Part shown: positions 1 to 64,000 of the stretch, in pieces
How the letters are laid out: each line of letters opens with the position of its first letter
How positions within the stretch are numbered: the first letter of the stretch is position 1
From: Amoebophrya sp. A120
Taxonomy: Eukaryota > Protista > Dinoflagellata
Assembly: GCA_905178155.1 (NCBI GenBank)
Contig: CAJINV010000004.1
Location: 7,334,548-7,398,547, forward strand
Direction: 5' to 3'
DNA: 64,000 bases
Notes under the pieces: generated by a model
The model's database searches: none
Seen by the model: the letters and a program-made list of their open reading frames with translations, nothing else
Told to the model about the DNA's origin: nothing
Program-made: the position numbers and the translations under genes

Positions 1-606
1 TCTATTGTACACAAAGCAAAAGCTGCAAAAGAAGTCGGAAACACAGAGTCAGAGCGCCTACGTGTACGCCCATCCGAGTTGATTTGCAGTGGAATTTTCA
101 TATCTTTTTACGTTTATCGCGACAACCGATGTCACTCGGGCTGCGGTAGAAGGCAGGACTGGCTTGCAACGACGTTCTTGACTTCTCTTCCGGTGTTTTC
201 GCAAAAATCCTCGCTCGTCCTCACCGTAAATTGAACTTCGGGGTCGTTGGCAGCATATAGCGTCGCCTTCTAAAACAAGGAGGCACTTCTAGCGAGCTCC
301 CGTCTCTTCGACGCACGGACCGGACGCTGCTGCTCGCGCAACTCCTCAGGTTCCTCTTCCAGCTCACGACGCTGTCGGGCCAATCAAAGCGCAAAAAAAC
401 TTATTATCATGCCTGTCCATGTAAGTAAGCTAATTGTTTGCAGCGTGGTCTTATGATTATCCGTGATTATCTTCTTTGAGAATTACTCTTTCTGAACAAG
501 AAAGCAGTCGGGGGCGTATCAAAAAAATTCGTGCTCCGCATCTTCAAAACTTCGAACCTAGTCGACACGAAAGAGCGGTGAGAGCTGACTCAGGAGAGCG
601 CTCATA

Positions 607-1968
607 TCAAAAATCACTCACTCCCGCGGTTTCCGAGCCATTACTCCCACTGGGACGTCCCAGCTCGCTCACCAACGTCGGCGGGTAGAGTCCCTCCCAG
701 ACGGTCTCGCCGTTGGCAGCACGGAGAACTCTTGCGGGACCGAAAAGGGGGCGGAAGAATGGCAGCCAGTGCTGCTGAAGTTTGGGTCGAGGTTCTAAAT
801 GCTCCCAACAACCGATGTCCCACGTCCCTCGTCCTGGCAGGTGTCTAACGCTGGCACTCTGGAAGTAACACGACTTGGGCTCCAGGCTCCTTGTGAGATC
901 CACATTGAGAAAATGCTCGGGCACTTCCCGCCCGATTAGATCGGTTAAGCCAGCACTCACCAGCAGGGAGAAGATGTTCGTCGTTGGCACGCCAGCATTG
1001 GCTGCGGCTTTGCAGGTCTGCAGAAAACGACCTCGGTCGCGAGCGCACAGCTGCGCTTGTGCCCGTACATCCATGGGCGCTTCCCAGCCTTGGAATTTCT
1101 GGGAGCTGAACCACATGTACTTCGGTACCAAAACGTTAAACAAATCCAGCCAGTTCTCCTGACTGCCGTAAACTTCTGTATCCGCTGGCGCTGCACCATT
1201 ATGCTGCAACTGCGTCATCACATCCTGCATCAAAGGAACGGAAGCTACGCCCGCCCGTGCCCATGCGAGAGGAATCGCACAAGCCACCTTGTCATCCGCA
1301 TCACGCAGCTCCTCACCCTCTTCCTGAGGCCACCGAGGATGTACCCCCGGGAACGGACCATAGTGAACCTTCTTTTCGACCCACTCTCCGCGGAGGATCG
1401 CGCGCTGGTCCCGCAGGGCCAGAAACACGTTTCGATTCTCCTGCGTCTCGGCCCGAGTTTTCCAGTACTGATAAAGAATCATGGGCCCATCTGAACGTTG
1501 TCCGATCGGGGTGTAAACGGAAAACGGCGAAGCCGACGCCGAGGCGGAGGATGAACTTGAAGGTTGTTCTGCAGCTGCAACGCCAGCTGCCGGAACATGC
1601 TCGCCGCGCCCGTTGGTCGTTACAGTTTCCGTTCTCTCAACTCTCTTGCACATCAGCAGCCCCGCCATAGCTTGAGTAGCAAACGCTTGAGCCGTACCCC
1701 CTTGCATGGGGGGATAGAACCCGCCCTCGTCCCTGGCAAGGAACGGAAAATCGGTCCCAGCACTTCGCAGTTGACTGGGTAGCTTGTCGGCGATTCGCTT
1801 TGCGGCCCTGGATTCGAATATCCGTGCGGCATACTCATGCTCAACATTTATTTCGGTCGTTGCAGGCCGAACAGACGAAGACACTACTACTCCAAGGAAC
1901 GTAGATAAGTAAAAAACCGCCAATCCCATGATCGGCCTGCGCATTCGGCGTTCCAAAAACATGCCCAT
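607..1968 (-). CDS. Hypothetical protein (453 aa), single exon, hydrophobic N-terminus (possible signal peptide)
   Basis: Long uninterrupted ORF; IMGLAVFYLSTFLGVVVSS hydrophobic stretch near the N-terminus; no family recognised. Confidence 0.7.
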   Translation of the reverse strand: MGMFLERRMRRPIMGLAVFYLSTFLGVVVSSSVRPATTEINVEHEYAARIFESRAAKRIADKLPSQLRSAGTDFPFLARDEGGFYPPMQGGTAQAFATQAMAGLLMCKRVERTETVTTNGRGEHVPAAGVAAAEQPSSSSSASASASPFSVYTPIGQRSDGPMILYQYWKTRAETQENRNVFLALRDQRAILRGEWVEKKVHYGPFPGVHPRWPQEEGEELRDADDKVACAIPLAWARAGVASVPLMQDVMTQLQHNGAAPADTEVYGSQENWLDLFNVLVPKYMWFSSQKFQGWEAPMDVRAQAQLCARDRGRFLQTCKAAANAGVPTTNIFSLLVSAGLTDLIGREVPEHFLNVDLTRSLEPKSCYFQSASVRHLPGRGTWDIGCWEHLEPRPKLQQHWLPFFRPLFGPARVLRAANGETVWEGLYPPTLVSELGRPSGSNGSETAGVSDF

Positions 1969-2859
1969 TTTTGTTCAGTTCCACTGCATGCGACAAAACG
2001 ATGAATCGGATTCAAAGGGATAGATCTGACAGCAACACTTAGACTAGGTCTTGGTCGTGGATGTCGAAGATTAGTAAAAAGGCCAAAAACAATACAAAAA
2101 AAGGTGTGCAGACTGATGCTGCTTGCGACAAAATCGAAGGTAAAGGTAAATCTCGACTTGATCCAAAATGGCTACACAGCCTGCAGATATATACGGTAAA
2201 GAAATATGAAACGCAATCCACCACGCCAGTGCAACGTCTACTGGAGCACAAGTGCGCGCGTCAATTCTATAAATAATTTCCATCACCACTTCAAGGATGA
2301 GTTCTCAACGTTCACGGTGAGTAGTTGTAGTACTCCAGCTTCCAAAAATTGATCGCACAGATCGCAATCACTGATCCATTTCGAGCGACAACATTTGACG
2401 GGTTCTTGTTCTTTGTCGGGATCTACAATTTCGCACAGCTACGCAAGGCTTCTGACCTTGAAACTGAACCTGAATCTGATTTCGCTAGTTCCACACATGA
2501 GATCGGTAAAATCTAAATTTAGATTTGGGCGATGAGATGAGCCTCCGACGGAACCGAATCATACTTCATTATTTTGGAACGACAATGCAGTGGCGGGGGC
2601 GGCTTTTCAGGATTGCGCTACTATTTCTTTGAAAAGATAACATAAGTGTCGAATCTTGTTGGGACTTGCTCCTTGAAATACGAACCGACTCTGTAAATGA
2701 GCACGACACACTTGACCAATGATTCCGATCAGAACTCACTGCGAACAAGCGAAGAAGGAAACGAAACCGAGCCTCGCGACGAGGTCAAGACAACGTCCGT
2801 GAGGACAAGAGAACGTAATGTGGCGAGTTTGACATTTTTCCGCGCCTCCGAAATCTATT

Positions 2860-5613
2860 TCATGATGCACTTCGAAAACCTTCCGCAATGGACGGACCCC
2901 GTGCGGTTATGAGAAAAATCAACGACGTCGGCTTGCTATGAACCGCAAAAGTATCGCACTCGGATAGATGCATTACAAATTAAGAAAAAGATTTGCAATG
3001 CATGACTGCAATACGAGTGCATTACTTTTGCAATTCATACTTGCAGCGATGCCCGCTCATCCCGCTCGCGCCCGCCGTACTGCCGTCGGAAGTGGTCGCG
3101 CTGGATGAAACCGTCACGAGTTCCTGCGCTTTCGTTAACACGTGCAAGGGCAAAGTGGTGCTTTCCTCCGGGCTTAGCCGAAGGGAAAACGTGGTTATCC
3201 CGGACCTGCCGAACCAGGTGACCAGCGTGATGTCCGCAAAATCGCGGCTGGCCAACAACCGCAACAGCTGCGAGTCCGGCTTTTCCAAGCCGAGGCATTT
3301 CAAAATCAGCATGCCCTCCAGCACGGTGGAATCCTATCCACTGCAAAAGAATCGGAAGTAGCCCCACTCATGGCGTTCATGCATATACAGATATCTGTCT
3401 GTTTTTTTACCATTTTCAGCATTAGAAACTTTTGTTGTTTGAAAAAGTTTGTCATGCGATTTGTACTACATACGATACTTTTGTCATGCATAGATCCTTG
3501 CTGAGCTTGATTTCCAATTTGAGCTCGTCACTATTCTCCGGAAAAACGGATAGCCCGAGGGCCGACACGTGGTGAACCTGCATGGCGTTTTTTTGTTTTG
3601 GGACTACCGTGGTGGACCTGCAAGACAATTTTTTTCCTAAGGTAAATCCGCATTACAAATTTGAATTTCGTTTGTAATGCTGTAATGCAATCTATACTAG
3701 TACGATACTGCATAATCTTCTTACAAACATATACCGCAACTTCCGGCTGCAAGCAGTACTGATGCAGCGAATCCAGCTCTGCGCAGTGCGGACAAAGCAG
3801 CATCACCAGGTCCCAGGACAGGTCGCCATGAAAGGTCACGCCGGCGTCAATCGAGTGCGCCAGCGTCTCGTCTTCTTCCCCAGGCGACGTGACGTCTAAC
3901 TGGTCCACTTCTTGTTCGGCGCGTAGTCGTGTGGTCTCTGCTGCGGCTGGGACTTGGCCGGGCGGTTTGCTGGTAGTTGTAGTACCATCCCCCGTTTGTA
4001 GTTGCACTTCTAGCCCCTGCACTTCCACCTGCTCGACGTCGATGGTCTTTACGGTTTCCGGGGAGGCAAGAAGGGACGACGCGGCTGCGTTCTGCGGGAA
4101 GTCTGATAACCTGCACCAGGTGGACAAGTGGGTGACTTCCTGTTCGTGTTCTTCAAACAGAGCTTGTAACCGGGACAACTGCGGGGCTTGCGGTATCCTA
4201 CAGTCCTGCATGAAGGCAAGCGCTTGCTCGAGCATGTCTGTTGAAGTGTGAGAGGAAAATGCGTAGGTTTTTCTTTCAAGTTTCCTACGTCAGAACGCGT
4301 ATTATCAGAGAGAACAAGGGTGCCGTGTGTTTCATACTGGCATTCTACAACTTCTAGGGAGGACAATTATGCCTTCGAGAAGATGAACAAGCCTGCTGTC
4401 TTTACATCAAAAAACCCTAACCCTTCTATACCCGTCTCCCCCTTCGCACACAAAACTTCATGCTCGTAGCCACCAACGTCCCGCACGGCTGCATGGGATC
4501 CTACGGCGCAAGAATCGTCAAATGCTTCGGCCCAGTGGTGGAAAAAATCTGCCTGTTTCTCGTGCGCAGTTTTGCTGACAAAATCCGAGCTGTGCTCAAT
4601 CGTGAGGGCGCCCCACGTCTGCTGCGCACGTGGCGTGTGCTCCGCGACGGGCTTCTTTCTCCAAATTCGCAGCGTGATCGTCTTCACCAGGGGGATGGTT
4701 GGCGTTGGATGTTGTTCCTGTGAAGAGGCCTGTTCTCCTGGTGCACCAGGGGAGTTTGTTTTTATTTCCTCATCTTCGTTGCATATCAGCACTTCCAGCT
4801 CCGCCTTGCAATCCGAAACTGCTATTTCGTCCATCGTGATGATCACGTCACCGGTCTCCAGCCCCTTCATTCGTGCCCACTTGTGGGTTTGCTATCAAGT
4901 GCAAAAATGTCCGGGTCTGGTAGATTCTTACATTTGTCATGCATGTCTGACATGACTCGAGAATTTGTGATGCATGGGCACGAAAAAACTCTCCTATCTG
5001 TCATCCAAAAACGCAGCTTCTCATGCGGAACACGCAACACATAGCAGCTCAAAAATTTGTCATGCTGGGTTGCGTATTGCAGTCCGGCTATCATCCACTT
5101 TTTGCATCACAAGTTTCCAGACCCAGACATTTTTGCATTTGATATTTGCCTCTCCACTTCGATCTCGACGCCGTTGCCCACATATCAAATGCATATGTGT
5201 CTGGGTCTGGAACTTTGCTAGACTTGTCATGCAGGTTTTCCATGACCCATATGATCTGTAATGGAGGACCTAGCATGACGGATTCCGTGAGATCACTATC
5301 ATGCCTATCCTGCATGAGAAACTGCCTCTCAACTTGATCAAAATTGGACAGCATTTGGGAATCACGCAACACAGATTTTTGCATGATTCAGATTTAGCAT
5401 GACAAGTTCCAACCTTCCAGACCCAGACATTTTTGGAGTGCATACCACATTCCGATCGGAGTTCAGGACCAGGTTGCAGAGCGGGGTGCCTCGGGATTTC
5501 TGCACTTCGGCGGTGCGAACTTCGACTTCGAATTCTGTGTAGTCGTCCGGGACTTTGACGCGGTTCTCCACTTGCGGAGAGTCCGCGGACTTGGAACCGC
5601 AACAAGCGACCAT
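2860..5613 (-). CDS. Multi-exon hypothetical protein with a PDZ-like N-terminal domain (ends approximate)
   Basis: Removing introners 5183-5444 and 4893-5144, each with one TSD copy, gives a continuous frame ...CNLVLNSDRNVGNGVEIEVERQTHKWARMKGLETGDVIITMDEI..., which resembles the PDZ GLxxGDxI motif. Further exons at about 3735-4240 and 3040-3334. Confidence 0.5.
2937..3039. mobile_element. Introner family A (short copy)
   Basis: tatgaaccgcaaaagta...tacttttgcaattcata; 5-bp direct repeat cttgc on both sides. Confidence 0.85.
3335..3492. mobile_element. Introner family A, diverged
   Basis: tatccactgcaaaag...cttttgtcatgcata; flanks aatcc/gatcc. Confidence 0.7.
4893..5144. mobile_element. Introner family B
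   Basis: TIR tatcaagtgcaaaaatgtccgggtctgg / ccagacccagacatttttgcatttgata; TSD tttgc. Confidence 0.9.
5183..5444. mobile_element. Introner family B
   Basis: Family B TIRs; TSD ccaca; separated from the previous copy by a 38-nt micro-exon. Confidence 0.9.
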
Positions 5614-6572
5614 GTTTTGTTGCTCGTTTCCTACTTGTGAAACGACGTTTAGCAATTTTATCGAAGCAGTAGCAGTAGACACAGAAGTACCAAGAAATTC
5701 ATCTAAGTTCACCGAGAAGGAACTGCGGACAACTGCTCACTCTTTTGCGGTGGCTCATCACTCTCCAGTGCTCCTCCTTCCTAACTTCGACACTTCTCCC
5801 GCCGCTCGCTCCGCCTGACTGCGACCACGCGTGCCGCTGTTGAGCGCCGTGTCGTATTCATGTTGGCACCTCCAGAGGAAAGTCGAACATAACGGAAAAC
5901 GGGAAGCGAAAGCCACATCTTCCTCAAGCCCGCGGCCCGGGCGATCGTGATCGAAAATGTCGTCGGTTGGTACTATTCTAGATGCTTTCATCGTTTTTCT
6001 TTCCTGTCCAGTATGGTCATTGTCCTTTGTAGGAGCAAATGCAAAATCTTCCATCATGTTTTTGTTCGATCATGATTTGCTTGTTCTTACACCTCCAGTG
6101 GGCAAATTCTTGTAAGCACATGTACAAGGCAACATGGGTATCAAGCTACGCAGCTGAGATGACGTAAATTACATGCGAATCATAGTTGTATATCAATTTT
6201 AATATTTTCGTGTTTAGTGTTTGACGTACACGTAGACGTACATCATTGAGGACGGTGCATTATGCGATTAATTTTTCATGTCGTCCATCGAACAAGGCTG
6301 ACGTAATCCATCGGTCAGCCCAATCATGATGATGTTGTTGCAATGTCAGTTGAGAAAGATATCATGTTAAAAATTCTCTACGGCGTAGCTCTACGGTTTA
6401 ATATTTTTCTCACGAACCACTCGGAATTGCTGTACGTGAACGTGCTTCATCTGCGCCCGGTCACCTGCGACGTCGAGAATGATCTGCTCTTTTCTGCCAC
6501 CGATCGTCGTTTGAGTTTGCCTTCCCCTACTTCCCTCCGCACCAAATCGTCTCGCAGCGTCCAAAGTACTAC

Positions 6573-9500
6573 TTAGTTTGTGACACCCGCTGGTGCAGCA
6601 GCGCCGCCGAAGGGGTTCTCATTGTTCAAGTTGGTCCAGCTTTTGTCCCGTTTCGTGTTCACGTACATGTCTTCATACGGTGGGCTGTACGGCGGAAGCG
6701 GTGTGGCCAGGTATCGGCTAGCCGGGGACGGCATGGGAGAGGCTGTAGAAGTACGCGGAGTGGGAGTTGTGCGAGTTTTTATCAATTTTTCTGTGATAAC
6801 TACAACATGCTGCCGTGCTTGTTTTTATTGTGACGATCATGATGCGAATGCCGTTGCGAAATAAATAACACAGAAATATTCATCGAGAACAACTACCGAC
6901 AAAGCTCGCCAAGTCCTTCTCGTCTTCGGGGTACAGGGACGGAAACGGCAGTGTGAGGAGCCCCCCGTAGATGCACTGGCCGCAAATCAAAGTGACGAAC
7001 CCCACCGCCTGCAACCAAGAGTAGTCGTTCCAGAGCTCGCCGAATTCCGCGTACTGCGCGGGCGCGAAATAGGTGATCGCCAGGTCGATGCCCCACACCA
7101 GCGCCGTCCGGCTGGCGTCAATCATCGTGAAGTGGACTGCGGAGAGACTGCTGGTGACCAGCATTCGAGCCACGTTGTAGGTGCAGCAGGAACAGAGGTA
7201 GATCTGTAGTTTGGAGTGGTAGCTTTGCTTTTGCTTTTTGTGCTTTATGAATATGTTTCATCGCTCTTTCATGACGATCAAGATGAACAACATACACACG
7301 GTAAGTAGATGGACATGGATCTCAATAGGGGATGATCTGCTGCAAAAACGACCGAAACATCAAAAAGAAAAAACGTATACCGCCAGCATGGTCTGGAGTC
7401 CCAAGGAGTTGCTGAGCATGGTGAGGGTGTCTATTGTGTTTTCTTGCACTCCGCCGACATCCGACCCCGGCAAGACTTCGCACAGGGGGAAAACAAACAA
7501 GAGCATCACCAAGCAGCCCCACACGCCTTCGTAGCCGACCAGTGTGAAGCAGCCCATTTCCACGTTCTTCAAAAGTCTTTCCTCAGCCACACACTGCGCA
7601 GCCTGCAGGACCTGTGCCGCCATCACAAAAGCGACACCGAGCGCGGCGGCGTTGTTGCCATCAGATGGTGCTGTAGCCGTGGTTCCGGTGCTGGCGTCGG
7701 CCTAATAGAGTTGTTCTTTTGCGACTTTAGTATTCTCATCCGCCCCATGCAAAAACAAAAAGTAGCAAAATGATGAAAAGTTATTTAGCAATACTAGCAA
7801 CACAGATGACTGAAGAATACTCCATGCGCGATCTGTGCCAGCATGCGACACAAAAATCTTCTTGAAATGTAGATTTTATGTGTACCGGCTGATTCGATCC
7901 GTCCGACCCGTCCCCACCGAGCACGGAGGCTGCGCCGACGCAGGAAATGCCCAGCTATCAAATGCAAATATGTCTGGGTCTGGAAATTTGTGATGCTAAA
8001 ACAACCGCACCGACATTGCCATTATCCATTATCACTGGGGAAGCAAGCCTCCGCAGGCGCTGGAGCGGCATAGGGTCAGAACCGCGAAAACATCGCGAGT
8101 ATTTCTTCATCCCCGGGCACTCATATTTTTTTCAACCATACTTTGCGCTCACAACTGTAATAGAAGCAGACAGGGAATCCGTGATTGGATTACACAGACC
8201 CCCAGAAACCTGCTATACAATGAGATCAATGTATGGAAGCTAACAGACCCAAGCCGTATGATGATCTCGTAGATCTACAGCAAGGGCGTTTTAGAGCTTC
8301 CACGCAGTGCGACTACAGGACATAGATGCGGAAATTGAAGAACTGCGGCCCTTTCTGTGGACTGGGGGGGACGAGAGACCTTTGCCGGGCTCTGGCGTGT
8401 CCTTGCAGCTGGTCTGTCCGCCGCGCCACTCGTTCCCTCTACCACTTCGCTGGATGTCGCCGCTGGGGCAAATGCTTGGGGCCGAGGAATTTGCAGCAAC
8501 ACTTCTGTTGTTGAGTGCCCCTACACATCTGTTGTTGAGTGCTACGGGAGTAAGCCGCCTGTTGGGCTTACTGCTGAAAATTCCTCTAGCCCTGCCGCAT
8601 TTGAGGAGACTCCTACCGTTCCATTCCGCTCTGTGGTAGCCGACTTTGCTCGCCTCCCGGATTGCGGTTGTACGGCACGACTACTATTTACCGCTCCTCA
8701 GGACACCCGCAGGACGGTAAACGGCGACGCCGCGAACATGGAGAAGTTGCTGCCCATGTCCGTCAGGCTAAGCGAGGACCTTGCTGCTGCGCAGGATGGT
8801 GCGTGGACGACTGCTGCAGGATTCAGGCGCCGTGTCCGGGCGGGGAGGAGGTCATTTTTAGGAGGGGTACTCGGCAGCACGGGGCGCTGGTTCTGAGATC
8901 TCGGCTACCTAGTGTAAAGGGGGGGCCTGAGATCTAGTAGGCTACTATAAAGGGGGGCACAGCGGACCCGCCACGCTCGGGTGTTTATCTACTTCTTTCG
9001 AAACTCCTCTTCAGGGAGTCGGGGGAGGTACCGACGTGGTGTCAGTGGTGGTAAAATGATTGTGAGTCATCGCATCTACTCTACGGCATAGCTCCCCCTA
9101 TTCTAGATTTGTTGGATCTCAGGCAACAAGGCAAAGCCTTGAGCCAAATGCAGAGCGCTTTCGCACACGAACTCCGAATGCGAAACTGCGTTTTTGTACG
9201 ACATGAGAGGCTGCAACTTTTGTTGGTCATGCAATACAGAACTCACTGAAATGCAGCAACCGCATTACAAGTGCCAACTTTCCTGACCCAGACATATTTG
9301 CAATGCATACCAGCACGCACACAGCAATTCCGAGCCAGTTGAACCCGTACATGCGTCGCTTCAGGAACAGGATCGACAGAAAGGCGGAGAACACGATCAT
9401 GCTGCCGCGGAGCATTTGCCAGACAGACGCGGAAATGTACAGCAGGCCGATGAAGTTCAGTCTATCCTGAGGAAAAACGTCCCCATCCTATAGTAGTTGT

Positions 9501-12048
9501 CATGCAAATTTGCGATTACAGGAAGTAGATTTGCAATGCGCATCTCCATGAGAGGCATTTCCAATTGCGTTTTGGAATTTGTAATGCTGTAAACAGGATA
9601 AGAAGATGGATCATTTGTGATGCGGTTGTCCTTGCTAACAATAACACGCACTACACTACGGACTGCAATTTGTCATGCGTGGCTCCCAAAACCTCTGGAT
9701 TTGTCTTGCTAAGTTCCCAACTCGACCATGGGGTCGACGTGGGGACGTTTTCAGATATGATACAGTCCGGAAGAAACCAAGTCTAACACCGCCGGAACTC
9801 CGACCGCGAGAAAGTCTCGGTACTTCTTCTGCTGCAGGGCCTGATAACGAGTCAAGTTACGATGTGGATGTTGCGTGACAGGCTGCAACGAAAATACAGC
9901 AGTCACAGTGATAATTGTGATAGTGATCAGCATCTAGATCGTGCATGACAAACATCCTTCCATACCGTCCGCGGTGATTGTCCGCCGAGCAAAGGTATCA
10001 AATGCAAATACGTCTGGGTCTGGAAGGATCCGAACTTGTGATGCGAGTTGCGGATCATGCAAAGATCTGTGCTGCATGACTGGTAAGAGGTGCTCACTTC
10101 TGGCCATGCTATCGCATCGCTTTGACATTTGACTCCTGTCAGGGTGGCGTTAGAACAGATTTAGCCTCTGCCAATACCGTGGCGTTAGAACAGATTTAGC
10201 CTCTGCCAATACCCCTAGGCGGACACCCGTTCCACTTCCTACAGGTACCACCCGACCGCATCCGCCGAACCGTTTGCGATTGCTTACGCGTGAGTACGGC
10301 CAGTGGGCGCTAGATGTGGCTGACCTGATTTACCATCCAAGCCCGCGAGCAAGGTGGAGCTCCAGTGTTGCCTTGTTGGGTTATTCTTACAAACTTTGAA
10401 CACTACAGCTTCTGTGGTCGGTTGCGCGCTAGATATACAGGGGGTCTATTGGTCACACACGTTGACCCTATCACGATGACGGGCAACCCCAAAGCATGCC
10501 CCTTTCAAGCACTTTACCGACCTGCTTCCGCGCACCCTTTTTATGCGCATAGGTAGAGTCGGACTCTGAAGCTCCGCGATAGCAGAGCCGCCACCGCGCC
10601 CGCCCCGGGGGGCCCCTTGGGGAAGGGGGGTGCTGCCTTAGCGCAGTCTTTAACTTAGCAACCCTGTTTCTACCTACTAGTAAAAGGGACGCAATGACGA
10701 CGACGGGATAGCAGCGCCGTGCCTATCGGCTGGCGAGGACGAGATGATTAGCAGCGCCGTGCCGTTCAGCTGGCGGAAACGGAGCCCTTGCAGGCTAGCT
10801 GTGACGACCAAGGGAGCCATTTTCTTTCTTCTCTTTCTTTTTCTTTCCTCTGCTTCCTCTCCCCTCCGCCGACGCCCAGAACACTGCGCCCCCATTATGC
10901 GTCCTTCTGTTTCGTTCTCTGTTCTCTTTCTTTTCATCATTTTTGAACATTTCCTTCATCATTATTTCTCAGCGCATGTTCCTATACATCTGGGCTAACT
11001 CATCTTGTAGTGGGTTTTCATACTTCAGTCCTTTCATGGATCTCCTTTCTTCCTGCCGCTTGCGCTCCTCTTCCCGCTCCGCTGCCTCTTCGCGGTCCCG
11101 CTTCCGGTCCCTCTCGTTCAGCTCCTTCAGTGTTGGGAATCTTTTTTCTTCCTTTTTCTCTTCTTTTACCATCTCTGTTTCGCTTATATCTTTAGCGATT
11201 TTCTTCTTCAGTCCTCCAAACCCCCCTTCTCCGCCTGGCTCTGCTGCTTCTCGTGCTGTCGCTTCTGTTTCCTCCTCCTTTTCCGGCACTTGGCGCACTT
11301 GCTGCGTGTTCTTCTCGTGTCGCGTCGCATCGCCTGCGACTTCTTTGCTCGCTGTTTTCTGCTCTTTCGAGACTTCCCTCTTGGGCAGTTTGCCTCCTGG
11401 CCCCCCTATCGTAATTCTTTGAAACATCTCCCGCGTTGCCTCCTCCGGTCCTTGATCCTTATAATACCCCATGCCAAAGAGAGGGTATTTCTCATGCAGA
11501 ATAGGCATGATCACGATCACGAAGGGGCTGCAGAACCTGTCATGCTAGACCCTGCATTCCAGACTTGGTGGAGCTTGGATCAACTGCATCAGAAGTGTCG
11601 GAATCTTCCGGACCCAGACGTTTTTGCAGTTGATAAAAGGGGTCTCGCGGTCAGGCTCAGCGCCGCCCTTTCCTTTGCTGCTGCTTCCATTCACTATTTT
11701 GTCCACACCGAGGACCTGAATTTTTATAGCGATAGTCGTCATGATGTACATCTGATTTTTTGCATTTGTCATGCCAATGATCACGGGGTTTTGAAGGTGG
11801 TCATCATGATGCTATGCACGGCGACGACGCTTTGACGTTGTGTCGTGTGGCAAAAAAAAAAAATCTAAATTCCCACTTACCCCGACCATGGCCGCGAACA
11901 TGGCAAAATTGCCCCACCAAGGTTTCTGAAAGTGCTTCGCCAGCCCGTCCTCGCCCACCGCAGACATCGAGAACTGCCATTTCGTTGTCAACGTGTTCAG
12001 GGTCCCGAAGACCATGAGAAAAAGGATGTACCCCGCAACGACCAACAT
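6573..12048 (-). CDS. SLC35F6-like DMT-superfamily (nucleotide-sugar-transporter-like) membrane protein, multi-exon
   Basis: Exons encode GTLNTLTTKWQF...HFQKPWWGNFAMF, PAVLDLVSSGLNFIGLLYISASVWQMLRGSMIVFSAFLSILFLKRR, AQVLQAAQCVAEERLL...GYEGVWG and SAVHFTMIDASRTALVW, all typical of SLC35F6-like proteins. Canonical GTAAGT donor at about 11880. Confidence 0.85.
7956..9309. mobile_element. Introner family B expanded by a nested ~1.1-kb foreign insertion
   Basis: Family B TIRs at both ends; TSD ccagc; about 8000-9100 is unrelated to other B copies. Confidence 0.85.
9463..9762. mobile_element. Introner family C
   Basis: tatcctgaggaaaaacgtcccca...tggggacgttttcagatatgata; TSD cagtc; precise removal gives GL|NFIGLLY. 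Confidence 0.85.
9996..11635. mobile_element. Introner family B expanded by a nested ~1.36-kb insertion (10110-11468)
   Basis: Family B TIRs; TSD aaagg; the inner insert is flanked by a ccatgc direct repeat. Confidence 0.85.
10144..10213 (+). repeat. Perfect 35-bp tandem duplication
   Basis: gtggcgttagaacagatttagcctctgccaatacc x2. Confidence 0.95.
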
Positions 12049-12607
12049 GGTATTCTGATTTTCTTTTCGTCCACAGAGTCTATCAAGAGGTGCGGTCGTT
12101 GTCCTCCTATCTTCTACCTAATGGTACTAGTTCTAGTTGTGTACAAGGCCGCGATCTGGATGTCCAGCTTCCTCCAGCTGAACTACAATTACAACTTGAA
12201 CTTTCCTTTTAGATCAAAAAACCTTAAGCTACCAGCTTCTACTAGCGCTCGCTTTCTCTTTTTGCTTTTTGCGTCGCCTCTCGTCCCTCGTCCACCTCTC
12301 ACTACGCAGCATTGCACTCGAAAAAATCCTCTACGCAAGCCGCTTCAATGACAAAGGTCAGAACCAGAAGCAGCTCTAAAATAAATCGGTGTCGTGGTTT
12401 GCCGTTCCCTCAGCCTGTAAGGGCCGCGCTCTTCCAGGAAGCCTCCGTGCAGTAGAGGATGTTGAAGGTGTCAAGAACAAAATTTTACGTCGGCGCACAA
12501 GAACTCGCATGAGCAGGAGAAAGAAGATGCGAACAAGAATTATGTGAGCCAAGGACTAGTGTCGTGCGAGCTTTATTGTCCTCATCTTCCATCTTCCCAT
12601 ACTCCGG

Positions 12608-14519
12608 CTATTTATTCAAAACAGCTTCCTGCACCTGCGCCTATGCAATGCAAAAGCATCGTACTAGTATAAATCGCATTACAAATTGACCCAGCATTAC
12701 AAATTGAATTTGTAATGCTGATTTGCCTTGAGAAAGAGATTTGTAATGCATAAATGCAATTAGTACGAGTGCGATACTTTTGCAAAGGATAGCGCCCAGG
12801 TGAACTCGATGTTTCGCGTATCAAAAGGAAAAATCCCCCCTCCCCATATCGAAAAGGAAATCTGTGATGCTGGACTTGCGTACACAAATCAGCCTTGTCT
12901 TGCAGTAGAGGACGGCACGCAGATCGCCAGCTTAGATAGGGGCCTTTTGGTGTAGGCGCCTAGTATGGTAGACGGCTACCCCGTAGTCCATACAGCATTA
13001 CAAATCGCCTGCATGGCGTGGCAAAGCGCCTGGGTTTGCCTTCTCGCAAGACAGACAGGATTTCTGGCCACTAATCTGCATCACAAATTTTCATAAGATA
13101 CGTTTTCAATATGAGGAGGGGAGATTTTTCTCCACAATATCGCGCTTTCTCGGAAAGCGTTTCCTCCATCTTCCGTAACACCCCGAGGTCGCGCGTCTGC
13201 GGCAGCTTGCGCTTCAATTTTAGCAATTCAACTTCCTGTTCTTTCTGTCGGATCTGGTTTTTCAGCTCGACAATTTCTGAGTCGTCGTCGTTTTTGTCCT
13301 CCGCGTCCTCGCCGTGGTGATAAAGTAACTCTTGTCCGCCTCCCATATTGCCAGGTGCAATTTCTTGACGCAGCTTTTTCTCCTCCGGAGGCCCTGGCGA
13401 CGCGGGGCGAATTCTCAACGCCGTCGGGCCATGCTGGTTCTGTCGGTACCGCAATTCTGAATGCGGGGAAGCAGCCGGGGATGATGCAGCTCCACGACTA
13501 CGACCTGGGGAGGTAGAACCGCTCCGGGTTCTTCCACTATGATGTGCTCCTGTCTTCGAACACGACGACTGCTGTTCCTTCTGCAACTTCCTAATCTGCT
13601 GTTCCACAGCCTGGATCCGGTCCCGCAGCGCTGCGGTGCGCGTCTCGTGCTCCGAATCGAGCTCCTGCAAGTGCTGCTGCCAATACAAGTCGGCCTTTTT
13701 GAACGCGTGCTCGAATTCCAGGAAGAGATTCGCTTTTTCTTGCAAGCTGTCCTGCTCGGCAGGTGGTGTGACAAAGGGTTCTTGCTGTTGACCATTTAAT
13801 GTATCCAACGCCTCTGCTACTCCTGCGCCGGACGAGGACACCGATCTCGCGAGAAGATGAACATCGCTCTCCTGTCTAACGCTCTGTTTCGTTTCCATTT
13901 CGACTTCCCGAACCAGGTCTCTGCGGCGCTTCGCGAAGGTAAAATGAGTCTCCTTTTGCTGTTCCGCGAGTAGTTTGCGTTTTATCCGATCCAGCTCCGC
14001 ACGGGAATTTGAATAAAGCGATTCCCTGTACAGAGACACCCCCTCGGGATGGTTGCTGCACGGCTCGTTGATGCCGGTTAACAAGTGCTGGAAGGAAGAC
14101 GTCCGGTGTTCCTGGTCTTCCCGCCACGCAATTGCGCCGCTACGAGCCGCATTTTCGGCGGCTTCGTGGCGAAGGTCCAGCCGGTCGACCATCCTTAAAA
14201 AAATAAACGAAAGCAGTACAATTTGATATTTATTATAGTCGTGGCAAAAGCGGCTACAAAGTGTAAGTAAGTACCCAAGCAGGTGGAAACAAATGATCAT
14301 GTTGAAAGGATGACTTGATAATTCTCTCTTCAAGAAAAGCACGCTGCGCTCGGTGCTTCCGCCAGGTTGCGGGTGGGTATGAGGTGCCACGTCAATCTGC
14401 TCATCTCTCCGAGAAGTATTAGAGGAGGAGGTCTGTCTGTCTCGGTGCAAAATTGTCATGCGACAGAGCAGAACGATGGATGAATGTGACGGGGGCGAAC
14501 AACAAGAAATTATGGTCAT
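12608..14519 (-). CDS. Hypothetical coiled-coil protein (start uncertain)
   Basis: Long E/Q/K-rich ORF; removing introners 12819-13139 and 12642-12791 gives ...EKARNIEFTWAQVQEAVLNK-stop. Confidence 0.7.
12642..12791. mobile_element. Introner family A (150 bp)
   Basis: Family A TIRs; TSD gcgcc; nearly identical to 55742-55891. Confidence 0.92.
12819..13139. mobile_element. Introner family D
   Basis: tatcaaaaggaaaaatccccc...ggggagatttttctccacaata; TSD tcgcg; homologous to 56600-56929. Confidence 0.88.
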
Positions 14520-14652
14520 CTGCTTGACTGATGCTAGCGCAGCAAGGAGATATCTCCGTGGACGAAGTACTTTTCATCCATTCAAATGACGATGCAGTAG
14601 GAGAAAAGCGCGAACATGATGCGGTTAAAAAGTTTTCTATAGCGATTTACTT

Positions 14653-16806
14653 CTAGCTCGCCAGCGGAAAGTACAAGACCGTTTTTATTTCCTCCTCCTT
14701 CAAGTTCTTGTCACTCTTCCTCGGGTCGGTGCAATACTCTTCCCAGCACGGGAATTTTCGCGCCATGGTGAATTCCCCGACCCGCGCCATCGCGTGCGCC
14801 CGACTCCACGCGTTGCCGAGATGGCGGTAGGGTCCGAGATGCGTCATGCTCATGCATTTCTCAAAGAACGGAAGTTGGCGCAAAACCAGCAAATCTGTGT
14901 CGAACGCTGCTAATATGGATCTCGGTGCAACCGGTCGTAGCTTGTCCTTCAGCAACACGTGTCCCTCGCTGGTGGGAGGACAGACGTAACCTTCCTCCTC
15001 GATCTGCTCAGCGGTGTCTAGTTTCACCCGCTGCATTTGTGGCTTTGCTGTTCGCGAGGATTTATAATTTCTGGAGGAAGAGGACATCGTACTAGCTGTA
15101 GCTCCTCCTGGATCTTTATTTGCAGGAGCATCTATGTACTCCTGCACCTTCTTCACCCCAGCCACCTGGTCTTTCAAAAAAACGCCGACGACACACCGAA
15201 TTTTGCCGGAAGCCAGGTCTGTCTTCTCATACAAAGTCGCGTGCGATGGGTACGCGAGCGTGGGGGTAGTACCAGGAATGCTGAGGACTTCACTGATTTT
15301 CCTTTCCACCTTCGGGATTAGCAGGTTCAGCGCGTCGCCAATGTCGGGCAGATAGCACTGCAGCTCCACACCGACCAAACACTTACCTCCAGGGTAGGCT
15401 TCGTAGCACGCGTCGCTAATCTTACACGGAATCGTCGGGGTGAGAAGGGGCATAGGCATTGATGTCGATAAAGATCCTGCTGTAGTGGGCGGGGAGGACT
15501 TCGTTTCAGGAAGTACTATACCACTGTCGTCCCCTTTGTTTCCTTTATCTGAAGACGGTCCGCTCGGGGGACGACGTAGCTGTTGTGTAGTTCGTGCTCG
15601 CGAGGATGCCGCTACCACCAGCTGCTTTCCCGCCGGTGACCTGGAGCAAGACACCGCCGCGTCTTTCAGCAATTTCAGTCCCCGGTCGAAATCCAGTCCG
15701 AAAACGGCAGAGACGAGGGCGTGCAGAAAGGCAAGATAGAAGGGCATCCGGCCCTCCATGAACCAAATCACTTTGGTTCCCGATTTTGTACCGTGTCTTC
15801 CACCGGTCGAAGTCTCCCCCAACGGTATGAAGGCGAAGCGGTAGAGGTAGTCCATCGAAAACGGAGTGAAGGTCTCGACTGCGAATTCGACAGACACCGG
15901 CCCGTCGGTGTTGGCGTACACCTCGCGCAGGGCACCGGAACCTGAGTGATTATCCTTTCTTTCTATGGGACGGCACAAAATCAAAATATGTCATGCTATT
16001 CATTGCCTTTGCGGGCAGGTGAGATACTATGTATAGCTGCAGCGGAAAAAATTCATTATGTTCGCTGCTACAAAACAAGAACACATACACCAATCTAAGT
16101 ACTAGTACTTACCTATCCTTCGGCCCTTCCAGGTCAATTTTTCCCCGCCCCCGCTGACCCCAGGCGTCGTCGTGCTGCCTGCTTGCACTATCTCGATTTC
16201 CGCCTCGGGATCCAGGATGAACCAGGGGGACCAGTATTTCCAATATTGGAAATCCCGGACAAGGGTCTCGACAATAACCGGGTATCCACTGCAAAAGTAT
16301 CGTACTCCTATGTATTGCAAATATGCATGACAAATTTAGCTTCCTACCTGAATCTACATTACAAGTTCCAATTTTCTTCTTGAAAAAATTTGTCATGCAA
16401 TTTGTACTAGTACAATGCTTTTGCTATGCATACTGGGTCGACATCCTCGATTTCGATGACCTTCTGCACCTTCATATGGCGTTCTCAACTGTTACATTCT
16501 CAACTGTTACACGAATTTGTGATGCAAGAATAGCAAAAGTCAAAGGGGGGAGGCTGCACACTTAGCATTACAAACTTCGCACAGATTGAGGTGCTGTTTA
16601 GCTCTTCGCAAATTTGTCATGCGAAGCAGCTTGATCGTGTGGATGATGATACTGCTTTTGCATTACAAATTCATGTAACAGTTGAGAATGTAACGTTTGA
16701 GAACGCCATACTTCAACTTCGCGTACTTCCAGCAGACGGCGAAGAGGCCGATTAGGCCCACGACAAAGGAGACGACGAGCGAGTAGAAATCGACGGGAAG
16801 GAGCAT
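14653..16806 (-). CDS. SRPBCC (START-like) + GyrI-like small-molecule-binding domain protein with an N-terminal TM segment
   Basis: Spliced product has VQKVIEI...LVRDFQYWKYWSPWFILDPEA...LTWKG (SRPBCC-like) and C-terminal HLGPYRHLGNAWSRA...CWEEYCTDP...IKTVLYFPL (GyrI-like). Confidence 0.8.
16283..16432. mobile_element. Introner family A
   Basis: tatccactgcaaaagt...cttttgctatgcata; TSD ccggg/ctggg. Confidence 0.85.
16475..16710. mobile_element. Introner family E
   Basis: TIR tatggcgttctcaa / ttgagaacgccata with subterminal ttctcaactgttaca repeats; TSD cttca; precise removal gives AKLK|VQKV. Confidence 0.9.
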
Positions 16807-17713
16807 GACTTTGATGTGGGGTTTAGTTGACACGTAGCAGAAGTTGAAAATTCGCGAAGCCACTCTGGAGAAGCATTCGAGAGCGAAAAACAAAATTTCA
16901 AATCATGGAGGTTATACATAGCAGACATAGAACTACTTCTTCAGGCAAGGTGTACAGCCGAAAATTGACACGTCAAGTTTATTATAAACAAGGTAGAGGG
17001 CGGAAAGGCGAAGGCCTTCCAAAATCAATGGGTGCTTATAATGGGATCTGCAGTACATCATCATGCGTGCCATCAAAGAAAAGGAAAATGAAAAAATTGA
17101 TCACGACTCCGTGAAGATGATCAAAAAGAAAAAAGTTCGTCGCGACAGGGACAGGTGCAGTCTACCAATGAATAAGCATATAGCAAAGCCAAACCCTCTC
17201 CCTCAACTTCAACAAATATGAAATCCGCTCTTTTCTCTTCCACCGGTGCACTACAACAGGGGGCACTTTGTTCCATAGTTTAGATAAGTATCTGCTAAAA
17301 ATGGTCGCGGACAGCTGTATCGACAAACCAGACGATGACCATGCTTACCTGAAAAAAATCTCACGCGCTTCCGCAAGCCGAATCCTAGGCCACCTTGCTT
17401 CATGAACATGACGTCAGATGGGCTGTACATCGATCATGATAAACAACAAGCCCGTGAGAAAAAAAATCTCGGTGGACATATCAACCAAATACGCGACGAC
17501 GAGAGCGCGCTTATTTGTTCAATTGTCAAAAGTAAAAACATTCTGAGTTATTAACCAAAACTTGTGCTACTTACTTCATCCTCCTCCTGTGATGATGGTC
17601 GTCTTGCTCGGGTGGCATAAAAAAGACGAAACAAAGCGAAACAGAAACTTACTGTTTTTTTTTTCAATCTTGCGTTTTATTCCTATTGTGTAAAGTTCCT
17701 CCTTTGTGTTTCT

Positions 17714-19840
17714 TTATGTCAGGTCCGCACTGAGCAGGTTCGGTTCCGACGCCGAGCCAGCGTTCCGGCGTTTTTGACTACTGACCAGCTGCCGCGCAAA
17801 ACCGTTCAGCACTCGCGACCCGCGCATTTGCTCCTCAGTGCCAGGCTTCGACATCAAAGCGTCCATGAGCATCTTGCGGCGGTAACTGAAGAAATTTGTG
17901 ATGCTAATCATCGTAATGCATTGTAGCATCGCGTGGAGCACTATGCATGACAAAAAAAAACAGAAGAATCAATACGAGCTGACGCGAAGAGGAAATCCAA
18001 GTTCTTCGTCGCCGAGGACGCCGGACATCATGTTTTTCAGGATCCACAAAACCCTTTTCCGGTGCTCTTCTCCCTTCTTTGATTGCGACGTGCAGGAGAG
18101 CATCTGGAGGAAATCTGCGAACGACGTTATCCCTCCTTTCGGCAGAATACGAAGCAGCTGCTGCCGACTCTCGCATAGCCCGAAAGCTGTGGGAAAGGAA
18201 GAGACCAAATTATAGAAGCTTGTCATGCAGAAGGAGGCTGCGAACGCTTTGCGATGCCGATGTCAATGTCGCAATACAATCAAATCCAAAACTAGACTCA
18301 TCCACTAGAGCTAGATGAAGAGAGAGTAAGAGACTGAATCCAATTTCTCAGATTGTAAACCTTTACCGACGAAGAAGTCTTCTATGCTGGCGACCGGGTT
18401 GTTTGCGAGCGTGTCGTAGTATCGCTTGAGTTATGCATCGCAAAAGTCAAATTTTCGCACTGACTAGTACTATAAATCGCATCACAAATCATGTTTCTAT
18501 TCATGATGAATAGATAACATGATTTGTAATGCGGAGTTGCCTCAAGAAAGAGATTTGCAATGCATGACTGCAATTAGAAGTACGAGTACGAGACTTTTGC
18601 AGCGCATATGAGTTTGTGAACTGCAAAAGTATCGTACTCGTATAAATGCATTACAAATTTCCTCAGCATGAAAGGTAAAATTTGTAATGCTGATTTAACT
18701 TAAGAGAAAGATTTGTAATGCATGACTGCAATACGAGTACGATACTTTTGCACAGGATAGAGTTTGTGCCGCTCGCTGGTGGAAAAGTCCGTGTACTCCG
18801 GCTTCCCACGGTATTTCAGCCACCGGCATCAAGTGCAAATATGTCTGGGTCTGGAAGGGTCCAACTTGTGATGCTGTCTTTGGATTCTAAAAGCGTCTGT
18901 ATTGCATGACCAGCAAGAGGAGTCCAGTTTGTGCTACGCGGGGAGGGCATTTGTCATGCGTAATAGGCATCAGGAAGCCTTCTAAAAATCAGTGATCCTA
19001 GGTCATGCATTACAGGCGTCATGGATCATGCAAAACATGCATGACAAACCTTACATCCTTCCAGACCGAGACATATTTGCAATGCATAACCGGTCACGCT
19101 GGTCTTTCACCAGCAGCGAATGTGGGTCGTCGATCAGGGCCTTCCCGGCGTTGCGCAGCGCACTGCTGCTTTGACTGCGGTCGTTCGGCATCTCTTCTCT
19201 ACTTTTGGATGTCGCGAAAGCTGCTTTTGTCTATATATAGTACTTCGGAGGCTGATGTTCAGATGCTTGTTCGGTTCCAGAATACACATGCTACTACACC
19301 AGTGTTTTCTCTCGCAATCGACACGCAATAGTGCACGAGCGCGCCGCCGAAGAACCCCGATGTTATTATGGCACGAAGACTCGTCGAATTTCGGAAAAAA
19401 TCAGAATGCAAGCCTCACTTTCTCTCTTCAGAGCAAGCCCTCCTTGCAGTTCCTCCACATAATTTTCTGCCGAGTTATTTCACCACGAACTTGTCGAAAA
19501 AATGAACTACACGCGAAAGAAACGACGATCGAAGAGAACGCTGAGGGGCATCAACTGACAGGTCCACCAAACGAGAGGAGGAGCCGGAAATTTTTCCAGT
19601 ACTGCCAACGCCTCGAGATGATAAAAGCTACGTTGTAATTTGAAGATTGAAGAACTTTTCTTGCCCTGCCGTGCTTCTTCGTGGTGGTTGTTTATTTCTA
19701 TTTCATGCCCTACTGCTCCATCACGGAAAATGCAAGCGCAACTTTGATTTAGTACTGACAAAAGGCCAGCACAATAAACAGTTGTTACCTCAGCATTCCC
19801 GTTCTGCAGGAGGTCCTGACGTCTCAAGAATAAACATTTG
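17714..19840 (-). CDS. Hypothetical protein, probably a degenerate EF-hand protein; multi-exon (start approximate)
   Basis: Exons RWLKYRGKPEYTDFSTSERHKL / KRYYDTLA / FGLCESRQQLLRILPKGGITSFADFLQML / YRRKMLMDALM; these exons are conserved in the diverged copy at 33171-34861. Confidence 0.6.
18432..18608. mobile_element. Introner family A
   Basis: TIRs; TSD tgagt. Confidence 0.85.
18615..18759. mobile_element. Introner family A, 6 nt from the previous copy
   Basis: tgtgaactgcaaaagtatcg...cgatacttttgcacaggata; TSD gagtt; the site is empty in the paralogous copy. Confidence 0.88.
18827..19088. mobile_element. Introner family B
   Basis: Family B TIRs (left end cat instead of tat); TSD accgg. Confidence 0.88.
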
Positions 19841-20216
19841 CCCATACGACAGGTGGAGCACAACATGACGTAGAATGTGAAGATGAACCACATCAAGCTG
19901 CAACAAGCCTCAAGGAATTAGCACAACTAGAAATTTATTTCGACGTTTACTTTTACCGCTCCTGCTTCACATTTTTTCTACAACTACACACGTCAAAGTG
20001 CGTAGCTGGGTTAAGGTTTGATTCAAGCAAAAACTGTGATTCTATTTGTGGTTACAACTTAGCTACCGTACTACTGCTACCGGTTGTAGCTGTTTGTTAA
20101 AAAGTACTAGGATGTATCTTGAGGGTGAAATTGTATGTATTGATCCAAGTGAAAGTAAGCATGATAAGCTCCAGCTGCAGCTCCTTCGCTGCTGCAGCTC
20201 AGTCGTGGCCCTCGCT

Positions 20217-21694
20217 TTAGAACAGAATATCCTTGTCCTTTTGCGGAATGAAGCTCGGGGGATTCATCATTCCCAACTGCGGCATCGCTGTTTTGTTATA
20301 TTTTTATAAGCATGTTAGTTTTTTAATTGCAGTCATGCATTACAGATCTCGTTCCCAAGGCAACTCAGCATGACAAATTGCATTTGTCATGCTGAGGGAA
20401 TTTGTCATGCAATTCATACTAGTACGATACTTTTGCAGTTCATAAAATATAGTACCAATCGACCCCATGGTGCTTGTTCTCTGCGGAGCTGGCTTTGCGA
20501 CTGGCGCCGCGCCGCCCTGTGCGGCCATCATCGCGGCCAATTCCTTTGCGTGTCGCTGTTTCTTCTTCTCCACCACCTTCTTCACGCGGAAAAACTCCTC
20601 ACGCTATGCAGATTGCAAAAAGTACTCCGTAGCCGTACGTAGGTTCAGGTTGTATGGTACAAATTGCATGACAAATTTTGGCAAAAAGGAAAATTGGATC
20701 TGTTTCGCTGATAAAGTTGGAAAGCATCTATCTGTCATGCAAGAAATTGCAATTCATTTACGATTGAACGATCAATTTTTGCACGGAATACACGCTCCAT
20801 TTCGTCCATCTCACCCTTCACCCACTGCATCGTCTCCTCCAATCGCGGTATCACGACACACCTAAAATTAAAAAGTATTTCGTTATAACTTGTCATGCGC
20901 TTTTTGGAAAAGACACCATCCTTACACGTTGCCATTTCGCATGACAAACTGAACAATTCGGCTGCAAAAAGAAGCCGTAAATAGCACTCCAGAGAGTTCA
21001 CGCGGCGACTGGTCATCTTGATTTCCTCATCCAGGGTCTTGAACATCGTCTGTAAACTGGCCATCTGGATCAATAACTGCAAAGCGATTCGGTGCTGGTC
21101 TCGACAACTCTGGATCACCTGGCCACCGCACCCGATTCCCAAGCTATCGGTACTGGCATCCTTTGCGGCGTCGTGGAGCATAGTGAACCGCGGGAGCTGG
21201 ACCTGATAATCATAATCATCCATCAGAGCATAGAACGGCCGCGATGCGTCTTGAAGATGAGCATGATACTAGCGACAATTTTCAATTTCAATGCATGACA
21301 ATTCTGCATAACGGAAACGGTAACAAGCAAGGAAAAAAATGGTCAACGCAAGTTGCACTAAAGTGCTATCGAAATAATTATCATCTAGTACCCCTGCACA
21401 GTTCTCCGCCTTCATGGTGATGGTGATCGACGGCTTTTTCACCCGGTTCAGCACAGCCTGACTGAATTCCGAGTCACTCGCGTATTCCGCTTTCGCGTAG
21501 CTAAAAGCGCAGTCCAGCACCATCGCCCCGACCGCCTTCTTGCACTCGATAATCTCGTGCAACATCGCCTGAAACCGCGTCTTCAGCGCGTCGCGCTTCT
21601 TTTTCAGCAAACCATACCCTTTTTTCGCGCCGACGATGCGCGCCTTGAACTGCAAAAGGGTGGAACGGTTTGCGGCCGGCTTCTGACCCGACAT
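20217..21694 (-). CDS. ATP6V1D: V-type proton ATPase subunit D, multi-exon
   Basis: KARIVGAKKGYGLLKKKRDAL, ENCAGVQLP, GGQVIQ, MASLQTMFKTLDEEIKMTSRRVNSLECVVIPRLE, DEMEREEFFRVKKV and C-terminal DKDILF are hallmark Vma8/subunit D motifs. Confidence 0.95.
20605..20790. mobile_element. Diverged introner in the V-ATPase D gene
   Basis: tatgcagattgcaaaaa...tttttgcacggaata; TSD cacgc; precise removal restores DEMER|EEFFR. Confidence 0.85.
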
Positions 21695-22593
21695 TTTCGA
21701 GGGGGTCCTCTTAACTCAGCTTTACGTTTTTTGATGTTCTTCTGCGGTGCCAACTATAAACTCAGAGCGCGTTGTTCCGATTTTCTGGAAATCTTAATCT
21801 CGTTCTCACTGTTATGCCAATGCACGTCCACCCGTGCTAAAATAACGAACGAAAGAACACAACTTAAGTACTACTTACGTGATGGTGGAATTTAATTCGT
21901 GGACCATACATGATGTTCGTTGGTTCGCTCTCCAAAGTACGTAGAACAGAAAGTTGGCAGAAACTACAAAAACGTGCTGTTTCGTGAGTTCTTCACGTCT
22001 TGATAATGATACCTTGATGGTGGAACATCAAGGTAAGAAAAAACAAATCATCAGTGCCAAGACGTGGAAGTAATACGTAAGATTAAAGTACCAGGACGTT
22101 GGTGGAAGCGGAAGATGTCGGGTGTTGAAACGGAAAAAAATAATGGCACATTTTTCATTGAACACAAACAGCTATGTACACACTCAACATGCTCGAATTA
22201 GACGAAGGTCGTCATTCTGCCTGAGGCTGAGCGTCGATGTTGCGCAAGAATTATGCGTGCAGTTACTGGCGCTAGATGTTGCGCCGATTGTAATTGCTTA
22301 TATCTCGTCGTCGTGTCAGGAGGAAAGAGTTGCTCGTCTCAATTTCTTCAAAACATTCATGAATGCCATGTCCAATCCATATCCAATGAATTCGAAGCCA
22401 ACTATGGGAGACGACGTTCAACAAATTCAATATCGATAGGCGTACACTTGGTGTTGAGAGCAAGGGGAGAAAGTCGTCATTAGTTTTTCTTTTTCATGAA
22501 TCCTTGTATAAACATAAACATAAAGTAGGTACAACCCATGACGTAGTTGTAAACCGAACCCTTGTGAAGCCAGCATGAGCATGTGAAAGTGTT

Positions 22594-25500
22594 TTACATT
22601 ATGTTGATCACACTACTGCAGCTCCCTCCACCCCCACCACCGCCGTGTTCCAACACAGACTGCAATTGCAGTTCAAAGTTCACGAACACGTCCTCCTCCC
22701 AGACCTTACTCGCAGTCGACTGAAGAAACAGGTGGAATTTCGGTCCGCGCAGGTGCCGGAAACAATTCACGATGAGTGCGCGGTAGTCTACTACTTGTTG
22801 TGGTGCTTGTTGTTGATGTCCCTGAAGTTCTTGCAGCTGCTGTTGTCCACCGCGCGCGCCCGTAGAGGGTGTACTAGCACTACTTCTACTTGGAGAAACC
22901 TTTTGTCGCAACGGTCCGCTGCGGATCATATGTGCCGCTGAACAAATGGTCGGCGCGCCACTAGTACTAGCACCACCTCCCTTTAGCGCGGCTTGTTGCT
23001 GCTCCACATCGTTCCCTTCCTGGAGCAAATACTCGGCGAGCAGATCGAAAAATACTTGGCCGTAATCCGCTTGCAAGGCTTCGAAAATGCCATTCCGGAT
23101 TCCGTTGCAACTGCTGGGCCACCCGTGGTATGTTTCCAACACTGTGAAAACGATGCGCTTTAACAGGGGAATCGGCGAGACGAGTTGGTGCTGTGAGGGT
23201 TGTCCTCCTTGTTGGACCTGCTCCACGAGGACAAAGTGTTCTTTACAACCGCCGAGCAGTCGCTCCAGCATTTGCAGAAACGAGCGGAAACAGGACTGAA
23301 TGGTCGCAAAATCTTCGTACATTCGGCTTGCAGCGGTTGTAGTTCCCGCACCGGATCTTCCCAGCAATGCGTTCGCTAAATTCATCTTCGACGGCGGTGT
23401 CAATTCCCGTTGTAACAACGCAACGGAGATATTGCTGTCGAGATTGGACGAACACTTCTCCGAGGAGAGGCCCTTCCCAAAGTTATTTCCCCCGACAAGG
23501 CCGGTGGGACTCGACATCTTTTGCTTGGCGGTGTCTGTTTGGTAGTTCCGAAGCTTGAAATCCTTTTCTAGGAAGTTCAGAATCCGCTCCAGAATGAACT
23601 GAAACCAGTGGTTCCCCAGGGAAAGAATTGCGGCGGAAGCGGTGGTCGTATTTATTTCAAGGCCTCCTGGTCCTGTAGTAGTCGTCGTGCTGGGCTGCTG
23701 TAGTAGTTGCCGTGCATTCGGAGCGAAAGTAGAGCTCAGGCCAGATAATCCAGCATCCTTTCTACTCCCGCCCCCGCCGAGCCTGTGTGCCTTCGTCTTC
23801 GTTGACTTCGGGGCGCACTTGTTAATCCAAGCGAGGAGTATATCGCACGAAAAAACTGTTTCACTGTGGTGATTTTGCAGAATCAGCATCACAAGTTGGT
23901 TACGCATGACACTAAAAATCTGCCATGCGGGGTTGCCAAGGGAAAACACAGCTAGAAATCCATTGTCTTGCATGTGTAGCATGACACACACTTCTCCGGT
24001 CCATTTTCTGCATCACAAGTTCACAGTGAAACAGTTTTTTCTTGCGATAGAGTAGGTCGCAGATCGGCAGCAGAAATTTCGGCGAGTGTTCGTCCAGGTT
24101 GAGGGGCGCGAGCATGGGGTAGAGCTTTTCGTTCATCAAAGGTTTGAAAAACTCGTGCTCGAAAGTTGATGTGCTTGTTGTGGTATCCTGTGCAAAAGTA
24201 TCGTACTCGTATTGTAATCATGCATTACAAATCCAGTTCTTAAGGCAAATTAGCATTACAAATTTTATTTCTCATGCTGAGGAAATTTGTAATGCATTTA
24301 TACGGGTGCGATACTTTTGCAATTCATATGTGGCAGCCGCTTGGTTTGTGGTTGTTCCTTGTCCGTGTGGTCCAGCCGGCGCATAAAAACTAGTACTTGA
24401 CGCAGCCCCACCTAGAAGTCCTCCGGCCACCAAAATCCCCTTCTGTAACCCGTCTGTGAGCAGCAAGGCGAGGAAGATTGGGTGGCGGATCCGGGTCAGA
24501 GAGTGGAGGAGGGTTTGCGTTAGAAAGTCGGTTAGGAGGCACGAATTTTCTGTCTGTGCGTTGCTGGTGTCACCGACGCCGCCAGGTGGTGTAGTTGGAC
24601 TTGCATTGTTGAACAGGCTCGCGCTACTGCTCGAACTTAAACCTGAAATCATCTTCGCACCACCTGCTACCGCACTACTACCAGTACCAGTACTAGCACT
24701 CGTCCGGGCCTTCCCGAGCAAATCGAAAAGGCACTGGTAAAAATGTCTGCTGGCGTTCACCAAGTAGAATTCCAATTTCGACGCGTCAAAATCCTCCAAT
24801 TCTTTTCTCAAATCCTCGTCGGAAATCGTGAAATCCTCCACGTTAGTCAGGCTGCAGGCCTCGTATAACAGTGCACACCCCCCCCTCCCCCTCATTTGTC
24901 ATGCAAAATACTCAATCCACCCTTTGCTTCTTGGCACTGTTTGCATGACAAGTTCTGGTAGCCCAAGTAGCACTACAATCCAGCGCAAATCTGTCATGCA
25001 AAACTGGCATTCTTGCTGATGCTTGTATTGCCGTTAATGCTATACAAATGAGGGGGAGGGGGAGTTGTGCACTGTTATACCTCGGTGAGGAAATTCAAGA
25101 ACCAAGTCGTCGAGGCACGACCACTCGCAGAATTGAAATTATGTTGAGGAGCTGCAGCGGAAGTAGACACTATTGTTGTTGAGCCGTCTCCTTTTTGTAG
25201 TAGTGCTACCGGTCGGCGTNCGAACAAGAGGGTGGGAATCCAGACCGAATTGCAAATCCGAAAAACAGGAAAATGCAGCAGGTGCCACACTCATGTCGAT
25301 GATCCAGATCCATATAATTTATTGAGAAGGGATCCGGGTCAGAGAGTGGAGGAGGGTTTGCGTTAGAAAGTCGGTTAGGAGGCACGAATTTTCTGTCTGT
25401 GCGTTGCTGGTGTCACCGACGCCGCCAGGTGGTGTAGTTGGACTTGCATTGTTGAACAGGCTCGCGCTACTGCTCGAACTTAAACCTGAAATCATCTTCG

Positions 25501-28500
25501 CACCACCTGCTACCGCACTACTACCAGTACCAGTACTAGCACTCGTCCGGGCCTTCCCGAGCAAATCGAAAAGGCACTGGTAAAAATGTCTGCTGGCGTT
25601 CACCAAGTAGAATTCCAATTTCGACGCGTCGAAATCCTCCAATTCTTTTCTCAAATCCTCGTCGGAACTCGTGAAATCCTCCACGTTGGTCAGGCTGCAG
25701 GCCTCGTATAACAGTGCACACCCCCCCCTCCCCCTCATTTGTCATGCAAAATACTCAATCCACCCTTTGCTTCTTGGCACTGTTTGCATGACAAGTTCTG
25801 GTAGCCCAAGTAGCACTACAATCCAGCGCAAATCTGTCATGCAAAACTGGCATTCTTGCTGATGCTTGTATTGCCGTTAATGCTATACAAATGAGGGGGA
25901 GGGGGAGTTGTGCACTGTTATACCTCGGTGAGGAAATTCAAGAACCAAGTCGTCGAGGCACGACCACTCGCAGAATTAATATGTTGAGGAGCGGCTGCAG
26001 AAATGTTATATGTTGAGCTGTCTGCAGTTGATGTGGTCGTGGTCGTCCCCATGCTGGTCAGCAAATAGGCCTGGAGCGCGCTGTCCGCAGCCCGGGCTGC
26101 GCGTAGAGGTGTGGAGCCGGGGGCTGCAGCTGCTGGCGCTGAGGTTGACATCAGCGTCGCTCCACTTATTTGGAAGTTGTTCATAAAAATATTACTTCCC
26201 GCGACCACTCCCATCGGCAAGACTTGAATCAGCAAGGAGAAGACCAAGGCTAGAACCTTCTCCCTTTCCGGGTCTTCCACTTCGGTCAACAGAAACACGA
26301 TGCTCCTTAACCTCCGGAGTAACAAAAGCATCGTCAGTTCCTTGTTCGGAAGAATGTTGTTGTTTTGATAGGTCGTTGTCGCGAAAAGTTCGAATGTGTG
26401 CGTCCCCCGCAAAGAATAGCGCTCAACATGATCTACTTCGGGCGCTGCACCTCCCGCCATTGCGGAGGTCGAAGCGCCAGCACCTCCAGCAGGAGACCCA
26501 GCAGACCATCGCACGAATTGAGCGAAGTCATGGGCTATTTTTGCCGCGTCAACAGAGTTGCTCATATTATCGGTCCCCGGGGTAAAAGTACCACTGCTTA
26601 TTTGTTCATCGTGTTGCAAAATGCTTCTCCACACGTGTTCGGGCAGCAGTCCGGACAGTTGCAGTAACCCAAAGGAATTCAGCAACAGTCTGAAAACACG
26701 CTTGCTAAACTTCTCACCGCTTTCTGGCAGTCCCGCGTATTGATGAGACCGCACAACACACGTCGCCGCCCCGTACAGGTCTTGATCGATGCGGAAAGCG
26801 TCAGAGACCGCAATCAGCTGCGAATCAGATTTCCGCTTCAACTGGTCCATTGTCGTCGCGGGCGACTGTGCGGCGGGAGATATTGTTGAAGAGGTTCTTC
26901 CCTGAAACAGCTGCTTCCCCGTTTGTAGTAGGGCAGTTGAAGCAAATCCGTTGATCGCCGGGTGGAGTAATCTGACGTAAACAGCATCCACGTGATTCAT
27001 CAACTCGGGAAAGCTGTTTTTCACGTTTCTGTACTCGCCGAAGTACCCTAGCACCTCTTTCAAGACCGGGGCACAGGACAGCGCATCGATTTCCAAGTGG
27101 TTCATGAGGAAATTCAGCATTTTCAGAACCAGCTCCGGCGCATCGGTACTTGCGGTGAGAAGTGCGATGTTGTGGCTGCTGAGATGTAGTTCTTGTGCGG
27201 TGAGCTCCTCCTGCTCTGTCGGTGTTATCGTGGCGTTGTAATTTGCAGCTCCACCAATCGCATTTCCCTCGAGCGTACAGCGACACTGCTCGTCTAGGAG
27301 CGGGATGGTTTTCAGGATAACGGCGGCAATGTTCTCTACGAGGCTTTTTTGCAGCTGGAAATAAAGAGCTTGTGCTGACCCCCTTTCGGTTGAGTTCTTC
27401 GCGTTCATCTCGTTTTGTGTGTAGTGGTACCTCCTCGCGTCGATTTCGCACAGCCTTCCCAAAAAATTCAGCAGCTCCACCGGCAGCTCTCCAGACGTTT
27501 CCACCAGATCGTCCATGTACAGGGCGTCGGCTTCCACCAGACCCTTCGCGAGAAACGAAACCACTTCTGTTTCCGACAAATCCCCCTGCACACTCGGCTC
27601 GTTCAAGCGCTGTAGAAAGAGCGAATACAGTTCCGCCGCGGCGTTCGGGTTCACCCGGATCCAAATGTCGAGTAAGTCGGCGAGGAGATCCGTCGCAATG
27701 TCGCGGCTAATGTCCTGCTTTGTACTGCTGTCCGTGTCGATGTCATCTTCGGGATTATGCAGTGCAAAAGCATCGTATTCGTATTGCAGTCATGCATTAC
27801 AAATCATTTTTTTAAAGGTAGATCAGCATTACAAATTTCATTTCTCATGCTGAGGACATTTGTAATGCATTTATGCGAGTACGATACTTTTGCACTGCAT
27901 AGGCGGGGTTGTTGTTGAACATCAAGCGGGAATCGTTATCGTTTAGTACCGCTTTACTCCCGTTATGAACATTCGTTGTGTTCAGCAACTGAAAGTGGGA
28001 AAAAAGCCCGCGCAGGCACGGCTGGGATAACTGCTGCAGGAGTTGCAACACAAACTCCGACGGCAGCACCTGTTCCCGATTAAGCTCTTTCAAATGGGAA
28101 AAGAAATTACTCAGCGGCCCCAAGTCCCCCGGTCGATATTCGAGCAAGTAGCCGCAAAGCGTCGTGAGGATCGTGTGAATTGGGGTCGATGAGGACACAG
28201 CTCCTGCGTGACTTGTTTGTGAAGATGGTGCGCTGGAAGAAGTACTTCTACCAACGGCCCGCGCAACAACATCTTCCTGCTCGGCAGTGGCGAAAAAGAA
28301 CTGCGTGTACAGCTCAGCAAACATCCAGAGCAGTGTGCTGACATCGTAGAAGACGTCTGGAGTTGCGGATGCTGGTGGAGGTGAATCATGCGCCGGCGTC
28401 GTTCTTACTCCAATCGGTTGCACTAGAAGCTGCCGGGCAAATCTTTCTAAGAAGGCCAAAGCCTCTTGGAGTAGAATGATTTCGCCTGGATTTATTTTTA

Positions 28501-30566
28501 CCGGAGACGCCCCAGCATTTGAACTATCTCCGCTGGACGAACAAGACAACATCGAAGACCCCCCTTGATTTATTCTTATTGGCGAGGACATTGACGAAGT
28601 TGTTCCAGCCTGTTTGTCCGCTCGCTTCCACAGCACCGATGCGGACCTCGCTTTCGCCATTCCTTCGACGAAATTGGAGATGGCGTTGTGCTTGTGCTGC
28701 GTTGCACCTCCCTCCGCTCCACTAGCAGACGATGAAAACAGCAGCGCGGCCGTGGTGGCACTCAGTAGTAGAGAGTGGGAGAACGGACAGACGTTGTCGC
28801 AAGAAAAAAACTGCGTCACTTCTGTGAACTTACTTGGCACGTTCTTTGCGCGATGGAGCACAGAAGTATTTGCCTTGCTACACGACCTGGTGTAAGAGAT
28901 TGGATCTTCTTAAAACGTGCTTTCCCTTGGCGGGAAGCGCCACTGCACATGGCAGATTTTTTATTTCTGTGTCATGTGTAAGAACATTTGCAATATCATC
29001 ATAAGTAGTGAAACGCTTTTTTCATCTTGGGATAGATGTGCTGCTTCGTGTACTCCTGAAGCAGTTGCTGGGCGGAGGCGTACAAAGCGCTTCTTTCTGA
29101 TTCTGCGTGCGCCTCGTTATTGCCGCTGGTGTGTGAATCATTTGGTCCTCCGACAAAATGCAGCACCTGTGCCACCAATGTGAAGATCGGCACCCGGAGA
29201 CGGTCACGCAGTACCACCCCGTACGCGACTTCCTCGAACCTCTTCATCGGCTGTTCCACCTCCTCAAACAAAGCTATCAGCAGGTCGAGGATAACTTTTG
29301 TAGAAAATCTCAGCTCCAGCTGCTCGCACTGGTGCAGCGGCGTCGTTGATGTAGTAGTCCAAACGCAAACCCGGTGCGCGGGCGCCAGCGGAAAGTGCTG
29401 GAAGAAGATCTCTGTCATTTGCCCGATTTCAGCCTTATCAACATTTTCATTTATCAAATGTAAAAGTGTCTGGGTCTGGAAAAGTGTAAACTTGTCATGC
29501 AGATTTTCCATGACCCATGAGGTCTCGAATGCGGGACTTAGCATGACAGACTCTACGAGGTCTCTCCCATGCCTATCCTGCATGATAAAATCCCTTCGAA
29601 CTTGGCCAAAAGTGGGCGGCTTTTGGCACTCATGCAACACAGATATTTGCATGCTCCAGACGTACCATGACAAGTTGGCACCTTCCAGACCCAGACATTT
29701 TTACATTTGATATCATTCGACGACGCGCGATTCTCCATGTGCGTGAGCGCCTCGGCCAGTTGCTGATCGGTTCGTTCCTGGTCCTGCGAAGACGAAGTCG
29801 AAGAGGTAGTTGGCGTGTTATCGAAATCAATACCTCCGTGCAGCTGGCCGAGAACGCATCCTGGGAGAAAGCTGCGGAGCGTTTGCTCGAACGCAGGTGA
29901 TCGGAGAAGGGTGGCCGCGAGCGTGGGGATCAGCTTGGCAATAACTGGCTTGCTAAGGGTAGAAGTTGTGCTGGGGGTCGCTGCGTTCAGGGTGGATTGT
30001 GGCCCTAGATGAAGTGCCTGTCCGTTGTTTTGCGGCTGGCTTCCAGACGTCGAGGACACTGGTGAGAAGGACAGGAGTTTGGCTACATTTCGCAACACAA
30101 ACTCACACTTGTCCCGACTAGCCGCCCGGGTGGGATCATTTATTGCTCCCGGCCGCCCAGTGCTACTAGCTGATCTACTGCCTCCGCTTGCAGTGGTCGT
30201 GCCTGGCCTGTCGGCGTTCTGACACAAAGATCTGGGAAACTCTTTGGATAAGTCGAGCAGCAACTTCGCAGCGAAAAACTTCTCGGTCTCGCTGCCGTCG
30301 GGCGTGATGAGCAGCGCGATCGCGAGCTCGGCGGCTTGGCCCTCGGCCGCAGTCCTCTTCGCCTCGCTGCAAAACTCGGTAAGCCACCGGTCGGCATCGT
30401 TCCGGGAGAGGTTCTTGCTGCCGGGGTTGTTTATGCTTCCTTGGTAGAAAGCTCGCAGCGTGTTGCGCAATTCCTGGAACAAGACGGGAGTGCTTTCGAC
30501 TGTAGCGCGGACGCGGGAAAGGTCGGCGGGGGAGAGGCCGAAATTTGCTGGAGCACGACTGGTCAT
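22594..30566 (-). CDS. Large importin-beta-family (transportin-3/importin-13-like) HEAT-repeat protein, multi-exon
   Basis: N-terminus LRAFYQ...RNDADRWLTEF...AIALLITP...EKFFAAKLL resembles the importin-beta N-terminal domain; followed by Leu-rich helical exons; interrupted by introners and by a probable assembly duplication at 24487-25330. Confidence 0.6.
24184..24328. mobile_element. Introner family A (opposite orientation to the 12642 copy)
   Basis: TIRs; TSD tgtgg. Confidence 0.9.
25707..25922. mobile_element. Introner family F (same insertion repeated at 24864-25079 and 36087-36302)
   Basis: TIR tataacagtgcaca-C-rich / G-rich-tgtgcactgttata; TSD cctcg. Confidence 0.88.
27756..27901. mobile_element. 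Introner family A, TSD decayed
   Basis: tatgcagtgcaaaag / cttttgcactgcata; flanks gggat and ggcgg do not match. Confidence 0.8.
29452..29712. mobile_element. Introner family B
   Basis: Family B TIRs; TSD tcatt. Confidence 0.9.
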
Positions 30567-32380
30567 TTTTTAGTGTAAAAGTCTCTAGGAAGATGCTTGA
30601 AGTTGTAGCCAGGCGGGGGAAGAAGATCAACCCTTTGCTCGCCTCTTATGGCCTGCGAGTAACTGTCTGACATATACAGCTAAAGAATCCTGAGAGCAAG
30701 TCCTTTGCGAAAACTCCTGAGAGCTTAGGCACTACAACAAGACCAAACACCACCCGTTTTAGCGGTGAACGACCAAGTGTAGGGAGTCGCACAGTATGAG
30801 TGAGTCCGAAAACTCACTGCTGCTGCGCTTCAGATAAGCATCACACTACCTCCTCATCCGTGTGAGCAGATCAACCTCCAAAGAGCCGCCAGTGCTGAAC
30901 AACCCGCCTCACGTGCTCAACCTGACGTCAAACCGGATCCAAGAACCACAGCGCTACCAGGGGTCTCGCTGACTCTCGAACCGCCGGAGCGGAAGGAGAG
31001 GTATACCGACGCCACCGGGGGCCACAGGAAAACACGGAGTTATGCCCTGCGCCGCCAGTTGCCACCGCCTAGGCTTGGAGCCTTGCCTTTTCTTTTCTTT
31101 TATATGAGTTTTCTCCTTTCCAGCCCGGCGGGTGCTGGAAGGTGGCGCGTTTTTCTTTCTTTTACTGTTTTGCGCTCTTGAGTTTTTTTTTTTTTATTCT
31201 TTGGTCCCAATCTTGGCACCTCAAAGAATCTTTTAGGAGGTTGCGCGATAAAAGGAAGAAAGTCACTGGGGGTTTTCATCTTTGCAAAAGATCCGCCGGC
31301 CTTGCCAGCCCTAGTCTGCCCATTGGCCAAACGGGAAAAAAAAAAAAAAGAACAAGCCCCACTCTCCCCCCCCGATGGACTAGATTCTTGCTTTCCTCAG
31401 AGTGGTGAGGACAGAAAGAATACTTTATGGCAACTACGGAAGATCATCAGAAAGAAAAGTAAGAATCTCGCAAAAGAAAAAGACACCGATGGCATCTCTC
31501 AGGCAAGAGCAAGAGCTGGACTGCCTTTAATACCTGGCTTTCACCTAGGCATTACAGACATTCTAGCGGAACATCAAGAGCTGGAGAGCTACATCTAGAG
31601 CTTCAATACAAAATCAAGAAAACGGCTCCTGGTGTTCATTTTGTTCCATTGCAAAAAATCCCGCTGCAGGTTGTATCGTTCATTTTCATCTTTAGGTGTG
31701 GGTTATAATCAATGCTCTTTTGTAAGAAAGATCAATTGGAAAACTACGTGGTCACAACTGAATACTGTGTATCAGGTAGTAGAAGCAGATACTTCAATAA
31801 TTTAAGCAGATTGCCCGGCGCCAGAGAAACTGCGGCTGCCTTGGCGAAGGCAGGGGAGAGTCGTGCGTCGCCGATCGATCGCACAAGGCGTCCGGCAGCT
31901 TGTAAGAAAGCCGGGCGCCACTACTGCAGAGTTAACTCCAAGGAAGGTCGATCCCTACACCGCCGGGCGCAAAAAGTTGCCGCATGACCATGAGTTTTGA
32001 TTTTCCAGAAACAACACAACGAAAAAAGGTAGGGCGAAACGTGGCGCGCCTCAAACAAAGACACAATCCGTTGGCTGGCTTTGTCGTGGCGCCGGTGTCC
32101 CATGCATGCCCATACCCTTAGTCCCTCGCGAGTCGCCACCGAGCTCAGGAGCGGAATCCCATGCAGCGGCGCCTGCACGACAGGCGCTACCCTCGGACAA
32201 AAGGCCCGCACCAACGCACGCACCACGCTACATGCGCCTTAAGGAGCGCAACCACACGGCGCCGGTGCGCGCGCACTATGCCCCATAAGGAAGGAACCAG
32301 ACAACCGCGGCGCCCACCTCCTCAGGAATGGCCCGCCGTTGTCGTTGCTCTTGCTCCGCACTGGGAAAACAAGAAATCCT

Positions 32381-32787
32381 CGCCTCCGCGCGGAGGCGTG
32401 GCCCACGACTTGTTTCCGAGGCCAGTGCTGGATGCAACAACAAAAAAAATTTTCGGCGCGCTGCGCGCGCCGTTCCGAAAATAAGAAATCGACCCCTCCG
32501 CGCGGAGGGGTCGATTTCTGATTTTCGGTTTCTTCTTCCGCCGCTGGCGGCCCAGAAAGAAACAGGCCCCTCCGCGCGGAGGGGGCGGTTTGTTTGATAG
32601 CCGGACCGCTACCTTTTACCCAGAAAACAACGAAAGTCGGCGCTTTTGGTACTTCCGGGTCCAAAAGAAACCGCCCCCTCCGGGCGGAGGGGCCGGTTTC
32701 TTTGTGGGCCGCTAGCGACGCAAGAAGAAGCCGAAATTTCCTGTCCAAGGAGTCACGACATTCTCACTCAACCCTCCACACGGAGGG
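32381..32787. repeat. Cluster of five palindromes with core CCTCCGCGCGGAGG
   Basis: Copies centred near 32390, 32501 (perfect 36-bp palindrome 32484-32519), 32575, 32683 and 32780. Confidence 0.9.
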
Positions 32788-33170
32788 CCCAACTTCTTGG
32801 CTTTGAGAATTGTTTGCGCGACCTGCGCGCGGAGCATTTGTTTTTGTTCGCTTTTAATGTTTTCGCGAAGTGGCGCCGCGGCTCGTGCAGTGGCTCCGCA
32901 CGGTGGCCAGCAAGCTTTTTTTTATTCCCGGCCACCCTATGAGACGCGCACGCGCAACACCCCTGCGCCGAAACCTTTGGCGCGCGCGAGTAAAAACGTC
33001 GCGGCGGGCTGCTTTGCTTCCGAGCGGCCGCGTGTGCCTCTACAGATGTGCCGTAAAGACTGAAAACGCGACGCCACATCGTAAAACAAGGGCAAGGCAA
33101 CGCAGGCGCACGAGGTGAGGCTGCATAGCGCAAAAATGAAGATCAATTGGAAAACTACGTGGTCACAACT

Positions 33171-34861
33171 GGAGAGTTGTATCGGTAAACCAGACGATGA
33201 CCATGTTGACTTGGAAAACATCTTCCGTAGTGCCGCATGCCGAAGCTGCCTAGCCCCACTTGCTTCATGAACATCATGACGTCAGAGCTGTACATGATCA
33301 TGATAAACAACAAGCCCGTGAAAATCTCGGACATATCAACCAAATACGCGACGAAGCCGCGCTTATTTGTTCAATTGTCAAAAGTAGGAACATTCTGAGT
33401 TATTAACCAAAACTTGTGCTACTTCATCCTCCTCCTGGCATGATGGTCGTCAGTCTTGCTCGGGTAGAAACAAGACGAAACAAAGCGAAACAGAAACTAC
33501 TGTTTTTTTTCAGTCTTGCGTTTCATTGTGTAAAATTCCTGCTTGTTATTTGTGTTTCTTTATGTCAACTCCGCACTCAGCAGGTTCGGTTCCGACGCCG
33601 AGCCAGCATTCCGGCGTTTTTGACTACTGACCAGCTGCCGCGCAAAACCGTTCAGCACTCGCGACCCGCGCATTTGCTCCTCAGTGCCAGGCTTCGACAT
33701 CAAGGCGTCCATCAGCATCTTGCGGCGGTACCTGAAGAAAAATGTGATGCTGATAATCATACATTCTGCATTTCAATTTTCGTATCGTGTGGAGCACTAT
33801 GCAAATGCATGACAAAAAAAAGAAGAATCAATACGAGCTAACGCGAAGAGGAAATCCAAGTTCTTCGTCGCCAAGCACGCCGGACATCATGTTCTTCAGG
33901 ATCCACAAAACCCTTTTCCGGTGCTCTTCTCCCTTTTTTGATTGTGACGTGCAGGAAAGCATCTGCAGAAAATCTGCGAACGACGTTATCCCCCCTTTCG
34001 GCAGAATACGAAGCAGCTGCTGCCGACTCTCGCATAGCCCGAAAGCTGTGAGAAAAGAAGAAACCACATTTCAATAAATTAGAATCCAAGTAGGCTAGGA
34101 ACGCTTTGTCTTTGTGTTGATATGGAAATACCACTAAATCCAAAACTGTTTTCATCGTGATCCCCTAGAGCTAGATGAAGACAGCGATGGATAACAATAA
34201 ATCCAATTTCAATTTTTATGTCAAAGCGTATAATCTTTACCGACGAAGAAGTCTTCTATGCTGGCAACCGGGTTGTTTGCGAGCGTGTCGTAGTACCGCT
34301 TGAGTTATGCATTGCAAAAGTATCGTACTCGTATAAATGCATTACAAATTTTCTCAGCATGAGAAATGAAATTTGTAATGCGGATTTACCTTAAAAAAAA
34401 GATTTGTAATGCATGACTGCAGTGCGAGTACGAGACTTTTGCAGCGCATATGAGTTTGTGCCGCTCGCTGGTGGAAAAATCCGTGTACTCCGGCTTCCCA
34501 CGGTATTTCAGCCACCGGCATCAAGTGCAAATATGTCTGGGTCTGGAAGGGTCCAACTTGTGATGCTGTCTTTGGATTCTAAAAGCGTCTGTATTGCATG
34601 ACCAGCAAGAGGAGTCCAGTTTGTGCTACGCGGGGAGGGCATTTGTCATGCGTAATAGGCATCAGGAAGCCTTCTAAAAATCAGTGATCATAGGTCATGC
34701 ATTACAGGCGTCATGGATCATGCAAAACATGCATGACAAACCTTACATCCTTCCAGACCGAGACATATTTGCAATGCATAACCGGTCACGCTGGTCTTTC
34801 ACCAGCAGCGAATGTGGGTCGTCGATCAGGGCCTTCCCGGCGTTGCGCAGCGCACTGCTGC
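33171..34861 (-). pseudogene. 5'-truncated diverged duplicate of the gene region at about 17309-19170, with introns retained
   Basis: Collinear similarity including the 3' flank, exons and introners (A at 34306-34450, B at 34519-34780); ends abruptly after gcgcactgctgc. Confidence 0.85.
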
Positions 34862-35538
34862 GCCGCTCTCATCCAACTCCTTTTCATCGCTACTCATTCA
34901 GAGAGTGATGAAAAGAGAGATGGTAGCAAAAATGAATTCATCCAACTGCACCGCAGCGCAACACAGATTTCCGCACTACCCAGAATTAGCATGACAAGTT
35001 CCAGCGTTCCGGAGGACCCAGACATATTTGCAATGCATATCCCCACCTGGTAATATTCATCAAAATACGCGGAGTGTAGAATCCCATACGGGTCTGGCGT
35101 ATAGCTTTCCCAATCCGGGCAGACCCCGCGTCTCTCGCAACACTGCTTTTCATTCAGCACGTTGTCGCAATTCCGAGAAAAACACAAATTGTCGCCGAAT
35201 TTGTAGCCCTCGGGGTTTTCGAACTGATGAATCAAGGTCTCGTGTCCCGGGTGTGGGTCTGGCACTTCGATTTCCGTTTTTTCATGCCCGATGAACCCGG
35301 AGGGGATTTTTTGCAAAGCTCGTCCTCACGAGCTCGTGAGAAATTACCTCACGTACCGTTTCCGTTTTTCTCATGCTCGTGCGGTTCGGGGGCTGAATCG
35401 TAGTGCGGGTAGGTTTTCCAACTCGGATTCCGCTCCGACGCATACAAAGGTTCGCCATAACCCTTCGAGCTGCAGGAATCTTTGTGCGTGTCCAAATGTT
35501 CGAAGCAGTTGTCCACACACCCACTGTTCACGATCGTC
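34862..35538 (-). pseudogene. Fragment of an unrelated Cys-rich gene carrying half of a family B introner
   Basis: ORF pieces GCVDNCFEHLDTHKDSC... and ...CFSRNCDNVLNEKQCCERRGVCPDW...; only one family B TIR (ends 35039); source locus not in this window. Confidence 0.55.
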
Positions 35539-35710
35539 GGGGGAAGAAGATCAATTGGAAAACTACGTGGTCACAACTGAATAATGATAGGCAAAAATGG
35601 CGAACAAGAGGGTGGGAATCCAGACCGAATTGCAAATCCGAAAAACAGGAAAATGCAGCAGGTGCCACACTCATGTCGATGATCCAGATCCATATAATTT
35701 ATTGAGAAGG

Positions 35711-36441
35711 GATCCGGGTCAGAGAGTGGAGGAGGGTTTGCGTTAGAAAGTCGGTTAGGAGGCACGAATTTTCTGTCTGTGCGTTGCTGGTGTCACCGAC
35801 GCCGCCAGGTGGTGTAGTTGGACTTGCATTGTTGAACAGGCTCGCGCTACTGCTCGAACTTAAACCTGAAATCATCTTCGCACCACCTGCTACCGCACTA
35901 CTACCAGTACCAGTACTAGCACTCGTCCGGGCCTTCCCGAGCAAATCGAAAAGGCACTGGTAAAAATGTCTGCTGGCGTTCACCAAGTAGAATTCCAATT
36001 TCGACGCGTCAAAATCCTCCAATTCTTTTCTCAAATCCTCGTCGGAAATCGTGAAATCCTCCACGTTAGTCAGGCTGCAGGCCTCGTATAACAGTGCACA
36101 CCCCCCCCTCCCCCTCATTTGTCATGCAAAATACTCAATCCACCCTTTGCTTCTTGGCACTGTTTGCATGACAAGTTCTGGTAGCCCAAGTAGCACTACA
36201 ATCCAGCGCAAATCTGTCATGCAAAACTGGCATTCTTGCTGATGCTTGTATTGCCGTTAATGCTATACAAATGAGGGGGAGGGGGAGTTGTGCACTGTTA
36301 TACCTCGGTGAGGAAATTCAAGAACCAAGTCGTCGAGGCACGACCACTCGCAGAATTGAAATTATGTTGAGGAGCTGCAGCGGAAGTAGACACTATTGTT
36401 GTTGAGCCGTCTCCTTTTTGTAGTAGTGCTACCGGTCGGCG
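35711..36441 (-). pseudogene. Internal fragment copy of the importin-like gene, including its family F introner
   Basis: Near-identical to 25331-25976, followed by a homologous but diverged tail (TTIVSTSAAAPQHNFNS versus TYNISAAAPQHINS). Confidence 0.8.
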
Positions 36442-37497
36442 TGCTATGTAAGGTTAAGTCCCTAGAGCACCAGGGGAGCTAAAAAACAAGTTCTTCACCG
36501 CCGGGCGCTACGCTAGTACGATTGTTTTCCTTTTTTTTACTAGAGCTATCGCCAAACCCCTTCACGTTCACGCCTCTGTCTCAGATTCTTTTACGTATTT
36601 CCTTTCACTTTCTCGCACAAAATGTCACTTTTTTTTTGTTTTCCGCCACGAACCCTTGCTGCTCACAGCTTCCTCAACCTCAAGCGCGTTTTCTTCTTGG
36701 AAAACGCAGCACACCGCGTGCCACTACCGAATCAGCTGTACCTCCTGGTCCACCTCCATCGGTGCCGGGCCGTTGGCATCTTGCGGCGGCTGCCCCTGCA
36801 GCTGGCTTTTTCGCCATTCGTCCACCAAAGGTTTCAAAGCATCCTGGATTTTTTGCTGCATTTCCAGCCGGGTTACGCGCTCCGTCACCTGGCGGAGGTT
36901 GAAGGGGCTTTTTTCGAAACTGCGCACCGGGAAGGGGTTCTCGCTGTGGCCGTCCCGGTCCGCAAGCTCCACGCATAGAGCCCCAGCGTGGTACACAGGC
37001 TCAATGGACGCAATGGAGAGGGGCGAACTCGGGGCTGTAAGAGCTCCGGCGAGTGCTTTCATGAGCTAGACCTGATGGGGTTTGGCGTACCGGAACTTTA
37101 GGAGTGCAGCCGGTTTTTTCATGAACTATAGCTCGACCACGCATGCTATTACTAGTAGAGGCGGCTAACGATAGTGCTTGTACCCCACCCTCTATACAAA
37201 TTGCCCGGGCCTTACAGCATGCTTACTGGGTGGGACTGGGATATTTGGCCATGCCCGGGCTTACTGGGTGGGACTGCCCGGGCCTTACAGTATCGCTGAT
37301 CGCTGATCGGGGGCTTGGCGTACCGGAGCTTTAAGAGTGCAGCCGGTGTTTTCATGAACTAGAGCTCGACCACGCTTACTGTACTAGTAGAGGGGGAAGA
37401 AGATCAATTGGAAAACTACGTGGTCACAACTGAATAATGATAGGAGCGAGGTAACAAACCCAAACGAGAACTTCGCGGTTGAGTTCTCATCCGGCCG

Positions 37498-38508
37498 GCC
37501 GGCCGGATGAGAACTCAACCACATCTGTGGCGGATTGAAATCGGCCGGCCGGTCGTCCGGGTCCCCTTCTTCCCTCCTGGTCGACGGCCTCACTCTTCTT
37601 CTTGATTGTCACCCCCCAGCTGCGCAGTTTCACTTCTACGCAAAAAGCCCGAGCTTTGTCATGCAAAAGCTGCGGCAAGTGCCTAAAGCCAAGAAGCAGA
37701 AGCTGCGTTGTTTGCTACTTCTACTGCGAGTCGCCGGAAAAGACGATAAGCCTGGGGGCCCAGAGGATGGGGGCACAGCCCAACGCGGGCGCGCAGCGCT
37801 GGCTGAGTGACCATGCCGGCTGCGGCCGGGCGCCGACGAACCCCACCAGGAAGCAAAGCAACAGCGTACAACTTGCGCGCGCGGGCCATCCTGCTGCGCC
37901 GCCTTCGCGTGTGGGAAACGATAAAGATTGCTAGGGCGCCAGTAGCCCGGCGGAGGCACACATAAGCGCGGCCCAGGCCATTTGCATTGTCCCTGCTATC
38001 GGGTGGGGGCAGCTTTGGAGCCCGACGCGCCGCAGGATTCGGGCGCCGGCAGAAACAAAGGGCAGCGCGCGCGGCGCGTCGGAGATTGGTTGCCCGGCGC
38101 GCCGAGCGAGGCCCCGCCTCCCATCACGCAAGTCGGTGGACGCGCGAAGCGCGTCCGACCCGGATCCGGCGCATCTGCCAACTGTTGCGCCGAAGCAAGC
38201 ATGAGCCAGCGGAGAGGCGCGCGGACGCGCTTTCTGGGCCGCGGCCCGCGCGGGCGCGCACAATGCGCCACCTTTAAAATTTTCCAACTTCTGCCCCGCT
38301 GCATAGCGTAGCTTCTCTGTATTCACAGCAGGCGCGCGTAGCGTTTTTGTGTTGCACACGGCCCCCGGCGAAAGTGGAGTGAGGGAAGCGTCGGTCTCCA
38401 GCAGGCCGCCCCCCCCCCTTTCGCCCGAGCGAATGGCGGGCCAATTGACCAGGACGACCAGCCGGTCGATTTCCGCCGCTGATGTGGTTGAGTTCTCATC
38501 CGGCCGGC
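37498..38508. mobile_element. GC-rich ~1-kb element with ~60-bp imperfect terminal inverted repeats
   Basis: gccggccggatgagaactcaaccacatc...ggtcgtcc (37498-37558) is inverted at 38452-38508; no recognisable ORF. Confidence 0.7.
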
Positions 38509-39169
38509 TCAAGAAGATCAATTGGAAAACTACGTGGTCACAACTGATAGGTCAGATCAGATCAGAATATTACCGTTCGGTATGCTCGCACTCGTTGGTG
38601 CGGCGGTACAACAGTTTTTTGGAGAGAAACTCAACAGACACCCAGTGAGAGATAGATAGATAGATAGAGCTGGACGGACTAGTGGACAGAGAAACGACGA
38701 AAGAGAGCTATAGTGGGCCACTACCTGTACTCAAAAATAAAAAAACGTTGATAAAAAGTAAAGGAAAAAGGACATCTTACGACCTTAATTGAGAACTAGC
38801 CTTTTTGTTACAGTTATACTCGTGAGCGAAAAATACAATTTTAGATGGGGACCAGGCGGCGAGCTGTGCGAGATCTACTTTTTGAACCTTTTGTAGTGAG
38901 GAGAACTAACTTTTTCACGTATTTTTCGGACCATAGCATGCGGACAAGGCGAGACGTTTCTACTGGAACAAGGTGTAGACGAGCGCTTTAGCGGGGAGAT
39001 AATAATACTTCTACTTACCACTAAAAAAGCGCACGCTTTTCCATACACAAACTTCTCACCTCCTGCAGCAACACGACCCTCACTTCCGCTCGCTCGTATG
39101 TCTGCGTATTGGTAGAAAAGCACAGGCGGAACTCGCATCAGGCATCGTGATTTACTACGCAATCCCGCT

Positions 39170-39450
39170 CCCTGCGGTAGCGCCAGTTGGATATTCCGCC
39201 GCATGATGCGGATGACCAACTCGTAGCAACAGGCGAAATCGCTCGGACTGCGACGATCGCCCTCAGCAAAGCCGGAGCTCAGGTAGTAGACTTCACTCAG
39301 TCCCCGCGACGTGCGGCAGCGGTAGCGTGTCAACAGGTGGAGACGGCGCGCCGCCATCCCGTACGCTGTACCTTCCAAACCCCAGACCTGGAGCAACTTT
39401 TTGAAAACTGCCTGCGGAAAAGACGGATACGCCTTCTGCACAACCCCCTC
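39170..39450 (-). mobile_element. Non-LTR retrotransposon reverse transcriptase fragment
   Basis: VQKAYPSF...LLQVWG...TRYRCR...GLSEVYYLSSGFAEGDRRSPSDFACCYELV matches the RT motifs DxxKAFD and GxxQGDPLSPxLF in degenerate form; no YADD seen downstream. Confidence 0.7.
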
Positions 39451-41650
39451 CAGAATAGGAGGAGGCCTCCAGAAATAGGGGGAAGAAGATCAATTGGAAA
39501 ACTACGGGTTCACAACTGAATAATGATAGGTAAAAATGGCGAACAAGAGGGTGGGAATCCAGACCGAATTGCAAATCCGAAAAACAGGAAAATGCAGCAG
39601 GTGCCACACTCATGTCGATGATCCAGATCCATATTTATTGAGAAGGGTTGACGATACGCCTCCTTCTACCCCTTCCTCGTTCTATCTGAAGAACCTCCCG
39701 CAATCCCATGCTCGTCACACTCTAGCTTTTATAGGAGGGGAGCTTTTTTCTTGTCCTTGGAGGTGTACAACTTCTTACATATACATGATCATCTTTATGA
39801 AATAAAGCTTGAGCTCCGATTCTGGATTGCCTTTCATGATCGATCGCTGCTTCCTCAAACCTACTTGCAAGCGGCCCCGTCTCAGAAGCGACGTGACACA
39901 CTCCTAGAGAAAAAGAACAAGATGCTGAGCAGCCTTCAAGAACTGCAGGCTGTGTCAGTCCTCTCGGAACGGTGGTAGTCGTGCAAACAATTCGGATTGT
40001 TGAGACAAGGTGCGGGCTTGATTTTTTAGTGCCACCTTCCGTGTATGGTAATAACTGCGGAGTTTTTCCTGGAGTTGTCCCTCCACAGCTGCAGATGAGA
40101 GAGCCAGCAGAAGCACGAGCAGCACCAGGTTGTTAATGTGATGCGTGCCACACGCATGTGGAGTCAAAGTAATCTGGTGTCGTTTATTTGTTTCGAACTG
40201 AACAAGCGAAGTATTTAGCAAAATAAATCGCGATCGAGGCGAAACTCGCTCGCATTATTGATGATTACATGCGGAAGTATCGAATTTGTGTAGTACACGT
40301 CGGCAGCACATCATATTGCAGTTTCGGTGCCGGCTAGATGAGGTGAGAAAGCGTCGAAAATCTGGGACGTTGTATTTACATTTACTTTTTCTAAGTCTAA
40401 CTCTAGCTAGTACGTAAAAAACATTTCTCATCTAGGATGATTGATGCTTGGTTGAAGTACCAAAGCAGGAACGCAAGGGGCTCCTGTGTTCGCTGCATAA
40501 GGTACTGTACGATTTATTAGCCGGAATTAGATGATCAAAGAGTTACGACCGAAATTGAAGCCTTCGAAAAAATCCGTGGAAAAACTTTTCGGAAAACCCC
40601 AAAAAGCGGTCGTCTCTGTGGTTGTAAGGTCGTTTTTGAGTGCTAGAACTAACAGTAGATCTTTCGAAATGAATATGAACCACTCTTCTACATTTTAAAT
40701 TCCGCATGCGGTGAGACAAAAGAAAGGCGAAAGTAGCACAAGTAGTCGTGCAGTGCTGATGTAGGTGTAGCATATTAGTCGCTTGGTATTTTTTATCTGG
40801 GAGGACGATGAGCAGGTAGTACCTACAGTTGTGAACCCAATATCGCTTTAAGTAAATACTTACATTCTTGTCGTACAGCTGCAAAAATCTTAATTTACAA
40901 CATGTTGGTCGTTCGTTTGGTAGTTGGTATAGCTTTAGCTTGTTCTTTACTTTCATCTGTTGATGCTCCTGTATACATTGCCATTGATATTTGTACTCCT
41001 ACTCATTATAATTGATTCTGCCGTTCCAAAAAATCTGTTCTTTTTTTTGCAGCGATTCGATAAAAGCTTTTGTAGGCCGTTTCTGCTACAAGTGCTTACT
41101 TCCTCGAAGTAAGAACATGAGCCGGGTCGTGCGCGCCGTGCGTCGGCGTCTCCACTTGATCGATGTGCGTTCGCTTTTTTCGACTTCGCATAAATCTAAA
41201 GGAGATACTGATACAATGTGTACAGATTTTTCCATGTTGGGTCAGCATCTTCATGGAAGTCGCATGATCAGTGGAACAGAATCGTCGCTAGGTTTATTCC
41301 GGTTCGGGGACTACATGCAGAACAAAGACTAGAACTACACGCGTCCCGCGCCGATTGTCGTCTTAATTCGTAACACTCAACAGTAAAAGCAAAAGTAGAA
41401 AAGGAAAAGCAAAAAGAATCTCCTGAAAAATTAAGCCGTATTAAACCATCCTTCCATCTGCCACTCTTCGTCTTCCCATCCTATCATCTATTAATACAAC
41501 ACACGCACTTTGACAACTTTCGTTCTCCCAAGAACGCTATTTACGAGTACAACTATGCAGCCATGGTTGCGGTTTCCATTTCCTGTTGTCCGTCGAGGAC
41601 CAGCACACCACGACGGTGGAGTAGATGACCGGTGAGGCAACAGAAGTCGC

Positions 41651-44600
41651 CTACAGATCCTTCTTGTCATCAATCTTTTCAACAGAAGAAGGAACTACTG
41701 GTACTATTGGCGCTGGTAGTGCCGGAGATGCCTCCTCGTCGCGACTTCCTTTTGTCTTTTCGTCCGCTGTCAGAGACGACGTTGCAGTAGTAGAATTATC
41801 TGTGGCCGCGCCAGCAGTCGCCGTTGCGGGCTTCATGATCCCCTTCTCGTCTGTCGTCGCTGCTGCAGAAGTGCTGTTGGTCGCAGGTGCGGCTGCCTCG
41901 CAACTATTCACCGTGCTAGCCGCAGGAAGTGATGGCTTTTTTGCACTGGTTCCAGATGACTTGTTCTCATGTACTTCCGCAGCGACTGTACTAGAATCCT
42001 TTGCCGAAGCCGTAGCCCTGGTTGCGGACATTTTGCTGCTCCCTGTAGTTGCTTCACCTCCTGCACTATTGTTCTTCTCCGGAACTGCCTCGTGGTGCTT
42101 GCCCTCGAGCAATAACTTCGACGTTGCGGTCGCGCTAGTAGTGGCAGAGGCTGCATTTATGGTCGCTGTTTGCGGTTTTTGCTTTTCTCCGAAAGTTTTG
42201 TCCAACACCAAGGATGCAGAAGTTGCTGGTGCAAGAACAGGTGGCGCCTTTATTCCTATCTTCCCGAGCGCCTCCTTCGCAGATGCCAGGACCGCCCTCG
42301 CAGAAGATCGTCCCGAAGAACTACAAGTAGACGTTGGTACTACTATCCCCGCAGCACCAGCTGGTGCACCCAACTTGCTCCCCTGCAAAGATTTTCTGCT
42401 CGGCAACTTCTGCAGCGCAGCTTTCTGCACACCTCCACCTATGGCTGCAGCACCACCCCCGCCACGTTGAGGGAGTTTCTGCAGGGGTCCGATCTTCATC
42501 TGCCCGCGTGGCGGTAGCTTCTGCAGTTTATTCGTTGCACCAGCAGCTCCCTTCGAACATGTTTTGCTCACGAACGTGACCTCAGCCGAGTCCGCATCCT
42601 CGTCGTGATCTAGCAGCTCTTGGTTTGATGTTTTCGCAGATGATGTGGCTTGTTTTTGTCTATCTCCTTTGACCTTTTTCAATTTCATCCCAGAAGTGGA
42701 GCTGCTGCTTCCTCCAGCGGTGTTGCTACTGTTCGCCTTTTGATGTTGCGCGCTCAACGTCGTGGCATGCTGTTGTACAGCCAAAGTAGATTGAATGTTG
42801 TCCTTGTTTATTCCACTAGTACCCGTAGTGCTGGTCCTTCTCTTCTTACTTGCTGCACTAGTACCCGAACGCGTAGCTCCCGCCGCTCGATTACTCGTCG
42901 CCCCACTTCTCGTCTTGCTGCTCTGCTGCGCAAGCACCTGCTCCGTGCTGCGGGTCTTGCTTCCCCGAACAACTGCCCTAGAGCTTTTGTCCTGCTCCCG
43001 ACTTCTCTTCCGCTTGATTGCCGGCGGCAGTGGCTCTTCGTCCTCGGTTTTCGTGCCCTCGAGATTTAAGGATTTGTCGCTCTTCGAAGTTGTCGCGGTC
43101 TTATCTTCCATTTCGTCCGACCCAACACAACTACCGGACCGCCTGCGACCGCCACTTGAAGTTGTTTTATTCCGGGTCTTCTTGTGCTTCTTGTGGTCCT
43201 TGTCACGATGTTGACCAGTACAACTCCTGGAACTTTGCAGCCCTCGATCCTCCTTGTCTTTAGTGCCATTTCCTTCGTTCTTGGAACTGGACGACTTTTT
43301 GTGCTTCTTCTCCTTTTTCTTTCCGCTGCTCAAATGCTGAGCGTTCTTCCGCGCCTTTAAATCACGGTGCCTGGGGATGCGCGGTGAATTGATCACCGGC
43401 TCAATCCGCATACTGGGGTCGTCAAACGCATTTGTCTGGGGCTTTTCACCACGCCGCCGCTTGGGTTCGTGCTTGGAAGAAGAGGTCGTCCGGGTGGTCG
43501 GCTGCTGCTGCTGCTGTTGTGCGGCCGCGGCGGAGAATTCCTGCTCGGGCGCTGCATTTTTAATACCGGCGATAACGCTGGCGACATCCTTGTCTTTCGA
43601 AGAAGTAGTACCTGGAGGTGGGGCATCAATGAAATGTAGGTGGTTTCGGCGAGAGCGAAATTTGCTCCTGCGAGTTCAATTACTTCGAGGGCGAACGACT
43701 GATGTGATTCTGATTCCTCCACTAGAACCAAAAACTCCATACACGACGACCACTACCGAACAAAGATCAAAAAAAGTAGACCTTCTACAACCCACTGTAT
43801 TTACATGTAAGTAAGTACCTTCTTTTCCCGCCCCCGATGCCGCCGACAGTTCCACCTGCCTTCTTGCTGCATCCTTCGCTGCGCTGATCTCCGCGTTTCG
43901 TCGCGAAAACTCCGTTTCAATCACTGGCGAAGTCCGGTTGCTCCGCGCGCCGCCTCGGTCACGACTTCGGTTATTGTTCATTGGCGAGCCACCTCCCGAA
44001 GATCGCCTCCTGCCCCTGGAATTACAATCTTTGTTACCCCGACCACCTCCTCCGCGGTGCCGTCTTCTGGACCTCGAGCGCTTGTTGTGGCCCCCGTGCC
44101 GGCGCGTGGAGCCGTGTGATGAAGGTCCACCTCTTGTCCGGTCGCGGTCTCGGTGGTGACTGTGATCGCGTCGACTGTGGTGTCCTCCTCTGTGCCCGCG
44201 GTCGTAGTGGTGTCCTGCTCGGTGCGCCCGGCGGTTGGTCGTGTCTTGGTGTCGCCCGGAATTGGAACTGGAATGCTTGGAACTGAGTTGTTGTAACTCT
44301 GCTGCACTATTGTTTCCGGGGTTCAAGATGTTGCTCCCCCCTCGACCAGTTGCTCCTCCGCGCCCTCGGGAAACCGAGGAATGATTTCGGCTGTCGCGAA
44401 TCGCAGCGGTTTGCATCATCTGTTGGTCCTTATTTCCACCTGCTACATCTTCTTTTCGAGCTGCAAGGACCTCCGCCGCAGGTTCTCCTGCTCTACCTTG
44501 GCTGTTATTCTTCTGCTTTCCCCTGGACTTGCTGCTGCTCGCAACGCTTAGTAACTCGGGAGATGATAGAATCTCTTGCTGGTGCATATTATCCTTGTCA

Positions 44601-47600
44601 TTTGGTACAATAGCCGCAGCAGAAGATGATTTGTCTAGTTTCGCCTTCTTGTTCTGTTCATTCTTGCAGTCTTTCAACATCGCGTCTGCATTTGGTGTCA
44701 GCTGCACCTTCAGTTTCTTCTTTTCCTTCCCCCCCGCCGGTGCAGCTGCTGGCGTCTCCAATAGATCAGGACTGCTGGTGCTAGTTGCACCACGACCGTA
44801 GAAGTCGCTGATGGCGTAGGGATTGGCTGTTTGCACGTTGTACGCGCGCTCGGACTGCCGCTGTTGGATTTCTATAAACTGCAAAAGTATCGCACTACTA
44901 GTATAAATTGCATTACAAATTCCCCCAGCATTACAAATTCAATTTGTAATGCTGATTTACCTTGAGAAAGTAGAGATTTGTAATGCAGAAATGCAATAAT
45001 TGCTACGAGTACGATACTTTTGCACAGGATAATTTCCAAGATCTTGTTGTCCTCGTCGTTCTCGTGCATAATTTCCTCATCGCCTTCTTCTTCACTGTCC
45101 TCCTCGCCTTTGTCTACTTGGCTCGATCTCGATTTGTCCTCATCAAGATCTGGATTTTTTCGATTTGCAGGAACACTATCCTGTTCTTTTGCATCAGCAG
45201 AAGATTTTTTGGTCGCTTCTTCTTCGCCTTCGTGTTGTTCCCCATCCCGCTTTTTGCTTTTCGGAGCTGAACCGGCGGCACCGTCGTCAGCGCAGAGAAC
45301 TGCGGTTTTTTCTCCAGCTACTGACTTTGTCTTGTCCAGCTTTTTCATCTCCTGCTTGTTGTTCTCGGCTTTGCTTGCTTCTTTTTGTTCAACATCTGCC
45401 GCAGTGTCTACTTGTTGTTCAACATCACCGCCTTTGGACGACTCTCCACCATCGGAAGCATTATCCTTAGCAGCTTTGTCCTTCTTTGTCTTCGATCCAG
45501 ACTTTTTTCTCTTTTTCTTCGCGCCAGTTGGATTGCTAGAAGCTGCGCTCTTATGCAAGAAAAAAACATTGCCAAGTGTAACTTTGTGATGCGCACCAGC
45601 GACTACACGGATGCTCGTGTGTGTCAACTACATGCTGGGCATGCATTGTAGAGTCCATAATCCAAGTGCGTTTTATTCGCGTGCTATTTGCGCATGACGG
45701 ATCTTAACCCTGCTCATGCCAAACAGATTTGCAATGCTGTTTCTCCAAAAAAGTTACACTTACATCTACAATCTTTTTTTCTTGGATAGCTCTGCACCGG
45801 CATCCACGTGCCATACACCGGATCCCATACCGCTCCCTTCTTTCCCGCGCTGCCTTTCGACGAAGCCAGTGTGCTGGTCGACGCGGAAGTAGTCGCGGTG
45901 GCCATATGGCCCGCCGCAGCTCCGTAGTACCCACCTCCATAGGGGTATATGCATTGCAAAAGTATCGTACTCGTATAAATGCATTACAAATTTTCCTAGC
46001 ATGAGAAATAGAATTTGTAATGCGGATTTACCTTAAGAAAAAGATTTGTTATGCAAGACTTGCATTTATACGAGTACGATACTTTTACACAGGATAGGGT
46101 AGTGGTGGTGCTGATGCCCGTGCATGGCTCCGGGAACCACGCCACCGTACGGCCCTGCTGCGCCGAACATGGCTGCTGGGTTTGCGGCGCCCATGTGGTT
46201 GTACGCAGCAGCCGCACCTTTGTGATGGTGCGCCATGGGATGATGATGGTGATGTGCGGCATGATGATGATGATGATACGGGTAGCCCGTGGCCGGGTTG
46301 ATCAGATGCGCCGGGTTCATCATCCCGCCAGGTGCACCAGTTCCTGCGCCGCCCTTCAACGAATTAGGACCACCACCGCCCTTACCGCCGCCAATGTGCT
46401 GCTGATTCAACAAGCCCGCGAGCAAACTTGGGTTTTGGGCGAGCAGATTGGAAAGCTTGTTCTTCTTTTTCTTCTTCTTCTTTTTCTCCTTCTCGCTGTC
46501 AGAGGAATTATCCGATGGGGATCTGTTGCGCTTCTTATTTTTCTGCTCTTTAGATGTCGCATTCTTGGCTGTCTGGTCCCCCGGCGGCGCGGGTTCTTGT
46601 TCTACTTTGGTCGAATTCATTTTGTGGGATGAAGATTCTTGGTTAGAAACGGCCGGTGTTGGCTCGTCCGCCGAACTCTGCGACGGCGACGCGATGCCGA
46701 TTTCGTCGACGACAGAGTTAATTTCACTGCTGTCGTCTTTCGCAGAGGCTTTCTCTTGCTCTTCTATTTTGCCCGTCGTGTGGTCAAACTTGTCCTTCTC
46801 GTGGTTTTGGTTGTCCTCACAAGTAGAAGTCGCCGGATTTTTTGCAGCTCCTCCTTCACCCCCCAGGGAATGCGACGGGTCGATGACCAAGGAAGAGGAG
46901 GCGGACGGCGAAGATGCTTTGTTGTTTTGTCCAACTAGAAGTAGATTATCACCATCTTCGGGCTTGTCCACCTTATTTCCACCTGCCTGCTCATGGGAGG
47001 TATTCTCCACCAGCGTCGGCAGCTTTCCCGCTTTCATTTGTGCTTTTTCCTGCTCGAGCTGTAGTTTCATCCGTTCCAATTCCCTTTTCTGCTCCTCGAA
47101 TTTTTCCCGCTGCTTTTTTTGCTTTTCCTTTTTCTTCTGTTTCTTTTTCTTTTTCCGCCGGTTTGAGGAGCCTTCGTCGGAATCGGAGCTGTCAGAGCTG
47201 GAAGAACTACTCTCGGAACTGCTGCTGTTCTCGGAACTGGTAGATCTCCGGTTTTTCTTCTTCTTGTTATTGTTCCCTTGCTTGTAAAAAGATGAGAAAA
47301 GCATGTCCTGCAACGGGTCTTTTTTGTTCAACTGACTGTGGAGCTGCTGCTGTTGATGGCCTTGATGTTGCGCATGCTGCACGGCCCCTTGATTATTAAT
47401 TTGCTGCTGGTTGTGGCTCATCATGCTCGCGTTTTTCCCGCCCACTGCCGCCGCCGCCGCCGCTGCCGCCATCATGTTGCTGTAGTTCGCATAGTTAGTA
47501 GCTCCGGCAGCGTTGTTGTTCATGCCGCTCGCATGCGGTCCATTTGTTCCGCTAGAACCGGCTCCCCCACCGCTTCCCAAATGATGCGAAATGCTTGCCG

Positions 47601-50600
47601 CGGGCTTGCCCCGTTGTTCGGAGCCTATACCTCCTCCTGTGGAACTACTATTACCCGGCGCGGGCGGTGGCAGCAGGTAATTGGTGGAATAGGTTCCGTG
47701 CTGGCCCTGGGAATTCTGATTTGCCAAGTTTATTGTGTTGATTCCCGCACTGCCATTGTAGCTGGCCGTCGTGTTCGCCGGAAAAGTTGATTTTGGGTTG
47801 GCAGAAAGATTCATCGGGGTGTTCATGTTCTGCTGAAACGGCAGTTGTTGCCCTTGTTGCCCACCAGCATGATGTTGTTGTTGACCGAGTAGAGCAGGAC
47901 CACCTTGTTGCTGTTGCATCAACTGCGGATTCTGTTGCGGGCCCACGACCTGCTGTGCTGGCAACTGATGTTGTACTGAGCCTGCCCCGGTCGGGTTTGG
48001 AGGTGCGTTTGGATTGAAATTCTGGGCAGAGCTGCCCTGATGAAAAGAAGAGGATGAGCAAGCAGCTGCGTTAGGATCATTCGAGGCCGCGTTCTGTAGA
48101 AGTACTTGCGGCAGCTGCGGACCAGGCATGGTCGTAGCTGTGTTTTGCTGACTTAGATTTTGGCTCGGAAGACTTTCGTCCACCACGCCTGCAGAACTTG
48201 CTTGCAGCTGCGACGAGGATCCAGTAGGACTGGTTCGGTGCTGACCAAACGTCGGGTGAGGAATGCTGAGGACATTCGGTCTACTGCTCGAAGCTCCTCC
48301 TGCTGTGCCCGTACTAGTATCGTGTGCCTGGTGCTGCTGCTGCTGCACTCCCGAAGATGCACCACCAGATGAACTCCCTTCCTGCAACAAGCCGACTCCG
48401 GGCAGCTGACAGATGGGGGTACTCGCTTTTGGCGTGGCAGCGGGGATAAATTTCGTGATCGTGTTGCCAGCAGCTGCATTCATCGTGTTGTTCCCAGACA
48501 GGGCACCTGACTTGCCACCCCCAGCACTGTTTATTCCTGCTGCCGGTCCGACACTAGTAGCCGGCGCGGGAAAACCCAGGGGAAGCAAAGAACCAGCACC
48601 GCTCTGCATCTGCTGCTGTGCGGCCTGTCCAGCCAGATTTGCCATGGTGTTGGAAAGCGTGCGGGTGCGCTCCCGGGCGGCATAATCCACTACTGGGGAC
48701 TTGGACTTAGCAACTGTTGCGGCATTCAGGGGTAACAAGGCGCTGGATGAATTTGTGCTGCTCATTGAAGACGCGGTGGGAAAGGTGCTCGTTGTACTAG
48801 TTGCGGTCAAAGAAGGACCAGCAGTACTACCGGCTGCAGTGCTCGCCGCAGACGCGAGCGGCATCATACTGCCTTGGTCCCCGCAAGTAGAGGCGTTTCC
48901 GCTGCTGTCCATGGAAAGCGCAGTAGCTCGGGGAATCATCTGGTTCATCGTCGACACCACCTGCTGGTTTGACATCAAACCGGTATTAAGGTTCTGCTGT
49001 TGCTGCGTGTAGTTTTGCTGCGGTTGGCTCGTCGCAGGGGCCCCTAGAAGTAGTGGCTGCAGTCCACCCGAAGAAGATGAGCAAGCAGGAGAGCCTCCAG
49101 GCACCTCTCCTCCTCCTCCTCCACCATGGCCACCTTGCAATGAACCTTTCCCAAAACTTTGTTCCTTGCTCCACGAGTGCTGCAGCTTTCCGCCCATTTT
49201 ATTCGTCCCGTGGAACTTGGATGACTTGAAATTGTTGTTCTCCTTCATGCAGCCGTTGAGGAGCATTGGGTCGTGTGCAAATTTTCCCCCAGCATGTAGC
49301 TGCTGCTGTAATCCACCCTTCATCGACGTTCCAGGTTGATGCTGACCACAACTCACTGAGCCGCCAAACACCTCCTCAACACCAGCCGCCGTACTTGTTG
49401 TTCCAAAGTTGTGCTGGCTTGCGATCTCGTTGGCCCGCTGAATCAATACGTGCCCCTTCAATGTCCGTTGCGTTGGGATGGGGCCATTCGGACCATCCTG
49501 CAGAGTCCCGACTGGCAGAGGCAGTGCTGGCATGGCGTCTTTACAACTACCGGAGGAAGCTGAGGCTAAAAATGACGTCGACGGCGCTCCTGCAGGAGCA
49601 GAAGTACTAGGGCCCGCTGCTCCGCCTAGCGGAATCATGTTTGGATTGATATTCGTGCTACTAGAAGCTGATGAAGCTGCACCAGGATCGGGGAAAGGTT
49701 TGTTGCTCAGTACTAAATTATTGTTCACCATCAAAGAGCTGCTCGAACTGCTACCCAACCCCATCGGGGTAGTCGACCGCTCCGTCGACGCTGGCGTTGG
49801 GCCACCACAGAGAGAAGCTGCGCTGCCGGTCGTCGCACTGGAGAGTGCCATATGGATTGCAAATATGTCTGGGTCTGGAAACTTGTAATGCTAAAAGTGA
49901 ATGATAAACGCACAGCAATACGCAGCCACGCATGACAATTTTTTTGGCTGTCATGTCTTACGTATTCCGCATGGCAAGCTGCGTTTTTGCATGACAGGCA
50001 AGAGGGCCTTCTCGTGGCTGTGCAACACAGACTCTCGAGTCATGACAGACAAGCATGACAAACTTCCCTTCTTCCAGACCACCCAGACATTTTTGCATTT
50101 GATATGCCACAGAGTTTTGCAAGAACTTGTTCGCATTAGCCCGGTTCGCCAAGGTAGTTGTATATCCCACAGAAAAAAGCTGACAGGGCATATTTGTAAT
50201 GCAAAAATAAATACACAGAAAAATCTGCATTGCATATCTGAAACAGCATGCTCTGGGGCCAAGCATGACAGATTTTTTTGTCTATTTATTTTTGCATTAC
50301 AACTATGACCTGCCCGTTTTTTTCTGTGTGATATTGTAGTAGCCGCGCAAGAAGAAGTACTGGAACTTGGCGTGTTTGCGGCTACGACCACCTGGGAAGA
50401 TGAGCAGGACAGTGCATGTGTAGTAGATGAAGTGCTGGCACCAGTTGCATTCCCATTTGAATTATTCGCCGCCAATGTATTGATCCCCTGTTGCGCAACC
50501 AACAAGTCCCCAGGTGGGTTACTCGCACACGACGATGATATTGCAGCTGCACCAGTTCCGGCAGGAGCCGTTGGCACTACCATCTTTTTTGTCACCGTGC

Positions 50601-53600
50601 AGTGGGGCGAGCTCGTCAGCAACTCGACGACTTTCGCGAGCAGCAATTCCGAGAACCGCTTTGGCGGCAAGATCAACACGCACTGCAAGTTGTCTGGTAA
50701 ATGGTTGTTGGGACAGTGCAGAACGACCAGCTGCTCGTTGCACTGGCTCACGATCGACTTCGCGAACGGCACCTCCGGCAACGCCCACGCGGCCACCCGC
50801 CGGTTGTTCGGCTCCAAGGAGGCGAGTCGGTGGTGGATTTTGATGAAGTAGTCCGCGGACGGAGACTATGCAATACAAATTTCCCGTACATGTACAAGAT
50901 GCATCACAAACTTCACCGATTTGAAGTGTAAAACCTGTCATGCTGAACTAGGATCGAAGCCAAGTTTTGTCATGCAGAGACCGCATTTGTACAACGTGTA
51001 GTACAGGAGATCATTTACTGTGGATAGGGACCACGTCTGAATTCGCGCGAGCCGGCCGGCGCCCACACCGTACACTTTTGCGTCGAGTTGGAGTTTGGTC
51101 CCGGGGTATTCCTGCTCCAACAAAGTCAGCATTTTCGGCCGGGGCGTCACGCTCGGGTTGGTCGCCGCCGGGATTTCGTTCTGCAGGGTGGCCAGCACCT
51201 CTGCGGAAACCATAATGTCGAGCTTGTAGAGCAGATACGAAACGGAGTGAAAGGAGTTCGCGGGGGAGTTGGACACTTTGCAACTTCCGTCCTCCGCGGG
51301 CGTTTGGTTGTTCAGCGTGGCTCATGCAGTGCAAAAGCATCGCACTCGCTTCGTACTAATTGCGTTTATGCATTACAAATTTTTTTGTTAAGGCCAATCC
51401 GCATTACAAATTGAATTTGTAATGCTAAGTCAATTTGTGATGCAATTTATACTAGTACGTCACTTTTGCAGTTCATATGGCTTTCGCCTGGTTGGAGAGC
51501 ACGAGGTTGTTGGCGATGTTGCAAACCGCGGTCTTTTATGCATTGCAAACATGTCTGGGTCTGGAAACATGGAACTTGTAATGCTAGTCCTACACTCCTG
51601 TAAAATCTGTATTGCGTGACTAACAAAAAAGACGCCCTCCTTGGTCATACAAAAGCGCAGTTTCTCATGCGGACTGAGCATGAGAGAGCGTTCTGCAAAC
51701 TTGTCATGCTTGGCTGCATTGGCAAATATTTCAGTCATCCACGGCTCAGCATCGCAAATTTCCAGACCCAGACATTTTTGCATTTGATATCTTCACGTGC
51801 TGCTGTCTGGCTGCCCGCTGCTGTTGGTCATCCGTGTCGTTCAGCTGTCCACTTTGATGTCCTACTTCTTGGTCGCAGGGATGATGCTGTTTCTGAACAT
51901 CAAGCGATGTAGTTGTCCCGGCATTACCACAGGAGGTGCTGCTAATATTATTTCCTGTGGAGGTTCTTTTATTCCCTTCAACATCTCCACCTTCGCGAAG
52001 CGACGGCGACGATTCACAGTGAACCTTTGGCTGCGCTTGGGCTTGCGTGGTCCTCGTCGTGTCAGAACAATGCGGCATTTTTTCGGTCGTGAGGACACCT
52101 CTTTCTGCACAAGTTATTTCCTCAACAGCCTTGTTTGCACCCGCTGTGCTGCCCGCCCCTGCCTCCTGTCGTGGTGCTTCTGCGTCTTCAGTTTTCATCT
52201 TTGCGGAATCTTCTACCGAAGTAGTTGTGGTCATCTCGGCGGCAGCCGGCGCACTATCGCTTGTTGTACAATTGGAAGTGACCACAACCGTGGTGGCAGC
52301 TGTTACAACATCCGTACCGGTACCTGCATCCTCCTTACGACCAGCCTCGACGTCCTTGTCCCCCGCAGCCAAAGCCGTCGTTGCGTCTTCAGCAGTAGAA
52401 GTCGCAGCCTCGTGGTCTTTCTCCTCCTCCTGTGTGGTCACGACAAGAGCATCATCAGTTCTTTCCCCGGCGGCGGATAAAAGCTGCTCTGGCGCTGGTG
52501 CTTCATCACCACTCCTAGTTTTCGTGGTGCCCACAACATCAGGATTGTCCTGCTTGTTGGTCCCCTCGTTATCGTCGTTATGAGCTGGTGTGGCAGGATG
52601 CTGGCCATGAAGATCTTCGCCGTCTTCCTTCCTCGCAGGTGCAGGTGGTACGACCAGAGATTCGTCCTTCTCGGCCGGCGTTGTAGCAGCCTCGGTTTTC
52701 AAATTCTCTGGCTCTTCCCCGTCACTTGTGGACGACTCGAGGTGCAGCGGCTCGTGAAGATCCATGTCCTTGGACGATAAAGCGGATGAAACTGCGGCCT
52801 CTTCATGATGTTGCTGGTTAACGTTAACCTCTACTTCAGGAAGGGGGGACTGATGTTGGTGCTCTGACTCGTCTATCGAAGCGGTCTGGGCGGAAACATC
52901 TACTTCCGGAGATCGAGATGCAAATGCAGGAGCCGTACCACTTTTCAACCTTTCGTGCTCGTCTATTTCCTTTTCGTTTTCCATCGCTTCATTTGCATCC
53001 TCCATGACAACATCAGCTACGTCAACATTTGTGTTTTTGATGCCGTCGTGGTCCTCTACCTCTTGCTCTGCAACATTTACTATTTCTGCACCTGCGCACG
53101 GTGTGGGCGTCTCGTCCGCGTCAAGTTGCATTTCGGAAGCACAAGTCGCAGTCGGAAGAACGCACTGCTCGGGATTCTTCTCTTGCGCTTTTGAAAGACC
53201 GGTGTTCGCACTAGCAACATAATTCGCAGCTGAGTCAGATTTTTTCGCAGGAGTGTTGTCATCTTCATTTCCAACGACCTTGGAGACGCCGTCTTGGAGG
53301 TCGCCAATAGTTTCCATCCTGTTTGCATCGCCCTCCAGAGAAATCATACTCTGCGCCGCAGACAGGTTTTCGTTTTCGGCAGCAGACTTTTCGTCGGGCT
53401 CGGTGACACGCGCGTCCTCGGCCGTGGCAGGAGCTGCATCTTCGATCATATTACTGGTGGCCGCGCCAGTACTAGAAGTTTCCACAACTTTATTATTCGA
53501 CGTCGTCGCAGAGGTTGAGACTGTCGTCTCAGTGGTGTTGCATGTTGCTCCCTGTGGAACTTCCGCCACCGGGGAGGATGAGTCCGTGGCCGCTGCAGGA

Positions 53601-56600
53601 GGCTCTTGTAGCTCCATATCCCCTTCTTTCATTTCCACATCAACATCTTTGGCGGTGGTCGACGAGTCAACTTTTTTCTCGACGGAAGCTCGTGCCTTTT
53701 CAACAGAATCAGCTGCTCCTGCCTTCTCAACAGAATCAGCTGCTCCTGCCTTCTCAACGGGATCAGCTGCTCCTGCCTTCTCAACAGGATTGGGCACAAC
53801 AGCACCTAGCGCAACATTCGAGGAACTCGAACTGGGTTCAGAAGTACAACCTGCTTGATGTTGTTCCGCAACATTTTCTGCAGTTGGCGTTTTGGTTTTC
53901 GTCTCCACCACCGCATCAGCAGAAGGTGGACTTTCGGCCGCGTCCACCTCCGTGGTGTATTCAGCGTCTAAAATTTTTGCAATCTCCGCCGTCATGGCAT
54001 CCGTGGTGCCCAGTGCATTCGGGTCGGCCAGCAGTTGCGAAAGGTAGTCAGCCAGGTAATCGTCCTCTTGGCTTGATGTTCCGGAAGCTCCGGATGAAGC
54101 TGCTTTCTCCTGCTCACCGGCGCACTTCTCAACTTTATTTTCCTGGTTTTTTGCGTCCTGAGGCAGACCTCCTCCAGCACTACTTGCTTTTTTATCTTCG
54201 TTTCTATCTTCGTCCCTCTTGCCCTTGCTGAGAAGCTCGTTATCGCCTTCGCCAAGCGAACTGCATGTGTTTTTGGGCATATTATCCTTTCTGCTTTGAG
54301 CACGATGATGTCCACCCGCACCAGCAGCGCAGGCAGCGGCATCTTCGTCTTCCCCACACGGAAAATGCTTCTTGTTGATGATCCCTTGTTCGAGAGCAAC
54401 TTCTTCAGATACCGTGTTTGTACCTCCGGCCCCCTCCTTCTGCTCGTCCTGCTGTCGTGCTTCGACCGCCACGACCTCTTCCCCGTTCTTCCGTGATCGC
54501 TGTGTATCCAAAACCGACGTCTCTCCACTCTCTTGCTCGGCCAACAGGTTCCGCGTCCCGACGTGCTGCGGGCTGTGCTTCTGTTCCGTGGCAATCGCCG
54601 CGGCGTGCTCGAGCGAGGACAGGGAAATGGACGGCGGCGCGCTTGGATCGTAGGGGGCGGTGGGGGCAGCTTTGTCTTCGAGGGTGATCATATGAGTGAC
54701 AGTTGTTCTTGCTGAACTTCCGTCCGTCAGGATGTGACTTGGCGTGGTGGTGTCCTTCTTGGCCACGTGGTGCGAGATTGTGGTGATGGTACCACACGAC
54801 GTGGTCGTGATTGTCTTAACGTCGCGGACCTGCTGCTGTTGCCCACAGCTCCGGGGCGACGCCGCGGGGGAGGGCGAAAGACGCGGACTGCTGTTCACCG
54901 GAGACTGTTGCTGGATCAAAGCCTGCTGCAGAAAATCCAAGTTCTGGGCCGGCTCGAGAGGGGGCTTGATCATCTGCAGGCTGCTCGTGGAGCCGACGGC
55001 AGCGGAAAGATGAACGGCTCCTGGCTGATCGTGTCGCACTTGCACCCCCGGAGCTGCCGTGCCATTGGGATCTTGGAAGATGGTCGCTGTCGCTTGTGGT
55101 TGTCCACCAGCTTGTTGGGAGGACGACGTCACCAGAGTTGATGTCTGCTGTTGATGCCGCTGAGTAATAGTAGAACCACTCTGAAGAAGGAGATTCTGTC
55201 CAATAGTAGAGGCAGCTCCTGTAGTACTAGTTCCCGCCACTGCCGCACTCGACGTAGCAGTAGCGGCGACGTTGTTACAGCTTCCGTCCCCCCCTAGCAA
55301 CACGAAGTTCGGGTTCGTACTTTCCCTGTTGAAAGAGCCACCAGATGTTGAACCGTACTTCGGCTTGAACGGTTCCCCGTCCAGCATCTCATCGCGCATC
55401 GGCATCACCCGTTGCGAATGCGGCCGCGCAAACTGCTTACGTGCCTTGGCTGCCTCGGCCTGGCGATCGCGCTCCTTGTACATGCGAAGGGACTCGGTCT
55501 GAAGATGAAGTTTTGTGTTTGTCATTTTATTTGATAGTCGTATTTCGTCCAGATCATCTTCTTTTTGTTCCTTCTTATCATTTTTTCGTACAAAAATCTT
55601 GGTCTTTCGAGTTTCAACACCACAAAGGGACAAAGTTACTTTAGAAACACATCAGCAACCGCAAATCAGTATACACTTTCTATACATTGATCTTCTGCAG
55701 ACACTTGGAAAACGACGTGGCAATGGCTCCCGTGGTCCCCGTATGCAATGCAAAAGCATCGTACTAGTATAAATCGCATTACAAATTGACCCAGCATTAC
55801 AAATTGAATTTGTAATGCTGATTTGCCTTGAGAAAGAGATTTGTAATGCATGAATGCAATTAGTACGAGTACGATACTTTTGCACAGGATACCCCGACCA
55901 AGCTAGCAACCGGTGCGTGTTCGCCAACTTTTCCATTTCCAGGCGCTTGCAGACGTTCAGAGACAGCAAGCCGGCGATGTCCTTGACTTCGGGCAGGAAC
56001 GTGGTGCCCGCATTGTTCGCCGCGTTAATATTACTAGCAGCACAACTAGTACTTCCAGCGGTCGACGACGTGCCAGGAGTTGCGCCAGTATTTTGCACGA
56101 CAAACAAACTTTGCAGTACGCGCTCCGGAAGCAAAGCGTACACCACAATCTTGCCGTTCTTCAGTTCGGCCGCCGGCGCGTAGATCAAGGGAATCGCGTC
56201 GGAGATGTTCTGCACGGTACCTTGCAAGTAGACCGGAAACAGTTCTTGCTGCAGCAAAGTGATGCCGTTCAAGACGTTGACGGAGATGACCCGGATCCCG
56301 GATTGCTGCTTCACCTGCTGCAGGTTCTTTTTGTTGGCCTGCGCGAGGTATGACCTGCAAAAGTACCGCACACGTAGTGATTGCTATTATGCATGACAAA
56401 TCTCTTTCCTAAGGTAAAACAGCATTACAAATTTCATTTGTAATGCTGAGCGAATTTGTAATGCAATTTATACTACGTACGATGCTTTTGCATTTCATAC
56501 GAGGGATTTGGGGAGCATGAGGCACAGCTTCGTGATCACCTCCCCATTGTGGTACATGACCTGCGACGTCTCCTTGAAAAGCATCAACATGGAGTCGGGT

Positions 56601-59600
56601 ATCAAAAGGAAAAATTCCCCCACCCAATATCGAAATGGAAATCTGTAATGCGGGATTTGTGTACACAAATCGGCTTTGTCTTGCAGTAGAGGACTGCAGA
56701 CAGATACAAAGCCGGACTAGGGATGTTTTTGCGTAGAAGGCGCCTAGCAAGGTAGGGGCATTCTCTGTAGGCCGCACAGCATTAGAAATTGCCTGCAGAA
56801 CGCGGCGGGGTTTTTTGTTTGTCTTCTTGCAATACAGAGACGATTTGCATTTGTGACCTCAAATCAGCATCACAAATTTTGAGAAGTATCCCGCTCTGGT
56901 ATGGAGAGGGGGGATTTTTCCTCACAATATCGGGCGGTGTGAAAAACCGCCAGAAGTACGGCGTCTCCTCCAGTTGCAAGTCCCGTTCCTGTATGCATTG
57001 CAAAAGTATCGTAGTCGTAGTAATTGCAGCCATGGTGCATGAGAAATCTGGTTCCTATAGCTCATTCAGCATTACAAATTCCATTACTTCCTTCTGGAAA
57101 AGTTTGTAATGCTATTTCTACTAGTACGAAGATACTTTTGCGATGCATATCCTGCAGCACCGTGATGTCCTGGGGGAGCTGCTGCTGGGGCAACAGCCCG
57201 CCCGTCGTGCTGGTCGTCGCAGCGGAAATCGACGCCGTCGGTTGTGCAGCTGTTGCACTACAACTTGATAGCAGCGGAGCAACCACAACTGCGTTTTGGA
57301 TGCTGCTGCCCGGGGTCGTACTAGAGGCAGCGGCGGTAGTTGATGTGGTAGCAGAAGATGCGGATGGCGGTCCTGCTGTGGTACCTCCAGCTGCAGAAGC
57401 TGCACCAGCAAGAACTGCAGAGTTACCCCCTCCTGCTCCTCCTCCCGCGCCAGCTGGGCTACCCAAAGCAGCAGCTGCAGGCTGGTCCAAAGCCCGGATC
57501 ACAATGGGATGGGACGCGGTGCCAGAATTTCCGCCGGAAATTGTGATGGTATTCGGATTCGGCTCCACCAATTGTACCGCCGGTGGGCTCCTGATGCCGG
57601 TCTTTGCAGGAGCTGTAGTTCCCACCGCAGAACTTGCCGTTGGACTGCGACTCCGAAGTCTGCTGCTCGTCGTCCCTGTAGTAGTTGCACCTCGTCGTGC
57701 AGTATCCTGTGCAAAAGTATCTGATACTCGTAGCAATTGCGGTTATGCATTACAAATCTCCTTTCCAAGGTTAAACAGCATGACAAATTCAATTTTTCAT
57801 GCTGAGAAAATTTATTGCAATGCAATTTATAACTAGTACGATACTTTTGCAATGCATATGCAGCAGCGCTGGTCGTCGTCCCAGCACCTCCTCCTGCTCG
57901 CTGCCCGCACAGCAACCCGAACTGCATCGAGTCTGGATTATGCTGCGCCAGTCCACCACTTCCCTGGTGCGCACCAGCCGCGGGCGTAGTACTAGAGCGA
58001 GCATGATCCAGGTCAATATTACCGACTCCTCCGCGATGATCACTACGCACAGAACGGGTTCTACTCAACAAATGGGACGTCGAGTGGTCTGAATGAAAAT
58101 GTTGAAGACCTGGTGGCGTTCTGGATCTGGTCCTGGAGTTGTGTTGATCGTGCCCCGTACTGTGAGGTCCTGCGGCTCCAAAGGTGTCATGCGGAAGCTG
58201 CTCCACCACGGCCATCTTCTGGCGCGGCGTAGGAGCTGCACGGTGGGTGGAGCAACCGGGTGTCGTAGTTCCATGTTGTGTCGAATGATGATGTCCGCCT
58301 TGGACTACAACTCCAGGTGGCGGCCCGGTCCGTCGCGGCAGTCCTGCACCGTAGCGGTGGTCTTGGTCAGCGTTTTGAAGATCGTCGTAAGGATACTGCT
58401 CCTGCTGATCACCTCCCCGGTGGTGATCCTGTTGGGGACGATGTTGATCCAGCTGCAACAAAGTTGGTGGATACTTGCTCTTATGGCCCGCGGCCTGCTC
58501 TCGCTCTCCGAGATGTAGTTGTTGAGTTCCTGCAGGCGGAGGACAGCCACTGCGTCCCGCCAGCGACCTGTCCATCTTCAGGCTGTTACTGAAGAACGAC
58601 GATTTATTGATACGGTCTTCGTGGTGTGAGTCGAAGGGAAAATGGTGGTCACGTGCCGTCGTGCTGTGTGGCGGGTGATGCTGATCTAGTACTCGGTCGT
58701 GCAGATAATCATGATCACGAGGAAGGCTATGGTGGTCCAGGTGGTGATGATCCAGCACACCAGCCCGGGACGAAAGCTGCTGGTGGTCTAAACTCCCTGT
58801 TACGGCCGAAAGCTGCTGGTGTCCTAACTGCTCACCCCGAAGGTGGTGGAGTGCTCCACCTGGGGCCGCGGGGCCGCCACGGTCGTGCCGTCCGCCGTGG
58901 CGGTCTGCTCTACTAGGATGGTACAACCTGTTTTCGACGTCCCGGTGCGCTGCATCTGCTCCGGGGTACGGAAACGTGGATCTGGTCTGTGGAACTACAC
59001 CAGCGCTCGGAGGTCCAACTCCGTGGACATCATGGTCGTGGGCCGCAGATGAACTACCTCCTGGAAGATGATCACCTCCATGATGCTCCCGGTGGAAATT
59101 AAAATTGTTTCCACGACCACCGCCCCTGTGAAAATTGTCCCGGTGCTGGTCGTGGTCGTCCCCACCACGTCGAAGATGTTGATGCGGCATGCTTCTGCCG
59201 CTCGCGCTATGCATTGCAAAAGTATCGCACTTGTAGTAATCACAGTCACGCATTACAAATCTCCATCCCACGTTAAAACAGCATGACAAACTCCATTTCT
59301 CATGCTGAGTGAATTTGTCATGCGATTTCTACTAGTACGATACTTTTGCAGTTCATACGCACCCCGAGACGACAACACCGGATCGCCCCCGCCCCCGCCG
59401 TGCTCGGACATCGCGCGCTGCTGTGCCCAGAGCCGGCGGATGCTGTTTGGGGACCCGGTCGGGGACTTCTGGTGCCCCATGGGTGAGTGAATGTCATACT
59501 CCGAGCCGCCGCAGCCGCCCTGTGGTGATTTTTTCAAACAAAAGCAAATCATGTTACTTACAACGTGAACGTCAACTACGTTCTCGTCAACCGGAACGCA

Positions 59601-60150
59601 TATAAAACCAAATCTGTCCGACTAAAATGTTCCCCGCTTTCGTCTGTAACATCAGCACGACGACCAAGATGAACAACAACAATACCAGTGGCGCTACATA
59701 GTCGCACAGCAACTTGTGCACCGCCAAGCAGCAGGAGTCCAAATCCCCGTCAATGACCAGCAGCTCATCCGCCATGCCAAATCCCGCCACGTCATGCCGC
59801 AGGGAGCTCGGACTGTGGACGTGCTCGAGCGTCAAGATCGTGTTGGTGGACTTTTCGATGGACATCAAGATGTGCTCTCTACTCTCCCCATCGAGGTAAT
59901 TGTCGTGCTTGTGGTGGCCAGCACTTCCACTGCTGTCAAACATGCCCGTCCCGAGTTGCAATTCCGGCATAACCATCTTCATTTTGACGACAAATTCTTG
60001 CAACAGGGTGAACACCTGCTGGATTGCACGGGTAATGTTCTCGGTCGTGTCACCTATAATTGTTTTTTGTGTAGTTCGAGTTTTGGTTTTATCCAAAGAC
60101 CACCCCAACTGTTGAGCAAAAAAATGTACAAGTAAATAGTCGAGCTCCAT
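41651..60150 (-). CDS. Very large low-complexity multi-exon protein (possibly more than one gene)
   Basis: Chain of long minus-strand ORFs (586, 402, 251, 1261, 1295 and 596 aa) that break at introners; S/A/Q/H/K-rich with globular islands near 50580-51290 and 55900-56990; function unknown. Confidence 0.65.
44873..45031. mobile_element. Introner family A
   Basis: TIRs; TSD atttc. Confidence 0.9.
45948..46096. mobile_element. Introner family A
   Basis: TIRs; TSD gggta. Confidence 0.9.
49851..50104. mobile_element. Introner family B
   Basis: TIRs; TSD tgcca. Confidence 0.9.
51323..51477. mobile_element. Introner family A
   Basis: TIRs (left end cat); TSD tggct. Confidence 0.88.
51537..51789. 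mobile_element. Introner family B
   Basis: TIRs; TSD tcttt/tcttc. Confidence 0.88.
53692..53787 (-). repeat. Coding 27-bp minisatellite, (P/S)VEKAGAAD x~3.5
   Basis: tcaacagaatcagctgctcctgccttc tandem units. Confidence 0.9.
55742..55891. mobile_element. Introner family A (150 bp)
   Basis: TIRs; TSD ccccg. Confidence 0.92.
56349..56499. mobile_element. Introner family A
   Basis: TIRs; TSD cgagg. Confidence 0.9.
56600..56929. mobile_element. Introner family D
   Basis: Family D TIRs; TSD tcggg. Confidence 0.88.
56992..57149. mobile_element. Introner family A
   Basis: TIRs; TSD tcctg. Confidence 0.9.
57703..57858. mobile_element. Introner family A
   Basis: TIRs; TSD tgcag. Confidence 0.9.
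59208..59357. mobile_element. Introner family A
   Basis: TIRs; TSD cgcgc/cgcac. Confidence 0.88.
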
Positions 60151-60537
60151 TTTTCTTGGAGCGGAATGCTAAGGGAATTCGAATTGCTATAATTTCGCAC
60201 TAAAGCATGAGCATCACGAAGCAGAAACTATACCGCCAATCGCCAGTCTGCGTGGGGATTCCGAATCTACTTCCTGGGGCAGAAAGGCGACGCGGGTGGC
60301 ATTCGCTTTCAACCGCATGTCTTCCAAAACCTGTGAATGATATAGATATTTCACGACATGTTGAAGATTTGAAACTGGATTTTTATGTACCTCCACAACC
60401 ACGTCTACATCAGGAGTGTGAGAAGTACTATATGGAATGCTATTACTAGATGAAAAAAATAGACACGTCGACCACACTCGTCCCTAGTAAATTGCAGCAA
60501 AATGATCGGCTTAATTATACCGGCAAAGTAAACAATG

Positions 60538-63144
60538 TCACGTCGGATTTGGGGATGACAAGCTGGATGGAGTAGCGACAAGAAGGGCCGTTCGACGTGT
60601 CGTCGAAGCCGCCCTCGAAGATGCTCGTCGCGTTTGACAAGATCGTATCCAGCATATTTTCCTCGTCTCGCGACTGCCCCCGAGAACTACAACCCAGACG
60701 CAGCCGGAGCTTCTGCTGGGCGTTGTGGTTGTGGCTTCCGATGGAAACCCGGTGATATTGTGGAAGTCTGGTCGTGTTGCTGGTGTTCTTGTGATCGTGC
60801 AGATGAACAAGATGTGGTCCAGCATCACCATGATGGCCAGTTGGAGGATGATGTTGACCACCAGAACTACAACCCGACAGCAGAAACCCGTTGCTGCTCG
60901 CATCGCTGGCTGCGCGGTGCCGGAGGTCTTGCAGAGAGGCACCACGGTCGCGCAGGCGTTGATACGGACCCCCTCCGAGCTGGGGGAGGCGTGTATGGCG
61001 TTCTCAACTGTTACATTCTGAACTGTTACATGGATTTGTCATGCAAAGCCAGCAATAGGGAAAGGGGAAAGCTTGCAAGTCTTGCATCACAAATTTGGCA
61101 CGGATTTAGATGCTGTTTAGCCATTCGATGACTTGTCATGCGAAGCAGCTTGATCGTCTTGCGGATCATGGTCATTTTGCATGACAAATCATGTAACAGT
61201 TGAGAATGAAACATTTGAGAACGCCATAGCGTGGCGGGACGCCCTGGCGGTGCGGGTGCTGCGATGTAGTTTTTACGGTTAAAAAGTGCGCATTCACAAC
61301 TTGGATCACACATTCACGCATCGGTCGTGTCTACAAACATTAACATTTACCTGCTCAGGAGTCATGCAGCAACAGCATAAAAACGAAAACAAATACGAAT
61401 ACCCCTTTCCCGTGATGATCAGCCTTTTCGATGAATTCATTAATCGAGTTCAGCAGCGTGTGCATCGGTATCCTGAGTAAAAACGTACCCACACCAGAGT
61501 TGTAATGCAAATCTGCATGCTGAAAATGTTTCTCATGCGGAGCCCCATGAGAAGCAGTTTCTAGTCGTGTTTTGCAATTTGTCATGCTCCAATCAGCATG
61601 GTGTGCTAGGTCTGTGATGCTGCTGAGCTAGCTCAAACAGCACTACACTACGAATCCAAATTTGTGATGCAAAACAGCCAAAACCTGTGGATTTGTCTAG
61701 CCGATTCCCCATCTTGACTATGGTGTGGGTACGTTTTTACTCAGGATAATCGGGTCTTCGTAATTAATCTCATCGACCGGGGCGTACTCATCTGCATTTT
61801 TCATTTTGATTGCATGCAAAAAAACAAAGGTGTGAAATAAGGAATGTCACATGCACGATGCGCATTGACGAGAATGAAATCCAATCTGTCATACAGTGCT
61901 TGTGAAGCAACGACTGAATAGTTACCATCTGCCAACTCGTCTTCTTCGTCCTCCGCCCCCGGAGCGATAGTCTGATTCGCATGCGCTGGTGCGACGACAC
62001 CCGTATAATTTTCCGCTCCCGCCCCAGCGGCGCCGTTCGACATCATCCCTGCATTGATGATGTTACCTTGTTGCACCACTCCCCGTTGGTTGTGGGGTAC
62101 GGGCACAAGCTTCAAGCTCAGCGCGGAACAAGGTGGAGCAGAGCTAGCGTTGCCTTCTGGTTGTTCTTCTGCGTAGTTGTTTCTAGCACTGGGATTTTTA
62201 TCACAATCTGATGAAATAAGAGCCTTTTCTTCTTTATCCTCGTCGTCCTCCCGGTCCCGTGCAACTACAAGCCCAGCTGCTGGCGGGAGGGAGCATGGCA
62301 CCAAAGGCGCCTTGCTGTCAAGACCTCCCGTGTGGCGAAGGTCATGATCCTGCTGGAGGTCACCTACAACTTCATCTGCCATAATTTCATCGTGGCGGAG
62401 CTGCGACGAGAAACAAGCTTGACGCTCTTCGGGCTCGAATTCGGCGTTTCTAGTACCCGGACAACTGCAGTTGCAATCCTGATTTTCATCCACATACTCG
62501 TCCTCGTCCTCTAGTAGCATTTCGTCCTCCGACACCACCTCTCCCAGGATCCCCAAAGTTGCGTCCAAAGTCTCGATCACTTTGCTCTCACAGGAAGAGG
62601 TGGTCGACATCTCGAGCTGTACTGCAGCTTCGCGATGTTGATCATGTGCCAGATCGGGGGACGACGCGTGTTGAATCGCGTCTTTGATTTCCTGGTCGAG
62701 GTGGGCAGCTGGTGGTGCTCCTTCGCCCCCGGAGACCGCGTGAGTATCCAGAGGAATCATAGAAGCACGAGTAGAAGTAGCTCCGTGGCCGTCATCAGAG
62801 TTGATGATAGCCGAAAGGAGTTCCTGCTCCTGCTGCCCGTCAGAAGTGATCGCGATCTCACTGCACAAATTTTTCCCGGTTTCTGTACTAATATGTCGGT
62901 CGGAGGTCTTGAGCTCGGGCTCCTTGTCGGCACCAGAATCCTGCTGCTGCTGCGGCGTTGCCCCCGTCCCGAGAGCAGCGGTGCCGTCGTCGTTCTCAGT
63001 GCTGGCTATATTCTCTTGATGTAGCGGTTCCATTTGCAATTTCTTGTCGTCGTCGGTGTTCTCCGTGTTGTAGTAGTCCTCTCGTCCCGAAGTAGAACTA
63101 GAAGCTGGTCGTGGCAGAGTGGTAGTTTCTGCCGCGGTGGACAT
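60538..63144 (-). CDS. Hypothetical acidic low-complexity protein, multi-exon (3' end uncertain)
   Basis: Long D/E-rich ORF from MSTAAETT; precise removal of introner 61469-61748 gives INYEDPMHTLLNSINEF. Confidence 0.55.
60994..61228. mobile_element. Introner family E
   Basis: TIR tatggcgttctcaa; TSD gcgtg; homologous to 16475-16710. Confidence 0.9.
61469..61748. mobile_element. Introner family C
   Basis: Perfect 28-bp TIR tatcctgagtaaaaacgtacccacacca; TSD atcgg. Confidence 0.92.
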
Positions 63145-64000
63145 TCTTTCTTGATTCGTTTCGAGAGTAGAGTGCGCTCGCGGTTGTTGCTCTCCTCGAG
63201 GAAAGGAAATAAACAACCGACTGCGAAACGTCGCTTCTAAATCGCTTTTCTTTTCGTAGTACAGCACAACTTTACAATAGATATTTTCGTACACAGTGTG
63301 GTAGCTCCTCTTTAACGTCGAAACAAACTGCACTCAAACTCGATCGAACGAGCCGCGTTGCTGTTTGCAATTTTAATATTTTCGCCTATTTGCTTCTGCA
63401 CCTAAAATTTTTTTGGTGAATCAAAAACAAAATTCAGAAAGACCACTAAAGTTGTCATGATGAAAGCAGCCGACAGACAATGCCGCGCTTGCCTTGCCGA
63501 CATCGTGCTATCAAATATTCGATGCCGCATAAAAATTCGAGGACGGTCATGTTGCCAACAGTACTCCTATATAGTACTTTCTGTCGGCACGAAACGAAAC
63601 GAAGATAGCGCCACCAAATACAGTGCTTTAATACTACTTCCACCTTTTTGCGCGGTTTGTTGTGCTCTCTCTCTGACGCTCGCTAGCAGTGATCGCTTGG
63701 GCTTAAGGTCTTGGTGCGCCACCAGGTTTGCTATCACTACACTGGTCCCTGCTTCTCTCTCCTCGCTACACTGGTGTCATGGTTCTTTGCGGCTATAGAG
63801 TTACTACGTGCTAGAGCTCCTTCCTCGGCAGAAAATAATGATCTTCGACTCAGCATTTTTGCGACGATCTTCTCTGTCAGAGCTTAGGCCGAAATGGAAA
63901 TCAAAAAAATCTTCAAAAAAAACATAAATCATGTACAAAAAATCTATCTATGAAGAAGTATGAATGAAGATAAGAAGGACGGCATTCCGGGGACGTCGAG

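What the first reader, a model, noticed from the sequence alone, without database searches (positions are those of the whole stretch)
30615..39647. A 9-kb array in which one recurring junction sequence separates captured host-gene and transposon fragments
Seen: seven co-oriented copies of one sequence occur 0.9-2.4 kb apart. Their left ends are nearly fixed (four start at GGGGGAAGAAGATCAA, the rest within about 10 nt). Their right ends are variably truncated (about 16, 37, 34, 173, 53, 41 and 170 nt). At least two copies sit exactly at the breakpoint where a duplicated host segment begins (33171 and 35711, with 1-2 nt of microhomology). The spacers are unrelated to each other: copies of two nearby genes, a foreign gene piece, a TIR element, an RT fragment and a palindrome cluster. 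Every recognisable coding piece is minus-strand. Inference: a fixed start with a variable stop followed by foreign DNA fits repeated priming of synthesis on one template followed by template jumping (RT-mediated capture or templated break repair), iterated at one locus. The result is a repeat-spacer stack that could act as a sequence trap or memory locus. I know of no described system matching it.
Basis: partly seen in the sequence, partly recalled or inferred. Interest (0 to 1): 0.9.

Follow-up and report, generated by a model that had tools for sequence, protein, structure and literature searches.

The report
Self-renewing insertion hotspot with host fragments
In the genome of a marine parasitic protist, one short stretch between two genes likely received six successive insertions of repeats and gene pieces, each likely duplicating its landing site, which would explain the repeat-and-spacer look without a new memory system.

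Summary
The seven co-oriented copies (J1-J7) are real and at the stated places. J is not a high-copy dispersed repeat: depth at one core copy allows about 16 copies at most, while the neighbouring repeat end stands near 88. J7 runs on without a break into the 3' region of the upstream gene. J is therefore most likely native intergenic DNA duplicated at each of six insertions (8-173 bp, one end fixed within 9 nt), not a template primed again and again. A nested order exists after two boundary corrections, but 1209 of 5000 shuffles also allow one. The inserts are multi-copy repeats, a LINE reverse-transcriptase remnant related to Amoebophrya proteins, and host-gene copies that keep every intron. 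I favour DNA-templated repair of a recurrent staggered break (0.45) over LINE-primed capture (0.28). One of the array's junctions is formally bridged by a read contig, two more are indirectly supported, and none is confirmed by long reads. Unexplained: one captured gene differs from its neighbour at 15 of 15 exon sites silently, so it came from a working allele that seems absent from this genome. No evidence for a memory function.

The parts
30615..30630 (+). J1, target positions 1-16; its last 4-8 nt are shared with the end of the S1 repeat family
   Evidence: single-copy contig 29687-30652 joins it to the left flank
30627..31727 (.). S1: member of a multi-copy repeat family; its left end is a true family terminus; flanked by an 8-bp direct repeat of J positions 9-16
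   Evidence: 11 contigs with unrelated flanks stop matching at 30623 or 30626; terminus depth about 88 times single copy, inner part about 3-12 times
31728..31764 (+). J2, positions 9-45 (the last 2-4 nt may belong to S2)
   Evidence: another S2 copy repeats 31763-31784 in tandem (table 5c)
31765..33143 (.). S2: piece of a multi-copy repeat with a palindrome cluster (32365-32736), cut off at its right end with 6 nt shared with J3
   Evidence: a contig of depth 303 matches to 33143 and goes on with other sequence; palindromes
33138..33171 (+). J3, positions 8-41
   Evidence: no X1 contig was laid on 33144-33300, so this junction is unconfirmed
33172..34861 (-). S3a: near-complete copy of the gene at 17309-19169, lacking about the first 7 codons, with 3' UTR and all 4 introns
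   Evidence: 15 of 15 substitutions in three exons are synonymous, three introns differ by 12-27%, the 5' 410 nt are about 99% identical
34862..35538 (-). S3b: piece of a third host gene (exon 35040-35279 with flanking intron DNA and half an introner)
   Evidence: 35040-35279 matches the middle of a 10,231-nt contig of RNA-like run X5 with 1 difference; no homolog found
35539..35711 (+). J4, full 173-nt copy
   Evidence: a two-copy contig starts exactly at the matching breakpoint (25330 = 35710, depth 82)
35710..36445 (-). S4a: mid-gene copy of the gene at 25330-27789 with one introner; 4 differences in 647 nt, then about 85 nt of a diverged, frame-keeping version
36446..37391 (-). S4b: multi-copy sequence with the 3' part of a gene (36742-37002, 92% identical to unnamed protein P0009) and a 93-nt internal duplication
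37392..37444 (+). J5, positions 1-53
37445..38510 (.). S5: element with 66-nt terminal inverted repeats (37498-38508) preceded by a perfect fold-back of its own end (37477-37520)
   Evidence: multi-copy contigs begin at 37496
38511..38552 (+). J6, positions 6-54 with a 7-nt internal deletion
38548..39477 (-). S6: LINE remnant; RT piece 39175-39456, multi-copy low end with short tandem repeats, 13-nt micro-duplication at the junction with J7
   Evidence: 58% identity to Amoebophrya AT5.2 proteins P0001 and P0002; single-copy contig 39131-39561 bridges S6 and J7
39478..39647 (+). J7, full copy continuous with the right flank; likely the native intergenic sequence
39648..41325 (.). right flank: rest of the intergenic gap and 3' region of the upstream gene; present twice in the genome
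   Evidence: contig 39605-41325 at depth 83 against 42-45 for single copy; RNA-like contigs end at 39978 and 39990
29553..30568 (-). downstream host gene whose start codon lies 46 nt from J1

Best explanation
The repeated sequence is likely ordinary intergenic DNA that was broken and refilled six times, each event likely duplicating 8-173 bp of it around a newly copied-in insert, most likely by DNA-templated repair. Steps: (1) a staggered break forms, with the minus strand cut again and again in the same purine/pyrimidine tract (target positions 1-9) and the plus strand cut at variable distances (inferred from the copy ends; the nuclease is unknown); (2) a free 3' end primes on other DNA through 2-6 nt of microhomology and may switch template once or twice (microhomologies shown for S2, S4a, S4b; switches seen inside S3 and S4); (3) synthesis returns to the other end and the overhang is filled in, leaving the target twice (inferred); (4) because the target survives in every copy the site can be hit again, and the stack grows from inside (order compatible, not proven). 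A LINE may have made or used some of these breaks (S6, perhaps S1).
For: J7 is continuous with native right-flank DNA and J1 with the left gene; the reconstructed empty gap is 546 nt. J is low-copy: at most about 16 copies even if a whole bin's depth is given to it, and the only loose ends shown at J2 are J7-type sequence from this array (6 rows shown, 36 not). A nested order exists (20 of 720) once J6 is read through its deletion and J2's last 4 nt are given to S2. All introns are kept, there is no poly(A), S4a starts in mid-exon, S5 is an inverted-repeat element with a fold-back, and S6 has a junction micro-duplication. Two of three host donors have their closest match 5-16 kb away in the same orientation. 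The same layout, inserts strung into a re-replicated host segment, is described as cycles of templated insertions (PMC7025897, passages).
Against: The order test is weak: 0 valid orders with raw ends, 0 with only the J6 correction, and 1209 of 5000 shuffles pass. No empty site was seen; raw RNA run X9 gave 3 partial reads. The right flank exists twice, so one more J could lie elsewhere as a parent. DNA repair does not explain why S1 starts exactly at its family terminus, why S6 looks like a 5'-truncated LINE, or why S3a ends near its gene's transcript end (an X5 contig stops about 157 nt short). S3a-type alleles and the RT piece are single-copy, so their donors seem absent from this genome. 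The fixed left end has no identified cause. X1 and X2 may be the sample the window was assembled from.
Confidence: 0.45

Rival explanations
1. Same target-duplication layout, but every insert was made by a LINE: its endonuclease nicks the plus strand, its reverse transcriptase copies its own or other RNA, jumping onto unspliced nascent transcripts, and the cDNA is joined at the fixed tract by microhomology.
For: S6 carries a LINE RT piece, is cut at its 5' side and ends in short tandem repeats; relatives are long LINE-type proteins from Amoebophrya. All 5 readable coding pieces are in the sense expected for plus-strand cDNA. S1 begins at a family terminus and S2 is cut at the opposite end with microhomology. 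Variable duplications, 5' microhomology and template jumping are LINE traits (PMC2912911, passages).
Against: 5 of 5 complete introns kept; no poly(A); S4a starts in mid-exon; S5 is an inverted-repeat element; the RT piece is single-copy and loses similarity to its relatives below 39175, so no near-identical master copy is evident. An endonuclease domain in the relatives rests on recalled motifs only: Pfam, PDB profile searches and a fold prediction (mean pLDDT 28.5) did not confirm it.
Confidence: 0.28
2. One reading: J is the end of a mobile RNA or DNA template that is primed repeatedly, stops at variable points and jumps to foreign templates, so J is brought in with each unit.
For: Left ends fixed within 9 nt and right ends variable; raw ends do not fit a nested order; the J-bearing right flank exists twice, so a parent copy is possible.
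Against: The right flank is the 3' region of a resident gene and J7 joins it seamlessly; J has no structure beyond shuffles (z 0.58 and 0.44), no Rfam or tRNA match, low copy number, and no cover was reported that marks it as a discrete RNA.
Confidence: 0.1
3. The array is partly an assembly product: J-bounded modules from several loci joined through the 33-53-nt repeat.
For: The same scaffold has a clear mis-join involving J at the N at 25220. Most spacers are multi-copy. No X1 contig was laid on 33144-33300 and the depth-303 contig passes 33143 without a break. No listed contig spans the array.
Against: S6-J7 is bridged by a single-copy contig with 347 and 84 nt on either side; the left flank contig runs 22 nt into S1; the J4-S4a branch point appears in contigs. 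The window's spacer versions differ from the family majority at many sites, as a distinct copy would. Even a re-ordered set of modules would need the same capture events.
Confidence: 0.1
4. The array is one composite DNA transposon (Helitron-like or Pack-type) that gathered gene pieces and carries J as an internal repeat.
For: S1 starts A|TC as a Helitron 5' end would (recalled rule), intron-bearing captures fit DNA capture, and 9 nt at 30627 are the inverted match of 39643-39651.
Against: The contig 39605-41325 passes 39651 with no branch, so that is no multi-flank terminus; S1's right end lacks the recalled CTRR end; S2's family continues with other sequence rather than with J3; the RT piece and S3a are single-copy.
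Confidence: 0.07

Closest known systems
Tandem arrays from repeated insertion at one target site (R1 array of Drosophila; P-element and jockey dimers; 10.1101/158386, passages read)
   Same: Inserts separated by copies of the target; the target survives each event and can be hit again.
   Different: There the inserts are one family with a fixed duplication (33 nt for R1, 8 nt for P). Here six unrelated inserts, duplications of 8-173 bp, one end fixed.
Cycles of templated insertions (PMC7025897, passages read); MMBIR (search listing only)
   Same: Copied genomic pieces strung together inside a re-replicated host segment; intron-bearing DNA; junction microhomology and fold-back.
   Different: Described as somatic single events in cancer genomes; here apparently six heritable rounds on one 173-bp site in a protist, with transposon ends among the inserts.
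Templated sequence insertion polymorphisms, class 1 and 2 (PMC5110952, passages read)
   Same: Distant, also intronic, sequence copied into a site; class 1 has target duplications, class 2 has microhomology.
   Different: This locus has duplications without poly(A) or a TTTT/A site, so it fits neither class fully, and the events are stacked on one site.
LINE target-primed reverse transcription with 5' microhomology and template jumping (PMC2912911, passages read)
   Same: Variable duplications, one-sided truncation, microhomology at the truncated side; S6 is LINE-derived.
   Different: Unspliced host pieces, an inverted-repeat element as cargo, duplications up to 173 bp (that study collected 5-30 bp only).
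CRISPR arrays and piRNA-cluster traps (recalled, no paper read)
   Same: Repeat-spacer look; a repeat duplicated at each acquisition; transposon pieces gathered at one locus.
   Different: Repeat length not constant, spacers of 0.9-2.4 kb, no polarised growth, no small-RNA or effector evidence.

Membership tests
Multi-insertion array at one target (R1-type) | inserts separated by duplications of the native target | tested here: inconclusive
   continuity with both flanks and low copy number fit; nested order only after two corrections and 1209 of 5000 shuffles pass; no empty site seen
Multi-insertion array at one target (R1-type) | inserts belong to one element family with a fixed duplication length | tested here: not met
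   spacers share no significant similarity with each other; duplications 8-173 bp
LINE-made insertions / class 1 TSIP | poly(A) or tail at the 3' junction | tested here: not met
   no poly(A) at 6 of 6 low-coordinate junctions; a short tandem tail only in S6
LINE-made insertions / class 1 TSIP | spliced template for host genes | tested here: not met
   4 of 4 introns in S3a and 1 of 1 in S4a kept
LINE-made insertions / class 1 TSIP | one-sided truncation with microhomology | tested here: met
   S2 cut at 33143 with 6 shared nt; S4b and S6 with 2 nt
LINE-made insertions / class 1 TSIP | an intact master element with endonuclease and RT in the genome | tested here: inconclusive
   RT piece single-copy; endonuclease domain of relatives unconfirmed; no whole genome held
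Cycles of templated insertions / MMBIR-type repair | string of copied templates returning to re-replicate a host segment | tested here: met
   S3 and S4 are two-part chimeras flanked by J copies
Cycles of templated insertions / MMBIR-type repair | donor stays in place, giving a copy gain | tested here: inconclusive
   met for S4a (depth 82) and S3b (1 difference from a transcript contig); S3a-type alleles and the RT piece are single-copy
Dispersed SINE or MITE (J itself) | many dispersed copies with their own target duplications | tested here: not met
   at most about 16 copies by depth, 7 in the array; no unrelated flanks among the loose ends shown; a filter may hide records
CRISPR-like or piRNA-like memory locus | constant repeat and polarised growth | tested here: not met
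   repeat 16-173 nt; valid orders shown begin with the central insert
CRISPR-like or piRNA-like memory locus | small RNAs from the spacers that silence matching elements | not testable with these tools
   no small-RNA run was listed
Helitron or Pack-type DNA transposon | defined termini at both ends and no long target duplication | tested here: not met
   left terminus only; no branch at the would-be right end; terminal rules recalled

The most novel reading that the evidence does not exclude
The site is a sequence-directed, self-renewing trap: a nuclease cuts one fixed position in the tract upstream of a gene, every repair duplicates the site, and the patches come in part from a mate's or co-infecting strain's DNA, so the stack records foreign haplotypes and transposons and is itself transcribed. 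The silent-only divergence of S3a, the frame-keeping diverged tail of S4a and the donor-less RT piece would be such records.
Probability: 0.1. Interest if true: 0.8.

Novelty: new variant of a known kind. Interest (0 to 1): 0.43.

Why it matters
If the reading holds, it is a compact natural record of six capture events on one 173-bp target, with one break end fixed to 9 nt, in a lineage whose repair and transposon biology is barely described. It shows how a repeat-spacer array can arise with no dedicated system, and how intron-bearing gene copies and chimeras can be assembled. The donor-less functional allele would be direct evidence of genetic exchange between diverged Amoebophrya lineages, testable in strain collections. 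As it stands it is one locus in one assembly with no shown function.

Tried and rejected
No whole genome is held, so the genome-wide count of J rests on read-contig depth. J core patterns: 0 matches in viral and metagenome contigs; S1 end: 0 in viral contigs, 1 (itself) in the window. The hole at 33144-33300 in X1 is not counted as evidence either way beyond leaving the junction unconfirmed. Rfam: 0 matches at gathering score, 10 sub-threshold hairpin matches judged chance; no tRNA gene, so no tRNA-anchored targeting. J folds no better than shuffles. Pfam found nothing above cut-off in array frames. S3b had no homolog. Endonuclease domain of the LINE relatives: unconfirmed; the model was too poor for a fold search; the protein atlas did not answer. 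The one LINE-relative locus fetched (L001, 1 locus from 177 candidate stretches) showed no flanking direct repeat that would give a family signature; viral contigs gave none. The spliced-leader-like 8-mer before J6 needs only 2 nt beyond what the flanking repeat and J supply, so it was rejected as chance. Five look-ups of earlier findings returned nothing. Paper searches with no hit; with off-topic listings only. These do not show that nothing like this is in print; the library lacks most subscription papers.
Full report
Organism. The window is eukaryotic and Amoebophrya-like. It is dense with short inverted-repeat introns like the introner elements of Amoebophrya (PMC7789003; passages, section 5 and a supplement search read; figures not seen), and the RT piece has its best relatives in Amoebophrya sp. 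AT5.2. The strain was not determined. That paper reports that about 98% of genes in two strains lie in long co-oriented blocks; here 14 of 14 long frames outside the array are on the minus strand.

Observation. The seven copies are real. In positions of the 173-nt reference they span 1-16, 9-45, 8-41, 1-173, 1-53, 6-42 and 1-173. Copy 6 continues to 53-54 after a 7-nt deletion. An eighth piece (positions 63-173) sits at 25221-25331 right behind the only N of the window, between two copies of a 733-nt stretch. The left copy carries the array's alleles, while an X2 contig (24292-24897) shows the other three alleles at that place. That duplication is a scaffolding artefact, though it shows that reads joining J4 to the gene copy existed.

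Is the array real? Two DNA-like runs hold 0.75 and 0.72 of its words and may be the source sample. In X1, single-copy contigs have depth 42-45. One (39131-39561, depth 41.9) bridges S6 and J7; one (29687-30652) joins the left gene to J1 and 22 nt of S1, short of the tool's 31-nt rule but as expected next to a high-copy end; a depth-82 contig starts exactly at the J4-S4a breakpoint. The other junctions were not shown, nothing was laid on 33144-33300, and no listed contig spans the array. So one junction is bridged, two are indirectly supported and the order is unverified.

What J is. Depth in the bin holding J2 is 263; even if all of it came from the 37 nt of J, that is about 16 copies, and depth at J3 is wholly explained by an S2-family contig. 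The loose ends shown at J2 are J7-type sequence (6 rows shown, 36 not). By contrast the S1 end has about 88 times single-copy depth and 11 contigs with unrelated flanks. Summed contig depth is a rough guide only. J7 runs unbroken into the right flank, where RNA-like contigs of the upstream gene end at 39990 and 39978 (runs X3, X5, one study). Taking out the inserts leaves 546 nt between that end and the next start codon. J has no RNA structure or family match. I infer that J is native intergenic DNA. One caution: 39605-41325 is present twice (depth 83), so another J may lie elsewhere.

Reconstruction. If each insert duplicated part of J, a nested order must exist. With raw ends none does; with J6 read through its deletion still none; with J2's last 4 nt also assigned to S2 (another S2 copy repeats 31763-31784) 20 of 720 orders work, the three printed all beginning with S4 (duplication 1-173), then S6 (1-54) or S3 (1-41), then S5 (6-53), S2 (8-41), S1 (9-16). 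Shuffled ends pass in 1209 of 5000 trials, so this shows compatibility, not proof. The real peculiarity survives: the left ends of all six duplications fall within 9 nt of one purine tract while right ends spread over 160 nt.

The inserts. S1, S2, S4b, S5 and the low end of S6 lie in bins of about 6-14 times single-copy depth: they are pieces of ordinary repeat families. S1 starts at its family terminus; S2 is cut off inside its family at 33143 with 6 nt shared with J3. S5 has 66-nt terminal inverted repeats and a perfect 44-nt fold-back at its left end. S6 holds a 94-codon RT piece, 58% identical to P0001, a 1475-aa LINE-type protein; a full HMMER scan found only 5 relatives. S4b includes the end of a gene 92% identical to unnamed P0009. 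S3a, S3b and S4a are host-gene DNA with introns kept.

Mechanism. Retained introns, no poly(A), a mid-exon start, an inverted-repeat element as cargo, fold-back and micro-duplication at junctions, and local same-strand donors point to DNA-templated repair with template switches, the layout called cycles of templated insertions (PMC7025897, passages). LINE priming explains S6, the precise S1 end and the common orientation better, and its hallmarks are described in PMC2912911 (passages); it would need unspliced templates throughout. Repeated insertion into a surviving target is known from R1 and P elements (10.1101/158386, passages; its supplements are closed), and templated insertions with or without duplications from human polymorphisms (PMC5110952, passages). 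I put DNA repair at 0.45 and LINE priming at 0.28; both share the target-duplication layout (about 0.73 together), and a mixture is likely. The nuclease and the cause of the fixed end are unknown.

Unexplained. S3a differs from the gene at 17309-19169 by 15 substitutions in three exons, all synonymous, while three introns differ by 12-27% and the 3' UTR by 9%; its 5' 410 nt are about 99% identical. J copies differ by at most 1.8% in the full-length pair, so S3a diverged under selection before it was captured. Its alleles stand at single-copy depth in X1 (41 of 92 at 33936) and appear in RNA-like run X3 (97 of 196; X3 is only guessed to be RNA; X5 shows the host type alone). It lacks an in-frame start. 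The last 85 nt of S4a are likewise a frame-keeping diverged version of their gene, and the RT piece has no near-identical twin. The simplest account, inferred, is that the captures happened in another haplotype background, or from a homologous chromosome of a diverged mate, and recombination later replaced the donors.

Verdict. Observation confirmed; interpretation partly supported. A new variant of known processes, unusual for six heterologous inserts on one target with a fixed end, with no evidence of function. Interest 0.43.

Noticed in passing
window 9122-9148, minus strand: Inside an intron lies a 27-nt stretch matching L001:10516-10542 at 26 of 27 positions; it reads as the 3' end of the dinoflagellate spliced leader (label recalled) plus a GC donor and following bases, so it may be a relic or copy of a spliced-leader RNA gene.
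   Followed up: partly
L001:5278-10530: A full-length distant relative of the S6 LINE ends about 400 nt upstream of a spliced-leader-gene-like stretch in the same orientation; no matching leader piece was seen on its 5' side, so leader-gene targeting is not shown.
   Followed up: partly
window 24487-25331: 733-nt tandem duplication with a J fragment around the single N at 25220: a scaffolding artefact that splits a host gene in this assembly.
   Followed up: yes
window 39605-41325: The right flank, including the 3' region of the upstream gene, is present twice in the genome; the second place is unknown and could be another capture event.
   Followed up: no
window 18439-18616: The host gene carries an extra introner next to or within one that S3a has alone: an introner presence/absence difference between the two versions.
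   Followed up: no
window 32365-32736: Four related GC-rich palindromes nested in a larger inverted repeat inside the S2 family; they look like binding sites or an origin of an unclassified repeat.
   Followed up: no
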